From positions 11,762 to 75,761 of the forward strand of contig CAYVZI010000001.1 of NCBI GenBank assembly GCA_964456475.1: a stretch of 64,000 nucleotides of DNA. Direction: 5' to 3'. This stretch comes from an uncultured Candidatus Saccharibacteria bacterium (GTDB taxonomy: Bacteria; Patescibacteriota; Minisyncoccia; Phycocordibacterales; UBA9973). Position numbers and translations under genes: made by a program. The notes under the pieces were generated by a model. That model was given only the letters and a program-made list of their open reading frames with translations, had not been told where the DNA came from and ran no database searches. Below, one piece after another: positions 1 to 64,000 of this stretch; within the stretch, counting starts at the first letter, position 1, and each line of letters begins with the position of its first letter.

Positions 1-124
1 CAGATTTACTTAGCCTAACTCCTCGACCAATATTTGTGCAGTACCAGTAGAGTTTCAATATCTAAATCCTAATTTCTAATGTCTAAAACTAGGTTCTTGA
101 AAAAGGAATCTGTATAATTATTAT

Positions 125-1345
125 ATGAAATTAAAAACAAAAATTGCATTTATCGGTGGTTCAATTGCACTACTGCTCGGTGTGTTGGTTTTGGGTATAG
201 CTATCGGTTATGCGCATCGACCATACGTTAGTAGAATCATGAGCGTTGTCGACAAAGAGGTACCTACTGATATCAAGGCTGATTTTGAACCGTTTTGGCA
301 GGTGTGGAGTATGATAGACCAAGAGCACCCTGGTGCAGAAAAAGTATCGTCAGAGGATCGTGTCTATGGTGCAATAAAAGGACTCGTAGATTCGTTGAAT
401 GATCCATATTCTGTTTATATGCCTCCTCAGGAATCAAAAGATTTCAACGATATTATCTCGGGAACATTTGGTGGTATTGGTTTGGAAATCGGAATAAAAG
501 ATAAGATTATTACGGTAATCGCTCCACTAAAGGATGCTCCAGCCGAAGAGGCAGGAATAAAGTCTGGTGATAAGATTCTCAAAATTGATTCACTTCCGAC
601 AAACGATATGTCTGTCGACAAGGCTGTACATATTATCCGCGGTGTTCCTGGTACTGTTGTAAAACTTACTATACTGCGAGGTGATGAAGGTCAACCACAA
701 GAGATCGCAATTACTCGTGCAGACATTTCTATTCCAACACTTGATGCAAAATTGAGAAGCGACGGAATTTTTACAATATCACTGTACAATTTCGGTGCAC
801 TATCTGCTTCATTATTGCGTGATGCATTGCATCAGTTCAATGATAGTGGTTCAACAAAGCTCATTATAGATCTCCGTGGTAATCCAGGTGGCTATCTTGA
901 TTCCGCTGTAGATATGGCAAGTTTCTTTCTTGCTGAAGGCGAAACGGTCGTAACCGAAGACTTTGGAACAAATGGATCTCCACGTGTGTATCGCAGTAAG
1001 GGATATCGATTGATAGATATGAAGAAGACAAAGGTTGTGGTCTTGGTGGACAAGGGTTCAGCTTCTGCTTCTGAAATTCTCGCTGGTGCACTTTTGGAAC
1101 ATGGTGTTGCTCCAATCATAGGCGAAACAACATATGGAAAAGGGTCAGTGCAGAAAGTCATCGAAGTAACGGATACAACATCTCTAAAGCTTACTGTTGC
1201 AAAATGGCTCACTCCAAATGGAGTCTCTATTTCCCAAAAAGGAATCGAACCAACAATCGAAGTGGTCACTACCGATGAGCATATAAAAAACAAGGTTGAT
1301 CCAGTCCTTGATCGCGCGGTAGAGTATCTTAAGACAGGGAAGTAG
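125..1345 (+). CDS. S41-family C-terminal processing peptidase (CtpA-like) with PDZ domain and N-terminal TM anchor
   Basis: 406-aa ORF. PDZ-like GIKSGDKILKID, S41 motifs GNPGGYL and DKGSASASEI, and an N-terminal hydrophobic helix. Confidence 0.85.
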   Translation: MKLKTKIAFIGGSIALLLGVLVLGIAIGYAHRPYVSRIMSVVDKEVPTDIKADFEPFWQVWSMIDQEHPGAEKVSSEDRVYGAIKGLVDSLNDPYSVYMPPQESKDFNDIISGTFGGIGLEIGIKDKIITVIAPLKDAPAEEAGIKSGDKILKIDSLPTNDMSVDKAVHIIRGVPGTVVKLTILRGDEGQPQEIAITRADISIPTLDAKLRSDGIFTISLYNFGALSASLLRDALHQFNDSGSTKLIIDLRGNPGGYLDSAVDMASFFLAEGETVVTEDFGTNGSPRVYRSKGYRLIDMKKTKVVVLVDKGSASASEILAGALLEHGVAPIIGETTYGKGSVQKVIEVTDTTSLKLTVAKWLTPNGVSISQKGIEPTIEVVTTDEHIKNKVDPVLDRAVEYLKTGK

Positions 1346-1346
1346 G

Positions 1347-1456
1347 AGGTGCTAGCTTCTAGGGTCTAGGTTCTGGAAACTAAATTTGAGCATCAAGAAA
1401 AACAGCACACTTGTGCTGTTTTTCTACTAAACCCTAATCCCTAGACCCTAACCCCT
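1347..1456. repeat. CTAGG/TTAGGG-type palindromic element wrapping an intrinsic terminator
   Basis: G-arm ggtgctagcttctagggtctaggttctgg at 1347-1375. Inverse C-arm aaaccctaatccctagaccctaacccc at 1430-1456. Hairpin aaaaacagcacacttgtgctgttttt lies between them. Confidence 0.7.
1397..1426 (+). terminator. Rho-independent terminator after the S41 peptidase gene
   Basis: Stem cagcacac/gtgtgctg followed by a T-run. Confidence 0.75.
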
Positions 1457-1477
1457 CTTTGATGTAATATAAAGCTC

Positions 1478-1921
1478 ATGAAAGTAGTATTCATCAAAGA
1501 TCTCAAAGGGGTAGGGCATAAGAACGATATCAAAGACCAGCCAGACGGCTATGCCCGAAATCACCTTATTCCAAAGGGTTATGCGATTCCAGCAACTGCG
1601 GAGGCAATCAAAAAAGTCGAGCGCGGAGCGAATGAAATCCGTGTCGAAAAAGAAATCCAATCTGACCTTTTTAAGCGCAACCTCGAGGCAATTAATGGTG
1701 CTGGAGTGACACTCAAAGTGGCTGCAAATGACAAAGGTCACCTTTTTAAGGCTGTTCACGCCAAGGATATTGCAGATGCTCTCAAAAAAGATTTGCGAAT
1801 CATTATCTCTGAGCAATATATAAAAATCCCTGAACCGATTAAGCAGACTGGCGAATTCAAGGTAGGAGTTGAAGCACTCGGGATGAAAGAATCTATTACA
1901 GTGAATATTGTAAAAGGGTAA
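1478..1921 (+). CDS. rplI: 50S ribosomal protein L9
   Basis: N-terminus MKVVFIKDLKGVGHKNDIKDQPDGYARNHLIPKGYA is typical of L9; 147 aa. Confidence 0.95.
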   Translation: MKVVFIKDLKGVGHKNDIKDQPDGYARNHLIPKGYAIPATAEAIKKVERGANEIRVEKEIQSDLFKRNLEAINGAGVTLKVAANDKGHLFKAVHAKDIADALKKDLRIIISEQYIKIPEPIKQTGEFKVGVEALGMKESITVNIVKG

Positions 1922-1922
1922 T

Positions 1923-2822
1923 ATGGAAGGATTCGAAAAAACACCGGTGTTTAATATTCAAACATCACTCGAAAAGATTCAAGGGGTTTCTGATATCAAA
2001 AAGTTGGAATTAAATGAGGAGTATTTTTCAAACTTTGGAAAAGAAATTGAAGTACGCGATGCAATAAAAAATAACTACGAATCGGTTGACGCATACAAAT
2101 TCAACTATGTGTCAGATGGACTTAATATCGTTGGTTATATATGGTCCCCGAAAGAAGTAGACCAGCAGTTGCCACTTGTTGTGTGGAATCGAGGTGGAAC
2201 AATGCATGTCGGTAACATTGGTGAATTGTCCGGCACTCCTTTTCTAGCCCCAGCTGAATTAGCAAAAATGGGACATCTTGTTGTCGCGTCTGAATACAGA
2301 GGTAGCACAGGCTCAGAAGGTCACGATGAATTCGGCGGAAAAGACCTGAACGATGTTGTGCAAATTAAAAGAATTGCAGACCAGCTTCCTATCACACTAC
2401 CCGGTAAAGCAATTGTTGCAGGTGCAAGTAGAGGTGGAATGATGAGTTATTTGCTTGCAGCAAAAGAACCGTGGGTAAAGAAGGTTGTATCGATCGCTGG
2501 ACTTACAGAGTTACAGGACCACCCTTATATGAAAGAAACATTTGACAGATGTTTTGGTGGTTCGGATGAGGAAATGAAAAAACGATCAGCTACCTATTTT
2601 TATGAGAGTATCCCGCATGATGTACCATTACTTATTTTACAAGGAGTAAAAGACGAGAGTGTTCCAGTTGAACAAGTTCGAAAATTAACTACACTTTTGG
2701 AATCAAGCGGTCATACTGTGAAGTATCAAGAATATCCTGAAGGTGATCATTTCCTTTTGTACCCATCTAACGCAGAATCAAAGGATGCTTTGAAAACGAT
2801 ACAAGATTTTATTGATAAGTAA
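1923..2822 (+). CDS. alpha/beta hydrolase (S9 peptidase / dienelactone-hydrolase-like)
   Basis: 299 aa with VVWNRGG, nucleophile elbow GASRGG, and a C-terminal DH motif. Start overlaps the rplI stop. Confidence 0.7.
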   Translation: MEGFEKTPVFNIQTSLEKIQGVSDIKKLELNEEYFSNFGKEIEVRDAIKNNYESVDAYKFNYVSDGLNIVGYIWSPKEVDQQLPLVVWNRGGTMHVGNIGELSGTPFLAPAELAKMGHLVVASEYRGSTGSEGHDEFGGKDLNDVVQIKRIADQLPITLPGKAIVAGASRGGMMSYLLAAKEPWVKKVVSIAGLTELQDHPYMKETFDRCFGGSDEEMKKRSATYFYESIPHDVPLLILQGVKDESVPVEQVRKLTTLLESSGHTVKYQEYPEGDHFLLYPSNAESKDALKTIQDFIDK

Positions 2823-2838
2823 TTGAACGATTATAAAC

Positions 2839-2874
2839 AAAACCCGCATCATCAGATGCGGGTTTTGTGTTTTA
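2839..2874. terminator. bidirectional intrinsic terminator between convergent genes
   Basis: aaaacccgcatcatcagatgcgggtttt flanked by A/T runs on both sides. Confidence 0.8.
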
Positions 2875-2882
2875 TGACTGAT

Positions 2883-3155
2883 TTAGTCAACGTGAACGAT
2901 TTTCTTTGTTGAGTGAGTTCCGTCGAAGTGTACTTTTCGCTTGTTAGCGAATGATACAGTTCCTTCCTTGAGAGCGAAGAGTGTGTGGTCTGTAGCAACT
3001 TTTACATTGCGTCCTGCCATAATCACTGTTCCGCGCTGACGAATGATGATTGATCCTGCTTTAGTTTTTTCCCCTGCGTAGAGCTTGGTTCCTAGATATT
3101 TAGGATTCGAGTCTCGCAGGTTATGGGCGGTTCCGCCCGCTTTACGATGTGCCAT
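2883..3155 (-). CDS. rpmA: 50S ribosomal protein L27
   Basis: [24 protein letters not shown] is the canonical L27 N-terminus. Confidence 0.95.
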
Positions 3156-3249
3156 ATAGGGTTAAAAATATTCGGGACGATTTCTATGCACGGGGACATC
3201 CAATGCCATATACAGTCAGTACCGATTTAGATATAATTAAAGTAACTTC

Positions 3250-3603
3250 ATGAGTATACATACTTTAGCCCAAAAAATCAAGGCCTGGACAGGGGAGAGG
3301 AGACGACCCCTTGTTCTTGTTGGAATCCTTATATTTACGGCTTTTTCCTCCTTTTACGTTGGATATATTGCTCAAATCGAGACAAGTCCAAATGACTATC
3401 AATTCGAACCTCGTAGTACACAATCAGACCCGAAGGCAATCATACAAGCTACTGATGGGGCATTTATCGCCTCCCAAAATGGCACAAAGTACTACCCAAA
3501 GGAATGCATTGGAGCCAAAAGGATTAAGGAGCCTAATCGCGTATATTTTGAAACAGCAGACGATGCAGAGTCGCAGGGTTATTCATTAGCCTCGGGGTGT
3601 TGA
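3250..3603 (+). CDS. small membrane-anchored protein with a C-terminal Ada-like metal-binding-type motif
   Basis: TM helix LVLVGILIFTAFSSFYVGY. The C-terminus KYYPKEC...EPNRVYFETADDAESQGYSLASGC resembles the Ada N-terminal Zn-binding fold pattern (FCRPSC...ENVSFY..EALAAGF.PC..C), but only 2 of 4 Cys are present. Confidence 0.55.
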   Translation: MSIHTLAQKIKAWTGERRRPLVLVGILIFTAFSSFYVGYIAQIETSPNDYQFEPRSTQSDPKAIIQATDGAFIASQNGTKYYPKECIGAKRIKEPNRVYFETADDAESQGYSLASGC

Positions 3604-3614
3604 AGTGATATACT

Positions 3615-4541
3615 TTGTCTGAGACAAAAACAATGGAAAGATCATCAATCATCAGTACAGTCACACTCGTGTTCGTAGTAATTACGATGGTTTTTCTTTT
3701 GAAAACGAACACAGTTCCAAGTATTCTTCTACCCGAGAAGACCACAGAGAATACAGTGCCTATATTGCAACTCCCTGTAGCTGTTAAAAAGATTGAATCA
3801 CCAATTGTACTACCGGGAGGACTCAAGAAGACAAGTGAATCTGATGCAAATAATACACAAGTGCTGCCAGCTGATTATGTTCTCACACGTGCAGGTGTAA
3901 TTTCCGAGACGAACCTGCATCGTGTTAAGTATGGAAAACAAACGTTAGTTGAGAACAAAAAACTTGATAGCTCTGCTCAAGCAAAGGCTGATGATTTACT
4001 CAAACGACAATACTTCGCACACGAAGCACCAGATGGAACAGCAATTGATGACCTGGTTCGTGAACAAGATTACAGCTATATCAAAATCGGAGAGAATCTT
4101 GCTCTCGGGAATTTTTTGAGCAACGCTGATGTAGTCACTGCATGGATGAATAGTCCAGGGCATCGAACAAATATTCTTGATGGTCAGTATACTGAAATTG
4201 GTATTGGGGTCGCTCGAGGTCTCTATGAAGGCCATATGGTATATTTTGCGGTTCAACACTTCGGACGACCAAGATCGTCATGTCCGAGCATAGAGTCAAA
4301 TTTAAAATCACAATTTACAATTGCACAAAAGTATTTGGATGAACTTATCATTTCGATCAATACCCTAAAAGGTGCGATCGACCAGGGGAGCGGGAACAAT
4401 GATGACCTAAATACCCTAATTGAAAAATACAACGCATCAGTGCTTCTTTATAAAGAAGCTTTTCAGAAAGCTGACTCACTCCGCACAAAATATAATGCTG
4501 AGGTTGCTGCATATAATGCTTGCTTAACTGGTGCTCAATAA
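3615..4541 (+). CDS. CAP/SCP (PR-1-like, YkwD-type) domain protein, membrane anchored
   Basis: Motifs HRVKYGKQTL, AQAKADDLL, ENLALG and NSPGHRTNILDGQYTEIGIGV are typical of the CAP domain. N-terminal TM helix. Confidence 0.8.
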   Translation: MSETKTMERSSIISTVTLVFVVITMVFLLKTNTVPSILLPEKTTENTVPILQLPVAVKKIESPIVLPGGLKKTSESDANNTQVLPADYVLTRAGVISETNLHRVKYGKQTLVENKKLDSSAQAKADDLLKRQYFAHEAPDGTAIDDLVREQDYSYIKIGENLALGNFLSNADVVTAWMNSPGHRTNILDGQYTEIGIGVARGLYEGHMVYFAVQHFGRPRSSCPSIESNLKSQFTIAQKYLDELIISINTLKGAIDQGSGNNDDLNTLIEKYNASVLLYKEAFQKADSLRTKYNAEVAAYNACLTGAQ

Positions 4542-4740
4542 TAAGGTAAATGATGAGGGGGGGGGCACCACTTGATGACAAAGTAGTGTCCTTATTTGTC
4601 TGTGTGGAAAACTATATGGTAATGTCGCACAATATATCTTTCACGACATTATATCCTAATATAATGTGCGTGAAAGATAGCGATTATTTTCCAACGTGAT
4701 TACACATCGGAAAATAATCTTTGGGCCGTAGACCCACACT

Positions 4741-4769
4741 GTCATTCCGGACTTGATACGGAATCCATG
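4741..4769 (+). repeat. hairpin element family GTCATyCCGGA-loop-TCCGGrATCCA, copy A
   Basis: gtcattccggacttgatacggaatccatg. The stem is attccg/cggaat. Confidence 0.7.
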
Positions 4770-4844
4770 AATGTATTCTCCCCTCGATGCCTGCCACAAA
4801 TTTTTTCAAAAAAGTTTTCAAAATTATTTTCTTACAAAAATTGT

Positions 4845-4875
4845 GTCATCCCGGACCCTGATCCGGGATCCATGG
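4845..4875 (+). repeat. hairpin element family, copy B
   Basis: gtcatcccggaccctgatccgggatccatgg. The stem atcccgga/tccgggat shows a compensatory change relative to copy A. Confidence 0.7.
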
Positions 4876-5130
4876 GTATCTGAGTTACATCTATGTGACT
4901 CCTTATATGCCTCTCATATATCAAATGGCCTTAAAACGCATTATACGAGATCAAAAATACGAGTTTAGCATCATTATCGACTTGATCCGATAATCCAGTA
5001 ATTTTCTAGTGTTAAAGCATTTTTTACTAATTAGGGTGAGTTGATGGTAGGTACCGTCAATGCAAGACCTTGAGTATTCTGTAATCAGAAAGCGAACGGT
5101 GTACAGTTCCTGTTAGGAAGTCGACTTCCC

Positions 5131-5175
5131 TTTTTAAAAAATAAAAAACGCCCCATACTTTCGGGGCGTTTTATG
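5131..5175 (-). terminator. intrinsic terminator of the 5193..6461 gene
   Basis: aaaacgccccatactttcggggcgtttt with a T-run on the minus strand. Confidence 0.8.
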
Positions 5176-5192
5176 TTTGATAGGTTTTTATC

Positions 5193-6461
5193 CTACGATT
5201 TCACTTGCTTCAACAAATCATCGATACTAACGGTTTCGATGGTGATTTTGCCGTTGTGACCGGTAAAAATTTTCCATACACCATCAGAAGGAACTATTGA
5301 ATACTTCCCTTTGAACTTTAAAACTAATAAATCCTTCATTTCATTAAAAGCCAATTTCTTGGCTGTATCTAAAACTTCAGGCCTTACAATATTTTTCAGT
5401 TTAGGCGTAAGCAATTCAGTAACTTCAGCTGTAACGTCGTCATGTATCTCATCTTTCATCGTGTTACGCAGGTTGTTTTCAAAGGTAAGTGCATAATCCT
5501 TTTCCCACTGTGGTTTACGACGGTTAACAATCTCTTCTTCATCAGGAATAAGAGACTTGCCGTATTCGTGCAAAAATGCAACTTTTTCGGCACCGCTTAG
5601 GTTTTCATAAGCAAGCCGAGCCATTTGCATAGCTGGTGAATTTGGCGTAGCAACAGGCTCGGATACGATTGATACAACAACAGGTTGCACTGCTGTCGGC
5701 TTTGGAGTCGAACTTTCAGGTGCGGGAGTGACTTTCTCTTCTGCTGTATTTTTATCTCCAGGTTTACCATTGGACGTATTGTCCTCAGTGCCACCTTTTG
5801 ATTTCTGTTCCTCCTCAATTTTGGCTTTTGGTGGAAAACAATCTGCACTTATGACATCATTGAAATAGACTGAGTAGTCTTCCTCATTTGGCAATTCGAC
5901 AAGAGTCACTGTTGCTTTACTACCCACGTACGCATTAAAACCGCATTCGAGTAAATAGAACAATGTGCGCTCTCCTTGAAGCTTGCTACAGTTGTAAACC
6001 GTGGCGATACACTTGGCCACAGACTCTTCGTTAGCAAATTTTACATCACTACAATGCAATCCACTTCTTAGGCCAGCCTTCCTCAATAGTGATTTGAGTG
6101 AATCAAGGCGTATTTTAGGATCGATTGTAATGGTTTCGCTTCCGTTTTCATGATCAGCAGACTTTTCTTCACCGTAAGTGGTTAAAAAAGTTTCTGTCTC
6201 GTCACTTACTTTGAATTTAAATACGAGAGTACCGCTTGTACGTTTATCTTCGCACGTCATATACTTATCGTACTTTAACATGTGATCCTTTATTCTATTA
6301 AATAAGCCATTGTCACTACCTTTGACTATTAGAATGGGATAAGCAACCGTGCTGTTGCCATTCTGTGTCTGTGAAGTAAACGATGTACTTATTTTTCGAA
6401 TCTCCTTTTTTACTGCGTCCAAAAAGAAGTGTGCTTTCGTTCTGCAAAGATCTGTTACCAT
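5193..6461 (-). CDS. hypothetical protein with central low-complexity K/E/T/P-rich linker
   Basis: 422-aa ORF bounded by a terminator. No recognisable motif. Confidence 0.6.
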   Translation of the reverse strand: MVTDLCRTKAHFFLDAVKKEIRKISTSFTSQTQNGNSTVAYPILIVKGSDNGLFNRIKDHMLKYDKYMTCEDKRTSGTLVFKFKVSDETETFLTTYGEEKSADHENGSETITIDPKIRLDSLKSLLRKAGLRSGLHCSDVKFANEESVAKCIATVYNCSKLQGERTLFYLLECGFNAYVGSKATVTLVELPNEEDYSVYFNDVISADCFPPKAKIEEEQKSKGGTEDNTSNGKPGDKNTAEEKVTPAPESSTPKPTAVQPVVVSIVSEPVATPNSPAMQMARLAYENLSGAEKVAFLHEYGKSLIPDEEEIVNRRKPQWEKDYALTFENNLRNTMKDEIHDDVTAEVTELLTPKLKNIVRPEVLDTAKKLAFNEMKDLLVLKFKGKYSIVPSDGVWKIFTGHNGKITIETVSIDDLLKQVKS

Positions 6462-6500
6462 AACCGTTGTTTTTTAATTGTGAAAGAATATAATATATAT

Positions 6501-6532
6501 AGCATATATTGAGTCATATGTCAATATATGCT
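6501..6532. promoter_or_regulatory. 12-bp perfect inverted repeat AGCATATATTGA-N8-TCAATATATGCT in 5' region of the 5193..6461 gene
   Basis: Seen directly. It shares an ATATGTCAATA core with 40843-40860. Confidence 0.4.
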
Positions 6533-6564
6533 GAAAAAGGATAATATCCCTAAAAACCAAGGCA

Positions 6565-7107
6565 TCAGTAGCGTGTAAGGCCTTTTCTGAGGGTCTTCCA
6601 GTCTGGACATTCTTTTGCCACCAAGGACCAGAAACGGTCGCTGTGATTGTGCTCTTTGAGGTGACAGACTTCGTGAATGATGATGTAGTCTTGAAGCTCT
6701 TTCGGTAGAAATACGATCTTGTAATTGAAATTGAGGTTGCCTCGCTTGGAACAACTCCCCCATCTTCCCTTCTGATTTCCGATGCGAATGGCGCCGAATG
6801 CGAATCCGTATTTCCTCGCATAGAACTGCGTGCGCTCGTAACCGAGCGCACGTGCTAGCTCTTTGTGAGCTTTATAGTCTTTGACGGTGAGTTTTCCGAG
6901 CAACGGAGCCGGATGATTTTTGATATATTCAAGTCGTTTTTCAATCCAATCAGTGTGTCTCTCAACGAATTTTGTAACAAATGAATTTGGGACCAGTTTT
7001 GGTTTTGAAACAATAATTGTTCCATCAGATTGCACTGAAAGACGCATGTTTTTTGCGCGTTTAGACACTCGGATTTGATATTCAAATACTGTTTTCATAA
7101 AGATCAT
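6565..7107 (-). CDS. DUF45/YgjP-like zinc metallopeptidase-fold protein (HEXXH)
   Basis: IIHEVCHLKEHNH near the C-terminus and the overall YgjP/SprT-like pattern; 180 aa. Confidence 0.7.
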   Translation of the reverse strand: MIFMKTVFEYQIRVSKRAKNMRLSVQSDGTIIVSKPKLVPNSFVTKFVERHTDWIEKRLEYIKNHPAPLLGKLTVKDYKAHKELARALGYERTQFYARKYGFAFGAIRIGNQKGRWGSCSKRGNLNFNYKIVFLPKELQDYIIIHEVCHLKEHNHSDRFWSLVAKECPDWKTLRKGLTRY

Positions 7108-7177
7108 TTAGGATACCATGATTTGACTAAATTTATATATTATGGTAATTTGCAAATGAACTTTTAAAACAAAAAAT

Positions 7178-7996
7178 ATGAAGAAAATATTCGCAATGAC
7201 CATACTGATGGTCGGTATTGTAATGATGTCTTGTCGTGCTCAAGCACAAAGTGAAAGGCATCGGATTGTAAACAGGCTCATTGCTGAGGCAGACTCGGTA
7301 TCGAGGGCTGCTGGTATCCCCTTCGTCGAAGATGTACTAACGTACATCAAAATAAAGAAGGTGCTCGCAGTACCGTTAGTAAGCAATGGTAAAAAAGTAC
7401 TATTGCGCGAACCGGGAGACCCACTCAACATAAATCCGGTTCTGCTAACTGTAATCCTTAAGAAGGATACTGCTACGAGCCCTGAGCTGGCTCGATTGAT
7501 TGAAAAAATGGGTACAACGTTCATCATCTCCAACATGCACAGTGTTGCATTTTACGAAGAAGACAGCCTGAGTGCTGTTTGGAGTGGTATTCGATTTATT
7601 CATTCCGCTTTCAATATGTATTTGCTTGGTACTAACAAGCAAAATACAGATATTGCGCAGACTTCGGCTCAGTATGCTGCGTACAATCTCGATTGCGATA
7701 TTCTCGATGCAATAGGCGGAGAACAGTTTAAAGTCAGCGTAGAAAAATGTTTCCATTATATGAAAAGTCACCATAAGAATAATGGTGATACATTAAAGCT
7801 TTTTACTGAGAGCCTGCAGTATGTCGATATAATAGACGCAGAACTCGGGCCATATATTGAGCCAGGAGACAAATTGTTTCGGCGTTCACTCCTTACGTTT
7901 TATCTTGGATCCCGCTTCATTGAACATTTTTTTCCGGAGCAGGATAATAGCAAGAGAACGGCCGATTTAATACTTGGTTTAAGCTCAGTACATTAG
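7178..7996 (+). CDS. hypothetical secreted/lipoprotein
   Basis: Signal peptide MKKIFAMTILMVGIVMMSC with a possible lipobox Cys. No known domain. Confidence 0.55.
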   Translation: MKKIFAMTILMVGIVMMSCRAQAQSERHRIVNRLIAEADSVSRAAGIPFVEDVLTYIKIKKVLAVPLVSNGKKVLLREPGDPLNINPVLLTVILKKDTATSPELARLIEKMGTTFIISNMHSVAFYEEDSLSAVWSGIRFIHSAFNMYLLGTNKQNTDIAQTSAQYAAYNLDCDILDAIGGEQFKVSVEKCFHYMKSHHKNNGDTLKLFTESLQYVDIIDAELGPYIEPGDKLFRRSLLTFYLGSRFIEHFFPEQDNSKRTADLILGLSSVH

Positions 7997-8016
7997 TCGT
8001 GAATATATGAATATGT

Positions 8017-8050
8017 AAAGCCGCAATTTTTAATTGCGGCTTTTATTTTG
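8017..8050. terminator. bidirectional intrinsic terminator
   Basis: aaagccgcaatttttaattgcggctttt. Confidence 0.8.
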
Positions 8051-8510
8051 TGAGAACGTCGACAATGTATTTGAAGTGCTTTTCTGATACCGGCATTACA
8101 GAGAGTCTTGAACCTGTCTTAGTCACCTCCATTCCATGCAATTCTCGACTACGTTTGAGGTCGCCGAGATTGACTGGAGTTTTGAACTTTTTTACGAAGG
8201 CCACGTCGACACAGGCCCAGATCGGCAGACCCTCTTTGGCTTTGGGTTCAAAATGCATATCCTTTGGATCAAATTGAGTTGCGTCGGGATGAGGTTTGCT
8301 TGCGACTTTGGCAATGCCGTAAATTCCAGATGGTGATTCAGTTGTGCCAAGTGAATGATAGAAAAGAATGAGATCACCAACGCGCATATTGTCACGCATA
8401 AAATTGCGTGCTTGATAATTGCGAATACCGGTCCAAGCAGTCTTCTTGTCGCGTTTCAAATCATCGATTGAATAGCATGTTCCTTCAGATTTTATAAGCC
8501 AGTAATTCAT
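8043..8510 (-). CDS. EVE (PUA-like) domain protein
   Basis: MNYWLIKSEG...GIRNYQARNFMRDNMRVGDLILFYHS...GIYGIAKV fits the EVE domain. Confidence 0.8.
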   Translation of the reverse strand: MNYWLIKSEGTCYSIDDLKRDKKTAWTGIRNYQARNFMRDNMRVGDLILFYHSLGTTESPSGIYGIAKVASKPHPDATQFDPKDMHFEPKAKEGLPIWACVDVAFVKKFKTPVNLGDLKRSRELHGMEVTKTGSRLSVMPVSEKHFKYIVDVLTK

Positions 8511-8606
8511 AAGCTCAGTATAACGTATTAGGTATCAGGTATAAAGTGCAGCAAATATTAAAATAAAAAGACACCAATTGGTGCCTTTTATAATTTATAA
8601 CTATTT

Positions 8607-9245
8607 TTAGTATCTATTCCAGTAATAATAAAATAAATATATTGTAATCCCTGTAAACAGATATGATAGAAATATATTTATATAATCTTTGATACTTCTT
8701 GTAATTTCTATTGGGATAGCACCTGGTATTGGTGGAACCCAAGTCATCGTTCTTAATTCAACCGGAAAATACAAAATAATCCATTCCGCTGAAAACAATA
8801 GCTCTTTTTTACCCCATCCCTCAACAAGCCAAACGCATTCGGCAAACTTATTCTCTCCTACGATCTTTTTTGAAGAAAGTTTGAAAGTATAGTGAATTAT
8901 TTCGCCTATACGAACAGGATTTTTGTATTCAATGCGATTATATCCTTTTGAAAGAACCTCCGTTGGTTCTTCAAATTCAAGTGCTTTAAATATATACGAC
9001 TCTGCTTGAGCAACGGAACTAATTCCGTGACGGACATGACCCTTAAATTTTGATTTATAGGCACCAGAAGTAAGAAAATTAATATGAACAGGATTAAGAT
9101 CTCCGGATACCAATCCAAAAATAAATGTCCATATATATCTTATTTTCCGACTCGGTGAATTATAAGTATATTCCTCGGAGAGAGTCATTATCTCTTTAAA
9201 ACTATTTAATTTCATACGAGTTATATTTTGATTATAAAATAACAT
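8607..9245 (-). CDS. MaoC-like hot-dog fold dehydratase with C-terminal TM helix
   Basis: GDLNPVHIN matches the MaoC GDxNPxHxD motif. Hydrophobic C-terminus. Confidence 0.65.
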   Translation of the reverse strand: MLFYNQNITRMKLNSFKEIMTLSEEYTYNSPSRKIRYIWTFIFGLVSGDLNPVHINFLTSGAYKSKFKGHVRHGISSVAQAESYIFKALEFEEPTEVLSKGYNRIEYKNPVRIGEIIHYTFKLSSKKIVGENKFAECVWLVEGWGKKELLFSAEWIILYFPVELRTMTWVPPIPGAIPIEITRSIKDYINIFLSYLFTGITIYLFYYYWNRY

Positions 9246-9449
9246 TATTTATAATTTATGTCAAATACTACAAAAGAATTTGATTTTTTGAGAAAAATAT
9301 GTTCTAATATAGGCATGTTTAAACGCGTTCCAAAAAAGGATTCAAAATTCTCAAAAACTCGTGTTAATTCTTTCCCCGTAACCGGGTTACGGGGGGCTAC
9401 TTCCCGTTCGAATTCCCTATCTAAGACGACTGTTCGAATCAACAAACAT

Positions 9450-10121
9450 ATGGCTGATATTGGCCTTTCTTCTCGTCGTGAAGCCGATGAGCTTATTGCC
9501 TCTGGCAAAGTCCTTGTAAACGGCGTTAAGGCCACTACAGGCATGCAAATTGATCCAAGTGTAGACAAGGTCAAACTGCTCGGCAACCGTCCGCAATCGT
9601 ACGTGTATTATGCCTACAATAAACCTCAGGGTATCGTTACCACTGGAGCTCAAGGTGACGAAGAAGATATTCTCTCCGATACCAATTTCAAGGTACCTGT
9701 GTTCCCTGTCGGACGACTCGACAAGGATTCGCACGGCCTCATCTTGATGACCAACGACCGTCGCATTACACACCGCTTGCTTGATCCCAAGTTTGAACAC
9801 GAAAAAGAATATCGCGTGACGCTCGCCAAGGGTGTGACTCAGTCATTCATCGACAAACTCGAACACGGTATGATCGTGGACAAAGTCCGTACTAAGAGCA
9901 CTCAAATCACTCGCGAAGGCAACAAAGTATTTCGCATTATTTTGAAGGAAGGACGCAATCGTCAGATTCGCAAAATGGTGGAAGCTGCGGGTGACCAAGT
10001 CATGGATCTCATGCGTCTCCGCATTGAACACATCAAACTCGACAATCTTGCGGAAGGTACCTATCGCAACCTCTCAAAAGAAGAACTCCAAAAACTCCTC
10101 AAAAAACTTGGGTTGAAATAA
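9450..10121 (+). CDS. RsuA/RluB-family pseudouridine synthase (S4 domain + catalytic domain)
   Basis: The S4-like start MADIGLSSRREADELIASGKVLVNG is followed by GRLDKDSHGLILMTND. The ORF-track N-terminal extension (9258-9449) contains a GC hairpin and looks non-coding. Confidence 0.8.
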   Translation: MADIGLSSRREADELIASGKVLVNGVKATTGMQIDPSVDKVKLLGNRPQSYVYYAYNKPQGIVTTGAQGDEEDILSDTNFKVPVFPVGRLDKDSHGLILMTNDRRITHRLLDPKFEHEKEYRVTLAKGVTQSFIDKLEHGMIVDKVRTKSTQITREGNKVFRIILKEGRNRQIRKMVEAAGDQVMDLMRLRIEHIKLDNLAEGTYRNLSKEELQKLLKKLGLK

Positions 10122-10133
10122 TTTAGATTATTC

Positions 10134-10162
10134 AAAAACCAACCATTCGGTTGGTTTTTGAA
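10134..10162 (+). terminator. intrinsic terminator
   Basis: aaaaaccaaccattcggttggtttttg. Confidence 0.8.
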
Positions 10163-10211
10163 TTCTGGACAAAATACGATAGTGGTGTAGTATGAAAAAA
10201 AACTGCACCAT

Positions 10212-10595
10212 ATGAAAAGTAACGTATTTAAAAATGGAAGCCTAAGTACACGACTTATGATTCTTGATCTTTGTCGCGAGCAAAAGTTGGCTGTATATCT
10301 GGAATTTACTGAAAATGCTCATGCGTATTTTAAACAAAAGTATCCTAATGAGTATGAGTATTTTCTTCTTGATGCTGATAAAAAGTTTTGTTTTGTTTCG
10401 AGGATTGATAGTGTACGTAAGCCTCAATCAAAATGCACGGTGACTCTTCTTGAATACTCCACGAGTGACGCAGAAACGTATGATGATTCGTGCTACATCG
10501 TAAAGACAACGCCGTCGAATAATAAAGGGTATGTATTAGAAATACCCATTACAATTATCAGCGGAGCAAATATTAGCACTCTGAAAATAAAATAA
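10212..10595 (+). CDS. hypothetical protein
   Basis: 127-aa ORF flanked by terminators. Confidence 0.5.
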   Translation: MKSNVFKNGSLSTRLMILDLCREQKLAVYLEFTENAHAYFKQKYPNEYEYFLLDADKKFCFVSRIDSVRKPQSKCTVTLLEYSTSDAETYDDSCYIVKTTPSNNKGYVLEIPITIISGANISTLKIK

Positions 10596-10605
10596 GTAAG
10601 AAGCA

Positions 10606-10638
10606 GTACGGCCGGTCATTTTTGACCGGCCGTTTTTC
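10606..10638. terminator. bidirectional intrinsic terminator
   Basis: cggccggtcatttttgaccggccg followed by a T-run. Confidence 0.8.
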
Positions 10639-10646
10639 AATAGTTA

Positions 10647-12389
10647 TTACACACGTTCGCCAATTTGTTGGCGCCACATTGCGGAGTAAAGACCTTTTTG
10701 TGCGAGTAAGTCGTCATGCGATCCAGACTCAACTATTTTACCTTTTTCAAGTACATGAATCACATCGGCGTGCATGATTGTAGAGAGTCGATGAGCGATA
10801 AGGATGGTGATATGAGCGCGTACTTTTGAAATATCTTTGATCGTCTTCCCTATCTCCTCTTCAGTGAGCGAATCGAGTGCGGACGTGGCTTCGTCGAAGA
10901 CAAGAATGTTCGGCTCACGAAGGAGCGCGCGTGCGATCGAGAGGCGCTGTTTTTCTCCTCCTGAAACTTTGACCCCGCCTTCGCCTATTACCGTATCGAG
11001 TCCACGACCGCCACGTTCGAGCAAGCCCTGACACTGAGCCTTGCCCAGTGCATCAAGACATTCTTCATCTGTTGCATTTGGATTTACGAAGAGTAGATTC
11101 TCGCGAATGGTGCCGGCAAAGAGTTGGGTATCTTGAGTCACGAATCCTATCTGCTTCCTGAGCTCGTCCTTGGTGATTTTGTCATGAGGGATGCCATTGT
11201 ATGCAACCACACCCGAACTCGGCGTGTAGAGCCCCACAAGCAGTTTTACAAGCGATGTTTTGCCCGAGCCTGATGGGCCAACGAAGACCACGGTTTGTCC
11301 GCGTGCGACTGTGTACGAAATCGAATCAAGTGCGAGATAGTTGGCTGTTTTGTATTGGAAGCAAACATCCTTGAATGCAAGATTTTGCACGGCACCGAGA
11401 GCTGTAGGGTTCTTTGCGACTGGCTCTTTTGGCATATTCATCAGCGTTTCGAAATTGACGAGGGATGCTTCTGCTTCGCGGTAGATTGAAATCACATTGC
11501 CCATTTCTTGCAACGGGTTGAAGATATAGAACGAATAAATATAGAGAGAGAAGAATTGGCCAAACGTGATCGTGCGAGCGTAGATGAGATACAAGAGGAA
11601 GAATAAGATGCCCACACGGATCGCATTGATGACCGTACCCTGGATGAATGAAAGACTGCGAAGATAGCGGAGCTTTTTGAGTTCGAGCTTCAGAATCTTG
11701 TCGGTCGTTGTATTGAGACGATTGATTTCCTGGTCAGCAAGTCCAAGACTTTTTACAAGCTCGATGTTGCGGAGTGATTCGGTAGTCGACCCAGCGAGTG
11801 CGGTCGTTTCGGCAACGATAATCTTCTGAATGTTTTTGATCTTCGTTGAAAGAAGAAGCGAAAGTCCACCGATCGTTGGGATAGTGAGAAGAAATACAAC
11901 TGCAATTCCCCAATAGATATGAATGGCATAGACGGCAACGAATATGAATCCAATCAATGAGACGAAGAGGACATTGATGAGTGAGGCAATCAATTTTTCG
12001 GCATCTGCGCGTGTTTTCTGAAGCTTACCTAGCGTTTCCCCACTACGTTCGTCTTCAAAATTTTCATATGGTAGCGAAAGTGAGTGCGCTACGCCGTCGC
12101 GATAAATGTCGGCACCGACTCGCTGAGATACGCCGTTTAAGAAATAATCCTGGAAGTTCTTGGCGATACGTGAGACAAGCGCCACACCCATACTCGCAAG
12201 AAGAAGTAGGACGACACCATGAAAAAACTCTGCACGTGAGTACAGATCAAACTTGGTAGCATATTCATCAATTACTCGACTAAAAATGTATGGGTCGAGC
12301 AAAGAAAATATTTGGTTTATGGTTGCCAGCACGAGTGTGAGAGTGCAGAGCTTCCAGTACTTTTTGAGATAGCGGTAAAAGATTTTCAT
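10647..12389 (-). CDS. ABC transporter, fused permease/ATPase (MsbA-like exporter)
   Basis: N-terminal 6-TM domain, Walker A GPSGSGKTS, signature LSGGEKQRLSIARAL, Walker B ILVFDEATSALD. Confidence 0.9.
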   Translation of the reverse strand: MKIFYRYLKKYWKLCTLTLVLATINQIFSLLDPYIFSRVIDEYATKFDLYSRAEFFHGVVLLLLASMGVALVSRIAKNFQDYFLNGVSQRVGADIYRDGVAHSLSLPYENFEDERSGETLGKLQKTRADAEKLIASLINVLFVSLIGFIFVAVYAIHIYWGIAVVFLLTIPTIGGLSLLLSTKIKNIQKIIVAETTALAGSTTESLRNIELVKSLGLADQEINRLNTTTDKILKLELKKLRYLRSLSFIQGTVINAIRVGILFFLLYLIYARTITFGQFFSLYIYSFYIFNPLQEMGNVISIYREAEASLVNFETLMNMPKEPVAKNPTALGAVQNLAFKDVCFQYKTANYLALDSISYTVARGQTVVFVGPSGSGKTSLVKLLVGLYTPSSGVVAYNGIPHDKITKDELRKQIGFVTQDTQLFAGTIRENLLFVNPNATDEECLDALGKAQCQGLLERGGRGLDTVIGEGGVKVSGGEKQRLSIARALLREPNILVFDEATSALDSLTEEEIGKTIKDISKVRAHITILIAHRLSTIMHADVIHVLEKGKIVESGSHDDLLAQKGLYSAMWRQQIGERV

Positions 12390-12500
12390 AATTTGAGCCT
12401 AGATTATAGCAGAAAAAATTAGGTAGTTGAAAAATTGACAAAATGCTATTTCAATGTAGTATGACTCATAAATATAGAGTCACATTCAAACATAAAAATT

Positions 12501-12887
12501 ATGGAAGAGATTACTTTTAACCAGATAGTGCAATTCCTAAAAGGTTCGGTTACGAAGAAGCCATATAAGACACCGATTCTTTTAACAAAAAGGATTCTTG
12601 AAGAAAATGAAAAAAGGGTCAAAGAAATTCGATCAACAACATTTTTTTCCTTGATGAAGAAGCATTTTTCCCTAAGTGAAGAAACCACTCCTGACCCAAG
12701 CAATTTAGAAGACACGGAAAGATTTCAGCTGTCCATTGCTGTCTTTTGTTTACACTACACTGAAATGCTGGGCATGAGAGGAAATAATATGCCTGATACA
12801 TACGACTATACATCATGGCGACATTGGTTTAGTACCAATATAGTGTTTCCTCCTCGTCACAAAAATTATTCAAAAAGGAGAGTTTGA
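12501..12887 (+). CDS. hypothetical protein
   Basis: 128-aa ORF followed by a terminator. Confidence 0.5.
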   Translation: MEEITFNQIVQFLKGSVTKKPYKTPILLTKRILEENEKRVKEIRSTTFFSLMKKHFSLSEETTPDPSNLEDTERFQLSIAVFCLHYTEMLGMRGNNMPDTYDYTSWRHWFSTNIVFPPRHKNYSKRRV

Positions 12888-12900
12888 ACATAAATAATAG

Positions 12901-12927
12901 TAATACCGCTCATCCAGCGGTATTTTT
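12901..12927. terminator. bidirectional intrinsic terminator
   Basis: aataccgctcatccagcggtatttttt. Confidence 0.75.
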
Positions 12928-12939
12928 TATAAACAAAAA

Positions 12940-13506
12940 CTAATACTTACGAATGACTCCGCGGACGATTGCGCGGATTTGCAAATCATTTTCGGGATAC
13001 ATCGGTTTGAAAAGTTTGTTGGCTGGTTCGAGCCAGACCTTGTCCCCTTTCTTTCGAAAATATTTCATAGTGAATTCTCCATCGATTTCGGCAATCACAA
13101 TTTCGCCATCTTTTGCATTGTCGGCACGTTCGGCAATGACCATGTCACCGTCGGCAATGTGTGCTTCAATCATGGATTCACCGTCCACCTCCATGATGAA
13201 AGTCTTGTCCTTTTTTTGTATCAAAAAATTGTCGATGTTTATCGTTGTCTCAAGCACGTCTTCACCTGGTGATGGAAAACCAGCTTTAACGAGACCAAGT
13301 ATTGGGGTTTCGTTAAATGCACTAGCAGGCAAAAGTCGCCCGAGGGAATCCTTGGTGACCATGCCTGCGTCTATGAGCTTATCTACAAGTCGAGCGACTG
13401 CATTCTTGGATTTGAATCCAAAAAGTTTGAGCATTTCCGAATACGTGGGCATTCGGCGTTCTCGGTCATAGAATTTGAGAAGTATGTTTTTGTAATCGTT
13501 TTGCAT
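12940..13506 (-). CDS. lexA: LexA repressor (S24 peptidase)
   Basis: N-terminal wHTH ...MPTYSEMLKLFGFKSKNAVARLVDKLIDAGMV and C-terminal S24 domain GESMIEAHIADGDMVIAE...KYFRKKG. The probable start is MQNDYK rather than the longest ORF. Confidence 0.85.
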   Translation of the reverse strand: MQNDYKNILLKFYDRERRMPTYSEMLKLFGFKSKNAVARLVDKLIDAGMVTKDSLGRLLPASAFNETPILGLVKAGFPSPGEDVLETTINIDNFLIQKKDKTFIMEVDGESMIEAHIADGDMVIAERADNAKDGEIVIAEIDGEFTMKYFRKKGDKVWLEPANKLFKPMYPENDLQIRAIVRGVIRKY

Positions 13507-13564
13507 TGGTTTAATAAATTTCAGAATCAAATGCAATTCGAGGCGCAATTGAGATTGTGACTAA

Positions 13565-13583
13565 AATGTACTACCTGTACATT
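13565..13583. promoter_or_regulatory. palindrome AATGTAC-N5-GTACATT upstream of lexA, a candidate operator
   Basis: Perfect 7-bp arms lying less than 60 bp upstream of the lexA start. Confidence 0.4.
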
Positions 13584-13637
13584 GCAGAAGCAAACGAATG
13601 CGGCAACAAAGAAGTGCGTTGATTGTGGAATTTATAA

Positions 13638-13907
13638 TTAGAATGAGAAAACTCGTGGCAATAATCTACTAAAAAATGTACTTGGAGTATTTTGTCGGAT
13701 TTTTTTCAAAAGAAGTTTGTGATCGTGAGCCTCCTTTGAATATTCCAAACCATGCACAATCTTGTAGTCGATAACTTTGTTGATTCTCTGCAATTCTTTC
13801 TCAATTAACTTGAGATATTCTTGATGCTTCATAAAACTTCTTTTGAACTTGCATAAATAGCACATTTCTTTGTTGCTTCGCTCGTTCCCTCCTGCAATGT
13901 ACGTCAC
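13638..13907 (-). CDS. hypothetical small basic protein upstream of lexA
   Basis: 89-aa ORF (GTG start, or a 75-aa ATG variant) co-directional with lexA and preceded by the GAAC-N4-GTTC palindrome. The gene call is uncertain. Confidence 0.35.
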   Translation of the reverse strand: MTYIAGGNERSNKEMCYLCKFKRSFMKHQEYLKLIEKELQRINKVIDYKIVHGLEYSKEAHDHKLLLKKIRQNTPSTFFSRLLPRVFSF

Positions 13908-14006
13908 AGTATATTTTAGTCGGAAGCCTCACTCGCGCCGCGAACTGTATCTATTTATGAAAGTTCAACTGTTATTTCTTATAATCCGACCGTGCCTATA
14001 TCATAT

Positions 14007-14022
14007 GTGAACGTTCGTTCAC
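14007..14022. promoter_or_regulatory. 16-bp perfect palindrome GTGAACGTTCGTTCAC, a Cheo-box-like candidate SOS operator
   Basis: Seen directly. It is the only 16-bp perfect GC-containing palindrome in this intergenic region. It lies about 100 bp upstream of the small ORF and lexA. Confidence 0.45.
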
Positions 14023-14093
14023 AAGCAAGTGTGGATAAGTAAAATGACACAGTATATTTGCAATGAAAAGCATCAATCGAAACAACACTGAAG

Positions 14094-15245
14094 TTACTTG
14101 GCTTTTTTGACAGCGTTTGCGATTGCTTTGACGACACGCTTATCAAAAGCATCGGGAATAATATATTTTTTGCTCAATTTGTTTTTTGGGACAAGATTTG
14201 CGAGTGCAAGTGCAGCTGCAACTTTCATTTTGTCAGTGATTTGTGAGACTTGTGCATCAAGCACTCCACGGAATAATCCAGGAAACACGAGTACGTTATT
14301 GATCTGATTTGGATAGTCAGAACGACCAGTGCCAAATACGGCAACTTTTGATTTTATAGCTTCTTCGTACGAAATTTCGGGTGTTGGATTGGCCATCGCA
14401 AAAATAATCGGATTGTCATTCATTGTTGCCACATCTTCCTTGGTGAGTAGATTGCCTGATGATACGCCAATAAACACATCGGCTTCAGCGATTGCGTCAG
14501 CGAGTGTGCCTATACGTTTGTTGCCGTTGGTCGTACGAGCGATAAGGAGTTTGTGTGCATCAAGATCGGTGCGATGTGTGCCAATAATCCCCTTTCGATC
14601 AAGTAGAATGATATTTTTCGGATCAAAACCAGCGACAGTGAGCAGATGAAATACTGCTTGGGCTGCTGCTCCTGCACCGCTTATAACAATAGATACATGC
14701 TTGGTCTTCTTTACGACCTTGAGCGCATTGGTGAGAGCAGAAAGAAGTACAATTGCAGTTCCATGCTGATCATCGTGAAAGACAGGAATAGATAATTCTT
14801 GTTTGAGTCGTTCTTCGATTTCAAAACAACGTGGAGCTGAAATATCTTCGAGATTTATTCCGCCGAAGACTGGAGCGATATTCTTGATTGTTTGAATAAT
14901 TTCCTCAACATCTTGCGTTGCAAGACAAATAGGAAAAGCATCAACATTTGCAAATTGCTTAAATAAAAGTGCTTTGCCTTCCATGACTGGAAGTGCAGCC
15001 TCGGGGCCGATGTTGCCAAGACCAAGCACTGCAGAGCCATCAGTAACGACAGCAATGGTATTGGCTTTGATTGTATGAGTGTAAGCTGCTTTTGGGTTCT
15101 CGTGAATGTAAGAAGAAACTGCTGCCACTCCCGGAGTATATGCGATGGCGAGATCTTGTTTATTGCGAACTGAAACCGTGCCTTTAAGGGCAATCTTACC
15201 TTTGTGTTTTTTGTGTAATGCGAGCGATGCTTTTCCGTAATTCAT
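14094..15245 (-). CDS. NAD(P)-dependent malic enzyme
   Basis: [14 protein letters not shown]...YTPGVAAV plus a Rossmann GAGAAA and other malic-enzyme motifs. The probable start is MNYGKAS, which has an AGGATAG SD. Confidence 0.85.
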
Positions 15246-15329
15246 AAAGACTATCCTAACATTTTGAATATAAAAAAACACCCCACTAATCTAAAAGAAT
15301 AGATGGGGCGTTGTATACAAACATATTTT

Positions 15330-15584
15330 TTAAATTGTTTCAGGATGGGCTCCTGAGAGTGTGTCTCTGTTTTTTGCTTCTCCGGCAGCTTTCATCAACC
15401 TAACAAACGGCATGACGATCATCACTATCCCAACAAAAATAGGAATAACAGCCATTGACTGTTGCAACTTAGGATAAGCTGCCCTAATCTGGCCGAAATT
15501 TGTGTAAAAAAGAAATCCGGCAGCAATAAACATAACACCGAATGCAATATAAACGATTTTCGAAAATAATCTTGACTTTTTCAT
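15330..15584 (-). CDS. small membrane protein (2 TM)
   Basis: 84 aa with two hydrophobic helices. Confidence 0.5.
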   Translation of the reverse strand: MKKSRLFSKIVYIAFGVMFIAAGFLFYTNFGQIRAAYPKLQQSMAVIPIFVGIVMIVMPFVRLMKAAGEAKNRDTLSGAHPETI

Positions 15585-15634
15585 AGTATGGACGTTTTTC
15601 TTGAGTGTACGCTTATCCTAAAATCTGTCAATAC

Positions 15635-16519
15635 CTATGGGAAGAACACCCGAAGCTCATCTGATTCATAAAATTTGGCACCGAGCTCTCCATATGTGAT
15701 ATTTTGTCCGCCTGTTGTAATGAGAGATCCACCAACCAGCGGGTTTGCTTTGGGTTTTGAAGATTGAAATCCGAGATTAAACAGCGTTACAATCACTCCA
15801 GGATTTGTGCTGATATCAAACCCAGTGTTTGCCCACTGTGTTTCGATTTCCTTTATATACAGAGCCGTGTAGAGGTATTGGTAGTAGTGATTTTTGTCAT
15901 CGGTAAGACGATTATACAATTCTGTACTATGATTCACGCCCGGTGCGTATATGATAAGAGTATTCATCCCGTCACCTGGATAAAAAGGAGAGGTTGGATC
16001 ACTTGCGTACTTCTCGATTTTTTCGGCAGTTTCTTGCTTGATACCTGAAACGCCCAATGAAAATTGTGATAGCGAACCAAGAATTTTAAGTGGTTCAAAG
16101 TATCGTTTAAATACTTCCCTATTTGCAGTGAAGAATCGAATCTGTTCCGGGACGACGACTGACGCAATCATGCGAGCCGAAACACCTGTCTCTACTGAAA
16201 CTCGCTGAATAATCCCCGCGTCTTTTTCAAGTCCACCTTTGACCACTTGCCATTCGGGTGTTCTGTTCCACTCACAGATTTTCTCATTATCAGTACAAGG
16301 TGGTGTGGCAATCGTAGCGGTATTTTTTGCTGGTTTTTGGAAAAATGAGTTGCGTGAAGATATTGATCCTTTTACATTAAATACGCCAAGTTGCATGCCG
16401 AAATAGACAGCAGTAAATACAACGCCGACAAGTGCAAATAGAGATACAATAATTTTAAAAAGAGATTTCCAAGCTGAATTCATGTAATCGGAGTATACCT
16501 GTGAAGAATTTTTTTGCAA
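15635..16519 (-). CDS. hypothetical membrane-anchored protein
   Basis: N-terminal TM helix followed by a ~250-aa extracytoplasmic domain. Confidence 0.55.
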   Translation of the reverse strand: MQKNSSQVYSDYMNSAWKSLFKIIVSLFALVGVVFTAVYFGMQLGVFNVKGSISSRNSFFQKPAKNTATIATPPCTDNEKICEWNRTPEWQVVKGGLEKDAGIIQRVSVETGVSARMIASVVVPEQIRFFTANREVFKRYFEPLKILGSLSQFSLGVSGIKQETAEKIEKYASDPTSPFYPGDGMNTLIIYAPGVNHSTELYNRLTDDKNHYYQYLYTALYIKEIETQWANTGFDISTNPGVIVTLFNLGFQSSKPKANPLVGGSLITTGGQNITYGELGAKFYESDELRVFFP

Positions 16520-16538
16520 AAAAATTCTAATTCAACGA

Positions 16539-17648
16539 TTATTTTATAGCAGTGTAAAGCGTTGGTACCGTGTCTTGCACTATCACTTCAAATCGAATAC
16601 GGCCAACAACTTGCCCATTTTGAGTTCGCACTGTTACTCGCCATTGTCCCGAATTAAGTCTGGTGATCATTGAATATGTACGATATCCATTGATTCTACC
16701 GCCAGAAACACCAAGAGCGATTTTTTCCTGCGTAGTCCATTTATTTGCACGTGTATCATACCACTGCCATTCATGAATAATTTTGGTGTTGAATGATATT
16801 GGTGAAAAAATTGCACTATATGCGTAGATTGGACTACTGGGAACAACATGAACCACCTCTTTCTTTTTGAAAAGTGACATGCTTGAATTGATATCCTGAT
16901 TTTCCTGCCTAACCACATAGCCACCTGAAGAATTTCGGGAAACTGCATGATAAATGCCCGAATCAAGGACGAGAAGCGGTAGTGGAGGAATACTATTGGT
17001 AAAATACAAAAGACCCACCACACATGAGATTCCGATCGTAACACCGGCAATAATTTTTCGGCTCTTTTTCAAGCGAGTTTTGTTTGCAAGCCAAAGAATA
17101 AAAAGAAAGAGGAATAACACGACACAACTAATGGCCCAACTTAGCACAAAAATCCATGGTCCGATTCTGTGTGTAATGACTGGTACAAAAAAGATGCTGA
17201 AGGTGAGGAGCGAAAGAAAGAAAATACCCATCTGAAATCCCATGCGGACATAATTCTTTTTCAATGCTTCACTTGCAAGGAGTGCAATTACAAGAACGAG
17301 AAGAAATGGCCACGCAACGCCGAAAACTGCACCTCGAAAATAGAAAATGAGATATGTTGAAAGTATGCCTCCAAAGAGAAATTGGAGAATTGTGGTCGCC
17401 CAAAAGTGCAATCGCGCCAAACCCTCGTCTGATTTTTCTGAAATCTCATGTTTGGCTTGTTGTCTATGCAAAATAACGATACAAATTGCAACTGCGACGA
17501 GCTGGATACCGATGAGTATATTCTCAAAGATCTTGTCGACACGAGTGAGCGTCAGTGACCCCACAAAAAATCCAACAATAAGGGAAATGGAAGATATTGG
17601 TTTCTCAAATCGAGAGTACCAGGAAATAATTTTCTTTATATGTCGCAT
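16539..17648 (-). CDS. hypothetical polytopic membrane protein with C-terminal soluble domain
   Basis: About 6-7 predicted TM helices over the first ~220 aa. Confidence 0.55.
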   Translation of the reverse strand: MRHIKKIISWYSRFEKPISSISLIVGFFVGSLTLTRVDKIFENILIGIQLVAVAICIVILHRQQAKHEISEKSDEGLARLHFWATTILQFLFGGILSTYLIFYFRGAVFGVAWPFLLVLVIALLASEALKKNYVRMGFQMGIFFLSLLTFSIFFVPVITHRIGPWIFVLSWAISCVVLFLFLFILWLANKTRLKKSRKIIAGVTIGISCVVGLLYFTNSIPPLPLLVLDSGIYHAVSRNSSGGYVVRQENQDINSSMSLFKKKEVVHVVPSSPIYAYSAIFSPISFNTKIIHEWQWYDTRANKWTTQEKIALGVSGGRINGYRTYSMITRLNSGQWRVTVRTQNGQVVGRIRFEVIVQDTVPTLYTAIK

Positions 17649-17667
17649 ATTGCTTATTCAACAAAGA

Positions 17668-19140
17668 TTACTTATCGAGATCTAATGTTTCGTCAATACG
17701 TATCTGCTCCACAAATTCTGGTACGTGAGAAACAAGAATCATCGTGCCTTGATATTGTTCAAGGGCTTTTGCGATGACTGGGAGATGGCGAAAGTTGATG
17801 TGGTTTGTCGGTTCATCGAGAATGAGGAGGCCTGGCTGTTCGAGCACGAGACTCGCGAATGCTACAAGTCCCTTTTGACCTTCAGAAAGTGCTCCTATTT
17901 TTGTATTCATAATCTCGCCAGTGATAAGAAATCCTGATGCCACCGCACGCATGCGTTCCTCTTCAAATCGTCCAGTTACCTTCATAACTACTGCCTTGAG
18001 TGCGTTGAACACGGTCGAATCAAAATCAAGTGTTGAAAAATCTTGCCGATAATATCCAATACGAATTCCTTTTTGAATCGTAACACCTTTTGCGGTGCCA
18101 CGAGCGAGTCCTTCGAGGAGTGTCGTCTTCCCTATCCCATTCGGACCTTTGAGAAGAAGATGCATGTTCTTTTTGAGAGACACCTTGAAATTACGTTCCA
18201 CAACTTTGTGGTTTTTCATCATTGTAAGCGAGTTGATGGCAATCACTTCGCCGATAATGTCGGGTTGAGTCGGAATCGTAAATGGACGTATTGTCTTGTC
18301 TTCTTTGCGCACGTCCACCATTTCCTCTTCGAGATCTTCGGCAAGCTCTTTCATGCGCTTTGCCACAAGACGCAAGCGTCCACCTTTGTGTGCAAATTCG
18401 TTTGATTTGTCTTTCTTAGCCTGGATCTGCTTGGCAAGCTGAGCGTTCTTCATGTTTTCCTTTTCCACGCGAGCAGTGATGTCTTTGAGCACGTTGTTGT
18501 AGTTGCCTTGGTAGAATTCGATTTTGCGTGTGTAAATATCGAGATACAAGACGCCGTCGGTAAAGGCATTCAAGAATGGCGCATCGTGGGAAATGACGAC
18601 TACTGTCTTTTTGTAATCAATAAGGAATTGTGTAAGGTGTTCGATACCGGCCTTGTCGAGGTTGTTGGTTGGCTCATCAAGAAGAAGCAGATCGGGATCT
18701 GTGATGAGTGCTGATGCAAGAAGCAAACGAGCTTGTTGCCCACCAGAAAATGTATTGATGATACGGTCGTGGACTTTTTCGTGACCCTTGAGATTCACGA
18801 CTTCAAGAACTTCGTCAATTTTTGGATCAATATCGTACACTTTCTTGTTGAAGCTCTTTTGGAAAAAGTCGCGTACAGTAAGACCCATTTGGTCACGTGG
18901 AATGACCTGGCGAGAAGTAGCAATTGTGACATCGGTGCCGATATTGATGATGCCATTTTCTGGAGTATGGAGTCCGTTGATAAGACCAAAGATAGTGCTC
19001 TTTCCAGCGCCATTTTGGCCCATGAGAGCGATCTTTGCCCCACGACGAATACCAAAGCTCACCGTATCAAGAATGGGCTTATTGTGACCATATTCAAATG
19101 ACACCTCTTCGAAACGAAGCAGTGTTTCTGCTTTTGACAT
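17668..19140 (-). CDS. ABC-F family ATPase (tandem ABC domains, no TMD)
   Basis: Two Walker A motifs (GQNGAGKST, GPNGIGKTT), two signature motifs (LSGGQQARL, LSEGQKGLV), and a charged linker. Confidence 0.9.
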   Translation of the reverse strand: MSKAETLLRFEEVSFEYGHNKPILDTVSFGIRRGAKIALMGQNGAGKSTIFGLINGLHTPENGIINIGTDVTIATSRQVIPRDQMGLTVRDFFQKSFNKKVYDIDPKIDEVLEVVNLKGHEKVHDRIINTFSGGQQARLLLASALITDPDLLLLDEPTNNLDKAGIEHLTQFLIDYKKTVVVISHDAPFLNAFTDGVLYLDIYTRKIEFYQGNYNNVLKDITARVEKENMKNAQLAKQIQAKKDKSNEFAHKGGRLRLVAKRMKELAEDLEEEMVDVRKEDKTIRPFTIPTQPDIIGEVIAINSLTMMKNHKVVERNFKVSLKKNMHLLLKGPNGIGKTTLLEGLARGTAKGVTIQKGIRIGYYRQDFSTLDFDSTVFNALKAVVMKVTGRFEEERMRAVASGFLITGEIMNTKIGALSEGQKGLVAFASLVLEQPGLLILDEPTNHINFRHLPVIAKALEQYQGTMILVSHVPEFVEQIRIDETLDLDK

Positions 19141-19192
19141 ACTGCTAGATTAACATAAAAATGAGAATTTACAAGGGTTTTCAAGTTAAACT

Positions 19193-19221
19193 ATTGACTT
19201 ATTTAATAAATTGGTGTATAA
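19193..19221 (+). promoter_or_regulatory. sigma-70-like promoter TTGACT-N17-TATAAT
   Basis: ttgacttatttaataaattggtgtataat lies 55 bp upstream of the 19276 ORF. Confidence 0.55.
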
Positions 19222-19275
19222 TTTAATTAAATCAGATGAGCTGACTGATGGACAAACAGCAAATAAATTCTTTTT

Positions 19276-19665
19276 ATGAAAAATGATGTTTTAGTTTTAC
19301 GATTTACAAAAACGAAAGCAGGTGGTCGCTTCAAACTGGTTATTGACACCAATACACCATCAATAAGTGGACATGCTGTACATCTGCCGTTCTCGACTAT
19401 TCCTGGCACGGTAGAATGGGATGGTTTACATGACCAAATATTTGCAACTCTTCAAATAGTTTTCGGGATAGCCAGCAGAAGTGAGAATTTTGCAAATAAA
19501 TCTGGTATTGAATATAAATGCGTTTTTAGCAATAAATGCATTGGAATCGGGAACATCTCATTGGATGATAATCGAATTGAAACTACAAAAGAATTAATAT
19601 TACCCATGAGTGAGGATGAATGCTCTTTTGTTTTTGATTGCATTCCAACACACCTATCGGAATAG
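19276..19665 (+). CDS. hypothetical protein
   Basis: 129-aa ORF with an upstream promoter and a downstream terminator. Confidence 0.55.
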   Translation: MKNDVLVLRFTKTKAGGRFKLVIDTNTPSISGHAVHLPFSTIPGTVEWDGLHDQIFATLQIVFGIASRSENFANKSGIEYKCVFSNKCIGIGNISLDDNRIETTKELILPMSEDECSFVFDCIPTHLSE

Positions 19666-19667
19666 TA

Positions 19668-19706
19668 AGGAACAGAAAGGAACATACCTATCTGTTCCTT
19701 TTTTAT
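19668..19706 (+). terminator. intrinsic terminator
   Basis: ggaacagaaaggaacatacctatctgttcc followed by a T-run. Confidence 0.75.
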
Positions 19707-19776
19707 TTACTCAAAATGCACCACCCCTCAATCCCCTCCTTGGTAAAGGAGGGGAAGATATTCGTTTTGTATTTTA

Positions 19777-19808
19777 CTAGCGCCTAAAGCCTAGAGCCTA
19801 ACGCCTAG
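19777..19808. repeat. CTAGG-type element, single C-arm
   Basis: ctagcgcctaaagcctagagcctaacgcctag, preceded by the hairpin cccctccttggtaaaggagggg. Confidence 0.6.
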
Positions 19809-21076
19809 TTCTTCGGCAAATACAACATCGGATCAAGATAAGCGTTCAGCGCTGCCACAGGTGCTGTATACATTTTTCCATTACAAGCTTTACTTGGGAA
19901 ACTCTGAATACTTCCCGCGTCAGCTGCGATGATTGTGAGATGCAAATGCGGGCCAGTAGCGTACCCGGTAGAACCTGAATATCCCACAAGATCACCAGTG
20001 GAAACGCGTGTTCCATCGCCGACTTTTATCAACGACATGTGACCATAAAGGCTCGAGAGACCATTGTCGTATTTTATATAGATCCATTTTCCATATGAGG
20101 CCTTCGGACATGTGAGGTCTGTGTTTCCTGAACCTACGACCACACCAGAAGCCATGGCTTTGAGTGGTGTACCAATAGAAATACCAAAATCGATTCCATT
20201 GTGTGTTCCACTCGAATAGAGGCGTTTTGCGTCAACAGTGCGTCCAAAATGTTGCGTAATTTTTACATTATTAACAGGCCAAATGAGTGGACTGGAACCA
20301 GCCGGAGGGAGTGATTTTGGATCAAGCACGTACCTAAGTTTGGATTCATAATCGCGCAAATCCCCTTCCATTTGATTCTTGAGTGCAATCTTATTGGCAA
20401 GAAGTTTCTGGTATGCTTTCTCGCTGCTTTTTGTTGAAGCAAGGAGTGAATTTTTTTGAGCTTGTGTCTGCACGGTAATCGCACGCTGGTCTTTGAGTTC
20501 TGAATTGAGAGAAATTAATGTTTTCTTTGTTGTTTCTACTTCCGCCTTTTTTGTTTTGAGCACCTGGCCAGTTGTTATGAGTTGATTTGTCCTCTCGCGA
20601 ACTCCTTCTCGAAATGATTCGAGTTCACTTGCATACCGCCACGCATCAGAAAAATTTCGCATTGATGCAAGAGCTCCTACGTCTGAATGATCCTGGGCGT
20701 TCATCTCGCGAATGCTTTTGCCAAGTGCTGTTTTGAGATCATCAATCGACTCGTTTGTATTGGCAATCGTATTTCCAAGCAGGTCGATTTTGGCACTTGT
20801 TGCAGAAATCTTTGCCTCAGAAGCTTTGATGCTTGTGCTGAGTTTTTGTGCTTCAACAGTAAGACGCTTAATCGCATTTGAAAGTGTGTTCTTGTCGTTG
20901 CCAATAACAGTCAACTGATTTTGATACTGAGCAATTTCGGCATTCAGTGCTTCAAGTGCTTTGTTTTGATTGTCGATCTTCGTCTGGAGTTCGGAAGCAG
21001 TATCAGCACGAAGTACTGATGGAATGGCGATCAAGAGAGACAAACAAAAAAGAGTGAGAAATATGTTTCTTCGCAT
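19805..21076 (-). CDS. M23 (LytM) family peptidoglycan endopeptidase with N-terminal coiled-coil (EnvC-like)
   Basis: Signal peptide, a long coiled-coil, and a C-terminal M23 domain ...HNGIDFG...GHMS...HLHL. Confidence 0.85.
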   Translation of the reverse strand: MRRNIFLTLFCLSLLIAIPSVLRADTASELQTKIDNQNKALEALNAEIAQYQNQLTVIGNDKNTLSNAIKRLTVEAQKLSTSIKASEAKISATSAKIDLLGNTIANTNESIDDLKTALGKSIREMNAQDHSDVGALASMRNFSDAWRYASELESFREGVRERTNQLITTGQVLKTKKAEVETTKKTLISLNSELKDQRAITVQTQAQKNSLLASTKSSEKAYQKLLANKIALKNQMEGDLRDYESKLRYVLDPKSLPPAGSSPLIWPVNNVKITQHFGRTVDAKRLYSSGTHNGIDFGISIGTPLKAMASGVVVGSGNTDLTCPKASYGKWIYIKYDNGLSSLYGHMSLIKVGDGTRVSTGDLVGYSGSTGYATGPHLHLTIIAADAGSIQSFPSKACNGKMYTAPVAALNAYLDPMLYLPKN

Positions 21077-21099
21077 ACTCCTATTATACTATGAATTTT

Positions 21100-21128
21100 G
21101 TCATCCCGGACTTGATCCGGGATCCACA
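21100..21128 (+). repeat. hairpin element family, copy C
   Basis: gtcatcccggacttgatccgggatccac. Confidence 0.7.
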
Positions 21129-21140
21129 TAAATTAATTCT

Positions 21141-21199
21141 TCATGGATTCCGGCTCTGACTCAGCAGAATCACTTCTTGGAAGAAAACACGGAATGACA
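21141..21199 (-). repeat. hairpin element family, inverted copy with a ~38-nt expanded loop
   Basis: catggattccg[gctctgactcagcagaatcacttcttggaagaaaacac]ggaatgac. The arms are the reverse complement of copy A. Confidence 0.55.
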
Positions 21200-21205
21200 C
21201 AAAAA

Positions 21206-22555
21206 CTAAAGCATTTTGAGAGCAGCCCCAATACGCTTGAGAGCTTCTTCTTTCCCTATAATACTCGCGATTGTAAATGGATCAGGTGATTTTTCTAGAC
21301 CAGAGAGTGAATAACGCAACGGATGTAAGAATGGTCCGCGTTTTGGGAGCGTGTCTGCATACTGCATAAGGTCAGCCTTAATTTGCTCGATGTTCCAAAC
21401 TGAAACCGATTCAAGAATTTCCTTTGCTTTTGTAAGCAAAACCACCATTTCCTCAGTATTCGAACCCTTGAAAATAATTTTCTCTTTTTCGATTCTTGGA
21501 GCGACGAAGAAGAAATCAAGTTCTCCTGTCTCAGCCATAGTTGTCACATCATTAAATTTTTCAATACGATCGATGATTACAGGTATGAGCATATCCAACT
21601 TGTCGACGTCAAAACCTGGTGATTTTTTGAATGAATCTGGAAGGTATTTTACAATCCATTCCTTCTGCAGTTCTGGAGAAAGTTTGCGAATATATTCTTT
21701 GTTGAGCCAGTTGAGCTTTTCTACATTGAATACTCCAGGACTCTTTTGTACACGCTCAATACTGAACGTACGAACGAGTTCGTCGAGTGAGAATATTTCT
21801 TGTTCTGTTCCAGGATTCCAACCGATGAGAGCCATGAAATTGATGAGTGCTTCTGGGAGATAGCCCTGCTCGCGATAATGACGCACAGAAACACTCTCAC
21901 CATGCTTTCGCTTGGAAAGTTTCTGTTTGTCAGGAGCAAGAATGAGAGGAATGTGTGCGAATTTTGGCTCAGGTTTGCCGAGTGCTCGGTACAGCAATAT
22001 CTGTCGCGGAGTGTTTGAAACATGATCTTGTCCACGAATCACATGAGTGATACCTGCCTCACAATCATCAACAACCACTGCAAAGTTGTAGAGTGGAGTA
22101 TCAAAGTCTTTTGCAATTACAAAGTCACCAAGGTCAGACGTGTCAACGGTAATGTCTCCAAGAATCAAATCATGAAAAGTAACTGTCTCATTGGTGTTCT
22201 TGTAACGAATCAGATTACGCATGACACCTGCTTCTTCTTTGGATTCTTCACTGGATATGTACGCCTTGCCGTCATCAATAAGTTGCTGAAGAAACACCTT
22301 GTGATTGTCGAGATGCTCGCTCTGACGAAAAAATGCATCGTAGGTAATACCGAGCCATTCAAGCATTGCAAGAATATCATCCTCGTACTCTTTCTTTGAG
22401 CGAATTTTGTCAGTATCCTCGATACGCAAAAGATACTTGCCATCGTTTTGACGAGCAAAAAGATAACAAAAGAGCGCCGTACGAAGCGTGCCCATATGAA
22501 AATATCCTGTCGGAGACGGTGCGATTCGAGTGATGACTAACCCTGCTGTATTCAT
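21206..22555 (-). CDS. gltX: glutamyl-tRNA synthetase
   Basis: HIGH-type APSPTGYFHMGTLRTALF and KLSKR (KMSKS). Confidence 0.9.
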   Translation of the reverse strand: MNTAGLVITRIAPSPTGYFHMGTLRTALFCYLFARQNDGKYLLRIEDTDKIRSKKEYEDDILAMLEWLGITYDAFFRQSEHLDNHKVFLQQLIDDGKAYISSEESKEEAGVMRNLIRYKNTNETVTFHDLILGDITVDTSDLGDFVIAKDFDTPLYNFAVVVDDCEAGITHVIRGQDHVSNTPRQILLYRALGKPEPKFAHIPLILAPDKQKLSKRKHGESVSVRHYREQGYLPEALINFMALIGWNPGTEQEIFSLDELVRTFSIERVQKSPGVFNVEKLNWLNKEYIRKLSPELQKEWIVKYLPDSFKKSPGFDVDKLDMLIPVIIDRIEKFNDVTTMAETGELDFFFVAPRIEKEKIIFKGSNTEEMVVLLTKAKEILESVSVWNIEQIKADLMQYADTLPKRGPFLHPLRYSLSGLEKSPDPFTIASIIGKEEALKRIGAALKML

Positions 22556-22605
22556 CCCAAAATACTACCAAATTAAGGGCTTTTTGGCGAGCAAAGTTTT
22601 ACATG

Positions 22606-22635
22606 AATTGACATAAACTACTTAGCATTCTATAC
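22606..22635 (+). promoter_or_regulatory. sigma-70-like promoter TTGACA-N17-TATACT
   Basis: ttgacataaactacttagcattctatact lies upstream of the small ORF. Confidence 0.5.
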
Positions 22636-22653
22636 TGATGAAAATTTCACAAT

Positions 22654-22830
22654 ATGAATTTTAGACAACTCCTCGCGTTCATGATTACAATGTTTGGTTT
22701 ACTCATTATTGCAGTTCAGAATCCCCCACGCAATTACAATACAGTAACTATTATAGGAATTTGTATCGGCTTATTGATGATTATCACTGGTGCGTTCATG
22801 TACTACAAAGCTAGAAAAGATTTAATATAA
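22654..22830 (+). CDS. small membrane protein (58 aa, 2 TM), below the ORF-track cutoff
   Basis: MNFRQLLAFMITMFGLLIIAV...IIGICIGLLMIITGAFMYYKARKDLI, with an upstream promoter and a downstream terminator. Confidence 0.45.
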   Translation: MNFRQLLAFMITMFGLLIIAVQNPPRNYNTVTIIGICIGLLMIITGAFMYYKARKDLI

Positions 22831-22837
22831 AATACAC

Positions 22838-22868
22838 AAGACCTCCTTACTGGGAGGTCTTATTTTTC
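22838..22868. terminator. bidirectional intrinsic terminator
   Basis: aagacctccttactgggaggtctt followed by a T-run. Confidence 0.75.
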
Positions 22869-23987
22869 ATGAGACAGTGCCATATCGACAAGTAGTCGTG
22901 CAATTTTGTGTGCCGCATCTGGTGTAGAAAAAGCCTTTGCAGAAAGTTCCATATTCTTGTGTTCGACTGGATTTGAAATGATACGTTTGACTTCGTTTAC
23001 CAAAATAGTCGGTGAAAGATTTCCCTCTTGAATCACTCGCGCACAGCCGTGTCTTGCGTAATTGAACGCATTCTTGCGTTGATGGTCTCCATTCGATTCT
23101 TCGATTGGAATCACAATCGCAGGGATTCCCCAAGAAGCAATTTCAAAAAGAGCAGAGCCTGCTCGCGTGATGACAAGATTTGCTACACCGGCAGACATTT
23201 TTTGTGCAAGCGGATTGAGATATGGAAATGGTCGATATCGAGCAGCAAATTCATTTTTCTTGAGCAAAAAATTTGTTTGCGTTTCAATCTCCTTAAAATT
23301 ATTGACTCCAGTCTGGTGAATAATTTGATAATACGGAAGCAGTTGCGGGAGCGAATCTATGATGATGTTGTTTATCGCTTCAGCACCAAGAGAGCCTCCA
23401 AGAATGAGAATTGTTGGAATTGTCGGATCAAGCTTCAAGTATTCGTATGCACCGTCGGTCTTTTTTTCTTTGAGTTCTTCGCGAATTGGCTGTCCCGTGA
23501 GAGCGACTTTGTCTTTTGGAAAATATTTACTCGCCTCGTCGTAAGATACTGCAATGTGTTTCGCAAACTTCCCTGCCCAGACATTGACGCGACCTGGTGC
23601 GCAGTCTGATTCGTGAATCACCACCGGAATGCCGAGAAATCGTGCAGCAAGTAGTGTTGGAAAGCTTGCATATCCGCCTTTTGCAAATATGACATCTGGA
23701 TAGAGAAAATAGAGTGAAAAAAGTGCGTTCAAGAAGCCCATACCAGTCTTCACCATATCGAAGTAATTTTGAATCGAAAAATATAGACGCTTCTTTCCGG
23801 CCGGGATATCTTTGAAAATGATTCCATTCTCAAAAAGTGATTGCTTGTCGTACGGAGAATCTGAATAATAGTAGAGCTTCAAATCAAGGATTTTTTCGTG
23901 ATCGACAATCTTATGAACCGATTCCGCCACGGCGATTATCGGATAAAAATGTCCTCCAGTTCCTCCACCAGTAAATACAATTTTCAT
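22860..23987 (-). CDS. murG: undecaprenyldiphospho-muramoylpentapeptide beta-N-acetylglucosaminyltransferase
   Basis: MKIVFTGGGTGGHFYPIIAV plus a C-terminal UDP-sugar-binding fold. Confidence 0.9.
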   Translation of the reverse strand: MKIVFTGGGTGGHFYPIIAVAESVHKIVDHEKILDLKLYYYSDSPYDKQSLFENGIIFKDIPAGKKRLYFSIQNYFDMVKTGMGFLNALFSLYFLYPDVIFAKGGYASFPTLLAARFLGIPVVIHESDCAPGRVNVWAGKFAKHIAVSYDEASKYFPKDKVALTGQPIREELKEKKTDGAYEYLKLDPTIPTILILGGSLGAEAINNIIIDSLPQLLPYYQIIHQTGVNNFKEIETQTNFLLKKNEFAARYRPFPYLNPLAQKMSAGVANLVITRAGSALFEIASWGIPAIVIPIEESNGDHQRKNAFNYARHGCARVIQEGNLSPTILVNEVKRIISNPVEHKNMELSAKAFSTPDAAHKIARLLVDMALSHEK

Positions 23988-24046
23988 TCTAGGAATTAGT
24001 GATTAGGGATAAGGGAGTAGTGCCACAAATCCGCAATAAAAAATAA

Positions 24047-25153
24047 TTAATTCGCTTTCCTTTCTTTTGATATTGATAAAATAATACCTACAACTGCCAT
24101 CGATATCAAAAGTGATGTTCCTCCCTGACTCATAAATACGAGCGGAACTCCCGTAAGTGGAAACAATCCGGTGATTGATGCAATATTCATAAACACTTGT
24201 AACGAAATAAGTATAACAAGTCCCGAGGCAAGCAGTCCACTAAATGAGTCCGGTGCACGGCGGGCGATCCAAAGTCCACGCATTGCAAACAAAACATAAA
24301 GAAGTACGATTGTAGTTGATCCAATAAAGCCGAACTCTTCTCCAATAACGGCAAAGATAGAATCCCCTTGTGGTTCTGGAAGATAGCTAAACTTCTGGAT
24401 ACTTTGTCCAAAACCGCGACCATTTACTTGCCCAGACCCAATAGCAATAAGTGATTGCTGAATTTGATACGAAGAGCCCGTCGGGTCGCTACTTGGATTC
24501 AGAAATGTATCAATACGTGAACGCAAATATGGAGTATTGAAAGCCAAAACGAGAAATACCACAATTGCTCCTCCTCCAAAAATAAGGAGATACTTGGCGG
24601 GAAAACCAGAAAGGAAGAGCAACCCGATTCCGGTCGCGCACATCAAAATCAGACTTTTTGTATCAGGTTGGAAGAGCAAAATACTTGCAACGATACACAA
24701 GAGAATTATAAATGGAAGGATGCCAAATAATGGATTGTTTGATTTCTTTTTGATCCACGAAAGCCAGGTGGCCAGATACATGACGAATGCTATTTTGAGA
24801 AACTCTACTGGCTGAAACGACACTCCAAACACTGAGACCCATCTACGTGCTCCGCCATGAGAAAAACCAAGATGGGGTACAAAAACAAGAAGTGTGAGTC
24901 CGATACCGCCGATGAGAATAAGACCAGAATAATTACGCCAGAAACGATATGGAATTCGTGAACAAAAATAGAGTGCAATCGTTCCGCCAACGAGCCCCAG
25001 CGCAAGCTGAGAAATAATAATTTGATAAAATTTTGCCTGATCACGAGCGAGTACACCGAGCGAAGCGGAAAAGAACGCAAAAATCCCCGCCACCACAAGA
25101 ATAATGGTGATTGTGAGGAAAATATAGTCAATCGATTTTTTTTCCGCTGCCAT
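24047..25153 (-). CDS. ftsW: SEDS-family peptidoglycan glycosyltransferase FtsW/RodA
   Basis: 10-TM SEDS pattern, and it sits in the dcw block next to murG and mraY. Confidence 0.85.
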   Translation of the reverse strand: MAAEKKSIDYIFLTITIILVVAGIFAFFSASLGVLARDQAKFYQIIISQLALGLVGGTIALYFCSRIPYRFWRNYSGLILIGGIGLTLLVFVPHLGFSHGGARRWVSVFGVSFQPVEFLKIAFVMYLATWLSWIKKKSNNPLFGILPFIILLCIVASILLFQPDTKSLILMCATGIGLLFLSGFPAKYLLIFGGGAIVVFLVLAFNTPYLRSRIDTFLNPSSDPTGSSYQIQQSLIAIGSGQVNGRGFGQSIQKFSYLPEPQGDSIFAVIGEEFGFIGSTTIVLLYVLFAMRGLWIARRAPDSFSGLLASGLVILISLQVFMNIASITGLFPLTGVPLVFMSQGGTSLLISMAVVGIILSISKERKAN

Positions 25154-25214
25154 TCGTTACTAGAGTGTAACAAAATGTCAGTGTTTAAGCCATTGAAAGT
25201 GAGTCAAATGAATT

Positions 25215-25565
25215 TCAAGTACAATATTTAAAATAAAAACTGATGAGAATAGAGAGGGTCAGGAACAACACCGCAGCCCATCGGTAGAAACTATCTCTAA
25301 TTCGCCCGTTTGTGAGTTTGTAAGTATAGTAACTTGCAAAGCTATAATTATAATTTACATCACGATTCCACTTTTTTCTTAGATCAAATTCCCATTTCGT
25401 CAGTAAACAATAGCCAAAAATCAAATCAGAAATCAGAGCTAAACTAAGCGACGCAATATACCAATACCAAAGCGACGGGAATAAATATCCTGTTAAGGCA
25501 AATGCGAATAAAACACAATGGACGAGAAAGAGAATCTGTGCAGCAATTTTATATAAAAATTTCAT
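25215..25565 (-). CDS. small membrane protein
   Basis: 116 aa with three hydrophobic helices. Confidence 0.5.
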   Translation of the reverse strand: MKFLYKIAAQILFLVHCVLFAFALTGYLFPSLWYWYIASLSLALISDLIFGYCLLTKWEFDLRKKWNRDVNYNYSFASYYTYKLTNGRIRDSFYRWAAVLFLTLSILISFYFKYCT

Positions 25566-26654
25566 TTATGAAATAAGGGCTAATACGATTCCAGTCACGG
25601 CGCAGATTACTGAAAACACCCAGTACCGCATGGTGACTTTGTATGTTGGCCAGCCGAGTGCGATGAAATGATTGTGTAATGGCGAAACAAGGAACACCTT
25701 TTTTCCATCTCGGAATTTTTTTGAAATAAGCTGAATAATGACAGAGGCTGTAGTAAGTACGAGCGGAAGCGCGATGATGAGAAGGAGTAAAACCTGTCCA
25801 GTGAGAAATGCAACCACTGTAAGTGTAGTCGTAAGACCCATTGTACCAGTCTCTGAAAGGAAGAATCGTGCAGGCGGAATATTGAACCACAAAAATACGA
25901 GCAGACTTCCCACGATTACCATACAGAATGTCGCGAGGTCGACCTGATTTTGAGCGTAAGCGATAACGCCGTACGCAGAAAACATAATCATAAATACCCC
26001 ACCTGCGAGTCCGTCCACTCCGTCAATAATTCCTCCCGAATATACTGCGAGCATGACCAGAATAAAGAATGGAATAAAGAAGTATCCGAGCACAAGTGTT
26101 CCATCGAATGGAATATGTATGCCGGTCGTTCCAAGTTTGAAATAAAACCAAAGTCCTCCAATAAGTGCAAGTAGAAAAACAACAGCAAGTCGTTTACGGA
26201 GTGAGAGTCCTCCGCCCACGAAGGTTCCCTTGCCTTTGACCACAAAAGCATCGTCAATCAAACCAACGAGGGATGCGGAAATGAGCGTAAAGAGTGGAAG
26301 CCAAGTCTGATTTCGAGAAAGAAACGAAAGTTTTTCTGATACGTTCCCTGGCATAAGAAGCGAAACGAGTGTTACCAAAATAGTCGTAAGAAGAACACTA
26401 CCCCAAACAATCACTCCGCCCATACGGGGCGTTTTTCGCACTTCATCACCATGAAGCTTGCTAGTAATCGTCGCTTCTCGCCCATCGGTTGTCTTTTGAA
26501 CACTCACCTTCTTCCAAAGTTCCCATTTGTACAAGTAATGAGTAATGAGTGGAGTGATTCCCATTCCAATAACAAAAGTAGCAATCGCCGGTACAAATAT
26601 TTTTACCGCGTCATGTATTGTTGAATAGGTTTGAGGGTTGATTGTGTAGTCCAT
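25566..26654 (-). CDS. mraY: phospho-N-acetylmuramoyl-pentapeptide transferase
   Basis: LVGLIDDAFVV and a polytopic membrane topology. In the dcw block. Confidence 0.9.
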   Translation of the reverse strand: MDYTINPQTYSTIHDAVKIFVPAIATFVIGMGITPLITHYLYKWELWKKVSVQKTTDGREATITSKLHGDEVRKTPRMGGVIVWGSVLLTTILVTLVSLLMPGNVSEKLSFLSRNQTWLPLFTLISASLVGLIDDAFVVKGKGTFVGGGLSLRKRLAVVFLLALIGGLWFYFKLGTTGIHIPFDGTLVLGYFFIPFFILVMLAVYSGGIIDGVDGLAGGVFMIMFSAYGVIAYAQNQVDLATFCMVIVGSLLVFLWFNIPPARFFLSETGTMGLTTTLTVVAFLTGQVLLLLIIALPLVLTTASVIIQLISKKFRDGKKVFLVSPLHNHFIALGWPTYKVTMRYWVFSVICAVTGIVLALIS

Positions 26655-26723
26655 AATAAGTTTATAAAGCTAAAAGTTTTTAAAGTTTATAAAGTAAATA
26701 CATTTGAGTTCGCTTTATGAACC

Positions 26724-28025
26724 TTATAAACTTGTTAGAGATTTTACCAAATCTCTAACAATCTCTCGTTCGTTCCAAGGAATCGCTCCTTCTTTTGTCA
26801 TCATAGTAGATTCGGCTCCTTTTCCAGAAATAAGAACGATATCACCCTCCATCGCAAGCGAGAGGGCTTTGGTGATCGCTTCACGTCTATCGAGTACAAG
26901 AAACAAATCTTCTTGCTCAACTTTCCCTGCCTCAATTGCAACAGCACCAAGGTCTGCAATCATTTTTACAGGATTAGAATCGTACGGATCTTCATTGGTA
27001 ATAATGAGATAATCTGACATTTTGGCGCCGATTTCTGCCATAGTTCCGCGAGGAGCACGCCCGCCGCCAATAACGCCCATAAGAAGAATTACTTTGTTTT
27101 CCTTTTCTATTAAATTTCTGGCTGTTGTAAGAAGCGCAGTGAGACTCGCTGGTTCATGCGCATAATCAACGTAGACAGAAAAATTTTGTCCTTCATCAAT
27201 GGATTCCATTCTGCCAGGAATCACCTTGAGTGACTCAAGCCCTCGTGCAATTTCTGGTGATGGAATATCGAGAAGATTTCCAATAACTATAGCTGGAAGC
27301 GCATTGTAAACATTGAACGTTCCAGGAATCGAAAGTGCATAGCGAACTCCGCCAGCAGTGAATGTGGTGCCGTTATTTTCCTGTGCAAGTCCGAGAGCTT
27401 GGACCATACCTTGTTCTAACCCGAAGGTTATCTTTTGATCAGCAGGAAATGACAAATAGTATTCCGAGTGCTCACTGTCGGCATTCGCAATTATTACTTT
27501 CGGTAATACTTTGCCATAAAAAGATCTCTTTGTTTTTTGTAACGCTGCAAACATCGGTCCTTTTGCCTTCTTGTATACTTCAAAATCATTCTTGTGACTT
27601 CCAAGGTGTTCAGGCGTCAAATTGGTGAACACTGCAATATCTACTGGAATGCCAAGATGGCGATACTGCTTCATACCTTCAGATGTCATTTCTACTACTA
27701 CGATTCCTACATTTTCGGCAAGCATCTCGCTCAGTTTTTTCTGAATAAAAGATGCAGACGGCATTGTCATGTGGTATGTGTTTGGTTCTTCTTTTTCTCC
27801 AATACGAAAATTCGCACTTGTAATGAGTCCAGCATGATATCCTCCCGCGTTTAAAACACTCCATATATAATTTGCTGTCGAAGTTTTGCCTTTTGTACCA
27901 GTCACGCCGATTACGATCATTTTGTGAGCTGGAAAGGAATGTTTGAACGCAGCATGAAAACCGCGCACTTTGTGGTACGCGTTCAATGCAAACTCTGGAA
28001 TAACTTTCTTAATTTTTTCTTTCAT
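26724..28025 (-). CDS. Mur ligase (UDP-N-acetylmuramoyl-tripeptide ligase, MurE/MurF-like)
   Basis: P-loop GVTGTKGKTSTA and DYAHEP. The position upstream of mraY would predict murF, but DYAH-PASL resembles murE, so the assignment is ambiguous. Confidence 0.8.
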   Translation of the reverse strand: MKEKIKKVIPEFALNAYHKVRGFHAAFKHSFPAHKMIVIGVTGTKGKTSTANYIWSVLNAGGYHAGLITSANFRIGEKEEPNTYHMTMPSASFIQKKLSEMLAENVGIVVVEMTSEGMKQYRHLGIPVDIAVFTNLTPEHLGSHKNDFEVYKKAKGPMFAALQKTKRSFYGKVLPKVIIANADSEHSEYYLSFPADQKITFGLEQGMVQALGLAQENNGTTFTAGGVRYALSIPGTFNVYNALPAIVIGNLLDIPSPEIARGLESLKVIPGRMESIDEGQNFSVYVDYAHEPASLTALLTTARNLIEKENKVILLMGVIGGGRAPRGTMAEIGAKMSDYLIITNEDPYDSNPVKMIADLGAVAIEAGKVEQEDLFLVLDRREAITKALSLAMEGDIVLISGKGAESTMMTKEGAIPWNEREIVRDLVKSLTSL

Positions 28026-28984
28026 TATTTAAAATTGCAATAAGATGGTAATGAACGTGCGGCGCTGACATAGGTGCTCGCACTATCATGAATCGCCTTC
28101 ACATCGTCAAATCGGCCAAGCTCGGAAGACCCAAGTACCACTGCACCGAGAATATTATTCCCAGGCTCACGCCATAATACGGCCAAATTCCCTCCCGCAG
28201 TGTCAGTATAGCCTGTTTTTGAGGCCAATAATAGTGGCAAAGTATCAACTATTGGGTTCGTATTTTTAAGCAAAATAGCACGACCAGAGGACGATTTTAT
28301 CGTGATATCAGTTTTTGTACTCACGGCACTATACTCAGGAAAATCAAGATAATTATTGTGTAGTAAAAAAAGAACATCATGTGCAGACCCAAATGCGGTA
28401 GCAACAGTATCATCGATATCAAGACCTGTTGGATTGCCAAAACGAAGAGTTTTCAGTCCAAGTTCCTGCGCTTCGGAATTCATTTTTTCAACAAACGAGC
28501 TTTCACTTACACCGGTACTGCGTGACAACATCACCGCTGCGTGATTTACAGATCCTACAAGTGCAGCGGTTGCAAGTTCAGAAATTCTATAACTATCACC
28601 AGGTACGAATCCAAAAAAACCATCGGAAAGAAGATCCTGTTTTTGTACCGTATAAAATTCGTGTGGTACTGCATTTTTGAGCGCGGTACGAATGGTCATG
28701 ATTTTTGTGAGTGACGCCAAGGGTGATGGCAAATCATCATTCTTTCCTGCAATCTTCACTCCTTTTGTAAAATCATAGGCATAAAAAGCTTTTGCTTGTA
28801 CCTTCTGCAGGGCAGGAGTGAGCGTATTTTGCACCAAAAGATCTCGCATGCTGGTACATACGCGTTGTTGCTCTTTCAATTTTTCTTGTTGCACATGGAC
28901 GTAGAGATTTATCCCAGCGACAGGTACGAGTATCAAGAAAATAATGAGAAGACTATACAGCTGTGTTTTCTTGATTTTCTCCAT
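28025..28984 (-). CDS. D-alanyl-D-alanine carboxypeptidase (S11, PBP5-like)
   Basis: N-terminal TM, SxxK motif ASLTKIMT, and SVNHAA and KTGYT motifs. Confidence 0.8.
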   Translation of the reverse strand: MEKIKKTQLYSLLIIFLILVPVAGINLYVHVQQEKLKEQQRVCTSMRDLLVQNTLTPALQKVQAKAFYAYDFTKGVKIAGKNDDLPSPLASLTKIMTIRTALKNAVPHEFYTVQKQDLLSDGFFGFVPGDSYRISELATAALVGSVNHAAVMLSRSTGVSESSFVEKMNSEAQELGLKTLRFGNPTGLDIDDTVATAFGSAHDVLFLLHNNYLDFPEYSAVSTKTDITIKSSSGRAILLKNTNPIVDTLPLLLASKTGYTDTAGGNLAVLWREPGNNILGAVVLGSSELGRFDDVKAIHDSASTYVSAARSLPSYCNFK

Positions 28985-29155
28985 TTGGTGTTTCTTCTAA
29001 GAGTCTGTTCATAATGTAATGGCTAAGTAAAATTCTCAAATTTCGAGCGAAAATTGTACAGTTCGAGGAGGCATATACCTATATGTCGACGAGAGATGGG
29101 CAATTTGCAGCCGAAATTTGGGAATTTTAATAGACAAGCTTATTTGTTTTAGTAA

Positions 29156-29719
29156 TTATTCTGCGGTTACATTAGGAATAGACTCTTCTGCTTCTGCACC
29201 CTGCCCAGCTTTTTCGAGTTCGGCATGAATCCGTTCGTAATCCGGTAACTGTTGCACATTTTCTGCACCAAGGGTCGCGAGAAGTTCGATGGTCGGAGTG
29301 TACATAAATCGCTTGCGGTCATGCGGATACTGCTTGCGCTCAATCAGACCTCGCACAAGGAGTGAACGAAGGATAAATCCGGAATTCACACCGCGAATAT
29401 AGTCGATTTTTCCACGAGTGACATCCCTGCCGTACATTATGATCGAGAGTGTTTCGACCGATGCCTTTGAGAGCCCCTTACTTAATTCCTCTTTGAATAT
29501 TTTTTCCAACACAGCATGAGCCTCCGGATGAGTTCCGAGCGTCACAGTGTCTCCTGTCTTAAGTAAGTGAATACCGCGATTTTCAAGCGTTAGCTCGAGC
29601 TCAGATAATCCCGTGTGCATTTCCTCAGATGATGTTCCGAGTGCCTTACGCAATTCTTCGAGTGTCCATGGCTCAGCGCGAGAAAAAAGAAGTGCTTCAA
29701 TAAGTGATTGTAATTGCAT
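29156..29719 (-). CDS. scpB: segregation and condensation protein B
   Basis: IEALLFSRAEPWTLEELRK with a tandem wHTH. Adjacent to scpA. Confidence 0.85.
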   Translation of the reverse strand: MQLQSLIEALLFSRAEPWTLEELRKALGTSSEEMHTGLSELELTLENRGIHLLKTGDTVTLGTHPEAHAVLEKIFKEELSKGLSKASVETLSIIMYGRDVTRGKIDYIRGVNSGFILRSLLVRGLIERKQYPHDRKRFMYTPTIELLATLGAENVQQLPDYERIHAELEKAGQGAEAEESIPNVTAE

Positions 29720-29746
29720 ATAGTTAGATAATTAGTTGATTAGGTA

Positions 29747-30562
29747 CTAGGAAGCCTCAGTTGTTTCTTCGGTAACGTTTCCATTTTCGACATGATTTTT
29801 TCTTACTTCATCGCTGATACCAGAAAGTTCAATATCAGAAAATTCCATTCCTTGGAATGCATCCATCATACCAGAACGAACGAGTTCAAGCATGGCGAGG
29901 AACGATACAATGTAATTCTTGCGTGTCGCTTCCTCATCATCGCCGACAGAGACGGTCTTCTGCCATTCTCGAAAAGACACGCTGACCGCTGTCGCAATAC
30001 GCTCCGAGAGACTCGTAAGCATCTCATCAATGGTGATAATCTTTCGAATCTTTACTTGAGGCAATACCTCAACTTTCGGAACGCGATTCAAAGTATCAGT
30101 TACAGCCTGCAATAGCACTTGCTGTGTGAGTTTCGGGTCTGGCGCAAAAACACTGGTGAACAATTCTCGCTCTGGCGGCAAATGAATAATGACTTTACCG
30201 TAACGCTCACCAAGTTCTTCACTGATTCCACGAATCATACTGTAGAGTGCAAGGCGTGTTTCAAGATCGACGATATCTTTCTCTTCTTCTTTGGTCACAA
30301 TAAATCCCGGCAAGAGTGAGCGAGATTTTACGAGAATAAGGGTTGCCGCAATCGAGAGAAATGATGTGAGTTCTGAAAGGTCGTTTTTCGGCAAATTACG
30401 CGCATACGCCAAAAAGTCGTCCGTAACCGAAGCCAAAGAAATCTCATTGATAAAGAGCTTTCGGCTCTCCACAAGATTAAGCAACAGCTCCAGCGGCCCT
30501 TCAAATGAGGTCGTTTTGACAGTATATAAGCTCTTCACTTCAACTTCGTCCATATCCAACAT
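29747..30562 (-). CDS. scpA: segregation and condensation protein A
   Basis: GPLELLLNLVESRKLFINEISLASVTDDFLAY. Confidence 0.85.
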   Translation of the reverse strand: MLDMDEVEVKSLYTVKTTSFEGPLELLLNLVESRKLFINEISLASVTDDFLAYARNLPKNDLSELTSFLSIAATLILVKSRSLLPGFIVTKEEEKDIVDLETRLALYSMIRGISEELGERYGKVIIHLPPERELFTSVFAPDPKLTQQVLLQAVTDTLNRVPKVEVLPQVKIRKIITIDEMLTSLSERIATAVSVSFREWQKTVSVGDDEEATRKNYIVSFLAMLELVRSGMMDAFQGMEFSDIELSGISDEVRKNHVENGNVTEETTEAS

Positions 30563-30613
30563 TCTATCCTAATCGACCATTTACACAAGGTTAGAATCTG
30601 ATACAGTGTCTAT

Positions 30614-31930
30614 ATGTTTGATACATATATAAAATTACTCAAAGAATACGTTTCGTTTAAAAGTATTTCGACTGACTTGGCTTTTAAGGGAGATATGCAA
30701 AAGACTGTTGACTGGCTCACCTTTGTTTTAAAGCAATACGGATTCACTATTGAAATTTGGGAAACCAAACTTGCCAATCCTGTTGTATACGCAAAATATA
30801 TTGTTGACCCAAAAACTGAAACAGTACTTGTGTATGGCCACTACGACGTACAACCAGCAGAAAAAGCTGATGGTTGGACAGATGAACCATTTGATCTTTC
30901 TGTTCGAAAGGGCAAGCTTTTTGCACGCGGAGTTGTCGACAACAAGGGACAAAATCTCATTCACATTGTGACTGTTGGTGAACTTATCAAACAAGGCAAG
31001 CTCAAATACAATGTCATCTTCATGATCGAGGGCAACGAAGAGACTTCAAATCCAGAAATGACCAAGCTTGTGCTGCAGAAAAAGGCCAAACTCAAAACCG
31101 ACCACATTATCATTTCTGACGGAGAGATTATCGGCAACACTCCTACGATCGAAGCTTCACTTCGTGGAGGATTTAATATGACCGTTACTGTTCAAACCGC
31201 GCCTTCAAATTTACACTCAGGAATTTTTGGAGGAACAATTCCAAACTCAGCAAACGAGCTTTCAAAAGTCCTTGCCGGGTTGTTTGATAAAAATAATAAA
31301 GTCACGGTTCCTGGATTCTACGAAGGTGTTCCCGCTATTTCCCCTGCTACAAAAAAAGTTCTTCGTTCAATAAAAACCGATAAAGAAATAATGAAACTGG
31401 CAGGTGTAAAAGCACTTACTCCGGAAAAGGGTCTTGATCACTTCACACAAACAGGCCTTCGACCAACACTTCAAGTAACGGGAATCAAAACAGGATACAT
31501 CGGTGAAGGCTACGCAAATATCGTACCAGCTAACGCTGAAGCACGCATTAATGTGCGTTGTGTCGGCAAGCAAAATCCTGAGAAGGTATTTACTATGATC
31601 GCTGCGCATATCAAAAAACAGCTGCCGGCGTATGTAAAAACTACGATAACTCGAACAGACTGCAGTGATCCCGTCGTTGTTGACGTTGATTCAAAAAGCG
31701 CAAAGGAAGTTCGAAGTCTACTCAAAAAAGCATACGGCAAAGAGCCAATCGTTCACTATGTTGGCGGAGGAATCCCAATTGTCTCAGATTACAAAAATAC
31801 ACTAGGCAAAGATACACTACTCATCTCGCTCGGAAACGACGACTGCAATATGCACGGAATCGACGAGAATTTTACCGTTGACTTGGTAAAAAAAGGACTC
31901 AAATTCAGCGAACTATTTTTCTCGAAGTAG
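30614..31930 (+). CDS. M20-family peptidase (dipeptidase/ArgE-DapE-like)
   Basis: VYGHYDVQPA and GVVDNKGQ plus the metal-ligand pattern; 438 aa. Confidence 0.8.
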   Translation: MFDTYIKLLKEYVSFKSISTDLAFKGDMQKTVDWLTFVLKQYGFTIEIWETKLANPVVYAKYIVDPKTETVLVYGHYDVQPAEKADGWTDEPFDLSVRKGKLFARGVVDNKGQNLIHIVTVGELIKQGKLKYNVIFMIEGNEETSNPEMTKLVLQKKAKLKTDHIIISDGEIIGNTPTIEASLRGGFNMTVTVQTAPSNLHSGIFGGTIPNSANELSKVLAGLFDKNNKVTVPGFYEGVPAISPATKKVLRSIKTDKEIMKLAGVKALTPEKGLDHFTQTGLRPTLQVTGIKTGYIGEGYANIVPANAEARINVRCVGKQNPEKVFTMIAAHIKKQLPAYVKTTITRTDCSDPVVVDVDSKSAKEVRSLLKKAYGKEPIVHYVGGGIPIVSDYKNTLGKDTLLISLGNDDCNMHGIDENFTVDLVKKGLKFSELFFSK

Positions 31931-31943
31931 AACAAGCAAAAAA

Positions 31944-31975
31944 GAAAGCCTTGCGTAGCCGCAAGGCTTTTGTGT
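31944..31975 (+). terminator. intrinsic terminator
   Basis: aaagccttgcgtagccgcaaggctttt. Confidence 0.8.
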
Positions 31976-31997
31976 TATTAACTACAACTTCAATGCA

Positions 31998-32291
31998 TTA
32001 AATTTGATGCATTGAATTATGACAGTCTCCAGGTCCTCCCCAAACAATTTTTTTATCTTTGTCGACATGTTTTGCACTACGGTGAGTAAATAATTTTATT
32101 TTGTCATCCTCTTCTTTTTGCAATTGTTTGTTTTTGTATTCTTGCACATCATGTTCTTGCTTGGCATGGTAACCACCAAAAATTGAGTACTGGTCTTTTT
32201 CAGGCATTTCTGAAAAAGAAAGGTTGGAACAGTGGTCAACAAATAAAGCATTGTTTTGCTCGTTTGGATTAGTAACGTCGTTCTGTAACAT
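31998..32291 (-). CDS. hypothetical acidic protein
   Basis: 97-aa ORF with no SD. The gene call is uncertain. Confidence 0.35.
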   Translation of the reverse strand: MLQNDVTNPNEQNNALFVDHCSNLSFSEMPEKDQYSIFGGYHAKQEHDVQEYKNKQLQKEEDDKIKLFTHRSAKHVDKDKKIVWGGPGDCHNSMHQI

Positions 32292-32427
32292 AGTATGAAG
32301 TTTTTAAAGTACATGAATGTAAGGGGAATATGGTGGCCTATTCCTCTCGATATTTTTCGTACCACCGCGGTTAGGAGTTCTAGACATCCTAACCGCACTA
32401 GCACGAATCATGTTTTGTATTAAAAAA

Positions 32428-32460
32428 TAAACCCCGGATTCTGATCCGGGGTTTATTTTT
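32428..32460. terminator. bidirectional intrinsic terminator
   Basis: aaaccccggattctgatccggggttt flanked by A/T runs on both sides. Confidence 0.7.
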
Positions 32461-32683
32461 GAGTTGATTATATTATTTTCCAGTTCTGTCAATTATTTCT
32501 GAATGGAATTCAACGCAAAGATAAGCCCCCGATCGTGTGGTAGACGGGTGACTGAGTAAATCTTTGACCATTGACAGGTATTTGTGTTCGCGGCTGGATT
32601 CATAGAGTTGTAATTTGAGTGTAGCACCTTCAGGAACCTTGTCAATACTTCTGGGGAAAAACCTTGGTACCTAAAGATACCTA

Positions 32684-33694
32684 TTAGAACAAGAGAGCTG
32701 CGGGCTTTTTTTCACCAAAAACCGAAGGTCCAAAAAGTTTAACTCCTTCTGCTGACCTCCATAAAGCACCGGCTTTTCTTGCATAGATAATGAGATTTAC
32801 CCCTTTACTGATTTCAGTATTGTATAAAGGTCGGCCTTTAGTATTAAAACAAATAAGTAAATCGGGGCAAGATACAACGAGAGCATTGTTTACGTACAAA
32901 CCAAGATATTCGTTTTTTACTACCAGCTTAGCAATACCAAGTTTATTGTTTTTGATTGTAATTTCCTTGATTGAAAAGCCATTTTTTGTTTCTTTGTGTA
33001 CACGAACAACTTTCCCTATAAATATTTCTTGTGTACCCTTTGGCAATTTTCCATTTGTAATAATTTTTCCTGTTTGTATTGTTTCCGACACAGTATTTTT
33101 TTCAATTTTTCCAATTAGTTCTTTTACTTGCAATGGGTAACCTGCTACATATACTGCACATTGTTCTTGATCACTAAATTTGCGCAATTCTGACTCAATT
33201 GTATTAAATGACATTCTTCTTTTAAGAATTAAAGTATTATTTTTTTCAGACACAGCCACGAGCGGTGTCCTCCTCAAATTGAATAATGTGATTGTTTCAA
33301 GATAAACCTCAGGAGCAGACCTCCCCCCAACGAAATCAGCGTCAATTAATGGTATTTCCAGAATTGAGGAAAAATATGCAGAACATGCAAGCGCTGCAGG
33401 TCCAATTTCCACCGGGATGATGCCAGAGATTTTAGTACTAAGTAACGCTGAAAGCATTTGAACGGCTTTTTTTGCATATGGAAGAGGGTTTTTCTTTCCA
33501 GCATCCGACGGTCCAACACCGAATATAGTGATGCATAGATCATTCTTGTCTAAGTCGGTTAATTTGAGCAAATCAAATGCTTCCATCTTCCTATAAAATT
33601 TCTTTGCCAATTGTGGACTTCCTCCTCCACCAGTACCAAAAAAAGTACTGCCGAGCAACAATTCCTTTTCATATTTTTGTATTTTTATTTTCAT
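32684..33694 (-). CDS. DUF917-like protein (N-terminal GTGGGGSP glycine-rich motif)
   Basis: The N-terminal STFFGTGGGGSP pattern is as in hydantoinase-associated DUF917 proteins. The family assignment is from memory. Confidence 0.55.
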   Translation of the reverse strand: MKIKIQKYEKELLLGSTFFGTGGGGSPQLAKKFYRKMEAFDLLKLTDLDKNDLCITIFGVGPSDAGKKNPLPYAKKAVQMLSALLSTKISGIIPVEIGPAALACSAYFSSILEIPLIDADFVGGRSAPEVYLETITLFNLRRTPLVAVSEKNNTLILKRRMSFNTIESELRKFSDQEQCAVYVAGYPLQVKELIGKIEKNTVSETIQTGKIITNGKLPKGTQEIFIGKVVRVHKETKNGFSIKEITIKNNKLGIAKLVVKNEYLGLYVNNALVVSCPDLLICFNTKGRPLYNTEISKGVNLIIYARKAGALWRSAEGVKLFGPSVFGEKKPAALLF

Positions 33695-33748
33695 GTTTGT
33701 ATAAATGAAATGGGTACATTACTTGTGCAATGTACCCATATTGTAAAA

Positions 33749-34570
33749 TTATAATTCGTCATAACGCAACCTTCGGGTCGGTTCACCATTTTTGGCATAC
33801 CCGCGATAACCTATGATGCCAACATTCTTATTAATCCCCTCTTCGCCATAGGTATTTTTCTGAAACCACGCCTGAATATACCCAGGAACGTTTTCAGTAA
33901 AAGACATGTGATCTTCAGGTTCATAAATCACTGATTGATTGCTCAGACCCAATACATCTGCCCATAGACCTGTATACATAAGGGCAATAAGTGCAATGTC
34001 GCGATCGTTTGGTTGGCATTTCTTACCCATCATTCTTTCCCAAATTTTTAAAGCAACACTATGTTCTTTTTCAATTTCTGAAGTGTAGATGGGAGTGACT
34101 TCTCCCTTCCAACCGAACGACTGTAGGTGTTTTTTAACCAGTTCTACACCTTTTTCTTTATGTACTTCGTGAAAAATACATTTGAGTTCCTCCGCGGGCA
34201 ATGATGTCCACTTTGAAACCCTTCTTGCGAAGATAGAGTCTTCTACGACATATGTGATCTTTCGAACTGCTTTTGGAGGAACGCCAACCGTGTTAAAGAT
34301 TTGATCAATTCTTGGATACCAAGAATATATCCAGGTTCTAAAATCCTCGCAAGACCCAAATGTTATTTCGCGTTTGCGTATTGACTCTGACTCGCCCGTG
34401 AACAAGGAGCAGATTCCTCCGACCACGGTAGTGCAATTAGGATCAAATCCTTCCTTTCGAAATTGATGTCCTATGATGTGACTCTTTCCAAAGGCGTTGT
34501 TCCAAGACTCGGGAATTGCTTTTAATGCCTTGTGTGCCAATGTCCAAGGCAGTGTTTCGTTCGCATACAT
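33749..34570 (-). CDS. hypothetical protein
   Basis: 273-aa ORF with no recognised motif. Confidence 0.55.
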   Translation of the reverse strand: MYANETLPWTLAHKALKAIPESWNNAFGKSHIIGHQFRKEGFDPNCTTVVGGICSLFTGESESIRKREITFGSCEDFRTWIYSWYPRIDQIFNTVGVPPKAVRKITYVVEDSIFARRVSKWTSLPAEELKCIFHEVHKEKGVELVKKHLQSFGWKGEVTPIYTSEIEKEHSVALKIWERMMGKKCQPNDRDIALIALMYTGLWADVLGLSNQSVIYEPEDHMSFTENVPGYIQAWFQKNTYGEEGINKNVGIIGYRGYAKNGEPTRRLRYDEL

Positions 34571-34679
34571 ACGATATGAAGTTTTAAATGAACAATATGG
34601 TGACTTTTCGAGCCACCATCCTCAGGGGTTCATGACACCCCGAGGACACTGACGCGAAATTCTTCACAACAAACAAAAG

Positions 34680-34712
34680 AAAAGCCCCTGAGAGGGCTTT
34701 TCTTTTGTTTGT
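34680..34712 (+). terminator. intrinsic terminator-like hairpin with no annotated upstream plus-strand gene
   Basis: aaaagcccctgagagggcttttctttt. It is preceded by a second hairpin, cctcagggg...ccccgagg. Confidence 0.5.
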
Positions 34713-34866
34713 TGATTATGTATATAGTCCTAATCTTGTACAACAAAAAGATGCCCGCTCGCTGGGGTAAAATGTGTAAACCAAACAAAATTTGCGACAC
34801 TCTTTTTGAACATATTTAGATAGTAAACCTGGCCAACAATATTGTCAATAGCCGTGTGGAAAACAA

Positions 34867-34901
34867 AAATCCGCCGTAACCAGGTTACGGCGGATTTTTT
34901 G
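34867..34901. terminator. hairpin CCGTAACC-N-GGTTACGG with T-run
   Basis: aaatccgccgtaaccaggttacggcggatttttt. The same core appears at 9383-9405. Confidence 0.55.
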
Positions 34902-35086
34902 TTAGAGCGTAGTATTACGCAGCTGTTTCTTCAGTAGTTTCAGGAGTTGTTGTTTCTTCAGCTGGAGTAGCTTCTACAACTTCTTCGTCAACTACTGGTG
35001 TGTTGTTCTCATCCATGATGTAATTTTCGTTTAACTAGTAAGGCCCATACAGTAACATACTTATTCTTGATATCCTAACTTTTTGA

Positions 35087-36475
35087 TTACTTCTTAAGCT
35101 GAATTCCAAGCTCCTTGAGTTGCTTGTCAGAAATTGTACTTGGGGCACCCATCATAAGATCCTTACCTTCACCCGTTTTTGGAAATGCAATCACCTCGCG
35201 GATGTTTGGTTCATTTTGCAAAAGCATCACAATACGATCAATACCTTGCGCACATCCTCCGTGTGGTGGCGCACCATATTCAAACGCAGTAAGCATGTGC
35301 CCAAAGCGCGCTTCGATTGTTTCTTGAGAGAGACCAAGGAGAGTAAAAATTTTGTTTTGCATCTCGCGACTATGAATACGAATTGATCCTCCACCGAGTT
35401 CATAGCCATTAAGTACTATGTCGTATGCATTTGCACGGGCTTTGAGCGGTTCAGAATCGAGAAGATGAGCGTCCTCGGTTTTTACAGAGGTAAATGGATG
35501 ATGTACGGCTTGTACTCCCCCTTCAGAATCTTTTTCAAACATTGGGAAATCCACCACCCAACAAAAAGCGAGAAGATTTGGATCATTTTTGTCTTCGCGA
35601 AGGTCGGGCTTGTCGTTACCATACTTTTCCATTGACTCAGCGTATGTAAGACGTGGAAATGGAATCTGTTGAATACGTTTTTCGGGATATAAAGTTTGCA
35701 CCATTTCGATAAACATTGCTTCGGTATACGAAATCACATCCTCTTGCTCAACAAAAGACATCTCATAATCGAGTTGAGTAAATTCTGGTTGACGATCACC
35801 GCGTGTGTCTTCATCACGCATACAACGTGCGATCTGAAAGTATTTTTCAAAGCCAGCAACCATCGCAAGTTGTTTGAACTGCTGTGGTGATTGTGGAAGT
35901 ACATAAAAATTGCCAGGTTCGAGACGACTTGGAACGACATATTCACGAGAACCTTCTGGTGTACCCTTCATCAAAATAGGTGTTTCGATTTCGATGAAAT
36001 CACTCTTGTGCATGTATTCACGGAAAAATGATACGATTTTATCGCGCATTAAAATGTTTTTGTGGACACGCTCACTTCGAAGGTCGAGGTAACGATACTT
36101 CAAGCGAACCTCCTCACCTACAGGCATTGTGTCTGTATTGATTTCAAATGGTGGAGTTTCGGCCTTGTTTAATACCTCAATCGCTGTGACTTCGAGCTCT
36201 ACATCTCCCGCAACAACGTTTGGATTGATATTCTTTTCCGGACGCTTGTTGACGATTCCAGTGAGTTTGAGTACCCACTCAGGACGGATCTCTTTTGCTG
36301 CCTCAATGGCCTCTGTGTGATTTGGGAGGACAATACACTGGACCTTTCCCGCCATGTCGCGTAAGTCAAAAAAGACCATTTTCCCTTGGTCTCGACGCAC
36401 GTCAACCCAGCCTGCCATAGTGACGGTTTCGCCAATATGCCCTGAAATGTCCTTTGTGTATGTTCGGTTTATCAT
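35087..36475 (-). CDS. aspS: aspartyl-tRNA synthetase (short form, probably non-discriminating)
   Basis: OB-fold N-terminus and class II motifs (FRDE-like CMRDED, QSPQ, C-terminal GGGS.RIHS...GAPPHGG). 462 aa, lacking the bacterial insertion domain. Confidence 0.9.
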
Positions 36476-36543
36476 TTGTTTAATTTACCACAACTCGAGA
36501 ATTTGTGGAATTTTTTAGGATTTAGAGTTTAAGATTTAGAATT

Positions 36544-36584
36544 TCCACCTTTGGATAATTTATTTAAATTTATCCAAAGGTGGA
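36544..36584. terminator. 15-bp perfect palindrome hairpin
   Basis: tccacctttggataa-tttatttaaat-ttatccaaaggtgga. Confidence 0.6.
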
Positions 36585-36805
36585 TGCATTCCTTCCCCAA
36601 GCTTTTCAAATGGAATTGAAAGTCCGGCCGTGATTAGAAAAAGTAAATAATAGAGCGGTGTTGCAAGATAAAAAGAAACAATATCATTTCGTCTCCAATC
36701 TCTGTATCGTGACTGAAACCAAACAAAAAGAGTGTTGAGTGGGTAATAAAAGAGAGAAAGTATCGAGATGATTACTATTTTGATTGCAAAAATAATTGTT
36801 TTCAT
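36560..36805 (-). CDS. small membrane protein
   Basis: 81 aa with two hydrophobic helices. The C-terminus is read through the palindrome. Confidence 0.45.
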   Translation of the reverse strand: MKTIIFAIKIVIISILSLFYYPLNTLFVWFQSRYRDWRRNDIVSFYLATPLYYLLFLITAGLSIPFEKLGEGMHPPLDKFK

Positions 36806-36859
36806 TTTAGAGATAAGGGGGGCAATGATAAGGAAGAAGTAAACTCAACCAAAATCAAA

Positions 36860-37804
36860 TTACAGAAGTCCAACTGCATTTTTTACCGCAGACATTTTTG
36901 CTTTTGCACGAGCGATCACAATCTCACCACCACGACGAAGTACCTCCTCGACTATTTCGGGATGAGACTGTATTTCATTGTACTTTTCACGAAGAGGTCG
37001 GATGAACACTTTCACGTCTTCAGCAAGTGCCTCCTTGAGAATTTTGTACTTACCCTTATTTGCTTCATACAACGGAACGAGTTCAGCTTCGGTTTTGAAA
37101 AGCTTGTGAATCGCATACACATTGGTCGGTACATCACCTGATGAATCGGTGACAATACTCATCACCGCCTTGTCGATTTCTTCGTCGGTAGCAAAAAGTG
37201 GAATAGTATTCCCATAACTCTTACTCATTTTGCGTCCATCGATTCCAGGAACGATTCCCGTTGAATCCAAAATGAGCGATTCTGGCATTTTGAAATTTTC
37301 ACCCCAAAGATTGTTAAATTTTTGCGCCGTATCACGTGCTATTTCCACATGTTGCTTTTGGTCATTACCCACGGGCACCACATCCGGATCCTGCATCAAA
37401 ATGTCAGCGGCCATAAGTATTGGATAGTCGAAGAGGCCAACAGTCGCCTCCTTTCCATTGGCGATTGCATCCTTATATGCATGAGCACGTTCCAAATACG
37501 GCATTGTGGTCAAACAATTGAACATCCAAGTCAATTCACACAACTCTCCTCCGATAGTTGATTGCTTGAACAACACGACTTTTTCCGGATCGAGTCCGCA
37601 AGCCAGATATGTTGCCGTGATATTAAAAATTTGTTTTCGCAATTCCGCACTTTCTTTGACAGTTGTCAGTGCGTGTAGATCTGCTACAAAGACGTATGAT
37701 TCAAACGAATCCTGCATATCAACAAACTGCTTGATTGCGCCAAAGTAGTTGCCGATGTGTATATCGCCAGTCGGTTTGATTCCGGAAAGTAAGACTTTTT
37801 TCAT
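36860..37804 (-). CDS. trpS: tryptophanyl-tRNA synthetase
   Basis: HIGH-type KPTGDIHIGNYFG and KMSKS. Confidence 0.9.
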   Translation of the reverse strand: MKKVLLSGIKPTGDIHIGNYFGAIKQFVDMQDSFESYVFVADLHALTTVKESAELRKQIFNITATYLACGLDPEKVVLFKQSTIGGELCELTWMFNCLTTMPYLERAHAYKDAIANGKEATVGLFDYPILMAADILMQDPDVVPVGNDQKQHVEIARDTAQKFNNLWGENFKMPESLILDSTGIVPGIDGRKMSKSYGNTIPLFATDEEIDKAVMSIVTDSSGDVPTNVYAIHKLFKTEAELVPLYEANKGKYKILKEALAEDVKVFIRPLREKYNEIQSHPEIVEEVLRRGGEIVIARAKAKMSAVKNAVGLL

Positions 37805-38126
37805 ATAATATGAAGTATATCAAATTTCGGTAAATTAAAAAGAAGGGATCAAAATCCCCTCTTTTGTTAAAACTATCTATTTTAAAAATTAAGATCATGA
37901 TATGGAGTAAAATTTGCATAAAAACTCCACAGGTTATGACTACGTTTGGCTGGCTGGCAGGGCTCTTTTTTGTGCGTGGGCGTACCATGCACTAATCATT
38001 TGCCAAGTCTGTTTTTCTTAAGCATAGTCTTATCAAAACTATACGTCAAATCCAAATACACAGGCTATACACATACTTTGCATAAAACTAACTTTCCTCA
38101 AAAATCGCATGTGTTAGAATCGACTC

Positions 38127-39524
38127 ATGTCCAAAGAAAAAGCACTTCGTGTTCCTCCTCAAAGTCTCGACTCCGAAAAAGCCGTTCTCGGCTCTATCAT
38201 GCTCCGACCCGGATCCCTCATCGAACTTGCGGACAAGATTTCTCCCGACGCGTTCTACGCCGACAAACACAAGAAAATTTACGAGGTCATGCTCGATCTA
38301 TCGATACACAACGAACCGATCGACCTCATTTCCCTTTCGCACAAACTGAAAGAAAAGAAACTCCTTGATGCAATCGGTGGCTCACGATATCTCACCGAAC
38401 TCACCCATTCCGTTCCCTCATCTACGAACGCTGAATATTACGCCGACATTGTCGAACAAAAGTACATCTATCGTCGACTCATCGAAGCAGCCAACAAACT
38501 CTCCGATCTTGGTTACGATTCTGGCGAAACAACACTCGAAGACGTACTCGATACAGCAGAAAAAGAAATTTTTGCGATTTCAGACAGCCCTAAGCGTGGA
38601 AAATATCTGACACTCGGCAATCAACTTGAAGAGGCTTGGACACGTCTTGAGCGGCTTCACGAAAACAAAGGTGAACTTCGCGGTGTGCCAACAGGATACA
38701 AAGAGCTCGACAATCTTCTTTCCGGATTCCAAAATTCCGACCTCATCATTCTTGCCGCTCGTCCATCCGTCGGTAAAACTACACTTGCACTTGATTTTGC
38801 ACGTCTTGCTGCAACAAAGCACAACATCGGCGTTGGTATCTTCTCGCTCGAAATGAGTTCACAGCAGCTCGTCGACCGTATGCTTGCGGCCGAATCTCGC
38901 GTTTCCGCATGGCAACTCCGCACCGGTGGACTTTCGACCGGCGGTCAGGATTTTATGCATCTTCGCGATGCGCTTGATCGTCTTTCAAAAGCTCCAATAT
39001 ACATCGATGACCAACCATCAAGTAGCATCGTCCACATTCGCTCTGTCGCACGTCGCATGAAAGCAGAACACGGTATCGGCATGATTATGATTGACTACCT
39101 CCAACTCATGTCAACATCAAAAAACTATGATTCCATGGTCAACCAAGTCACCGAAATCTCTCGTTCCCTCAAAGCTCTCGCTCGTGAGCTCGATGTGCCT
39201 GTTATAGCGCTCTCACAGCTCTCTCGTGCCGTTGAACAGCGTGGAGGTGAACCTCGCCTCTCCGACCTTCGTGACTCTGGATCCATCGAACAGGATGCCG
39301 ACGTGGTAATGTTCATTCACCGCGAAGATAGATTCAACAAGGATTCCGACCGCACCAATATTGCCAAGATTTTGATTGAAAAACACCGTAACGGTCCGAC
39401 AGGTCATGTAGAGCTATTCATGGACGAAAAGACCACAAGCTTCCTCTCTATCGAAAAAGGCAACATGGATGCATTTACCGCCGCCTCTTCGGGCGGCGGA
39501 GGAATGACCGACGTCGACTTTTAA
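38127..39524 (+). CDS. dnaB: replicative DNA helicase
   Basis: DnaB N-terminal domain, Walker A ARPSVGKTTLALD, and IALSQLSRAVEQR. Confidence 0.95.
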   Translation: MSKEKALRVPPQSLDSEKAVLGSIMLRPGSLIELADKISPDAFYADKHKKIYEVMLDLSIHNEPIDLISLSHKLKEKKLLDAIGGSRYLTELTHSVPSSTNAEYYADIVEQKYIYRRLIEAANKLSDLGYDSGETTLEDVLDTAEKEIFAISDSPKRGKYLTLGNQLEEAWTRLERLHENKGELRGVPTGYKELDNLLSGFQNSDLIILAARPSVGKTTLALDFARLAATKHNIGVGIFSLEMSSQQLVDRMLAAESRVSAWQLRTGGLSTGGQDFMHLRDALDRLSKAPIYIDDQPSSSIVHIRSVARRMKAEHGIGMIMIDYLQLMSTSKNYDSMVNQVTEISRSLKALARELDVPVIALSQLSRAVEQRGGEPRLSDLRDSGSIEQDADVVMFIHREDRFNKDSDRTNIAKILIEKHRNGPTGHVELFMDEKTTSFLSIEKGNMDAFTAASSGGGGMTDVDF

Positions 39525-39530
39525 ATTTCA

Positions 39531-39606
39531 GGGTTTAGGTGCTAGGGTTTAGGGGTTAGCAATTCGCACTCACTATACCCTAAACGCTATACCCTATACC
39601 CTAGCT
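39531..39606. repeat. CTAGG/TTAGGG-type palindromic element (G-arm, 16-nt spacer, C-arm)
   Basis: gggtttaggtgctagggtttaggggttagc ... ccctaaacgctataccctataccctagc. Confidence 0.7.
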
Positions 39607-40227
39607 ATGGATTTACTCAAACGCCTTCAACAATCATTCAAACGATTTCCCGGAATTGGTGAACGCCAAGCGATGCGCTTTGCCTATTTCTTGGCGACTG
39701 CCGACGATGCCTATGTACGCAATCTGACGGAAGAAATTCTAGCGCTCCGTAAAAACGTCCGTCGTTGCGCGAGATGCTTCGCCTTGTCCGAAAAAATACT
39801 TGAAGGGCTCTGTCCAGTCTGTGCCGATCCGGCAAAAGACAAATCAATGATTCTCATTGTTGAAAAAGACGCTGACCGAGATCGCTTCATTCAATCTCGC
39901 ACATATTCCGGAACATATTTTGTGCTTGGTGGACTTGCACCTGCAATTGAAAAAGACGCGAATCAGCACATTCGCCTCGACGAACTCGCAAAACTTGTCG
40001 AAAAAGAGTCTGCCGTGAATCTTAAAGAAGTAATCCTCGCTCTTTCTGCAACGCCCGATGGAGATCGCACCGAAGCGCTCATCCTCGCTCGACTTGAAAC
40101 CGTCGCAAAAGACAAAAACATTTCTCTCTCCATGCTCGGCAAAGGACTCTCAACCGGAACAGAAATTGAATACTCTGATGCAGAAACACTATCTTCGGCC
40201 CTAAAATCGAGAACTCATACAAATTAA
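39607..40227 (+). CDS. recR: recombination protein RecR
   Basis: HhH PGIGERQAMRFAYF, a C4 zinc finger CARC...CPVC, and a Toprim domain. Confidence 0.9.
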   Translation: MDLLKRLQQSFKRFPGIGERQAMRFAYFLATADDAYVRNLTEEILALRKNVRRCARCFALSEKILEGLCPVCADPAKDKSMILIVEKDADRDRFIQSRTYSGTYFVLGGLAPAIEKDANQHIRLDELAKLVEKESAVNLKEVILALSATPDGDRTEALILARLETVAKDKNISLSMLGKGLSTGTEIEYSDAETLSSALKSRTHTN

Positions 40228-40260
40228 AAAGAGGATATCCATAATGGATATCCTCTTTGA
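40226..40260. terminator. bidirectional intrinsic terminator (14-bp perfect palindrome)
   Basis: aagaggatatccat-aa-tggatatcctctt. Confidence 0.8.
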
Positions 40261-40264
40261 ACTA

Positions 40265-40789
40265 CTATTTCATGTACATTGCAAAAATTGTTCGCCATAC
40301 GTTTTTGTCATTTGCCCTTTCTGCAATATTCTTAGCTTGCAGGCTAGTAAAATTACATTTTGCAAAAATCATTTTTGTAATCTCTTCTACATCAACGGCA
40401 AACATTTCTTTAATAAAATCACTGCTTAAAAGTTGGGCAACAAGGGTTTCAATCGTTGTGCTTCGTAATGATGACGAGTCATCATGTATTTTTCCATCAA
40501 AAGTTTCAATCTCCCGGTAGTAAGTTGCGTTGTCGCCACTTTTACTAAATGGCTTGCCCAACCTTTTTACTTTTTGCCTGTTGTAGTCATAAGTCAGCTT
40601 GTCTGGTTCAATCAAAGTAATAAGGTAAAAAATCGCTTCCTTATCCTCATTGTCTAATTTAACCAAAGGCAAGTTGTTTTTCTTTGAGTACAAAGTATCG
40701 TACTCCATAATGCTTCTAACGGCATTTATTATATCGTTGTTGTTTTGCTCTTCCTTATTTGCAAGGATAGCAAATAATCCTGTATTCAT
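40265..40789 (-). CDS. hypothetical protein
   Basis: 174-aa ORF with no recognised motif. Confidence 0.5.
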   Translation of the reverse strand: MNTGLFAILANKEEQNNNDIINAVRSIMEYDTLYSKKNNLPLVKLDNEDKEAIFYLITLIEPDKLTYDYNRQKVKRLGKPFSKSGDNATYYREIETFDGKIHDDSSSLRSTTIETLVAQLLSSDFIKEMFAVDVEEITKMIFAKCNFTSLQAKNIAERANDKNVWRTIFAMYMK

Positions 40790-40862
40790 TGGCTATTTTT
40801 TTATGTTTTAAATGAAGTTTTACATTATATATACTATCATAGATTGATATATATGTCAATAG

Positions 40863-40888
40863 CCCTGGATCCTGGATCGAGTCCGGGG
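40863..40888 (-). repeat. hairpin element family, degenerate copy
   Basis: The reverse strand reads ccccggactcgatccaggatccaggg. Confidence 0.5.
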
Positions 40889-40898
40889 CTTGTGCATA

Positions 40899-40928
40899 AA
40901 ATAAAACATCCCCAAAGGGGATGTTTTA
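40899..40928 (-). terminator. intrinsic terminator of rplU
   Basis: aaaacatccccaaaggggatgtttt. Confidence 0.8.
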
Positions 40929-41246
40929 TTTTATAGCCGAGATTTTGACTTCTGAGTAACCTTGGCGGTGGCCGTTCCGCTTGATGTATTTACTCTTAGC
41001 CTTGTATTTCATGACGAGGAGCTTCTTTGCGCGTCCTGCAGTCTGGAATATTGCCTCTACTGTCGCGCCTTTGATTGTCGGAGTTCCGATAGTTGTGTCT
41101 TTGCCGTTATCAACAAGCAAGACCTGGTCAAACACGACCTTGTCCCCTTTTGTAAGTTCACCTGGAAGAGTCTCAACGCGAATCACGTCACCAACGGTAA
41201 CGGGATACTGTTTGCCCCCTGTTGCGATAATTGCGAATTCAGTCAT
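40926..41246 (-). CDS. rplU: 50S ribosomal protein L21
   Basis: MTEFAIIATGGKQYPVTVGDVIRVE. Confidence 0.95.
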   Translation of the reverse strand: MTEFAIIATGGKQYPVTVGDVIRVETLPGELTKGDKVVFDQVLLVDNGKDTTIGTPTIKGATVEAIFQTAGRAKKLLVMKYKAKSKYIKRNGHRQGYSEVKISAIK

Positions 41247-41317
41247 ATGTAGAACTATACTAGCCTATAATTGGCGTATAGTCAAATCCCAATGTCCAAA
41301 TCTCAATTACCAAATAA

Positions 41318-42670
41318 TTACCCTATAAACGAGTACAAAAGTGCCAAGGCAAATACCGCCATAACCCCAAAAGCTGTCCAGAGGCCCAGTTTTGAGGCAA
41401 TACCACTCTTGTGTTCACCCAAGACACCCTCTTGGCTCGAGATACGCGCAATCAGAAAAATAAGAGGTACGGCAGCAATACCGTTGAATACAGCAGTAAA
41501 CACAAGTGCTTTGATTGGATCAAAACCTACAAAGTTGAAAATGAGTCCAACGAGCGTTCCAAAAATAATGACGAAATAAAAGTTCTTTGACTGCTTGAAT
41601 TTGTTATACAAACCTTCCTTCCAACTGAATGTCTCCGCCACTGCATATCCAGAGCTTCCCGCAAGAACAGGAATACTTTGCAAGCCGATGCCAATAATAC
41701 CGATTGAAAAAATTATTTTTGCGATAAGCCCAGAATTCGGAAAAGTCTGCACAAGCGGTTCGAGAGCATGCGCCGCATCCGCAGCTGAATTGATATTTGT
41801 AATACCTGCCCTGTTCAATACCACAGCTCCAACCACAATCATGAACCACGCCATAAAGTTTGAAAAAAACATACCAAGTGCATTGTCAGTGCGAAGTCGT
41901 CGCAAGTATGATTTTGTAACTTTTGGAGTTCCGCCATTCTCACCGAGTCGCCCCTCGGCAATCTCATCTTCGACAACATTACTCGTCTGCCAGAAAAAAA
42001 GATACGGAGAAATCGTCGTACCAAAAATTGCAACGATAATGTATAAATATTCTCTACTCCAGACAATATGTGGTGAAAATGTGGCTTGAAGAACCTCACG
42101 CCATGGTACGTCCACAAGAAAAGCTGTGGCCATATAAGCAAACAACGAAACGGCAAGCCATTTCAAAATGCGAATATAATTGCGATACGGTACAAAAACC
42201 TGGAGTACGATAATGATGATTGCATAGAAAATAGCAAGTAATTCAAACGGAATATTTGGAAATAGAAGCTGAGTACTTGCAGACATAGCCCCAAGATTGG
42301 AGCCAATATTGAGCGTGTTTGCACATACAACAAGAAGTACAACTGCATACAAAATCTTTCTTGAGTACTGTTCACGGATAACCTGCGCCAAGCCTTTGCC
42401 GGTCACCGCCCCGATACGCATACATGCTTCTTGTACTGCAGTCATTAGTGGCAGAGTAAAAACCATCGTCCATGGCATCTGAAAACCGAATTGTGCGCCT
42501 GCTTGGGAATAGGTTGCGATTCCTGATGGATCGTCATCAGCAGCACCAGTAACGATTCCCGGACCAAAAATTTTTAAAAAACGTCCAATTTTTTTGAGAG
42601 GCTTACTTTTCGTTATATCACCCTGTTGTTCCCTTTTTTGCTCTAACACTTTATTAGTATCGTTCTGCAT
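41318..42670 (-). CDS. mntH: Nramp-family divalent metal (Mn2+/Fe2+) transporter
   Basis: GPGIVTGAADDDPSGIATYSQAGAQFGF plus an 11-TM pattern. The probable start is MQNDTN, since the ORF-track extension runs into the palindrome array. Confidence 0.85.
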   Translation of the reverse strand: MQNDTNKVLEQKREQQGDITKSKPLKKIGRFLKIFGPGIVTGAADDDPSGIATYSQAGAQFGFQMPWTMVFTLPLMTAVQEACMRIGAVTGKGLAQVIREQYSRKILYAVVLLVVCANTLNIGSNLGAMSASTQLLFPNIPFELLAIFYAIIIIVLQVFVPYRNYIRILKWLAVSLFAYMATAFLVDVPWREVLQATFSPHIVWSREYLYIIVAIFGTTISPYLFFWQTSNVVEDEIAEGRLGENGGTPKVTKSYLRRLRTDNALGMFFSNFMAWFMIVVGAVVLNRAGITNINSAADAAHALEPLVQTFPNSGLIAKIIFSIGIIGIGLQSIPVLAGSSGYAVAETFSWKEGLYNKFKQSKNFYFVIIFGTLVGLIFNFVGFDPIKALVFTAVFNGIAAVPLIFLIARISSQEGVLGEHKSGIASKLGLWTAFGVMAVFALALLYSFIG

Positions 42671-42763
42671 ATATGAAGATAGTATACAGTATTTAGTATA
42701 CGGTATACAGTATTTCACAGTTTTATACTGTATACAAAATACAACATACTGTATACTGTATCC
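42671..42763. promoter_or_regulatory. divergent mntH/corA control region with five or six iterated ATAC-N-GTAT palindromes
   Basis: gtatacagtat at about 42682 and 42703, the variant gtatacggtat at 42696, and atactgtatac at 42725 and 42747-42757. Confidence 0.55.
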
Positions 42764-43675
42764 ATGATTTCACGTTACGCACATCAAGGGCTTACTTGGA
42801 TCGACCTCGAATCACCAACCCGTGATGAGGTTTCCGTTCTTTCAGAAGAATTTGAACTGCATCCGATCATTTCGAGTGAATTACTTGAAACATCTGAACG
42901 CGCAAAAGTGGATTTGTATGAGAATGCAATATATCTCATTCTGCATTTTCCAATTCGCAACCGCACTACAGGACATATCCAGGAGACAGAGATCGACTTT
43001 GTGCTTCTCAAAAATACTCTTATTACCACACACTACGAGCTTGTTGACCCACTTCACGATTTCGCCCGATTATTTGAAGTAGACAGCTTCTTGAGTAGCT
43101 CAAAACTCACTGAACACACCGGGTTCCTATTCTTTACTCAAATCCGCGAATTATATAAGCACACACTCTTTCTAGTTGAAGGATTGACTCACGATATTCG
43201 CGAGATTGAAAAGCAAATCTTCGCAGGTAAAGAAAGCGAGATGGTGATGGAAATATCAAAAGCCAATCGAGAAATAATAGATATCAAACAAGCACTTCGC
43301 GCTCACAAAGAAACGCTAAAATCCTTTGCAGACACATGCATCAAGATATATGGCCAAGATTTTTCTTACTATATCAATATGATTGAAGGTGAATATGCTC
43401 GTATCGAACAGATACTTTCGGAAAATCGCGATATGATTCACGATCTTCGTCGCACAAACGACTCCTTGCTTTCAGTCAAGACAAACAATACCCTTCGCTG
43501 GCTTGCGGCTGTCAACGTAGTACTTATGCCAATCGGTATTATTGCTTGGATTTTTGCTATGCAATCTCGATTCCTCTATCTAGATGAACCACATCAGCTT
43601 CTAACCGCTTTTGGTATAATGATTGCAATACCAGTCATTTTGATTATCTATTTCCGCCGAAAAAAGTGGCTCTAG
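42764..43675 (+). CDS. CorA-like divalent cation transporter (divergent, with FAMQ in place of the canonical YGMN)
   Basis: CorA-like length, a cytoplasmic domain followed by 2 C-terminal TM helices, and a KKW tail. Confidence 0.65.
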   Translation: MISRYAHQGLTWIDLESPTRDEVSVLSEEFELHPIISSELLETSERAKVDLYENAIYLILHFPIRNRTTGHIQETEIDFVLLKNTLITTHYELVDPLHDFARLFEVDSFLSSSKLTEHTGFLFFTQIRELYKHTLFLVEGLTHDIREIEKQIFAGKESEMVMEISKANREIIDIKQALRAHKETLKSFADTCIKIYGQDFSYYINMIEGEYARIEQILSENRDMIHDLRRTNDSLLSVKTNNTLRWLAAVNVVLMPIGIIAWIFAMQSRFLYLDEPHQLLTAFGIMIAIPVILIIYFRRKKWL

Positions 43676-43682
43676 TGAGCCT

Positions 43683-43710
43683 GGTCATCCTGAACTTGTT
43701 TCAGAATCCA
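43683..43710 (+). repeat. hairpin element family, copy F
   Basis: ggtcatcctgaacttgtttcagaatcca, which closely resembles the GIY-YIG cassette ends. Confidence 0.65.
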
Positions 43711-43730
43711 AATTCCTGTAATTTACAGTT

Positions 43731-45089
43731 ATGTCATTGCAATTCCACAACACCCTCACCAAGAAAGTTGAACCCTTTGTTCCACTAAACCCTGACAGTA
43801 CAAGTGTCAGTCTCTATACCTGTGGGCCGACCGTCTACAACTACGCACACATCGGCAATTTCCGTGCGTATCTTTTTGGCGATGTGCTAAAACGCGCCCT
43901 TCGGTATTGCGGGTATGATGTGCACCATGTGATGAATATCACCGATATCGACGACAAAACAATTCGCGATTCTCAAATAGAAAAGAAATCCCTCAAGGAA
44001 TTCACTGAATTCTATACAGAGGCGTTTTTTGCAGACCGCGACGCGCTCAATATCATTCCAGCCAGAGAATATCCGCGTGCAACAGAGTACGTAGCCGAAA
44101 TGATAGCAATGATAGAGAAGCTTATCGCAACTGGTCATGCATACAAAGAAGAAGACGGTAGTGTGTATTTCAAAATTGATTCATTCCCAAATTACGGAAC
44201 ACTTTCACACATTGATCTATCGTCTCTCAAAGAGAACGCAAGCGGACGAATCAAAAAAGATGAGTACGAAAAGGATAACTTGCAGGATTTCGCACTCTGG
44301 AAAGCTTGGGACAGTGCCGACGGCGAAGTATTTTGGGATTCACCATTTGGCAAAGGACGTCCTGGTTGGCACCTAGAATGTTCGGCAATGAGCACGAATC
44401 TGCTTGGTGCCAGTATCGATATTCATACCGGAGGAGTAGACAACATTTTTCCCCATCACGAGAATGAAATTGCCCAATCAGAATGCGCGACCGGTGCCCA
44501 CTTTGTGAACTATTGGATGCATAACGAATGGGTCATGGTGGAAGGCAAAAAGATGTCCAAATCTGCCGGCAATTTTACAACACTTCGCACAATCACTGAG
44601 CGAAGCATCAATCCCCTTGCCTTTCGTCTACTCACGCTCATGACTCATTATCGAAGCCCGCTCAATTTCACTTGGGAGGCTCTAGGAGGCGCCGAGACAG
44701 CATTAAAAAGGCTCTACAGCCAGTTTCTCGCATTCGAGCATGGTGGTATTGTAAACGACCAATATAAAGCTAAATTCACTAGCTGTATTGAAGACGACCT
44801 CAATACACCGCTTGCAGTTGCAACGATGTGGGACTTGCTAAAGGATGAAGATATTCCATCAGTAGACAAACGAAAAACACTTTTAGATTTTGATCAAATA
44901 CTTGGCCTTGGATTATCTACCGTAAAGCAAGAGCATATTCCAGAAGAAATTCGTGCATTAGCGAATGCCCGAGAACAAGCGCGTCAAGAAAAAGATTGGT
45001 CTCGCTCCGACGAACTCCGTATAGAAATCGAATCTCAGGGTTATTATGTAAAAGATACAGACAAAGGGCCTGTAGTTGTGAAAAAATAA
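43731..45089 (+). CDS. cysS: cysteinyl-tRNA synthetase
   Basis: CGPTVYNYAHIGNFR and KMSKS. Confidence 0.95.
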   Translation: MSLQFHNTLTKKVEPFVPLNPDSTSVSLYTCGPTVYNYAHIGNFRAYLFGDVLKRALRYCGYDVHHVMNITDIDDKTIRDSQIEKKSLKEFTEFYTEAFFADRDALNIIPAREYPRATEYVAEMIAMIEKLIATGHAYKEEDGSVYFKIDSFPNYGTLSHIDLSSLKENASGRIKKDEYEKDNLQDFALWKAWDSADGEVFWDSPFGKGRPGWHLECSAMSTNLLGASIDIHTGGVDNIFPHHENEIAQSECATGAHFVNYWMHNEWVMVEGKKMSKSAGNFTTLRTITERSINPLAFRLLTLMTHYRSPLNFTWEALGGAETALKRLYSQFLAFEHGGIVNDQYKAKFTSCIEDDLNTPLAVATMWDLLKDEDIPSVDKRKTLLDFDQILGLGLSTVKQEHIPEEIRALANAREQARQEKDWSRSDELRIEIESQGYYVKDTDKGPVVVKK

Positions 45090-45113
45090 CGTGTATATCA
45101 CTTAAGTCTACGC

Positions 45114-45153
45114 AAAAATCGTTTACTACAAATTTGTAGTAAACGATTTTTAA
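45114..45153. terminator. bidirectional intrinsic terminator (16-bp arms)
   Basis: aaaaatcgtttactacaaatttgtagtaaacgattttt. Confidence 0.8.
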
Positions 45154-45164
45154 TAGACTATCAC

Positions 45165-46868
45165 CTATACTGCTTTGAGTTCGATAGAGAAAGTTGAGCC
45201 CAACCCCACCCCAGGTGAGTCGATCATAATATGACCGCCATGAGCTTCAGCGATTTGTTTTGCAAGATAGAGTCCAAGACCAGAACCTCCGGTGTTTGTC
45301 TTCCCTCCTGCTCCACGAGAAAACTTTTGGAATAATTTTTCTTTTTCTTCAGCAGAAATTCCCATTCCAGTGTCAGTGACTGCAAGTCGAATCATTCCAG
45401 TATCAGGAATCTTCGAAAGCGAGACGGTAATTGATCCTTTTTCTGTGTACTTGATCGCATTGTCGATAATGTTGAGCATTACCTGGCGAAGTTTTTCCAT
45501 GTCACCATGTATCGTATATGGAGCTTTATTGTCTGTAGTAAATGCAAGTTTCAACCCTTTCTTTTCTGCGGTAATGGAGAGATCTGTTGCGAGGTCTTTT
45601 GCAGCTTTTTCCATATCAAACGGTGCCATCTCGTATTTCATTCCTCCAGCCTCAATCTTAGAAACGTTCAACAAATCCTCGACAACCTTAGAAAGATGAG
45701 TACTTGACTCAAACACACGATTGATAGCATCTTTTTGTTTGTCTTCGAACGTTCCATACGAACCGTCAAGAAGCATTGAAGTGTATCCACGAATTGCAGT
45801 AAGCGGACTGCGAAGCTGATGAGCTGCCAGAGAAAGGAATTCCGTTTTGAGTTTATCCAAATCCTTGAGCTTGTCGTTAGCAACTTCGAGTTTAAGATTT
45901 GATTCTTCGAGTTTGAGTCGGAGCTGTTCTAGTCGCTGTCTTTGTTCAACCTCTTTTTTAACACTTTTAATGAGAAAAACACCTGCAATAATTGCACCTA
46001 TGAAAGTAACTGAATTTAAAAAGTAATTAAAAGAATTTCGAATGAAAAAATATTGTGCTCCAACCAATACGACTATTGACCAAACCAAGGCCTGACTTGC
46101 TAGTAGCTTGATATCGAAAGCTTTGAATTTAACAATCACGTACGCCAGAAAGGCAACAAAGATTGGCATACTAAACAGTCCATATTGCTCAAGGCTATAG
46201 TTACCATTTGTAATATATCCATTGTCTAGAAGATACGACACTCCTACAACAGCGACGAAAAATATTATCAAGAAGAATTCAATCCCCAACGTAAGTAACA
46301 CAAGAGGTTTCCTTGCCTCGCTAGATATAGATTTGTACTTGAATGCTACGTATATAATAGTGAGTACTACAGTAATCAGACTAAATAAATAATAATAAGT
46401 TGTATATAAATTATTTTCGAGAGCTGCGCAATCAGGGGCACTAAAACCTGATAGATTGAAAATTGTTGGTGTCAGGATAAGAATCGGCAAGACAGCCAAC
46501 AGGCCTATCACTTTTCTTCTTACGTGAATATCCTTACCATTATTAATAAAAACGGCGATAAAATAGAAAGAAAATAGATAAATGCAGGTTTGAACAATAC
46601 CAAAGAAAGACCAAGCAAACATGACGATAGTACTGTTGTCATAACGAATCCAAGCGACAAGATCCAACGCTGACCAGACAGCAAAAGATAGTGTAATAAT
46701 GAACAAAATTCTACTCAATAGACTACCTCGATTTTCATATAAAACAAAAAAACCGATCAATAGGGCTACCACCGCCGTTGGAATATGTGAATAATAAAGC
46801 AATTGTGATGCCTGATCTACAATCTCCTTACAAAGGGCTAAATTGGAAGCTGTGTTATAAGTAAACAT
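45165..46868 (-). CDS. sensor histidine kinase with N-terminal multi-TM sensor domain
   Basis: About 7 TM helices, HisKA LAAHQLRSPLTAIRGY, and HATPase_c (GSGLGL). No response regulator is adjacent. Confidence 0.85.
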   Translation of the reverse strand: MFTYNTASNLALCKEIVDQASQLLYYSHIPTAVVALLIGFFVLYENRGSLLSRILFIITLSFAVWSALDLVAWIRYDNSTIVMFAWSFFGIVQTCIYLFSFYFIAVFINNGKDIHVRRKVIGLLAVLPILILTPTIFNLSGFSAPDCAALENNLYTTYYYLFSLITVVLTIIYVAFKYKSISSEARKPLVLLTLGIEFFLIIFFVAVVGVSYLLDNGYITNGNYSLEQYGLFSMPIFVAFLAYVIVKFKAFDIKLLASQALVWSIVVLVGAQYFFIRNSFNYFLNSVTFIGAIIAGVFLIKSVKKEVEQRQRLEQLRLKLEESNLKLEVANDKLKDLDKLKTEFLSLAAHQLRSPLTAIRGYTSMLLDGSYGTFEDKQKDAINRVFESSTHLSKVVEDLLNVSKIEAGGMKYEMAPFDMEKAAKDLATDLSITAEKKGLKLAFTTDNKAPYTIHGDMEKLRQVMLNIIDNAIKYTEKGSITVSLSKIPDTGMIRLAVTDTGMGISAEEKEKLFQKFSRGAGGKTNTGGSGLGLYLAKQIAEAHGGHIMIDSPGVGLGSTFSIELKAV

Positions 46869-46873
46869 ATAAT

Positions 46874-47272
46874 TTATTCAGCACACTGTTCATTATTTAA
46901 AATCGTCCCTGAATCACAATCTCGGTATGAACACTTTTCCTCACCTGGAATACAACTTAATTCAGGAAAGCATCCTAGCTTCTCTGTAGATTCCTGGCAA
47001 AAAGCGATCGAGGACGCCATTTTTGAAATCTCTTTATAAAAAACTATCTGCTCATCAGGATTAGTTGAACATGTTGGATCTGATACTGGATCACATGAGT
47101 AGACAAAACATTTTTCATTCGCTGGATCACAGGTTACGTAATCTGTAATAAGATAATTTTTCAGTACCACAATCTGATAGTACGTAAAAAAAACAACTCC
47201 TAATACGAGAAGAATGACGAAAGCAAAAAATATTTTATTCTTCATGTCTGGCTTTGTCTCCGTGGTTTCCAT
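46874..47272 (-). CDS. membrane-anchored Cys-rich (12 Cys) protein
   Basis: TM helix followed by repeated C..C spacing, typical of a disulfide-rich extracytoplasmic domain. Confidence 0.5.
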   Translation of the reverse strand: METTETKPDMKNKIFFAFVILLVLGVVFFTYYQIVVLKNYLITDYVTCDPANEKCFVYSCDPVSDPTCSTNPDEQIVFYKEISKMASSIAFCQESTEKLGCFPELSCIPGEEKCSYRDCDSGTILNNEQCAE

Positions 47273-47279
47273 AATGTGA

Positions 47280-48062
47280 TTATATCATCTTTTTTCTAAT
47301 ATCATGCTGTTGATTATGATCGTGGCTATACCAAAATGGATCTTTTTCGTGTTCAATTGGCAAGAGTGGAAAAATAAGTGGCTTTACTCCAAAAATTTCG
47401 GTTGCTTTTCTAAAACTTGGGAGAATTTTTTCAAAAAAAAATCCTCTCTCAGATTCATCATTGAGCATAAAATTTTCAAAAAGCACTCCGTCACAAATAA
47501 AAAGAGACATGAAATAGAGATAGTAATATTCCGTGATATCACGAGTTGTATTAAACCAATCAGTAATATCAACAATATTTTTACTTGCACCCGGATAGAC
47601 AGATGCAAGAAGCTCTCTATGAGTCTCAATAAGGGAATCGCCCCAAATAGTTTTTATGTCGGATAAAGGTTTACCTTCCCAAATGTTGAAATCAACCACT
47701 CGGCAAGTGTCTTTGGTATCGTCAAACATAGTTGCTTTTTCTTTTGAAAATAACAATTTGCAAAGGAAGTATTTATTTTTATTTTTATTTACAAATTTTC
47801 CGGCAGGATATTCAAGGAGTAAGGGTTCCATATTTAGAGAAGAAACTAAGTCCATAAAATATTGCATTTCACGATTTGGAGTTATAATTTCTCTATTAAA
47901 GATTGCTCTTGGTCTTTCAAATGAATGAGGGAACGGATGTTCCTTCCAAAACAACCTAACGCGTTCAACCAGAGCGTGGTCATTCGACCTTCGCTCTATT
48001 TCTTTTTCTAGCTGGGAAAACGGTGTGTAAATTTCCTCAAGGATATCTTGATCTTCACTCAT
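47280..48062 (-). CDS. hypothetical protein
   Basis: 260-aa ORF, the first gene of a co-directional three-gene unit with the kinase. Confidence 0.5.
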   Translation of the reverse strand: MSEDQDILEEIYTPFSQLEKEIERRSNDHALVERVRLFWKEHPFPHSFERPRAIFNREIITPNREMQYFMDLVSSLNMEPLLLEYPAGKFVNKNKNKYFLCKLLFSKEKATMFDDTKDTCRVVDFNIWEGKPLSDIKTIWGDSLIETHRELLASVYPGASKNIVDITDWFNTTRDITEYYYLYFMSLFICDGVLFENFMLNDESERGFFFEKILPSFRKATEIFGVKPLIFPLLPIEHEKDPFWYSHDHNQQHDIRKKMI

Positions 48063-48267
48063 ATTCTGTCTTCTGAATTATAGGTATGTTACGACAAGAC
48101 TACTCTTACTAGTATATTCCTTTTTTTTCAATAAACCACTAGTTTTGGCAATTTATTGATAATATTGACATTATATATTATTTATGCTATTATTTCAAGT
48201 AAATCCCGGTTTAGTGAGATGAGCGTCCAGTCCACCTGGAAATTGATCTCACTAAATCCATTAAAAA

Positions 48268-48762
48268 TTGAAAACAGGTTCGCGACTCGGAAGAATTCTC
48301 TTAGGGATAGGAGCTTTTCTTGCAACGAGTGGTTTCAGCTACTCGTTTGATTATTTTGTTTACCCGATTGTTACCTATTATTTCGGGTTCTCAAAAAGTT
48401 TAATTATTTTATTTCTCGCTGCGCTTATCATGAATTATTTCGTTGTACTTTTGTACGATCTGTTCAAAAAAGATTTTTTTGGATTTGAGGCACTTAAGGA
48501 AATGAAGGAGTCAGGTAACGGCAGAGGTATGATGTACAGAATAATGAAATGGGGCGATATTCCCTTCTTTATCTTTCTTTCATGGTACGACCCAATATTT
48601 GCGGTTTTATACAAAAGGAGGAGTAAAAGCTTTAACGGCTTTAGAAGGAGAGATTATTTTATTCTTGTGCTTAGTACATTAATTGGGTGTATTATCTGGT
48701 CAGGATTTTGGTCAGCAGGTATTGAATTTGTTAAATACATATTTCCACAATGGTTCTCCTAG
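48268..48762 (+). CDS. hypothetical membrane protein (TTG start)
   Basis: 4 predicted TM helices. Its 3' end is duplicated at 50530-50660. Confidence 0.5.
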   Translation: MKTGSRLGRILLGIGAFLATSGFSYSFDYFVYPIVTYYFGFSKSLIILFLAALIMNYFVVLLYDLFKKDFFGFEALKEMKESGNGRGMMYRIMKWGDIPFFIFLSWYDPIFAVLYKRRSKSFNGFRRRDYFILVLSTLIGCIIWSGFWSAGIEFVKYIFPQWFS

Positions 48763-48822
48763 CAATAGCGAGAGCCATTTTTTTATCCTATTTTTAAACA
48801 ATAATGAGAGTCCCTCGTTTCG
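48693..48822 (+). repeat. direct repeat copy 1 (~130 bp; 3' end of the 48268 gene plus 60 bp downstream)
   Basis: About 97% identical to 50530-50660. Confidence 0.85.
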
Positions 48823-49015
48823 ATATAATCTGATTTTATTATAAGTACCCCCCCTTTTTTTGCGTATTAAAAAACAAAACTGCAGTCCCCGCTTGTTTTT
48901 TTTGGCAACTGCCTATGATATTCTTCGTCAGTTAATTTTTTGGACATGAAAATTGTCTTTCTAATTTGACATAGAAATAATACTACTGTAGTTTAATATA
49001 TAAAAATATCTTTAT

Positions 49016-49579
49016 ATGGGACTTATTGAAATAAAGGGAAAGAGGCTAACCTTGAGAGAAATTTCAAAAGATGATCTGCCCCAATTACTCCTTTGGAGAA
49101 ATTCGGAAATCTTTCAAAAATCATGTCTTTCCTACTCGAAAGACTGCACAATTGAAGAACTTGACAGAGAAATTGACATTTCATATCGTCAAGATAAATA
49201 TGCTCAATTTATTGCTTGGACATCAGACGACAAGCCAGTAGGTACGAACTGGATATATCGATACCACAAAACAAATGGCATAGGATTTACCACAACATTT
49301 GTTGATGAGCAATACAGACAAAGTCATTATTATGCGATTGAAATGTTCGCACTCATTTGCAAATATATGTTTAACGAACTTGCTTGTCGAAAGATTTACT
49401 CAGAAGTTCACGCTGGGAATACTCCTTCAATGAATATCTTCAACAAACTTAATCTTCCTCTTGAAGCGACATTTAAGAATCACTCAAAAGTGGGTTTGAA
49501 CGATTTCGAGGATCTGTTGGTTTACGCCTTGTACAAAGAAGCCTTTGAATCCATGAATATTCCAAAAAAACTTTTGTGA
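49016..49579 (+). CDS. GNAT family N-acetyltransferase (RimJ/RimL-like)
   Basis: GNAT fold pattern including the motif A region. Confidence 0.7.
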   Translation: MGLIEIKGKRLTLREISKDDLPQLLLWRNSEIFQKSCLSYSKDCTIEELDREIDISYRQDKYAQFIAWTSDDKPVGTNWIYRYHKTNGIGFTTTFVDEQYRQSHYYAIEMFALICKYMFNELACRKIYSEVHAGNTPSMNIFNKLNLPLEATFKNHSKVGLNDFEDLLVYALYKEAFESMNIPKKLL

Positions 49580-49580
49580 C

Positions 49581-49612
49581 CGCACCAGCATTGGTGTGGT
49601 TTTTTAATATTC
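49581..49612. terminator. bidirectional intrinsic terminator
   Basis: accgcaccagcattggtgtggtttttt. Confidence 0.7.
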
Positions 49613-49846
49613 CATTTTGAGAATTAAACCTTTCGGGATTGAAAAATATTTCGGTTGAGCTTCTGGGTGTTTTTTGTTTGTATGAATATTTAGTGTCTCC
49701 TCGTTTTCTACTATAATATAATCGGCACTTTCTTTGACGAGAGTGCCAATAGTTTTCATCTGACTTGGAGTGCTAATTTCCTCATTCGAGGAATACATGA
49801 ATATATCGTTCCAATATATTGTTACTTGCTGATTATTCTTTATCAT
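49604..49846 (-). CDS. small protein, paralog B of a tandem pair
   Basis: 80 aa. It shares the pattern TIyW.D...P...G.li.E.......KK......IP...ii..K with the upstream ORF. Confidence 0.5.
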   Translation of the reverse strand: MIKNNQQVTIYWNDIFMYSSNEEISTPSQMKTIGTLVKESADYIIVENEETLNIHTNKKHPEAQPKYFSIPKGLILKMEY

Positions 49847-50110
49847 AAAAATCTATCTTTTTAAACTCAATAATTGCATTTTCAGGAATGATAAAGCCAT
49901 TAGTGGGAACCATACTTTTCTTTTCTTTGTCATAGTGAACACTGCATGCAATATTCGTCCATTGTTCGTTTGTCTCTATAATGAAGCCACAGGTCAAATT
50001 AATCTTTGGAGTTTCATTCTCGAGTGCCTGTATATCATCAGTATATGCAGCATCCCGCCAGAGAATAGTACAAATAGGATTTTTATAATTTATGTTTTTT
50101 GTAGCCATGT
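49833..50110 (-). CDS. small protein, paralog A of the tandem pair (trimmed to MATKNINYK)
   Basis: About 92 aa. The ORF-track N-terminal His-rich extension overlaps another frame and was rejected. Confidence 0.45.
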
Positions 50111-50172
50111 AAATAAAATGTAAAAAGTGCAGTAATATTATACCACACTTTTTATTTTTGTAGTGACACGGA

Positions 50173-50382
50173 TTATTTTCCGCTACTACTGCCACCACTA
50201 CTGCTATGTGATGATGACGAATTACTGGATGAATTATTACTCGACGATGCCTTGTGGGCAGCTCTTTCTGGTAATTCACCAGATTTTTGTGCATGATCAC
50301 GTGCATCATGCCAAGCAGACGATACTTCCCTTGTTGAGGAATTGGTATCTCGTGCTGCATCAGATTTAGTATATTCTGACAA
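50173..50382 (-). CDS. small hydrophilic protein with Ser-rich C-terminal tail
   Basis: TTG start preceded by AAGGAGGA at 7 nt, and a TTGACA-N16-TAAAAT promoter about 60 bp upstream. Confidence 0.5.
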   Translation of the reverse strand: MSEYTKSDAARDTNSSTREVSSAWHDARDHAQKSGELPERAAHKASSSNNSSSNSSSSHSSSGGSSSGK

Positions 50383-50529
50383 GTCTATATCCTCCTTTTC
50401 AAGCCTAGTTTTATTCCTGAAAACCTTCCGGAACCTTGCTTAATTATATTTTACTATAATAGGAAAGGTTGTCAATGAAAATACTCATATTCAGTGACTT
50501 AAATAAATAAGTACTGCCACAGGCTGTCT

Positions 50530-50660
50530 TATCTGGTCAGGATTTTGGTCAGCAGGTATTGAATTTGTTAAATACATATTTCCACAATGGTTCTCCTAGC
50601 AATAGCGAGAGCCATTTTTTTATCCTATTTTTTAAACAATAATGAGAATCCCTCGTTTCG
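50530..50660 (+). repeat. direct repeat copy 2 (non-coding remnant of the 48268 gene 3' end)
   Basis: Same as copy 1 apart from 3 differences. It has no start codon. Confidence 0.85.
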
Positions 50661-50710
50661 GTTCTTCATCACTTTGGTTCCACAGACTACGATCTATAAT
50701 ACCGAACTCA

Positions 50711-52042
50711 TTAGTCTAAAAGAAAATGCATAATGGCTGGTGCTTGAATCAATGCATGCGTTTTACCGTATAGCACAAACTGAGAAATCCCGGCCAGATG
50801 ATTCTTTATAATCTGGCCCGCAATGTGTGCGTCTCGATACCCAGCGATGAATGAGGCTATTTCGCGAATAGGATTTTCTTCATTAGTAGGATCAGAGAAA
50901 CGATAAAAAAGATCTGAATCCTCCTGGTTCAATTGGTGACCTGAAATTCTTTGATGAATTTCGGAAAATATTTCAAGCGAATAAGTCGCTTTTGTTAAAT
51001 CATTGAATTCGTCGATAAAATATTGAATGTATGATACAAAGTCAGGTTTATCAGTCTCTTGCGAATACTGATATGCTCGGTCGCACATAAGCGAATAAAA
51101 AACCAGATTAAGTCCATATTTCTCTGATGCATCATCAATTATCTTCTTTTGATCAGGTTCGTAACAAACGGATCGAATCCCTGCTCCTGAAGCGAGAAAC
51201 ATTAGATATCCTCCTTCACCTCCCTGATTGATTATTGATGAGTGTTTGTCAGAAGCCACGTCACGTAAAGCTCCTTCTATCACTACACATCTGTTTTTTC
51301 CTTCGGTATTTGTCAAAAAAACGTCGAATTTTGATTCAATTTCCGTAAACACTGGATCGTTAGGTTCGTATGAATGACGAACCCCTAGATAATAAAGTGT
51401 GGCTTTAGCCGAATCGTATATTTTAAAATAAACATCTTGGTCAGTCTCAAGTTCTTGGACATTAGCATACGAAACAAGTTTGTCCCGAATGGAATCTATG
51501 GAAGTAATTTGATTCATACTTATACTTCTTTGTATAAATTCATAATCCCTCATAATATTGTACGCTGTTTGATAAAAATCTACGTCTGTTGTTTTAAGAA
51601 GCTCAACTTGTTGTCTGAGAATTTTAAGTGTTTCGTTCGGTGACTTCCAAACAACAAAGTGCCCCACTTCAATTTCATCGGCGGTGAGCTGTAGCTCACC
51701 CTTTCCTCCTACGACATCGACAACATAGCAATGAGTAATTACATGCCTATTCCGTGCCGGACGATAATCATCAATCTCTCCAATATATCCTTGAATTGAG
51801 ACATCACAACCAATCTCTTCCTTGCACTCGCGTAAAATTCCCTCTTCGATCGATTCTCCTTCCTCAATTCCACCGCCGGGCAAAAGAAAAAATCCATGGC
51901 GATTCGTGCCAACAAGCGCAATATTTCCTTCCTGATCAAGGGCAACTACACGTCCGGTTAGTCGGTCAATATACTCAACACCATCAAGTGGCGTGTTGCG
52001 ATTCGGTAATACATCTTTTTCATAATAAGTTTTTAGATGCAT
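50711..52042 (-). CDS. NUDIX hydrolase fused to an uncharacterised ~290-aa C-terminal domain
   Basis: Nudix box LPGGGIEEGESIEEGILRECKEEIG at residues 55-80. The C-terminal domain has no recognised motif. Confidence 0.7.
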   Translation of the reverse strand: MHLKTYYEKDVLPNRNTPLDGVEYIDRLTGRVVALDQEGNIALVGTNRHGFFLLPGGGIEEGESIEEGILRECKEEIGCDVSIQGYIGEIDDYRPARNRHVITHCYVVDVVGGKGELQLTADEIEVGHFVVWKSPNETLKILRQQVELLKTTDVDFYQTAYNIMRDYEFIQRSISMNQITSIDSIRDKLVSYANVQELETDQDVYFKIYDSAKATLYYLGVRHSYEPNDPVFTEIESKFDVFLTNTEGKNRCVVIEGALRDVASDKHSSIINQGGEGGYLMFLASGAGIRSVCYEPDQKKIIDDASEKYGLNLVFYSLMCDRAYQYSQETDKPDFVSYIQYFIDEFNDLTKATYSLEIFSEIHQRISGHQLNQEDSDLFYRFSDPTNEENPIREIASFIAGYRDAHIAGQIIKNHLAGISQFVLYGKTHALIQAPAIMHFLLD

Positions 52043-52563
52043 AGTGATTTTAAAAATTCATCTATTTCTTCATTATCTTTAAAGATATAGACTTTTTTGT
52101 TATGAGAATGACTTAAAACTTTCTCCCGCATCATTTTTGTAGGATATTGCAAAATATATTTTACAAGATTCCAACTAATTCTTTCTCGTGTGCCATCAGT
52201 CTTATCAAAAGGTTGCTCTGTATTAAAAATTCGTTTGAAAGCACGCCAGAGACACAGCCATTTTGGAAAATCCAAAAAAATAATCATTGTGGCTTTTTCA
52301 AACCTATCGTCAATTGTCTTACGGTAATTACCGTCAATAATCCACTCTTCTTGATCTTGTAAATCAGTCACCACTCGCAAAAATCCCAGTTTTGAGTACC
52401 GCTCTTTCCATTTATTGGTCCAGTAATACATATCAAGATGATCCACCTTGCGCCCAAGTTTCTGTCCAATCTTGTTTGCCAAGGTTGATTTTCCCGCACC
52501 CGAAACACCAATTATCGCGATTCGACTGAGATTAGACCTCTCCATAACAGAATAATAACACAT
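52033..52563 (-). CDS. P-loop NTPase/kinase (adenylate-kinase-like, topology-modulation FlaR-type)
   Basis: Walker A IIGVSGAGKSTLA and a small kinase-like size. It overlaps the downstream NUDIX gene by 10 nt. Confidence 0.65.
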   Translation of the reverse strand: MCYYSVMERSNLSRIAIIGVSGAGKSTLANKIGQKLGRKVDHLDMYYWTNKWKERYSKLGFLRVVTDLQDQEEWIIDGNYRKTIDDRFEKATMIIFLDFPKWLCLWRAFKRIFNTEQPFDKTDGTRERISWNLVKYILQYPTKMMREKVLSHSHNKKVYIFKDNEEIDEFLKSLCI

Positions 52564-52643
52564 TATTATAAAATAGTTGCATTATTTTTCAAATATGGTT
52601 TAATATATTCAAATTTCATTGTTAACCCACACAATTTTTTACG

Positions 52644-52886
52644 ATGAGTAGAATTGTAACAAAGAGTGCAACTATGGGTTGCCAGGATAGCAAGTGCAAA
52701 GGAAAAGAGAAATCAGGTATTTTGACCACCAATGGTCAAACTGCAACCTTTGTTTGTGAGGATGGGCACACAACTCATCTCGAAAAAAAGTCAGGAGAAT
52801 ATATTCCTGTTGATCCATATATAAAACCAAAAAAAAGGCCGGTTTTAGAAGGGGTTTTTAAATGGAGAGGTTATTTTTTCAAGTAA
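52644..52886 (+). CDS. small Cys/His-containing protein
   Basis: 80 aa with Cys/His spacing C-x5-C...C-x3-H, followed by a strong terminator. Confidence 0.5.
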   Translation: MSRIVTKSATMGCQDSKCKGKEKSGILTTNGQTATFVCEDGHTTHLEKKSGEYIPVDPYIKPKKRPVLEGVFKWRGYFFK

Positions 52887-52891
52887 CATGC

Positions 52892-52931
52892 AAAATGGGT
52901 TTGCGACAATTGTCGCAAACCCATTTTTTAA
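52892..52931. terminator. bidirectional intrinsic terminator (15-bp stem)
   Basis: aaatgggtttgcgacaattgtcgcaaacccatttttt. Confidence 0.8.
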
Positions 52932-52965
52932 TTAGACATTAAATATTAGTCATTAAAAATTGACT

Positions 52966-54057
52966 TTACAATCCTTCAGCCTTGAGCGTCTCTATCGCCT
53001 CTTTGGCTTTCTTTGAAAGTTTGTTTGGGATTTTGACTGTCACTTTGACCATCAAGTCTCCTCTTTTTCCGCGTGGATTGGGTACTCCTTTTTCTTTCAC
53101 GCGAAGGATTGTGCCGGATGCGATTCCTTCCGGAATTTCAATCGTGACCGCACCATCCAATGTTTCAATTTTACGATCGGCACCGAGAAGTGCTTCGGAA
53201 AGTTTCACTTCCATATCCATGGTGAGATTTTGTCGATCACGGCGGAATATCGGATGCGATTGTACATTTATTTTTATATACAAATCTCCAGATGTTCCTT
53301 TTCGCACTGCTTCACCGAGTCCAGTCATACGGATCATCTCGCCTGCTTCGATTCCAGCCGGAACACGAATTTCAATTTCTTCTTCCTTGCGTTTTACACC
53401 TGCTCCGTGACAAGAACCACAGAGTTCTGATGGAATTGTTCCCGAGCCATGACATGCGTCACATTCACGCGTTGTAACAAACGATCCAAGCATTGAGCGA
53501 CGAGTCTCTCGAATTTGTCCCTTTCCATTACATTGACTACAGGTGATTTGTTTTGCTCCGGCTTTTGCGCCTGAACCAGTACAGGTATCACAGGTAGAAA
53601 CTTTTGTTATCAAAATTTTACGAACCGTTCCAAAGATACTATCAGCAAAAGGGATCGTAATTTCAGTAGAAATATCACGCCCACGACGTGTTTGTGAGCC
53701 CCCACGAGCCCCACCACCAAAGAAATCAGAGAAGATATCTCCTAGGTCGCCCATGTCAAAACCCTGGCCGTTTTGGAAGCCTGAGAAGTCAAAACCACCC
53801 ATATTGGATGGGTCAAAGCCTTGCCCACCTCCGAATCCACCTTGTGGTCCAGCAGAGCCAAATCGGTCGTATTGAGCGCGTTTAGAGTCGTCAGAAAGCG
53901 TCTGATAAGCCTCGTTTACCTCCTTGAATTTCGCATCATCACCCTTGTTCTTGTCAGGGTGGTATTTATGAGCCATCTTATGAAAGGCCTTTTTAATCTC
54001 CTCTTTTGAGGAAGTTTTTGAAACGCCTAAAATTTCGTAATAGTCTTTATTCGCCAT
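52966..54057 (-). CDS. dnaJ: chaperone DnaJ
   Basis: J domain with HPD, a G/F-rich region, and four CxxCxGxG zinc-finger repeats. Confidence 0.95.
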   Translation of the reverse strand: MANKDYYEILGVSKTSSKEEIKKAFHKMAHKYHPDKNKGDDAKFKEVNEAYQTLSDDSKRAQYDRFGSAGPQGGFGGGQGFDPSNMGGFDFSGFQNGQGFDMGDLGDIFSDFFGGGARGGSQTRRGRDISTEITIPFADSIFGTVRKILITKVSTCDTCTGSGAKAGAKQITCSQCNGKGQIRETRRSMLGSFVTTRECDACHGSGTIPSELCGSCHGAGVKRKEEEIEIRVPAGIEAGEMIRMTGLGEAVRKGTSGDLYIKINVQSHPIFRRDRQNLTMDMEVKLSEALLGADRKIETLDGAVTIEIPEGIASGTILRVKEKGVPNPRGKRGDLMVKVTVKIPNKLSKKAKEAIETLKAEGL

Positions 54058-54124
54058 ACGCCGTGCATAATACTATGAATAATAAAATGCGACAAGAAAT
54101 TGGATGATTCCCCTCACTCGTATT

Positions 54125-54475
54125 GGGTCATCCTGAATTTATTTCAGGATCCAGGGCTATAGACAAATCTTTCCATTCTGGATTATGCTCTTGTATCAAA
54201 TTAATCTTCCAATTTCTATGCCATGCTTTTAATTGTTTTTCGCGTTCAATCGCAGAAATTGGATTTTCAGACTCTTCATAATAAACCAGAGTATTAATTT
54301 TATATTGCTTTGTAAATCCGCCTGCAAGACTATGTTTGTGCTCATATATGCGACGGATTAAATCATTTGTAACACCTATGTATAAAGTGCCGTTCTTTTT
54401 GTTTGCCAAAATATAAACATAATAATGTTTATCGTACATACAAATACTGGATCCTGAAATAAATTCAGGATGACC
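54125..54475. mobile_element. 351-bp cassette with perfect 30-bp terminal inverted repeats enclosing a GIY-YIG nuclease gene
   Basis: Left end gggtcatcctgaatttatttcaggatccag (54125-54154). Right end is its exact reverse complement (54446-54475). Each end is itself an 8-bp-stem hairpin. Confidence 0.6.
54128..54439 (-). CDS. small GIY-YIG nuclease superfamily protein (COG2827-like)
   Basis: MYDKHYYVYILANKKNGTLYIGVTNDLIRRIYEHK...REKQLKAWHRNWKINLI. The ORF-track N- and C-terminal residues are translated from the inverted repeats, so the start was trimmed to MYDK. Confidence 0.75.
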   Translation of the reverse strand: MYDKHYYVYILANKKNGTLYIGVTNDLIRRIYEHKHSLAGGFTKQYKINTLVYYEESENPISAIEREKQLKAWHRNWKINLIQEHNPEWKDLSIALDPEINSG

Positions 54476-54488
54476 CAAACACACATAT

Positions 54489-55916
54489 TTACCCCAATAA
54501 TTCTTTCAAAATTTTTGTAGCGAGAGCTGGGTTTGCAGAACCTTTTGTCTCTTTCATCATCTGACCCACGAGGCTCATGAGTGCATTTTCTTTTCCACCT
54601 TTATATGACTCTGCCGCCTGTGCATTTGTATCGATTATCTTCTGTGCGATTTCTTTGAGTGCACCTTCGTCATTTTTCTGAAGCAAATCTTTTTCGGTAG
54701 CAATTACAATTGGCGAACCATCTTCGACAACAATCATCGCAAGAATATCTTTTGCTGCGCGTGAAGAAATCTTGTTGTCAGCAAAAAGGGTTACCAATTC
54801 GGCAAAGTTTTCTGGGCTCGGCAATCGTATGTCAGAATTCGTCTTTTTCAAACCCACATAATCGGATGTAATATAGTTTGATGCAACTTTTATTTTTTCA
54901 GCATCCTTCAACACACCTGCAACTTTTTCAAACCAAAGCGCAAGTTCATAATCATTGATATACGTTTCGATATCCTCCGCCTTAATGCCATATTCATTCG
55001 CATATCGAGCACGCTTAGCCACAGGAAGCTCTGGCAATTCCTTGCGTAAGGCATTGGTATCAAACATTTCCGAAAGCATAAATTTCGGAATATCTGGATC
55101 AGGGAAATAGCGGTATTCCTGGGCAGATTCTTTTGCACGCTGAGAAAATGTACTCTGTTTGCTGTCATCCCAACCTCGCGTTTCTTTGACAATCTCTCCT
55201 TCTCGTCCAGCTTCGTAAAGCTCAATCATACGAGCGACTTCATAGCGAATCGCCTTCTCCGCGCTCTTAAATGAGTTGATGTTCTTTACTTCGACATAGG
55301 TAGTGAGCTTGCCTTTCTCTGTTGAGACAGACACGTTCACCTCCACACGAAATTCTCCTTTTTCCATGTTTGCATCTCCTGCACCAAGGTACTGAAGAAG
55401 AAGTTGATATTCTTTGGCAAAATTTGCGCCAACATTCGCTGCTTCATCTACAGAATCAAATGTGTGTGGCTCAGTGACAAGCTCCATGAGCGGTACACCA
55501 GCACGGTTGAAGTCAACGAGTGAGTAATCGCCTCGGTCATGCTTACTCGTTGCAGTATCTTCTTCAAGATGAATGCGATGAATCTTCATTCCAGCAAGCT
55601 CTCCACCTGAAACGATAGGATATTTGAATTGGGAAATCTGATACCCCTTTGGAATGTCTGGATAGAAATAACTTTTGCGATCAAATTCGGTAAAATTTGC
55701 AATTGTACCCCCTACAGCAAGCCCCACTCGGATGACTTGCTCCATGGCGCGTTTGTTTGGCACAGGAATAGTGCCTGGATGTGCCATACACACAGGACAG
55801 ATGTTCACATTCGGATTTTTCTCATCCGGGTCGTTCTTACAGCCACAAAACATCTTTGAGTTTGTTTTGAGTTCGGCGTGGATTTCAAGACCGAGAGTTG
55901 GATAATATGTGTTCAT
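54489..55916 (-). CDS. gatB: aspartyl/glutamyl-tRNA(Asn/Gln) amidotransferase subunit B
   Basis: MNTYYPTLGLEIHAEL..CGC plus a GatB/YqeY C-terminus. Confidence 0.95.
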   Translation of the reverse strand: MNTYYPTLGLEIHAELKTNSKMFCGCKNDPDEKNPNVNICPVCMAHPGTIPVPNKRAMEQVIRVGLAVGGTIANFTEFDRKSYFYPDIPKGYQISQFKYPIVSGGELAGMKIHRIHLEEDTATSKHDRGDYSLVDFNRAGVPLMELVTEPHTFDSVDEAANVGANFAKEYQLLLQYLGAGDANMEKGEFRVEVNVSVSTEKGKLTTYVEVKNINSFKSAEKAIRYEVARMIELYEAGREGEIVKETRGWDDSKQSTFSQRAKESAQEYRYFPDPDIPKFMLSEMFDTNALRKELPELPVAKRARYANEYGIKAEDIETYINDYELALWFEKVAGVLKDAEKIKVASNYITSDYVGLKKTNSDIRLPSPENFAELVTLFADNKISSRAAKDILAMIVVEDGSPIVIATEKDLLQKNDEGALKEIAQKIIDTNAQAAESYKGGKENALMSLVGQMMKETKGSANPALATKILKELLG

Positions 55917-55920
55917 AGTA

Positions 55921-55988
55921 GGGTTTAGGTTTTAGGTGTTAGGGTTTAGTAATTCGAATTGTATTTCTAAATCCTAGACCCTAACCCC
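55921..55988. repeat. CTAGG/TTAGGG-type palindromic element
   Basis: gggtttaggttttaggtgttagggtttag-N17-ctaaatcctagaccctaacccc. Confidence 0.7.
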
Positions 55989-55990
55989 TG

Positions 55991-56995
55991 TTATTTTAGG
56001 TATTTCTTAATATTTGCGAGGTGTTCGGCGTAGGTTTTCGCGTAATGGATAGTACCATTTTTGTCATGAAGATAATAGAGGTACGGTGTTGTGCTGTAAT
56101 TCACTGCAGCAGTCAATGCATCAAGGCCTGGATTGGATATCGGAGCCGGTGGAAGCCCCTTGTGGAGATAGGTATTAAAGGGCGAAACTACAGAAAAATC
56201 AGCTTTCTTGAGTGGTCCATTTGGCTTATTCACTGCATAAGCCACAGTAGCATCTACCTGCAGTCTCATACCTTTTGCAAGACGACTCCACAAAATACTC
56301 GAGATAATTGTTCGGTCTCCGACTCCTCGAGCCTCTTTCTCGATGATTGAAGCCATGATAACAATTTCTTGTTTTGTATGATTTCCCATTGAATCAGCTG
56401 AAAATAGATTCTTTGTCTTTAAATCAAACATTGCTCTCATTTCATCAACGATGTCAGATGGTTTTGTTTTTGAATAAATAAAATAAGTTTCTGGAAAAAG
56501 ATATCCTTCATGTGCTTTTGCTGAAAGCAAAAAATCTTCGGTGGCAAAATCAGAAATTTTTTCGGAAAGAATCTCGCTCATTTCCAAAACCGAAGTACCT
56601 TCCGGAATTGTAATCTTTATCGGTTTCAAATTGTGCACGCCAAAGGCGATTTGGCGTGCGACTGCAAATACTGAAATCGGTCGGTCGAAGAAATAATCGC
56701 CCGGAGGAACCTTCATATCCTTACCATAAAAAGTTACGAGCGTAGAAAAGAGTGCACGTGACCGAATATACTGTTTGTTCGACAATTCTGTGCCAACACT
56801 CTTCAGGCTCTGTCCGGGTGTTATCGTAAAGACTGTCTCACCTTCTGGAAAATCTGACGGGGCCGACAACGCAAAAACAAAAACGGCAATTACCGCAATA
56901 ACACCAAACACTCGACCGAGCCGATTCCGCTTTTGCGGAATCGGCTCGAGAGCTGTATTTTCTTCTGTATTCAGAACTGAATTATCTGACTCCAT
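55991..56995 (-). CDS. mltG: endolytic murein transglycosylase MltG (YceG-like)
   Basis: N-terminal TM helix and a YceG domain pattern. Confidence 0.8.
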   Translation of the reverse strand: MESDNSVLNTEENTALEPIPQKRNRLGRVFGVIAVIAVFVFALSAPSDFPEGETVFTITPGQSLKSVGTELSNKQYIRSRALFSTLVTFYGKDMKVPPGDYFFDRPISVFAVARQIAFGVHNLKPIKITIPEGTSVLEMSEILSEKISDFATEDFLLSAKAHEGYLFPETYFIYSKTKPSDIVDEMRAMFDLKTKNLFSADSMGNHTKQEIVIMASIIEKEARGVGDRTIISSILWSRLAKGMRLQVDATVAYAVNKPNGPLKKADFSVVSPFNTYLHKGLPPAPISNPGLDALTAAVNYSTTPYLYYLHDKNGTIHYAKTYAEHLANIKKYLK

Positions 56996-57057
56996 GCATT
57001 TGATCTGACTTTATAAACTTTACAAACTTCACAACTTTTAACTTACTAATTTGCCAA

Positions 57058-58365
57058 CTAAATTGGCAAATTAGAAGGTGGCTTCGCAACTTTAGACTCA
57101 ATTCGCTTAAACGAAGGCGCCTGCGAAACCTGACCAGGGAAATGGAACAGTGTGGCCAATTCTTCGACATTCACTACACCAATAACAGGTCGTTTTGATG
57201 GAAAAAATGTGTTGACTAGACTTGGATAATCAATCGAGTACCAAAACGGCGGATGATAGAAAATACGATGTCGATACCAGTTGAGCATGCGATTCGTAAT
57301 CTTATGCAAAAGAAGTCCTGTTGGATCAGCGTATGGGCCATCTACTCCAGTCGAATTCAATTTTACAAAACTATTCCCATCAGGATTCGCGTACTGTCGA
57401 AAGAGAAGTCCGCTCGCCATGGTTATTTTATTGAATTGATCAAACGAGACATACTTTTTTTCTGCAACAACAACGACTCGAATTCCAATATCAAACCCAA
57501 GTTTTTGAATTTTCTCTTGAATTTTTTTGACCCGACTTGCCACCATATCTGGCGGACGTACTTGCACGCCGACATCTCCTGCAATTGCTCCAGCTTTTGT
57601 AAAAAATTCTTGTGTATAAGGAGCAAGAATACGATCGACTTCCTCATTTGCTTCATCTATCCAGCCGATATGTTTTCCTGTCTTGTGTGAATGATATGCC
57701 TTGCATGATGGGCGCACGACGTGTTGAATCCAAATCTGTTCACCACGCTTGAGCGAGCCAAGCAATTCTATTGTCGGTGTAAGTGGGTCAATCTTGAGAT
57801 TTTCCTTGTCGCTCGGTTTGTCGAGACCATAATCAACATAGGTTCGAATCGGCTTGGAATCGTGTTCCACGAGCTTGAATTCTGCTCCCCAAACATGCCA
57901 GTCATCATTCGGAGCATCAAATGGTATCTTCATTGAATAATCCTTCGCATCGCGAACTTTTGCTTGAGGATACTGTGCGTACACTTGCGTTTCGATAAGA
58001 TCGCGAACACGCGAAGGTGTACGGATATAGAATTTTACAAAGCCCTCAATTCCAACGATTTCGAGCGAAAACCAAAAATGGGGTGATCCTTCAAACCAGA
58101 TATCCCACAACCCTTTTGTACCAGCATGATAGAGTGCATTACTGAAAATAAGTTCCATGGCCATTGGACTCTTTTCAATTTCACGAGGAATCTCAATTTC
58201 AAGAAGAGACCATTTCATGCCAATGATATATCGCTCTGTGACAAAATGGTGCCACAATTCAAATCCGATATACATCAGTAGTATCGGAGCCCATATGAAT
58301 GCAAGTTTTCCAATAATAAAAAATATGAATGAAAAAATTGCACCAAGAATGCCAAGTACTTCCAT
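57058..58365 (-). CDS. hypothetical membrane protein (N-terminal 2 TM, large soluble domain)
   Basis: 435 aa with no NTPase or other recognised motif. Confidence 0.55.
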   Translation of the reverse strand: MEVLGILGAIFSFIFFIIGKLAFIWAPILLMYIGFELWHHFVTERYIIGMKWSLLEIEIPREIEKSPMAMELIFSNALYHAGTKGLWDIWFEGSPHFWFSLEIVGIEGFVKFYIRTPSRVRDLIETQVYAQYPQAKVRDAKDYSMKIPFDAPNDDWHVWGAEFKLVEHDSKPIRTYVDYGLDKPSDKENLKIDPLTPTIELLGSLKRGEQIWIQHVVRPSCKAYHSHKTGKHIGWIDEANEEVDRILAPYTQEFFTKAGAIAGDVGVQVRPPDMVASRVKKIQEKIQKLGFDIGIRVVVVAEKKYVSFDQFNKITMASGLLFRQYANPDGNSFVKLNSTGVDGPYADPTGLLLHKITNRMLNWYRHRIFYHPPFWYSIDYPSLVNTFFPSKRPVIGVVNVEELATLFHFPGQVSQAPSFKRIESKVAKPPSNLPI

Positions 58366-58412
58366 ATATACAAGTATACTCTAGTAAAACTCTAAATCCA
58401 AAACTCTAAATA

Positions 58413-58904
58413 CTAAAATTGGACTGGCACTGCATAGACGAGCCCTGTTGTACTCACAAACACGATTTTTCCCATATCAGTTGAAGGTGGAGTCAATAGC
58501 ATGAGATCATTTCCGAAATACATTGGATATCCATCTGTGGTATTCGGTACAACAAGGTCAGATGGTTTTGTTATCGGCATTCCCATGTCATCGAATACTT
58601 GTGCTGTTCCAGCAATAGCATATCCACCTGGAGTACCTCCGTACATCCAACCACACTGATTGATATATCCCGACACTTTCACGGGAAAAACTATTTTCGT
58701 ATTCGAATCAGGTTTTTGCACAGTGAGACCACACGGCAAACGAAGTAATGACTTTATGTTGAATGAATCCCAAAGAACTCTTTCATCCTTGAAGAACCCA
58801 GAGAAAATGAATGCCAAAAAAATAAGTATTGCAATAACTGCAATAAAGTTTACTCCGCCCTCGCCACGTTCGTGTATCATTAAAACATTATAGCAATAAA
58901 TCAT
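58413..58904 (-). CDS. hypothetical membrane-anchored protein
   Basis: TM helix IAVIAILIFLAFIF followed by a ~120-aa beta-rich domain. Confidence 0.5.
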   Translation of the reverse strand: MIYCYNVLMIHERGEGGVNFIAVIAILIFLAFIFSGFFKDERVLWDSFNIKSLLRLPCGLTVQKPDSNTKIVFPVKVSGYINQCGWMYGGTPGGYAIAGTAQVFDDMGMPITKPSDLVVPNTTDGYPMYFGNDLMLLTPPSTDMGKIVFVSTTGLVYAVPVQF

Positions 58905-58966
58905 AAAATCACGAGAAAAAAGCCCCCTGTTTTACAGAAGGCCTTAATAAAAAGCAAAATAGATAG

Positions 58967-59614
58967 TTACAGATACTGCAAGATAATAAAAGACAACATT
59001 AGAAGTAAAGATATAACACTCAAAATAGCGGTGAGATTTTTGTTATCAGTAGTAAAGGCAAAAATCATAAAACTCATAACACCAGCACCTATACTCAATA
59101 ACGGAAAATCAGCGATAAAGCCGATACTACTAAAAAATGTCACTAATGCAATAGCTGTAGCAAATAATGCATACATTATACAAAATATTCTCGACGAAAA
59201 ATTGCATAATATCATACAAAGAATAGATAGTGCCGCCAAAAACAAATGCCACGCGAAGAGTACTGAGGCAGAGCTTCCGTTATTACCCACAGCAACAATA
59301 GTGCTACCAGTAAGTAAAATGCCTTGCGTATATTCTTCGCAAACATATATCTCAACCAAGTTTTTCATTTTACTAGAGCGGATTTTCCGCTCTCCAACAG
59401 CAATTGTATCACCAGGATGGTCGATAGCTTGCTGAAAGAACGCATTATATTGCTCCGCATCCTTTGCGACAAAAATACCAGTGTTTTCATATGTCACCAG
59501 AGTATCAGGTGCGATGCGATAGTTTCCGTCTGAAGACTTCTGCAATTGCCGTTGAGCAAAAAGAGATGTTGCGGTTATCAATGCAACAACGCAGAACAAT
59601 ACTATTCTTTTCAT
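58967..59614 (-). CDS. hypothetical protein with signal peptide, ~100-aa ectodomain and 3 C-terminal TM helices
   Basis: Hydropathy pattern only. Confidence 0.5.
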   Translation of the reverse strand: MKRIVLFCVVALITATSLFAQRQLQKSSDGNYRIAPDTLVTYENTGIFVAKDAEQYNAFFQQAIDHPGDTIAVGERKIRSSKMKNLVEIYVCEEYTQGILLTGSTIVAVGNNGSSASVLFAWHLFLAALSILCMILCNFSSRIFCIMYALFATAIALVTFFSSIGFIADFPLLSIGAGVMSFMIFAFTTDNKNLTAILSVISLLLMLSFIILQYL

Positions 59615-59734
59615 ATTTTTAAGTTTTTAAAGTTTACATGTATTATATCACTTAAATTGTATATAGTCAAATCCCCCGCGAGCTAAGCTCTTGGGGGATT
59701 TGACTTGTTTTAATGCTTTTGTGTTTTCTTGTGG

Positions 59735-60766
59735 TTAGATAGGTGAGTATTTCTTGTCTTTGTTTTTCTTGAAATACTTTGGGTTCTGAAGATTCACAAG
59801 GATTGTGTTCTTTTTGAGGTAGCGTTCCTTGAGAACTTTGTCTACCACTTCTTCCTTGGTGAGCGGTCCTTCACGTTTCAAGATTTCCTTGATGACGTCA
59901 CGGACGACTCCCGGCTTGTATCCCCATTCTTGAAGAGCATACATTCCGCGTCCAACAAGTACGAAGCGTTTGTCTTTGATGAGTTCGTTGTGGCAAGTAG
60001 CTGTGTGACACTTCTTCACAAATGTATCGGAGATCGCTTCTGCAACTTCACGGAAGTGCATCGGTGATCCGTGCTTACGCATCATAAGATATGCAAAATC
60101 CTTGATACCACGAGCCTTCACACCGCTTGCTGTAGCGCGTCCCATTTCGCCGAGTGGATTCTTACAGATTCCTTTTGAGAGACAGAGCCATCGCTTTGCA
60201 ATTTCTTCATCAACAGTAGCAACGTTAATCTTTTTCAATTCATCAAGGAAACGATTTACCATTTCACTTTCAGTAATGAGTTCGTCATCATCAAGCTTTT
60301 CGTACAATGACTGAAGTGTAGTGTGTACTTTGTCAGAAAGGTCTGTATCAATACTCCAGCGAGATACAAAATTGTCGTCTTCGCGGTGTTTGATGAATTC
60401 ATCTCCAAGAACAAGGTAGAAGTGGATGTGATTCTGAGTTTCCTCATCCTTTGCAATACTTGAGAGAAGGTCGTCTTCTGCTACGAGCCCGCCGAGTTCA
60501 GTAATGAGTGATTTAAGTTCACTCCAAGTAGACTTTTCACTCTTGTAGTCGTCTGATTTTTTGATGAGGGCGAGTGCAGCCTGTTCAATCTGACGAACAC
60601 GCTCACGGGTAATGCCGTATTTGTCTCCGATTGCCTCCAATGTCTGTCGTTCAGCAAGGGTTCCAAGTCCAAAACGGCTCTTGATAATATCAAGAGAACG
60701 GTCCTGAAGCGGGGAAAGTATTTTTTTTGTGACAGCCTTTGGCTTAAATGATATTTTCTTTGACAT
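59735..60766 (-). CDS. DNA-binding protein with N-terminal sigma-70 region-4 HTH and C-terminal HARE-HTH domain (not a sigma factor)
   Basis: N-terminus LDIIKSRFGLGTLAERQTLEAIGDKYGITRERVRQIEQAALALIKK is a region 4.2 consensus. C-terminus MHFREVAEAI...FVLVGRGMYALQEWGY is a HARE-HTH/RpoE-delta-like pattern. No region 2 or 3 motifs. Confidence 0.65.
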   Translation of the reverse strand: MSKKISFKPKAVTKKILSPLQDRSLDIIKSRFGLGTLAERQTLEAIGDKYGITRERVRQIEQAALALIKKSDDYKSEKSTWSELKSLITELGGLVAEDDLLSSIAKDEETQNHIHFYLVLGDEFIKHREDDNFVSRWSIDTDLSDKVHTTLQSLYEKLDDDELITESEMVNRFLDELKKINVATVDEEIAKRWLCLSKGICKNPLGEMGRATASGVKARGIKDFAYLMMRKHGSPMHFREVAEAISDTFVKKCHTATCHNELIKDKRFVLVGRGMYALQEWGYKPGVVRDVIKEILKREGPLTKEEVVDKVLKERYLKKNTILVNLQNPKYFKKNKDKKYSPI

Positions 60767-60922
60767 AAATAAATTTTGTTAGATTATTACAATTCGATTC
60801 TATCATTATTGCCTGAAAAGTCAAACAATCGCTCTGGAATCTTCACTCCCCTTTTAATTTCGATTTGAGTACTATAGCACATATGTACCAATTTAGTCAA
60901 ATTCGGCTCAAAATAGCCATTT

Positions 60923-62023
60923 TTAGCTGACAAGTCGAACGATGTCATGGAATGTCACGTAGAGCATCAGTAGAATAAGCAAAAGAAAACTAACCTTATT
61001 CAGACCGACAATTACTTTGGTTGGAATGCGAGAACGTCCGTTTTTTGCAAAAAATTCCATAATACAACGCCCTCCATCAAGAGCCGGGATTGGCAACAAA
61101 TTGATGACAGCCAAATTGATCGAGATAAGTGCAACAAACGAAAGGAATGATCCAAATCCAAGTGAATATGCCTGACCTGCAATTTGAGCGATCCCGATAG
61201 GACCAGACACCTGTCCGACCATACTATCCCCACCACCAAACGAACTTGAAATAAGGAGACCGAGTGATTCAATAATGTGCACAAACTGATTTCCAGTGTA
61301 AGTAATTGCAACTTTCATTGATTGCCAGAATGGAAGGCGGACGTGAGTAACTTCGGCGAGACTAATACCCACTGTTGGCGTATCACCTACTTTTTCTGCT
61401 TTTGGAACAACAACAAATGACTCACTGTTCCCGCTTCTATCTACAGTAAAAACAATCGAGCCAGTCGAATGTGCTTTGATAAAATGAACGACATCGGAAA
61501 CAGTTTTTGGTGTCGATGTATCTTTTGCACTAGCGAGCGCTACAACAGAATCACCGGTACGCAGTCCAGCAATCTCTGCCGGGCTGTTCTTTGCAACCGA
61601 TGAGATGATAGTTGTATCTCCCCCAATAGTAACCGCATCTGGAAATTCGCCAGACTGCGCGAGAAATCCAATTGAAAATGAGCCAATATATAAAACGACT
61701 GCAATCACAAGATTGGCGACAACTCCAGCAAGCACAACGGCGATACGTTTCCACAATTTCTGATACGAAAAAAGAGTCGAGGTGTCTGACTGCCCTACTT
61801 CGGTCAGTTCTTCTCCGTAAATCTTTACAAAACCACCGAATGGAAGCCAGTTGAGCGAAAAAAGTGTTCCCTTCCAGGTGAAGAGTTTTTTTGCACGTGG
61901 CGGATACCCTATTCCAAATTCGTCTACACGGATACCAAAAGCTTTGGCAACAAAAAAATGCCCGAGCTCATGCCCGACAACGAGCACTACTATTACGATA
62001 AGGAAAATGAGGATGGTTTGCAT
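60923..62023 (-). CDS. rseP: RIP metalloprotease RseP (M50 site-2 protease with PDZ)
   Basis: HELGHFFVAKAFG (HExxH), an internal PDZ, and an LDG motif near the C-terminus. Confidence 0.9.
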   Translation of the reverse strand: MQTILIFLIVIVVLVVGHELGHFFVAKAFGIRVDEFGIGYPPRAKKLFTWKGTLFSLNWLPFGGFVKIYGEELTEVGQSDTSTLFSYQKLWKRIAVVLAGVVANLVIAVVLYIGSFSIGFLAQSGEFPDAVTIGGDTTIISSVAKNSPAEIAGLRTGDSVVALASAKDTSTPKTVSDVVHFIKAHSTGSIVFTVDRSGNSESFVVVPKAEKVGDTPTVGISLAEVTHVRLPFWQSMKVAITYTGNQFVHIIESLGLLISSSFGGGDSMVGQVSGPIGIAQIAGQAYSLGFGSFLSFVALISINLAVINLLPIPALDGGRCIMEFFAKNGRSRIPTKVIVGLNKVSFLLLILLMLYVTFHDIVRLVS

Positions 62024-62029
62024 AAGAAG

Positions 62030-62058
62030 GTTCTAGGATCTAGCTTCTAGGTTCTAGT
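62030..62058. repeat. CTAGG-type element arm overlapping the 3' end of the four-helix-bundle gene
   Basis: ggttctaggatctagcttctaggttctag. Confidence 0.65.
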
Positions 62059-62390
62059 TTAATAATCATAACTCGCAACATTTTGCTTACTTCTTCGAGT
62101 AATTCAAGGTGTGACTGAATACTTAATGAATACAAATCTCGACAAAGAAATAATTGAGTCTCAAGCTCTGAAGCGGAGCCATATGATAAGCACAAAAAAT
62201 GTGCGTAATCTTTTCGAGTCTTACGACTTGAACCTTCTGCAATATTCGAGATGATTGAAACACTGGCTCTCCTCATCTGAGACTGAAGAGCATATATTTC
62301 CATTTGAGGAAGTTGAATTTGATAGACAAGCTTAGTAAGATCATAAGCCTTTTTCCAAACTGTCAGATCTTTATACGAATTAAGTGACAT
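62040..62390 (-). CDS. four-helix-bundle protein (23S rRNA intervening-sequence protein family, TIGR02436-like)
   Basis: YKDLTVWKKAYDLTKLVY...LQSQMRRASVSIISNIAEGSSRKTRKDYAHFL..GSASELETQL matches the family consensus. Confidence 0.8.
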   Translation of the reverse strand: MSLNSYKDLTVWKKAYDLTKLVYQIQLPQMEIYALQSQMRRASVSIISNIAEGSSRKTRKDYAHFLCLSYGSASELETQLFLCRDLYSLSIQSHLELLEEVSKMLRVMIIKLEPRS

Positions 62391-62398
62391 TTTGTATT

Positions 62399-62433
62399 CT
62401 CTAGAACCTAGACCCTAGAAACTAGCACCTAGT
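62399..62433. repeat. CTAGG-type element arm just upstream of the four-helix-bundle gene
   Basis: tctagaacctagaccctagaaactagcacctag, inverse to 62030-62058. Confidence 0.65.
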
Positions 62434-62968
62434 TCATTACTTCTTGTTCCTTTGTTTCAAATACACTTTCGAGTTTTGCGTTCGCGTCAGTTACGCGTTT
62501 TTGAATTTCATCTTTCGTACGACGGTCATCATCTTCTGGAAGTTCCTCTGATTTCAATTCACTCATTGCAGTCTCGCGTTCTTTACGAACACTCACACGA
62601 GCATCTTCGAGCTTTTCCTTGAGTACTTTTACAAGTCTTGAACGATTTTCTGTGGTGAGTGTTGGGAAAATCACACGCATGCCATCACCGTCTACAGCAA
62701 GTGACACACCGAGGTTAGCAGCGGCAATTGCACGCTCAACATCCTTGATCACGCTCTTATCCCAACACATAACGCGAAGCGTTTTTGCGTCTTCAATATT
62801 GACCGAGCCCACGTTCTTGATTGGCTGAAACGATCCATAGGCTTCCACCATTACGCCATCAAGGTACGCCGGCGATACACGACCGGTATGCAAGCGCGAA
62901 TACTCGCGTGCGAGCCATTCGACTGATTCTTTTAATCCATTGTCTAAAGTTGTGTAATTGAATGCCAT
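62429..62968 (-). CDS. frr: ribosome recycling factor
   Basis: RRF-typical length and pattern ...LHTGRVSPAYLDGVMVEAYGS... Confidence 0.9.
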   Translation of the reverse strand: MAFNYTTLDNGLKESVEWLAREYSRLHTGRVSPAYLDGVMVEAYGSFQPIKNVGSVNIEDAKTLRVMCWDKSVIKDVERAIAAANLGVSLAVDGDGMRVIFPTLTTENRSRLVKVLKEKLEDARVSVRKERETAMSELKSEELPEDDDRRTKDEIQKRVTDANAKLESVFETKEQEVMN

Positions 62969-63077
62969 ATAGAGCTAGTATATTAGTATTTTAAAAAATA
63001 GTAAATCGGGCAATAATCTTGAACACCTATTGACCTTGCGATTTAGTAGAGTATGATACTTTTCAAATCTCATTTGT

Positions 63078-63272
63078 ATGACAACAGCACAAATTAAGAA
63101 TGAGGCCAAACGAACATTTGGCCCAATCAATGGCTACAGCGGAATCGGATTCGAAAACGGCAAAGTTATTGTCTATGTTACAGACCCAAACTCGGTCTGT
63201 GGAAAATCAAAAATTCCGCCCTATCTCTCAGGTATGGTTCAAATTAAAACTGCAAAAAAGAGATCTAAATAA
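63078..63272 (+). CDS. small hypothetical protein
   Basis: 64 aa, followed by a terminator. Confidence 0.4.
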   Translation: MTTAQIKNEAKRTFGPINGYSGIGFENGKVIVYVTDPNSVCGKSKIPPYLSGMVQIKTAKKRSK

Positions 63273-63309
63273 CGATGGGTATTAATCACGTCCCTCACAA
63301 AATTATCTA

Positions 63310-63345
63310 AAAAGCCCCGAATCATTGGGGCTTTTCTATTTTACA
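63310..63345. terminator. bidirectional intrinsic terminator
   Basis: aaagccccgaatcattggggcttt followed by a T-run. Confidence 0.75.
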
Positions 63346-63369
63346 AAGTGAGTGCAATGGTTTCCAAAA

Positions 63370-63987
63370 TCATCTTACCGATGAGCCAGACATATAGAGA
63401 TACTTCTTGAATTTGAGGATTTGCTCGAGAGATTTTTGGTTTTTTTGAGGGTCCTTGGCGAGGATTTGCTCGAGGCCGTCGAGGAACGAGACGGCCTTCT
63501 CGCGGACTTGAGCCGAGGCATCATCATCTTCAGACTTTTCGGCAAGCTTCGCAATGAATTGCATTCTTTCAGAGATTTTCATTTTGAGAAATTCAGAGGC
63601 ATCAATGCTTGTTTCGTTTTGCGATATCGGCATGAGCACCCGCACACGAGAAAGAAGCGTCGGCAAAAGTAGTTCCGGTTTTGGCACTGCCAAAAATATA
63701 TGGGTATTCGCAATTGGTTCTTCGAATGTTTTGAGAAGTGCATTTTGCGCTTCATTATTGATGAAGTCGGTATAGATAACAGAAACTTTTCGTTCCCCCA
63801 CCGGCATGAGTTCTTGCCAGCCACGAATCGCACGTGCATCATCCACCGAAAAAGCTACAAATTCTTGTACAAAAAAATCCGGATTGCCTTGCACGACAAT
63901 TGATTGGTCTTTCAGGAGTGCTTCAATATGAGCGCGCGCATCAGCGCGCGCTCCCCCAACAACATAACTATGAAATAAAGTTTCCAT
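63370..63987 (-). CDS. holB: DNA polymerase III delta-prime subunit (minimal form)
   Basis: NALLKTFEEP and the sensor motif LLSRVRV; 205 aa. Confidence 0.75.
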   Translation of the reverse strand: METLFHSYVVGGARADARAHIEALLKDQSIVVQGNPDFFVQEFVAFSVDDARAIRGWQELMPVGERKVSVIYTDFINNEAQNALLKTFEEPIANTHIFLAVPKPELLLPTLLSRVRVLMPISQNETSIDASEFLKMKISERMQFIAKLAEKSEDDDASAQVREKAVSFLDGLEQILAKDPQKNQKSLEQILKFKKYLYMSGSSVR

Positions 63988-64000
63988 AAATAGTATTTAG

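What the first reader, a model, noticed from the sequence alone, without database searches (positions are those of the whole stretch)
59735..60766. Sigma-70 region-4 HTH fused to a C-terminal HARE-HTH domain, with no sigma regions 2 and 3
The N-terminal 70 aa match the sigma-70 region 4.2 consensus almost exactly (GITRERVRQIEQAALALIKK). The C-terminal 70 aa match the HARE-HTH/RpoE-delta N-terminal pattern (MHFREVAEAI...FVLVGRGMYALQEWGY), and about 200 aa of unknown sequence lie between. The gene would be mis-annotated as rpoD by naive similarity. It could be an RNAP-associated factor that docks the way region 4 and the delta subunit do, possibly an anti-sigma-like or promoter-specificity factor, which would matter in reduced genomes with few sigma factors.
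Basis: partly seen in the sequence, partly recalled or inferred. Interest (0 to 1): 0.5.

Follow-up and report, generated by a model that had tools for sequence, protein, structure and literature searches.

The report
Sigma region-4 plus four winged helices
This gene encodes a widespread but unstudied protein of the tiny "CPR" bacteria that joins the promoter-reading tip of a sigma factor to four winged-helix domains; it is not a sigma factor, and it is usually encoded next to a membrane ATPase of the kind that moves DNA, so it probably brings DNA to that machine.

Summary
Window 59735-60766 (-) encodes a 343-aa protein with Sigma70_r4 (res 17-69, E=1.4e-10) and HARE-HTH (res 221-281, E=1.7e-10). 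Neither it nor any of 88 diverse relatives has sigma region 1, 2 or 3, so it is not a divergent sigma.

The "unknown" middle is two winged helices, and a fourth follows the HARE domain. A very confident model (pLDDT 96.9, pTM 0.87) shows r4 plus four tandem winged helices, linked pairwise by profile comparison.

The family has at least 573 clusters at 50% identity. Full-length copies turned up only in CPR/Patescibacteria, all labelled "hypothetical".

The −35-contacting residues of primary sigma are invariant in 89/89 members (R584, E585, R586, R588, Q589). The sigma-specific C-terminal KLRHPS tail is not conserved. The r4, HARE and last domains are basic, whereas the RNAP delta N-terminal domain is strongly acidic.

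In about 21 of 23 loci the gene directly precedes DUF8128, a membrane protein with a VirB4 N-terminal-domain fold. In many loci a VirD4/TrwB-like ATPase comes next.

Best reading (confidence about 0.4): a DNA-recognition partner of this split type-IV-secretion-like ATPase.

The parts
59735..60766 (-). Whole gene: 343-aa protein made of sigma region 4 plus four winged helices (stop codon 59735-59737)
   Evidence: ORF list. Identical protein on a Logan contig and in NCBI. AF2 model pLDDT 96.9, pTM 0.87.
60542..60745 (-). Residues 8-75: complete sigma-70 region 4 (4.1, 4.2 and the following short helix). The recognition helix is GITRERVRQIE.
60350..60541 (-). Residues 76-139: winged helix A. Acidic and poorly conserved.
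   Evidence: Secondary structure H78-90, E94-96, H97-104, H108-120, E125-127, E136-138. hhalign to wB 80%. Family mean charge -2.4 and top-residue frequency 0.35.
60131..60349 (-). Residues 140-212: winged helix B. Near neutral and poorly conserved.
   Evidence: elements H141-157, H166-179, H187-194, E200-202, E208-210. hhalign to wD 92%. Charge and conservation.
59921..60115 (-). Residues 218-282: HARE-HTH winged helix. Basic, and the most conserved part of the protein (H237, F238, H259, N260, L262, G272, R273, G274, Y276 invariant).
59738..59914 (-). Residues 285-343: fourth winged helix (HARE-like). Basic and well conserved.
   Evidence: elements H288-299, H304-314, H319-326, E332-334, E339-342. 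hhalign to HARE 86% and to wB 92%. Weak DUF3320 hit. Mean charge +5.0.
60797..60900 (-). Two sigma-70-type promoter-like sites just upstream of the gene: TTGACT-18-TATAGT at 60900-60871 and TTGACT-16-TAGAAT at 60824-60797, both with an extended -10 TG.
   Evidence: Consensus scan. A comparable TTGAC(A/T)-N17-TATAAT-like site lies upstream of the gene in nearly all homologous loci. Consensus matches only, not proof of function.
57058..58365 (-). Conserved downstream partner gene: 435-aa DUF8128 protein. It has an N-terminal hydrophobic hairpin, a VirB4 N-terminal-domain-like fold, no Walker A motif and an invariant C-terminal KPPSNLP tail.
58413..59614 (-). Two lineage-specific small membrane ORFs (215 aa at 58967-59614 and 163 aa at 58413-58904) inserted between the target and DUF8128. 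The first has its own promoter-like site (59670-59642) and terminator-like hairpin (58945-58919).
   Evidence: no family hits; hydrophobic windows. Absent or different in relatives.

Best explanation
SHOWN. The gene encodes a non-sigma protein built from a complete sigma-70 region 4 followed by four tandem winged-helix domains that profile comparison links in pairs; the third is a Pfam HARE-HTH. It belongs to a large family that, as far as sampled, is restricted to CPR/Patescibacteria. Every residue that primary sigma uses to contact the -35 hexamer is invariant in that family. The gene has its own sigma-70-type promoter. In most lineages it is immediately followed by a membrane-anchored protein with a VirB4 N-terminal-domain fold (DUF8128). 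In many lineages a soluble VirD4/TrwB/HerA-type P-loop ATPase comes after that. DUF8128 and this ATPase match the N- and C-terminal halves of a single phage protein family profile (phrog_5156), which suggests they are fused in one protein there.

INFERRED. The protein is a sequence-specific double-stranded-DNA binder. Its r4 domain reads a TTGAC-like hexamer, the same motif as the organism's own -35 element. The basic HARE and C-terminal winged helices add DNA contacts. The acidic, variable winged helices A and B act as a spacer or a protein-contact module. It serves as the DNA-recognition or loading subunit of the co-encoded split VirB4/VirD4-like membrane ATPase. This would resemble the way the FtsK gamma winged helix (KOPS), the Streptomyces TraB winged helix (clt repeats), or TraM/TrwA with TraD/TrwB direct a HerA/FtsK-superfamily motor to particular DNA. 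What the machine does with the DNA (segregation, uptake or export) is not resolved.
For: Architecture and non-sigma status.

DNA-binding reading:
- R554, R562, T572, L573, E574, T583, R584, E585, R586, R588 and Q589 equivalents are invariant or nearly so across 89 members at 32-53% identity.
- R584 and E585 contact -31 and -33, and R588 sets specificity (PMC2613000).
- r4, HARE and wD are basic (+4.6, +5.2, +5.0) and the whole protein has pI ~9.3.
- Promoters in these genomes do use TTGAC(A/T).

Partner:
- DUF8128 lies directly downstream in about 21 of 23 loci from Paceibacterota, Kaiserbacteria, Doudnabacteria, Falkowbacteria and others, with spacers as short as 4-30 bp.
- The ATPase follows in at least 10 loci.
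- The ATPase hits TrwB_AAD_bind, DUF87, T4SS-DNA_transf and TraG-D_C.
- Both map onto one PHROG family.

Precedent: a sigma-related HTH inserted into HerA/FtsK-type DndH (PMC10853773). Orphan VirD4-type T4CPs are abundant in Patescibacteria and were suggested to be exapted for other functions (PMC12102498).
Against: No physical interaction or DNA binding was tested; gene adjacency is the only link to the ATPase system. In the window's own lineage the ATPase is not adjacent and is absent from the whole 64-kb window, and two unrelated ORFs interrupt the pair. At least two lineages (L014 Peregrinibacteria, L094) keep the gene without DUF8128 nearby. Known T4CP accessory proteins are ribbon-helix-helix proteins, not sigma- or winged-helix-type. 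A hexamer as common as a -35 element seems a poor address for a translocase. The HARE fold of RNAP delta binds protein, not DNA. I could not inspect the model coordinates to see whether the r4 recognition helix is exposed.
Confidence: 0.4

Rival explanations
1. RNAP-associated accessory factor. Region 4 docks on the beta-flap tip helix, and the HARE domain docks on beta-prime as the delta subunit does. The protein would then modulate initiation or recycling, or tether RNAP to the membrane complex.
Against: The residues under the strongest constraint are the DNA-contacting ones. Primary-sigma-specific positions (E555, E575, K597, R599, H600, P601, L611) are relaxed. The HARE region has charge +7 against -14 for delta. 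There is no acidic tail. The NCBIfam delta score is below its cut-off (27.4 versus 42). No RNAP gene is a conserved neighbour. A resident sigma with its own r4 would compete for the same flap.
Confidence: 0.2
2. Stand-alone global regulator or nucleoid-associated protein. It binds -35-like hexamers through r4, plus flanking DNA through the basic winged helices, and occludes or marks promoters (an anti-sigma-like competitor acting at the DNA). Its position in front of DUF8128 would only reflect a regulator placed first in an operon, or conserved synteny.
For: The DNA-contact residues are identical to those of the resident sigma. Three domains are basic. The gene has its own promoter with a TTGAC(A/T) -35 that it could bind for autoregulation. 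The gene persists without DUF8128 nearby in L014 and L094.
Against: The gene order with DUF8128 is kept across very deep CPR lineages, often with a 4-30 bp spacer, which goes beyond what synteny alone usually preserves. A five-domain, rigidly packed protein (pTM 0.87) with two acidic domains is more than a simple repressor needs.
Confidence: 0.25
3. A highly divergent but genuine sigma factor whose regions 2 and 3 are hidden in the middle segment.
For: Only the strong r4 similarity.
Confidence: 0.02

Closest known systems
Region 4 (sigma-4 domain) of group-1/2 sigma-70 factors (RpoD/SigA/RpoS)
   Different: The domain is N-terminal instead of C-terminal. Regions 1.1-3.2 are absent. The primary-sigma KLRHPS tail is not conserved. 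Four winged helices follow it.
RNA polymerase delta subunit (RpoE of Firmicutes; TIGR04567; PDB 8x6g_E)
   Same: One domain (218-282) shares the HARE-HTH fold and the D-x-RF...G...W-L..W motif.
   Different: The delta N-terminal domain is acidic (-14) and is followed by a polyanionic tail, and it binds RNAP. Here the domain is basic (+7), internal, and flanked by further winged helices. The NCBIfam score is below the cut-off.
Bacterial sigma-HTH + HARE-HTH proteins noted by Aravind & Iyer 2012 (Cell Cycle 11:119). This is my recollection of the abstract; the paper is not held.
   Same: The same two-domain combination. The HARE-HTH is interpreted there as a DNA-reading (possibly modification-reading) module.
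   Different: Not verifiable here. The CPR family with four tandem winged helices and the DUF8128/ATPase neighbourhood is, as far as I could find, undescribed (searches found nothing).
MzaA (MZA anti-phage system sigma-like protein) and the Abditibacteriota plasmid 'RpoD' next to an Eco57I-type methylase
   Same: The best NCBIfam and PADLOC hits are to the r4 segment. The plasmid protein also has r4 plus a HARE-like region with no Pfam r2 hit.
   Different: Only about 60 residues match (49.8 bits against a cut-off of 800). Those proteins are 570-730 aa and sit in defence or restriction contexts. The CPR family sits among housekeeping genes.
DNA-recognition modules of HerA/FtsK-superfamily translocases: FtsK gamma domain (KOPS), Streptomyces TraB wHTH (clt), TraM-TraD and TrwA-TrwB, and the DndH variant with an inserted sigma-related HTH (PMC10853773)
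   Same: The proposed working logic is the same: HTH or winged-helix modules give sequence address to a membrane-associated HerA/FtsK/VirD4-type motor encoded with them.
   Different: There is no Ftsk_gamma or ribbon-helix-helix similarity. No relaxase or oriT is known. The motor's N-terminal domain is itself split off as DUF8128.

Membership tests
Sigma-70 family sigma factor | Region 2 (core binding, -10 recognition and melting) | tested here: not met
   No Sigma70_r2 hit at E<=10. 0/89 members hit it. The family profile aligns to PDB sigma chains only in r4. The middle folds as winged helices.
Sigma-70 family sigma factor | Region 4 HTH recognising the -35 element | tested here: met
   Sigma70_r4 40.9 bits, above the 24.1 cut-off. 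89/89 members hit it. Recognition residues invariant. DNA binding itself was not tested.
Sigma-70 family sigma factor | Region 3 / 3.2 linker through the RNA exit channel | tested here: not met
   No Sigma70_r3 hit in 89 members. r4 starts at about residue 8, so nothing precedes it.
RNAP delta subunit (RpoE, TIGR04567) | N-terminal HARE-HTH domain scoring above the family cut-off | tested here: not met
   TIGR04567 27.4 bits against a cut-off of 42. The domain is internal (residues 223-281), not N-terminal.
RNAP delta subunit (RpoE, TIGR04567) | Acidic N-terminal domain followed by a long polyanionic C-terminal tail | tested here: not met
   Target 215-300 has net charge +7 against -14 for S. 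aureus delta 11-96. The C-terminal domain has charge +8 and the whole protein pI 9.0.
RNAP delta subunit (RpoE, TIGR04567) | Binds RNAP core (beta-prime) | not testable with these tools
   No complex prediction or biochemistry was available.
HARE-HTH domain superfamily (PF05066) | Profile match above the Pfam gathering threshold, with a winged-helix fold | tested here: met
   [not shown]
MzaA (NF041931 / PADLOC PDLC02203) | Full-length match (~700 aa) above the equivalog cut-off | tested here: not met
   49.8 bits against a cut-off of 800. Only model positions 646-703 are matched. PADLOC positions 603-656 of 683.
T4SS coupling-protein accessory DNA-binding proteins (TraM/TrwA type) | Encoded next to a VirD4/TraD/TrwB-type ATPase | tested here: inconclusive
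   The ATPase lies two genes downstream in at least 10 loci. It is not adjacent in the window's lineage and is absent from the window.
T4SS coupling-protein accessory DNA-binding proteins (TraM/TrwA type) | Ribbon-helix-helix or TraM fold; relaxase and oriT context | tested here: not met
   The fold is r4 plus winged helices. No relaxase appears in any neighbourhood. Relaxases are rare in Patescibacteria (PMC12102498).
FtsK gamma-type winged-helix DNA reader | Sequence or profile similarity to Ftsk_gamma and covalent attachment to the motor | tested here: not met
   No Ftsk_gamma Pfam hit in 89 members. It is a separate polypeptide. The analogy is functional only.

The most novel reading that the evidence does not exclude
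CPR/Patescibacteria may carry a phylum-wide chromosomal DNA-handling machine. In it, a sigma-region-4-derived reader with four winged helices recognises -35-like hexamers and loads or tethers DNA, or promoter-bound and transcribing DNA, onto a membrane-anchored split VirB4/VirD4-type ATPase (DUF8128 plus the orphan T4CP). This would explain what the thousands of orphan coupling proteins in these epibionts are for, for example DNA exchange with the host or an FtsK-like segregation role. It would also be the first case of a sigma promoter-recognition domain recruited as the address module of a translocase.
Probability: 0.25. Interest if true: 0.8.

Novelty: new variant of a known kind. Interest (0 to 1): 0.55.

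Why it matters
CPR bacteria make up a large share of bacterial diversity, have tiny genomes and few regulators, and most of their conserved proteins are unannotated.

This family is large (at least 573 clusters at 50% identity) and deeply conserved, yet it is labelled only "hypothetical" or at risk of being called RpoD.

Showing that it is not a sigma factor prevents mis-annotation. Showing that it keeps sigma's exact -35-reading surface gives a concrete, testable DNA motif.

Its link to DUF8128 and the VirD4-like ATPase offers a handle on an open question from the recent literature (PMC12102498): why Patescibacteria encode thousands of coupling-protein homologues far from any type IV secretion genes and without relaxases.

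If the RNAP-docking alternative were true instead, it would be a new kind of RNAP accessory subunit.

Tried and rejected
1. Divergent sigma factor: rejected.
2. The missing region 4 of a split sigma: rejected. A relative sits 0.85 kb from a 575-aa sigma with its own r2 and r4 and the same TRERIRQIE helix.
3. Phage, plasmid or defence element: no full-length match in phage or plasmid records, in BFVD structures, or in PADLOC/PHROGs beyond the r4 segment. The context is housekeeping.
4. Functional link to the adjacent RseP site-2 protease (anti-sigma-type regulation): RseP adjacency holds only in the closest relatives, so I did not pursue it.
5. A special conserved DNA site upstream of the gene: comparison of 22 upstream regions showed only ordinary TTGAC(A/T)-N17-TATAAT promoters.
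6. SecF fusion (P0165, 659 aa): a real in-frame read-through on one contig. It is a single observation, so I treat it as anecdotal.
7. Dead ends:
- The afdb50 fold library was unavailable.
- Aravind & Iyer 2012 is not held.
- Literature searches for the domain pair, DUF8128, and CPR region-4 proteins returned nothing relevant.
- The genome-contig scan was swamped by ordinary sigma factors, so only 14 full-length loci came back.
- There are no tRNA or Rfam features in the window.
- Model coordinates are not exposed, so I could not check whether the DNA face or the flap groove of r4 is buried.

Full report
**1. The observation**

The ORF is real and lies exactly where reported: window 59735-60766, minus strand, 343 aa. 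Pfam finds Sigma70_r4 at residues 17-69 (E=1.4e-10, 40.9 bits against a cut-off of 24.1). It finds HARE-HTH at residues 221-281 (E=1.7e-10, 41.6 bits against 25.9). No other sigma region appears even at E<=10.

NCBIfam sigma models (RpoD, RpoS, RpoH, MzaA and others) match only through their last ~60 positions. The delta-subunit model TIGR04567 matches residues 223-281 but below its cut-off. Against PDB sequences, only region-4 fragments and the C-terminal ends of sigma chains match.

**2. Is it a disguised sigma factor?**

I collected 150 representatives at 50% clustering (573 clusters at E<=1e-30) and aligned 89 full-length members at 32-53% identity (A1).
- All 89 hit Sigma70_r4 and HARE-HTH; none hits r1, r2 or r3.
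- The A1 profile matches PDB sigma chains at E~1e-20, in a single stretch covering only profile positions ~4-82.
- An AlphaFold2 model built on A1 is very confident (pLDDT 96.9, pTM 0.87).

Profile-profile comparison of the four units links them in pairs: wA~wB 80%, wB~wD 92%, HARE~wD 86%. So the "200 aa of unknown sequence" is about 150 aa forming two further winged helices, and the HARE domain is followed by a fourth.

**3. Distribution**

The word-indexed search returned 8000 proteins, its candidate cap. All 120 listed carry the same two Pfam domains and are unnamed or "hypothetical", with Candidatus Pacebacteria as the named source.

In one-genome-per-species contigs, full-length matches were found only in CPR/Patescibacteria. 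These were Paceibacterota, Kaiserbacteria, Parcubacteria, Doudnabacteria, Falkowbacteria, Peregrinibacteria, and some MAGs labelled Saccharibacteria. All other hits were the r4 of ordinary sigma factors.

No full-length relative exists in the phage or plasmid collections or in viral predicted structures.

An Abditibacteriota plasmid protein has r4 as its only Pfam hit, plus a HARE-like stretch. It sits next to an Eco57I-type methylase and is deposited as "RpoD".

**4. What the r4 domain retains**

I mapped A1 columns onto E. coli sigma-70 numbering. The E. coli sequence came from memory, and the register agrees with the phmmer coordinates 10-69 = 541-599.

| E. coli position | Conservation in the family |
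|---|---|
| R554 | 80 R, 9 K |
| R562 | 89/89 |
| T572 | 88/89 |
| L573 | 89/89 |
| E574 | 65/89 |
| G577 | 89/89 |
| T583 | 85/89 |
| R584, E585, R586, R588, Q589 | 89/89 each |

R584 and E585 make the base contacts at -31 and -33, and R588 sets specificity (PMC2613000).

I then compared the family with 66 ordinary sigma r4 segments taken from the fetched loci. Positions conserved in sigma but relaxed in this family include E555, E575, A594, K597, R599, H600, P601 and L611, that is the primary-sigma "KLRHPS..." tail. From general knowledge, that tail carries activator contacts and leads into the helix that packs on the beta flap. One caveat applies: the sigma set was selected through the TRERIRQIE pattern, so its invariance there is by construction. 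The family's invariance is not.

The constraint therefore lies on the DNA-reading face rather than on holoenzyme-specific features.

**5. Charge and conservation by domain**

| Domain | Family mean net charge | Top-residue frequency |
|---|---|---|
| r4 | +4.6 | 0.52 |
| wA | -2.4 | 0.35 |
| wB | +0.2 | 0.33 |
| HARE | +5.2 | 0.69 |
| wD | +5.0 | 0.58 |

The whole protein has pI ~9.3. The S. aureus delta N-terminal domain, as aligned, has net charge -14, against +7 for the corresponding target segment. There is no acidic tail. Taken together, this pattern argues for nucleic-acid binding by r4, HARE and wD, and against a delta-like mode.

**6. Genomic context**

The window is ordinary CPR housekeeping DNA: holB-like, frr, a 23S-IVP-type protein, rseP, the target, yceG, gatB, dnaJ, dnaB, recR and others. 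It has no other sigma-like ORF.

The informative feature is the gene downstream of the target. A 435-aa protein (57058-58365, precomputed PF26449 DUF8128) follows the target on the same strand in about 21 of 23 loci examined, across deep CPR lineages. Spacers are as short as 4-30 bp.

Two gene orders recur.
- secD-secF-TARGET-DUF8128-ATPase is found in L007-L011, L071, L082-84 and L091/92.
- TARGET-DUF8128-yceG is found in the window, L001-L006 and L085-89.

Nearly every locus has its own TTGAC(A/T)-N17-TATAAT-like promoter just upstream of the target, even when secF ends less than 120 bp away. The transcription unit therefore seems to start at the target.

There are exceptions. In L014 (Peregrinibacteria) dnaE follows the target. 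In L094 RNase III and a full sigma factor lie next door.

In the window itself, two small lineage-specific membrane ORFs are inserted between the target and DUF8128, and the first has its own promoter-like and terminator-like sites. The ATPase is absent from the entire 64 kb.

**7. What the partner genes are**

- DUF8128 has no hit in the local Pfam copy, NCBIfam or PDB sequences.
- It has an N-terminal hydrophobic hairpin and no Walker A motif.
- The ATPase (549-667 aa) has a Walker A at residues 33-40 and no transmembrane segment. It hits TrwB_AAD_bind, DUF87/HerA, T4SS-DNA_transf and TraG-D_C, and often carries a C-terminal zinc finger.
- One PHROG family of 824 positions (phrog_5156) is matched by DUF8128 at positions 79-290 (weakly, E=3e-4) and by the ATPase at positions 407-818. 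This suggests the two are halves of one VirB4-like protein that is fused elsewhere.

A 2025 survey found 5,713 VirD4-type coupling-protein homologues in 2,918 Patescibacteria genomes. Only 148 lie near virB4, and relaxases are almost absent. The authors suggested the coupling protein was exapted for another function (PMC12102498). That paper does not mention a sigma-like or winged-helix partner.

**8. Interpretation**

*Shown.* The protein is a non-sigma made of r4 plus four winged helices. It is CPR-wide and has an intact -35-reading surface. It is encoded in front of a split VirB4/VirD4-like membrane ATPase in most lineages.

*Inferred (confidence about 0.4).* It is the DNA-recognition or loading partner of that ATPase. 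This is the logic of the FtsK gamma domain with KOPS, TraB with clt, or TrwA with TrwB. There is an independent precedent: a sigma-related HTH inserted into a HerA/FtsK-type DndH (PMC10853773).

*Rivals.*
It is disfavoured by the charge pattern, the relaxed sigma-specific positions, and the absence of any RNAP gene in the neighbourhood.
- A stand-alone -35-binding regulator or nucleoid protein (about 0.25) fits the DNA-reading surface and the lineages that lack DUF8128 nearby. It does not explain the deep conservation of the gene pair.
- A divergent sigma factor (about 0.02) is effectively refuted.
- The "missing half of a split sigma" idea is refuted by coexistence with a full sigma carrying the same recognition helix.

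**9. Novelty**

The domain pair is catalogued: precomputed Pfam annotations list it on thousands of database proteins. From memory, Aravind & Iyer noted sigma-like HARE-HTH proteins in 2012. No held paper mentions this family, DUF8128, or their linkage.

I rate it a new variant of a known kind, namely HTH address modules attached to HerA/FtsK-type motors and sigma-derived HTH domains used outside sigma factors. Interest is moderate (0.55). It is a large, unannotated, phylum-scale family with a concrete, testable DNA motif, and it bears directly on the open question of the orphan coupling proteins in Patescibacteria.

Noticed in passing
L094:7929-9656 (-), JGI contig Ga0558716_00106: A 575-aa CPR sigma factor with precomputed Pfam Sigma70_r2 + Sigma70_r4 + Bac_DnaA_C. 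It looks like a full sigma carrying a C-terminal extension similar to DnaA domain IV, and it lies 0.85 kb from a homologue of the target.
   Followed up: partly
[not shown]
   Followed up: yes
L082:6385-8364 (protein P0165, 659 aa): SecF and the target homologue are read as one ORF with no stop codon between them, on a single ENA contig. This is either a genuine membrane-tethered fusion or an assembly error.
   Followed up: partly
window 58413-59614 (-): Two small hydrophobic ORFs (215 aa and 163 aa) with no family hits are inserted between the target and DUF8128. The first has its own 11/12 consensus promoter (59670-59642) and a 12-bp-stem terminator (58945-58919). Relatives carry a different single 151-aa ORF or nothing there.
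   Followed up: partly
window 62040-62390 (-): A 116-aa four-helix-bundle '23S rRNA intervening sequence protein' (PF05635, E=4e-31) sits as a free-standing gene between frr and rseP. No rRNA or any Rfam family was detected anywhere in the window.
   Followed up: no
window 46001-50000: G+C drops to 0.34-0.35 against about 0.41 elsewhere. The stretch holds small ORFs with no Pfam hit (47280-48062, 48268-48762, 49833-50360) and a GNAT acetyltransferase (49016-49579). It may be acquired DNA.
   Followed up: partly
window 38001-40000: Locally high G+C (0.47) with strong negative GC skew (-0.16) over the dnaB (38127-39524) and recR (39607-40227) genes. Cumulative GC skew peaks near 24-26 kb and falls steadily afterwards.
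   Followed up: no
L090 (AP024153.1, Abditibacteriota plasmid) 26-5092: A 568-aa protein annotated RpoD has only Sigma70_r4 (227-274) by Pfam plus a HARE-like C-terminal region. It is followed by a 1119-aa Eco57I/MmeI-type methylase. This looks like a defence-type operon with an r4+HARE reader.
   Followed up: partly

What the first reader, a model, noticed from the sequence alone, without database searches (positions are those of the whole stretch)
62028..62433. Four-helix-bundle (23S rRNA IVS-family) gene bracketed by inverted CTAGG/TTAGGG-type repeat arms between rseP and frr
The 116-aa gene matches the consensus of the four-helix-bundle family named for its occurrence in 23S rRNA intervening sequences. 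It is wedged between rseP and frr with 16-bp and 38-bp gaps. Inverse repeat arms flank it: ggttctaggatctagcttctaggttctag on one side and tctagaacctagaccctagaaactagcacctag on the other. Pairing of the arms would enclose the whole ORF in a long stem, as in an RNase III-processed rRNA IVS, but here the setting is an mRNA. It looks like an inserted cassette, or an RNase III-regulated transcript, carrying a gene of unknown function.
Basis: partly seen in the sequence, partly recalled or inferred. Interest (0 to 1): 0.7.

Follow-up and report, generated by a model that had tools for sequence, protein, structure and literature searches.

The report
Hairpin-enclosed gene cassette inside an operon
A small gene of the family first seen inside ribosomal-RNA "intervening sequences" sits here between two housekeeping genes, enclosed by matching 30-base arms made of 7-base repeats; close relatives have the same site empty or filled with a different version, and the same gene-plus-arms design recurs in other phyla, so it is a discrete, replaceable element and not an ordinary gene.

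Summary
ORF 62040..62390(-) is a PF05635/TIGR02436 four-helix-bundle (4HB) protein. It lies 38 nt after frr and 16 nt before rseP, between 30-nt arms that are 83% complementary.

The arms are arrays of 7-nt CTAGnnn units. The frr stop codon is the outermost unit. The last 6 codons of the ORF lie in the other arm.

Arms plus gene behave as one unit. Most relatives fetched by frr have frr and rseP 1-10 nt apart with no arms. A relative with 98-99% identical flanking proteins carries a different cassette at the same junction, 67% nt identical, and divergence starts and ends at the outer arm ends.

Of 76 homologous cassettes, 68 have complementary 7-nt-period arms in a locus-specific sequence. They usually lie between co-directional cistrons, with the upstream TAG stop in the first unit. 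Cyanobacterial plasmids and a true Azospirillum 23S rRNA IVS show the same design. Published Coxiella IVS data show heptamers and RNase III cleavage.

Best reading: an IVS-type cassette living in an mRNA operon. RNase III excision here is inferred, not shown. Gene-less heptad hairpins at other cistron junctions in the window point to a wider element family. I found no paper describing this.

The parts
62401..62432 (-). 5' arm in the sense of transcription: five CTAGnnn heptads. It pairs with 62028-62057. The outermost CTAG (62429-62432) contains the frr stop codon TAG (62429-62431).
   Evidence: fold
62391..62400 (-). 10-nt spacer (AGAAUACAAA) between the 5' arm and the ATG of the four-helix-bundle ORF. 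It has no clear Shine-Dalgarno sequence.
   Evidence: read directly from the sequence
62040..62390 (-). 116-aa four-helix-bundle protein gene (PF05635 / TIGR02436). The last 6 codons (CTA GAA CCT AGA AGC TAG, 62040-62057) lie inside the 3' arm.
   Evidence: AF2 model with pLDDT 91 and four helices; Foldseek matches to 2GSC, 2RLD and DGR Avd 8UB7_E; all invariant columns of 26 homologues are kept
62028..62057 (-). 3' arm: four CTAG heptads complementary to the 5' arm. It ends 4 nt before the rseP ATG (62021-62023).
62429..62968 (-). frr (ribosome recycling factor), the upstream cistron. It terminates on the first heptad of the arm.
   Evidence: empty-site comparison
60923..62023 (-). rseP-type M50 protease, the downstream cistron. 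It starts 4 nt after the 3' arm.
1343..1458 (+). Gene-less heptad hairpin between the S41 peptidase stop and rplI. Its 5' arm is 27/29 identical to the cassette's 5' arm. The loop holds a terminator-like hairpin.
   Evidence: fold -43.2 kcal/mol, z -5.7
39526..39606 (+). Gene-less heptad hairpin filling the dnaB stop to recR ATG spacer.
   Evidence: fold -32 kcal/mol, z -4.6
55915..55992 (-). Gene-less heptad hairpin between the stop of 55991..56995(-) and the ATG of 54489..55916(-).
   Evidence: fold -20.3 kcal/mol, z -3.5
42672..42766 (+). Gene-less heptad hairpin with a second repeat unit sequence (TAGTATA / TATACTG).
   Evidence: fold -34.4 kcal/mol, z -6.1

Best explanation
This is an IVS-type cassette living in a protein-coding operon instead of an rRNA gene. 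The unit is [about 30-nt arm of 7-nt repeats] - [four-helix-bundle ORF] - [complementary arm]. It lies exactly between the frr stop codon and the rseP start codon, on the same strand.

Shown:
- Arms and gene are gained, lost or replaced together among close relatives.
- The arms are complementary, 7-nt periodic and locus-specific across the gene family.
- The first repeat supplies the upstream gene's TAG stop.
- The downstream gene starts a few nt after the second arm.
- The same design occurs in true 23S rRNA IVSs.

Inferred:
- The cassette is transcribed by read-through as part of the holB-frr-rseP transcript.
- The arms pair into a long imperfect dsRNA stem with small internal loops every 7 bp.
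- RNase III cuts that stem, as shown experimentally for the Coxiella rRNA IVS. This would release the cassette RNA and leave a frr message ending just after its stop and an rseP message with a very short leader.
- An insertion that would otherwise break a tightly coupled gene pair would thereby be tolerated.

By homology with XCC0516 and DGR Avd, the encoded protein is probably a pentameric RNA-binding ring. Its role (binding its own stem, or helping spread) is unknown. Gene-less heptad hairpins at other cistron junctions in the same genome look like ORF-less relatives of the cassette.
For: Unit of gain, loss and replacement:
- 17 of 24 frr-fetched relatives have a 1-10 nt frr-rseP spacer with no arms. 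This includes L011 (frr 95%, rseP 96% aa).
- L176/L177 have frr 97.8%, rseP 98.9% and sigma 99.7% aa identity to the window, and the right flank is 98.3% nt identical over 2.3 kb. Their cassette is only 66.8% nt and 66% aa identical and its repeat units differ in sequence. Divergence begins at the frr stop and ends 2-5 nt before the rseP ATG.
- The two 4HB alleles each have closer relatives elsewhere (72-75%) than each other.

Family-wide anatomy:
- 68/76 cassettes have arm complementarity above every shuffle. The cognate median score is 14 against 7 for non-cognate pairs.
- Duplex energy is -35.4 kcal/mol for cognate arms and -20.8 for non-cognate arms.
- The inverted score beats the direct score in 69/76.
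- Lag-7 autocorrelation is 0.43/0.41 against a background of about 0.28.
- Loop lengths of complementary array pairs peak at 350-400 nt.
- The upstream co-directional stop lies within -8..+6 nt of the arm start in 51/63, and it is TAG in 53/63 against 19/50 in controls. The downstream start lies within -10..+30 nt of the arm end in 62/69.

Other phyla and rRNA:
- Cyanobacterial plasmid copies have heptad arms.
- Azospirillum L168 lies inside LSU rRNA (896 bits) and has 36-nt, 86% complementary heptad arms 397 nt apart.
- The Coxiella IVS has a 28-bp stem, GACAGAT heptamers of variable number and an RNase III cut at the first repeat (PMC4990558).

Fold: the long-range stem is present in both the MFE and the centroid structure.

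Protein.
Against: - No transcript-end or RNase III data exist for this uncultured organism. No rnc gene is visible in the window by motif.
- Mismatches in the arms show no G-U bias: 43 G-U-type, 57 A-C-type, 219 other. So there is no signature that selection acts on the sense RNA rather than on DNA or on the repeat units themselves.
- A few family members have flanking heptads in direct orientation, which cannot pair: L165, L166, L113, L114, L152.
- The >=64%-identity subfamily is confined to this operon, and its 4HB identity rises with frr identity. Long vertical residence with recombinational exchange therefore fits the data as well as active transposition.
- No target-site duplication is visible.
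- In Coxiella the ORF is decaying and probably untranslated (PMC4990558), whereas here it is strongly conserved. The rRNA precedent may therefore not transfer fully.
Confidence: 0.6

Rival explanations
1. The arms are docking sites for the encoded protein. The pentameric four-helix-bundle ring would bind the periodic stem, or the single-stranded UAGnnnn array, of its own transcript and of the gene-less hairpins. It would thereby autoregulate or form an RNP. The 7-nt period and the 4-5 units per arm would reflect the five protomers. This is compatible with RNase III processing rather than exclusive of it.
For: - The DGR Avd pentamer binds an RNA stem-loop through all five protomers, with flipped-out bases docking in the crevices between protomers (bioRxiv 10.1101/2023.10.23.563531).
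- The model matches 2GSC and Avd.
- The arms have invariant TAG cores (mismatch 0.5-9%) alternating with 4 variable nt (mismatch 20-32%). This gives imperfections every 7 bp (folds).
- The median paired arm is 29 nt, about 4 units.
- Arm polarity is fixed relative to the ORF: the 5' arm has G>C in 61/69.
- Gene-less arrays are 5-fold denser in 4HB-bearing loci.
Against: - There are no binding data.
- The variable part of the heptad differs widely among cassettes whose proteins are 45-70% identical, and the TAG core is replaced in other lineages (GGTGACA, GACAGAG, CAGTGGC). A single conserved recognition code is therefore unlikely.
- The periodicity could come from replication slippage alone.
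Confidence: 0.3
2. The arms act at the DNA level. They would be terminal inverted repeats or hairpin/cruciform recombination sites used by an enzyme encoded elsewhere, or simply substrates for homologous exchange through the flanks. RNA pairing would be incidental.
For: - Three states (present, absent, replaced) occur at one site among near-identical genomes.
- Two near-identical cassettes lie on either side of one gene in L105.
- Dispersed gene-less hairpins share the same repeat unit sequence; site 1's arm is 27/29 identical to the cassette arm.
- The arms show no G-U bias.
- Divergence is raised in the last 27 nt of frr and in the left flank (94.2% against 98.3%), which is consistent with a recombination tract.
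Against: - There is no target-site duplication, and no transposase or recombinase within +/-5 kb.
- The 4HB protein has no known catalytic motif.
- The strict co-orientation with host cistrons and the stop/start geometry are not expected of a purely DNA-level element.
Confidence: 0.2
3. The repeats are ordinary intergenic hairpins of this genome (terminators, REP-like elements), and the 4HB gene merely happens to lie between two of them.
For: Heptad hairpins without a gene occur at several other junctions in the window.
Against: - In 644 kb of frr-fetched loci the strict CTAG array occurs only around 4HB genes.
- Empty sites lack both arms.
- 68/76 family members carry cognate arms, and the loop-length peak equals the ORF length.
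- No U-run follows the 3' arm.
Confidence: 0.04
4. It is an orphan accessory protein (Avd) of a diversity-generating retroelement.
For: There is weak sequence similarity and clear fold similarity to Avd: phrog_3206 at E 8.7e-5, PF22296 hits on homologues, and 8UB7_E at TM 0.77.
Against: There is no reverse transcriptase and no template/variable repeat pair within +/-5 kb. The neighbours are mreB, holB, frr, rseP and a sigma-like gene. The protein scores far better on PF05635 than on Avd models.
Confidence: 0.03

Closest known systems
23S rRNA intervening sequences that carry an S23p / 23S_rRNA_IVP ORF (Coxiella burnetii helix-45 IVS, PMC4990558; Leptospira IVS of Ralph & McClelland 1993, cited from memory; Azospirillum lipoferum copy seen here, L168)
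   Same: - The protein family is the same.
- The ORF is enclosed by 28-36-nt terminal inverted repeats about 350-400 nt apart.
- The arms are built from tandem heptamers whose number varies between strains.
- Distribution among close relatives is sporadic.
- No usable Shine-Dalgarno sequence lies outside the stem.
   Different: - The host transcript is a protein-coding operon, not rRNA.
- The repeat carries stop codons (TAG in all three frames on both strands) and provides the upstream gene's stop. rRNA copies use GACAGAG-type units without stops.
- The ORF is under strong conservation here but is decaying in Coxiella.
- RNase III cleavage has been shown only for the rRNA elements.
Avd, the accessory protein of diversity-generating retroelements (PDB 4DWL, 8UB7)
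   Same: Four-helix-bundle fold and probably a pentameric ring. In the DGR RNP it binds an imperfect RNA stem-loop through all five protomers.
   Different: No reverse transcriptase or template repeat lies nearby. Sequence similarity is marginal. The gene is flanked by its own inverted heptad arms.
REP/REPIN elements and their RAYT genes (from my own knowledge: Nunvar 2010; Bertels & Rainey 2011)
   Same: A gene bracketed by inverted copies of a short repeat that is also dispersed as gene-less hairpins in intergenic spacers of the same genome.
   Different: RAYT is an HUH/Y1 transposase, whereas the 4HB protein has no catalytic motif. The repeats here are tandem 7-mers, not a single palindrome. 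The cassettes sit precisely between coupled cistrons.
Intergenic heptamer repeats described without a linked gene: TAACTGA in Beggiatoaceae, cyanobacteria and Bacteroidetes (PMC4679880); GGGAATC / GGGGAYT in Xanthomonas and Nostoc (PMC4692102); cyanobacterial STRR (from memory)
   Same: 7-nt tandem units, mostly intergenic, often ending 1 nt before a start codon, and found in lineages that also carry many PF05635 genes.
   Different: Those papers describe direct arrays and do not mention 4HB/S23p genes. A link to the cassettes is a lead that was not tested here.

Membership tests
PF05635 / TIGR02436 four-helix-bundle (23S rRNA IVS protein) family | Scores above the curated HMM cut-offs | tested here: met
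   PF05635 scores 107.7 bits against a cutoff of 33.8. TIGR02436 scores 95.4 against 24.
PF05635 / TIGR02436 four-helix-bundle (23S rRNA IVS protein) family | Up-down four-helix bundle like XCC0516 (2GSC) and BT_0352 (2RLD) | tested here: met
   The AF2 model has pLDDT 91 and helices 6-23, 29-54, 59-87 and 92-112. Foldseek gives 2GSC at TM 0.85 and rmsd 1.1, and 2RLD at TM 0.79.
PF05635 / TIGR02436 four-helix-bundle (23S rRNA IVS protein) family | Conserved RxxxSxxxNxxE motif (PMC3936711) | tested here: met
   R41-S45-N49-E52 in ...RRASVSIISNIAEG... These columns are invariant in 26 homologues.
PF05635 / TIGR02436 four-helix-bundle (23S rRNA IVS protein) family | Homopentameric ring | not tested
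   Only a monomer was modelled. The pentamer is known for 2GSC and Avd (literature).
rRNA intervening sequence (IVS) element | Inserted in a 23S (or 16S) rRNA helix | tested here: not met
   The cassette lies between frr and rseP. There is no Rfam hit in the window.
rRNA intervening sequence (IVS) element | Terminal inverted repeats that enclose the whole element in a long stem | tested here: met
   The arms are 30 nt and 83% complementary. The stem is kept in the MFE and centroid folds.
rRNA intervening sequence (IVS) element | Tandem heptamers in the arm upstream of the ORF (Coxiella) | tested here: met
   Five CTAGnnn units lie upstream of the ORF. The same holds in Azospirillum L168 and in Coxiella (PMC4990558).
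rRNA intervening sequence (IVS) element | Excision by RNase III without religation | not testable with these tools
   No RNA data are available. No rnc gene was seen in the window.
rRNA intervening sequence (IVS) element | Sporadic presence among close relatives at a fixed site | tested here: met
   The site is empty in L011, holds allele A in the window and holds allele B in L176.
DGR accessory protein Avd | Adjacent reverse transcriptase and template/variable repeats | tested here: not met
   The genes within +/-5 kb are mreB, holB, frr, rseP, a sigma-like gene and unknowns.
REP/RAYT-type system | The gene flanked by the repeat encodes an HUH/Y1 transposase | tested here: not met
   The only Pfam hit is PF05635.
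IS/MITE-type transposon | Target-site duplication at the insertion and a transposase gene | tested here: not met
   The filled/empty alignment shows no duplication. No transposase lies nearby.
Intrinsic terminator | G+C-rich stem followed by a U run | tested here: not met
   The 3' arm is followed by CCUUCUUAUG, the rseP start.

The most novel reading that the evidence does not exclude
PF05635 four-helix-bundle genes and heptad hairpins together form one very widespread element system. In this reading the gene-carrying hairpin is the full form. The rRNA IVS, the cassettes inside mRNA operons and the gene-less heptad hairpins (and possibly the unexplained intergenic heptamer arrays of cyanobacteria, Xanthomonas and Beggiatoaceae) are all variants of it.

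The elements settle exactly between a stop and the next start codon. The stem base brings the two codons together and carries stops in all frames. RNase III excision and/or shunt-like re-initiation would then keep the interrupted operon working. The pentameric protein would recognise the 7-bp-periodic stem.
Probability: 0.3. Interest if true: 0.85.

Novelty: new variant of a known kind. Interest (0 to 1): 0.72.

Why it matters
The 23S_rRNA_IVP / S23p family is large: 27,741 representatives at 50% identity. It has had no function for 30 years beyond its relative Avd, and the origin and mobility of rRNA IVSs are unresolved.

If the same element also lives between cistrons of ordinary operons, several things follow:
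- IVSs are one habitat of a general element, not an rRNA peculiarity.
- The repeated reports of this gene as 'cas-associated' (PMC3936711, PMC10910872) may simply reflect insertions into operons. Searches show heptad arrays flanking the copies inside cas operons: complementary arms in two of the three looked at, direct-orientation arrays in the third.
- A concrete source is suggested for intergenic heptamer repeats.
- Testable models exist in culturable cyanobacteria, using RNase III mutants and end-mapping.
- Annotation pipelines and operon predictions in CPR genomes should treat these cassettes and hairpins as insertions.

Tried and rejected
- G-U against A-C bias in arm mismatches, meant to decide between RNA-level and DNA-level selection, showed no bias (43 against 57). 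The test is uninformative.
- A target-site duplication was sought in the filled/empty/replaced alignment. None was found.
- An Rfam scan of the window gave no hit.
- An RNase III signature motif search in the six-frame translation of the window found nothing. Presence of rnc in this genome is therefore unknown.
- PADLOC gave no defence-system match.
- Exact-protein look-ups of the window's frr and sigma-like proteins, meant to find more near-identical strains, returned only the same Logan contig.
- I asked whether gain or loss explains the empty site. 4HB identity scales with frr identity among distant carriers, which would fit vertical descent. Against this, the window's own clade is otherwise empty with TAA stops, and L176 carries a different allele. 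I could not decide between repeated insertion and recombinational exchange.
- An alignment-based covariation test of the arms was not attempted, because gain and loss of whole heptads makes column homology unreliable. I used cognate against non-cognate scores and duplex energies instead.
- Seven literature searches found no paper describing 4HB genes with heptad arms outside rRNA. Ralph & McClelland 1993 is not held in the library.
- The SD-mimic idea (heptads resembling the extended Shine-Dalgarno sequence) was dropped, because many repeat unit sequences (TAGCGTA, TAGTGGC, GTAATTA) do not fit it.
Full report
**1. Observation**

The region reads as the first-stage reader described it. On the minus strand, frr (62429..62968, PF01765) is followed by a 116-aa ORF (62040..62390) and then by an M50/PDZ RseP-type protease gene (60923..62023). 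The ORF matches PF05635 23S_rRNA_IVP (E 4.3e-31) and TIGR02436 'four helix bundle protein'. The gaps are 38 and 16 nt.

The repeat finder returns arms 62028-62057 and 62401-62430: 30 nt, 83% complementary, 343 nt apart. The arms are not merely 'CTAGG-type'. They are arrays of 7-nt units CTAGnnn, four on one side and five on the other. CTAGN3CTAGN3CTAG occurs six times in the window, five of them in the two arms, against none in 100 shuffles. CTAG itself is under-represented (65 sites against 232 expected from composition).

Because CTAG is a palindrome and 7 is not a multiple of 3, three units give TAG in all three frames on both strands. The frr stop codon is the outermost unit. The last six codons of the ORF (LEPRS*) lie in the other arm, which ends 4 nt before the rseP ATG. 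The MFE and centroid folds of the 441-nt region both keep the long-range stem. The arms alone fold at -34.5 kcal/mol (z -4.25), as 4-12-bp helices separated by small internal loops.

**2. The cassette is a unit of gain, loss and replacement**

I fetched 80 loci through frr. The organism is an uncultured Patescibacteria (CPR) bacterium of the Paceibacteria/Nomurabacteria type.

- In 17 of 24 relatives examined, the frr stop and the rseP ATG are 1-10 nt apart, with no 4HB gene and no arms. This includes L011, whose frr is 95% and rseP 96% identical...AACTAAccgaATG.
- L022 (frr 55% identical) has a 64%-identical 4HB gene at the same junction, again between CTAG-heptad arms.
- The closest homologues in the 5.8-billion-protein collection lie in the same operon: L174 frr|4HB|rseP, L170 frr|ORF+4HB|rseP, L173 just before holB.

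The decisive case is L176/L177, two independent assemblies. Their frr, rseP, holB and sigma-like proteins are 97.8, 98.9, 97.6 and 99.7% identical to the window's, and the right flank is 98.3% nt identical over 2.3 kb. The cassette between frr and rseP, however, is only 66.8% nt / 66% aa identical, and its arms use different repeat units (TAGGGTT/TAGGTTT). In the alignment, divergence begins at the frr stop TAG and ends 2-5 nt before the rseP ATG. The two 4HB alleles each have closer relatives elsewhere (72-75%) than each other.

One junction therefore exists in three states among near-identical genomes: empty, allele A and allele B. I cannot tell whether this reflects site-specific re-insertion or exchange by recombination through the flanks. 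The last 27 nt of frr and the left flank are more diverged (94.2%), which hints at a recombination tract. Among distant carriers, 4HB identity also scales with frr identity. No target-site duplication is visible.

**3. The arms belong to the gene family, not to this locus**

A metagenome scan with an alignment of homologues gave 80 further loci at 44-68% identity.

- Nearly every copy is flanked upstream by (TAGnnnn)n and downstream by the reverse complement. The four variable bases differ from locus to locus (TAGGTGA, TAGCGTA, TAGTGGC, TAGCTTn, CAGTGGC...).
- 68 of 76 cassettes have flank complementarity above every shuffled control. The cognate median score is 14 against 7 for non-cognate pairs. 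Lag-7 autocorrelation is 0.43/0.41 against about 0.28.
- Duplex energy is -35.4 kcal/mol for cognate arms and -20.8 for non-cognate arms. Inverted similarity beats direct similarity in 69/76.
- In 1.02 Mb of fetched DNA, the loop lengths of complementary heptad-array pairs peak at 350-400 nt, the size of the ORF.
- The median paired arm is 29 nt. A co-directional upstream gene ends within -8..+6 nt of the arm start in 51/63 cases, and its stop is TAG in 53/63 (controls 19/50). A co-directional downstream gene starts within -10..+30 nt of the arm end in 62/69.
- The TAG core almost always pairs (mismatch 0.5-9%), while the variable positions mismatch in 20-32% of cases. The stem is therefore imperfect with a 7-bp period.
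- Arm polarity is fixed relative to the ORF: the 5' arm has G>C in 61/69.
- Mismatches show no G-U excess, so I have no direct sign that selection acts on the sense RNA.

**4. Beyond CPR, and the link to rRNA IVSs**

tblastn against plasmids found 29 records, mostly heterocystous cyanobacteria. Eight were inspected.

- Four cyanobacterial copies have complementary heptad arms: Anabaena sp. 90 (GGTGACA/TGTCACC, between cas6 and cas4), Nostoc edaphicum (TAGGGAG/CTCCCTA, between ribonucleotide reductase genes), Picosynechococcus (between cas10 and cmr3) and Calothrix (TAGGGTG/CACCCTA).
- Two have heptads in direct orientation (Pseudanabaena, Gemmatirosa), and one is unclear.
- The Azospirillum lipoferum hit lies inside LSU rRNA (RF02541, 896 bits). 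It is a true IVS with 36-nt, 86% complementary arms 397 nt apart, built from GAGGACG/GATGACA units.

For the Coxiella burnetii IVS, Warrier et al. report a 28-bp terminal stem, two or three GACAGAT heptamers upstream of the S23p ATG that vary among strains, and RNase III cleavage at the first repeat (PMC4990558). The window's cassette therefore has the anatomy of an rRNA IVS but sits in an mRNA. There its repeats additionally carry stop codons.

**5. Gene-less hairpins**

The window holds at least four paired heptad hairpins without an ORF:

| Coordinates | Position | Note |
|---|---|---|
| 1343-1458 | S41 peptidase \| rplI | loop holds a terminator-like hairpin |
| 39526-39606 | dnaB \| recR | |
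| 55915-55992 | between two minus-strand genes | |
| 42672-42766 | spacer before 42764..43675(+) | second repeat unit sequence |

Their folds have z scores from -3.5 to -6.1. There are also three unpaired arrays.

The first three hairpins again fill the space between a stop codon and the next start codon. The 5' arm at 1346-1374 is 27/29 identical to the cassette's 5' arm. Arrays not adjacent to a 4HB gene are five times denser in the window and in 4HB-bearing loci (about 20 per 100 kb) than in the frr-fetched loci (3.9 per 100 kb). This comparison is not controlled for taxonomy. The hairpins look like ORF-less relatives of the cassette, as ORF-less IVSs are to ORF-bearing ones, but I have not shown common descent.

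**6. Protein**

The AF2 model (pLDDT 91) is a four-helix bundle. It matches XCC0516 (2GSC, a pentamer), BT_0352 (2RLD) and, more distantly, DGR Avd (8UB7_E, 4DWL). The sequence keeps all invariant columns of its homologues, including RxxxSxxxNxxE. No reverse transcriptase lies within 5 kb, so it is not a DGR component. In the DGR RNP, the Avd pentamer grips an imperfect RNA stem-loop with all five protomers (bioRxiv 10.1101/2023.10.23.563531). That makes RNA-stem binding a reasonable guess for this protein, but only a guess.

**7. Mechanism**

Most likely (about 0.6): an IVS-type cassette that is transcribed by read-through. Its arms would form an RNase III substrate, so the insertion is cut out of the polycistronic RNA and the flanking cistrons survive. 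The stop-bearing repeats terminate the upstream reading frame.

- Shown: discreteness, turnover, arm complementarity, periodicity, stop/start geometry and the shared design with rRNA IVSs.
- Inferred: transcription context, RNase III cleavage and the protein's role.

The rivals are protein docking on the periodic stem (0.3, compatible with the main model), DNA-level recombination sites (0.2), ordinary host hairpins (0.04) and orphan Avd (0.03).

A further idea is worth testing. The stem base places the upstream stop next to the downstream start. This could preserve the translational coupling seen in the 1-10-nt empty sites.

**8. Novelty**

rRNA IVSs with this ORF, the presence of the gene in cas loci, and intergenic heptamer repeats have each been reported separately (PMC4990558, PMC3936711, PMC4679880, PMC4692102). 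In seven full-text searches I found no description of the gene-plus-heptad-arm cassette in protein-coding operons or of its turnover. The library is incomplete, so earlier notice elsewhere cannot be excluded. I rate this a new variant of a known kind. The family has 27,741 representatives at 50% identity, so the design may be very common.

Noticed in passing
window 58912-59666: A segment of about 750 nt, carrying a 215-aa membrane-like ORF (58967..59614) and its own hairpin, is absent from both close relatives L011 and L176. It has no heptad arms, so it is a separate indel.
   Followed up: partly
window 1343-1458: The heptad stem between the S41 peptidase gene and rplI encloses a canonical terminator-like hairpin (13-bp stem plus U run) in place of a gene. 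Its 5' arm is 27/29 identical to the cassette's 5' arm.
   Followed up: partly
window 42672-42766: A second heptad repeat unit sequence (TAGTATA / TATACTG) forms a very stable hairpin (-34.4 kcal/mol, z -6.1) in the spacer before the gene at 42764.
   Followed up: partly
window 62-87; 19777-19808; 23990-24017: Unpaired heptad arrays (CTAAnnn / CTAGCGC-CTAAAGC / TAGGAAT-TAGTGAT). The one at 19777-19808 overlaps the stop of the M23 peptidase gene. No partner arm was found. The first array may have its partner beyond the window edge.
   Followed up: no
L129 1800-2420 and L110 2040-3730: Heptad hairpins whose cores are CAG/CTG instead of TAG lie in frame inside a large ORF resembling a type IIG restriction-methylase or BREX methylase. 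In L110 a 4HB cassette appears to split such a gene.
   Followed up: no
L105 2000-3430: Two roughly 98%-identical 4HB cassettes lie on either side of a PrgI-like gene. One copy has a CAA-to-TAA nonsense change. The inner arms are shared, and the outer heptads differ in number and sequence.
   Followed up: partly
L162, L164, L165 (cyanobacterial plasmids): 4HB genes flanked by heptad arrays are wedged inside cas operons (cas6|4HB|cas4, cas10|4HB|cmr3); the flanks are complementary arms in L162 and L164 and direct-orientation arrays in L165. This may account for published 'CRISPR association' of 23S_rRNA_IVP genes. In L163 the cassette is antisense between ribonucleotide reductase genes.
   Followed up: partly
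L165 and L166: In Pseudanabaena and Gemmatirosa the flanking heptad arrays are in direct orientation, with up to 14 tandem units. Pairing is therefore not universal in the family.
   Followed up: no
L170 2169-2474; L082 and L084: In some frr|rseP cassettes an extra ORF of about 100 aa or more lies between the 5' arm and the 4HB gene, so the hairpin can enclose additional cargo.
   Followed up: no
L038 4560-4732: A Saccharibacteria relative has a gene-less heptad hairpin (GATTGAG / CTCAATC type, loop 115 nt) directly after frr.
   Followed up: no
window 1-64000: No Rfam family reaches its gathering score anywhere in the 64-kb window (no tRNA, riboswitch or leader).
   Followed up: no
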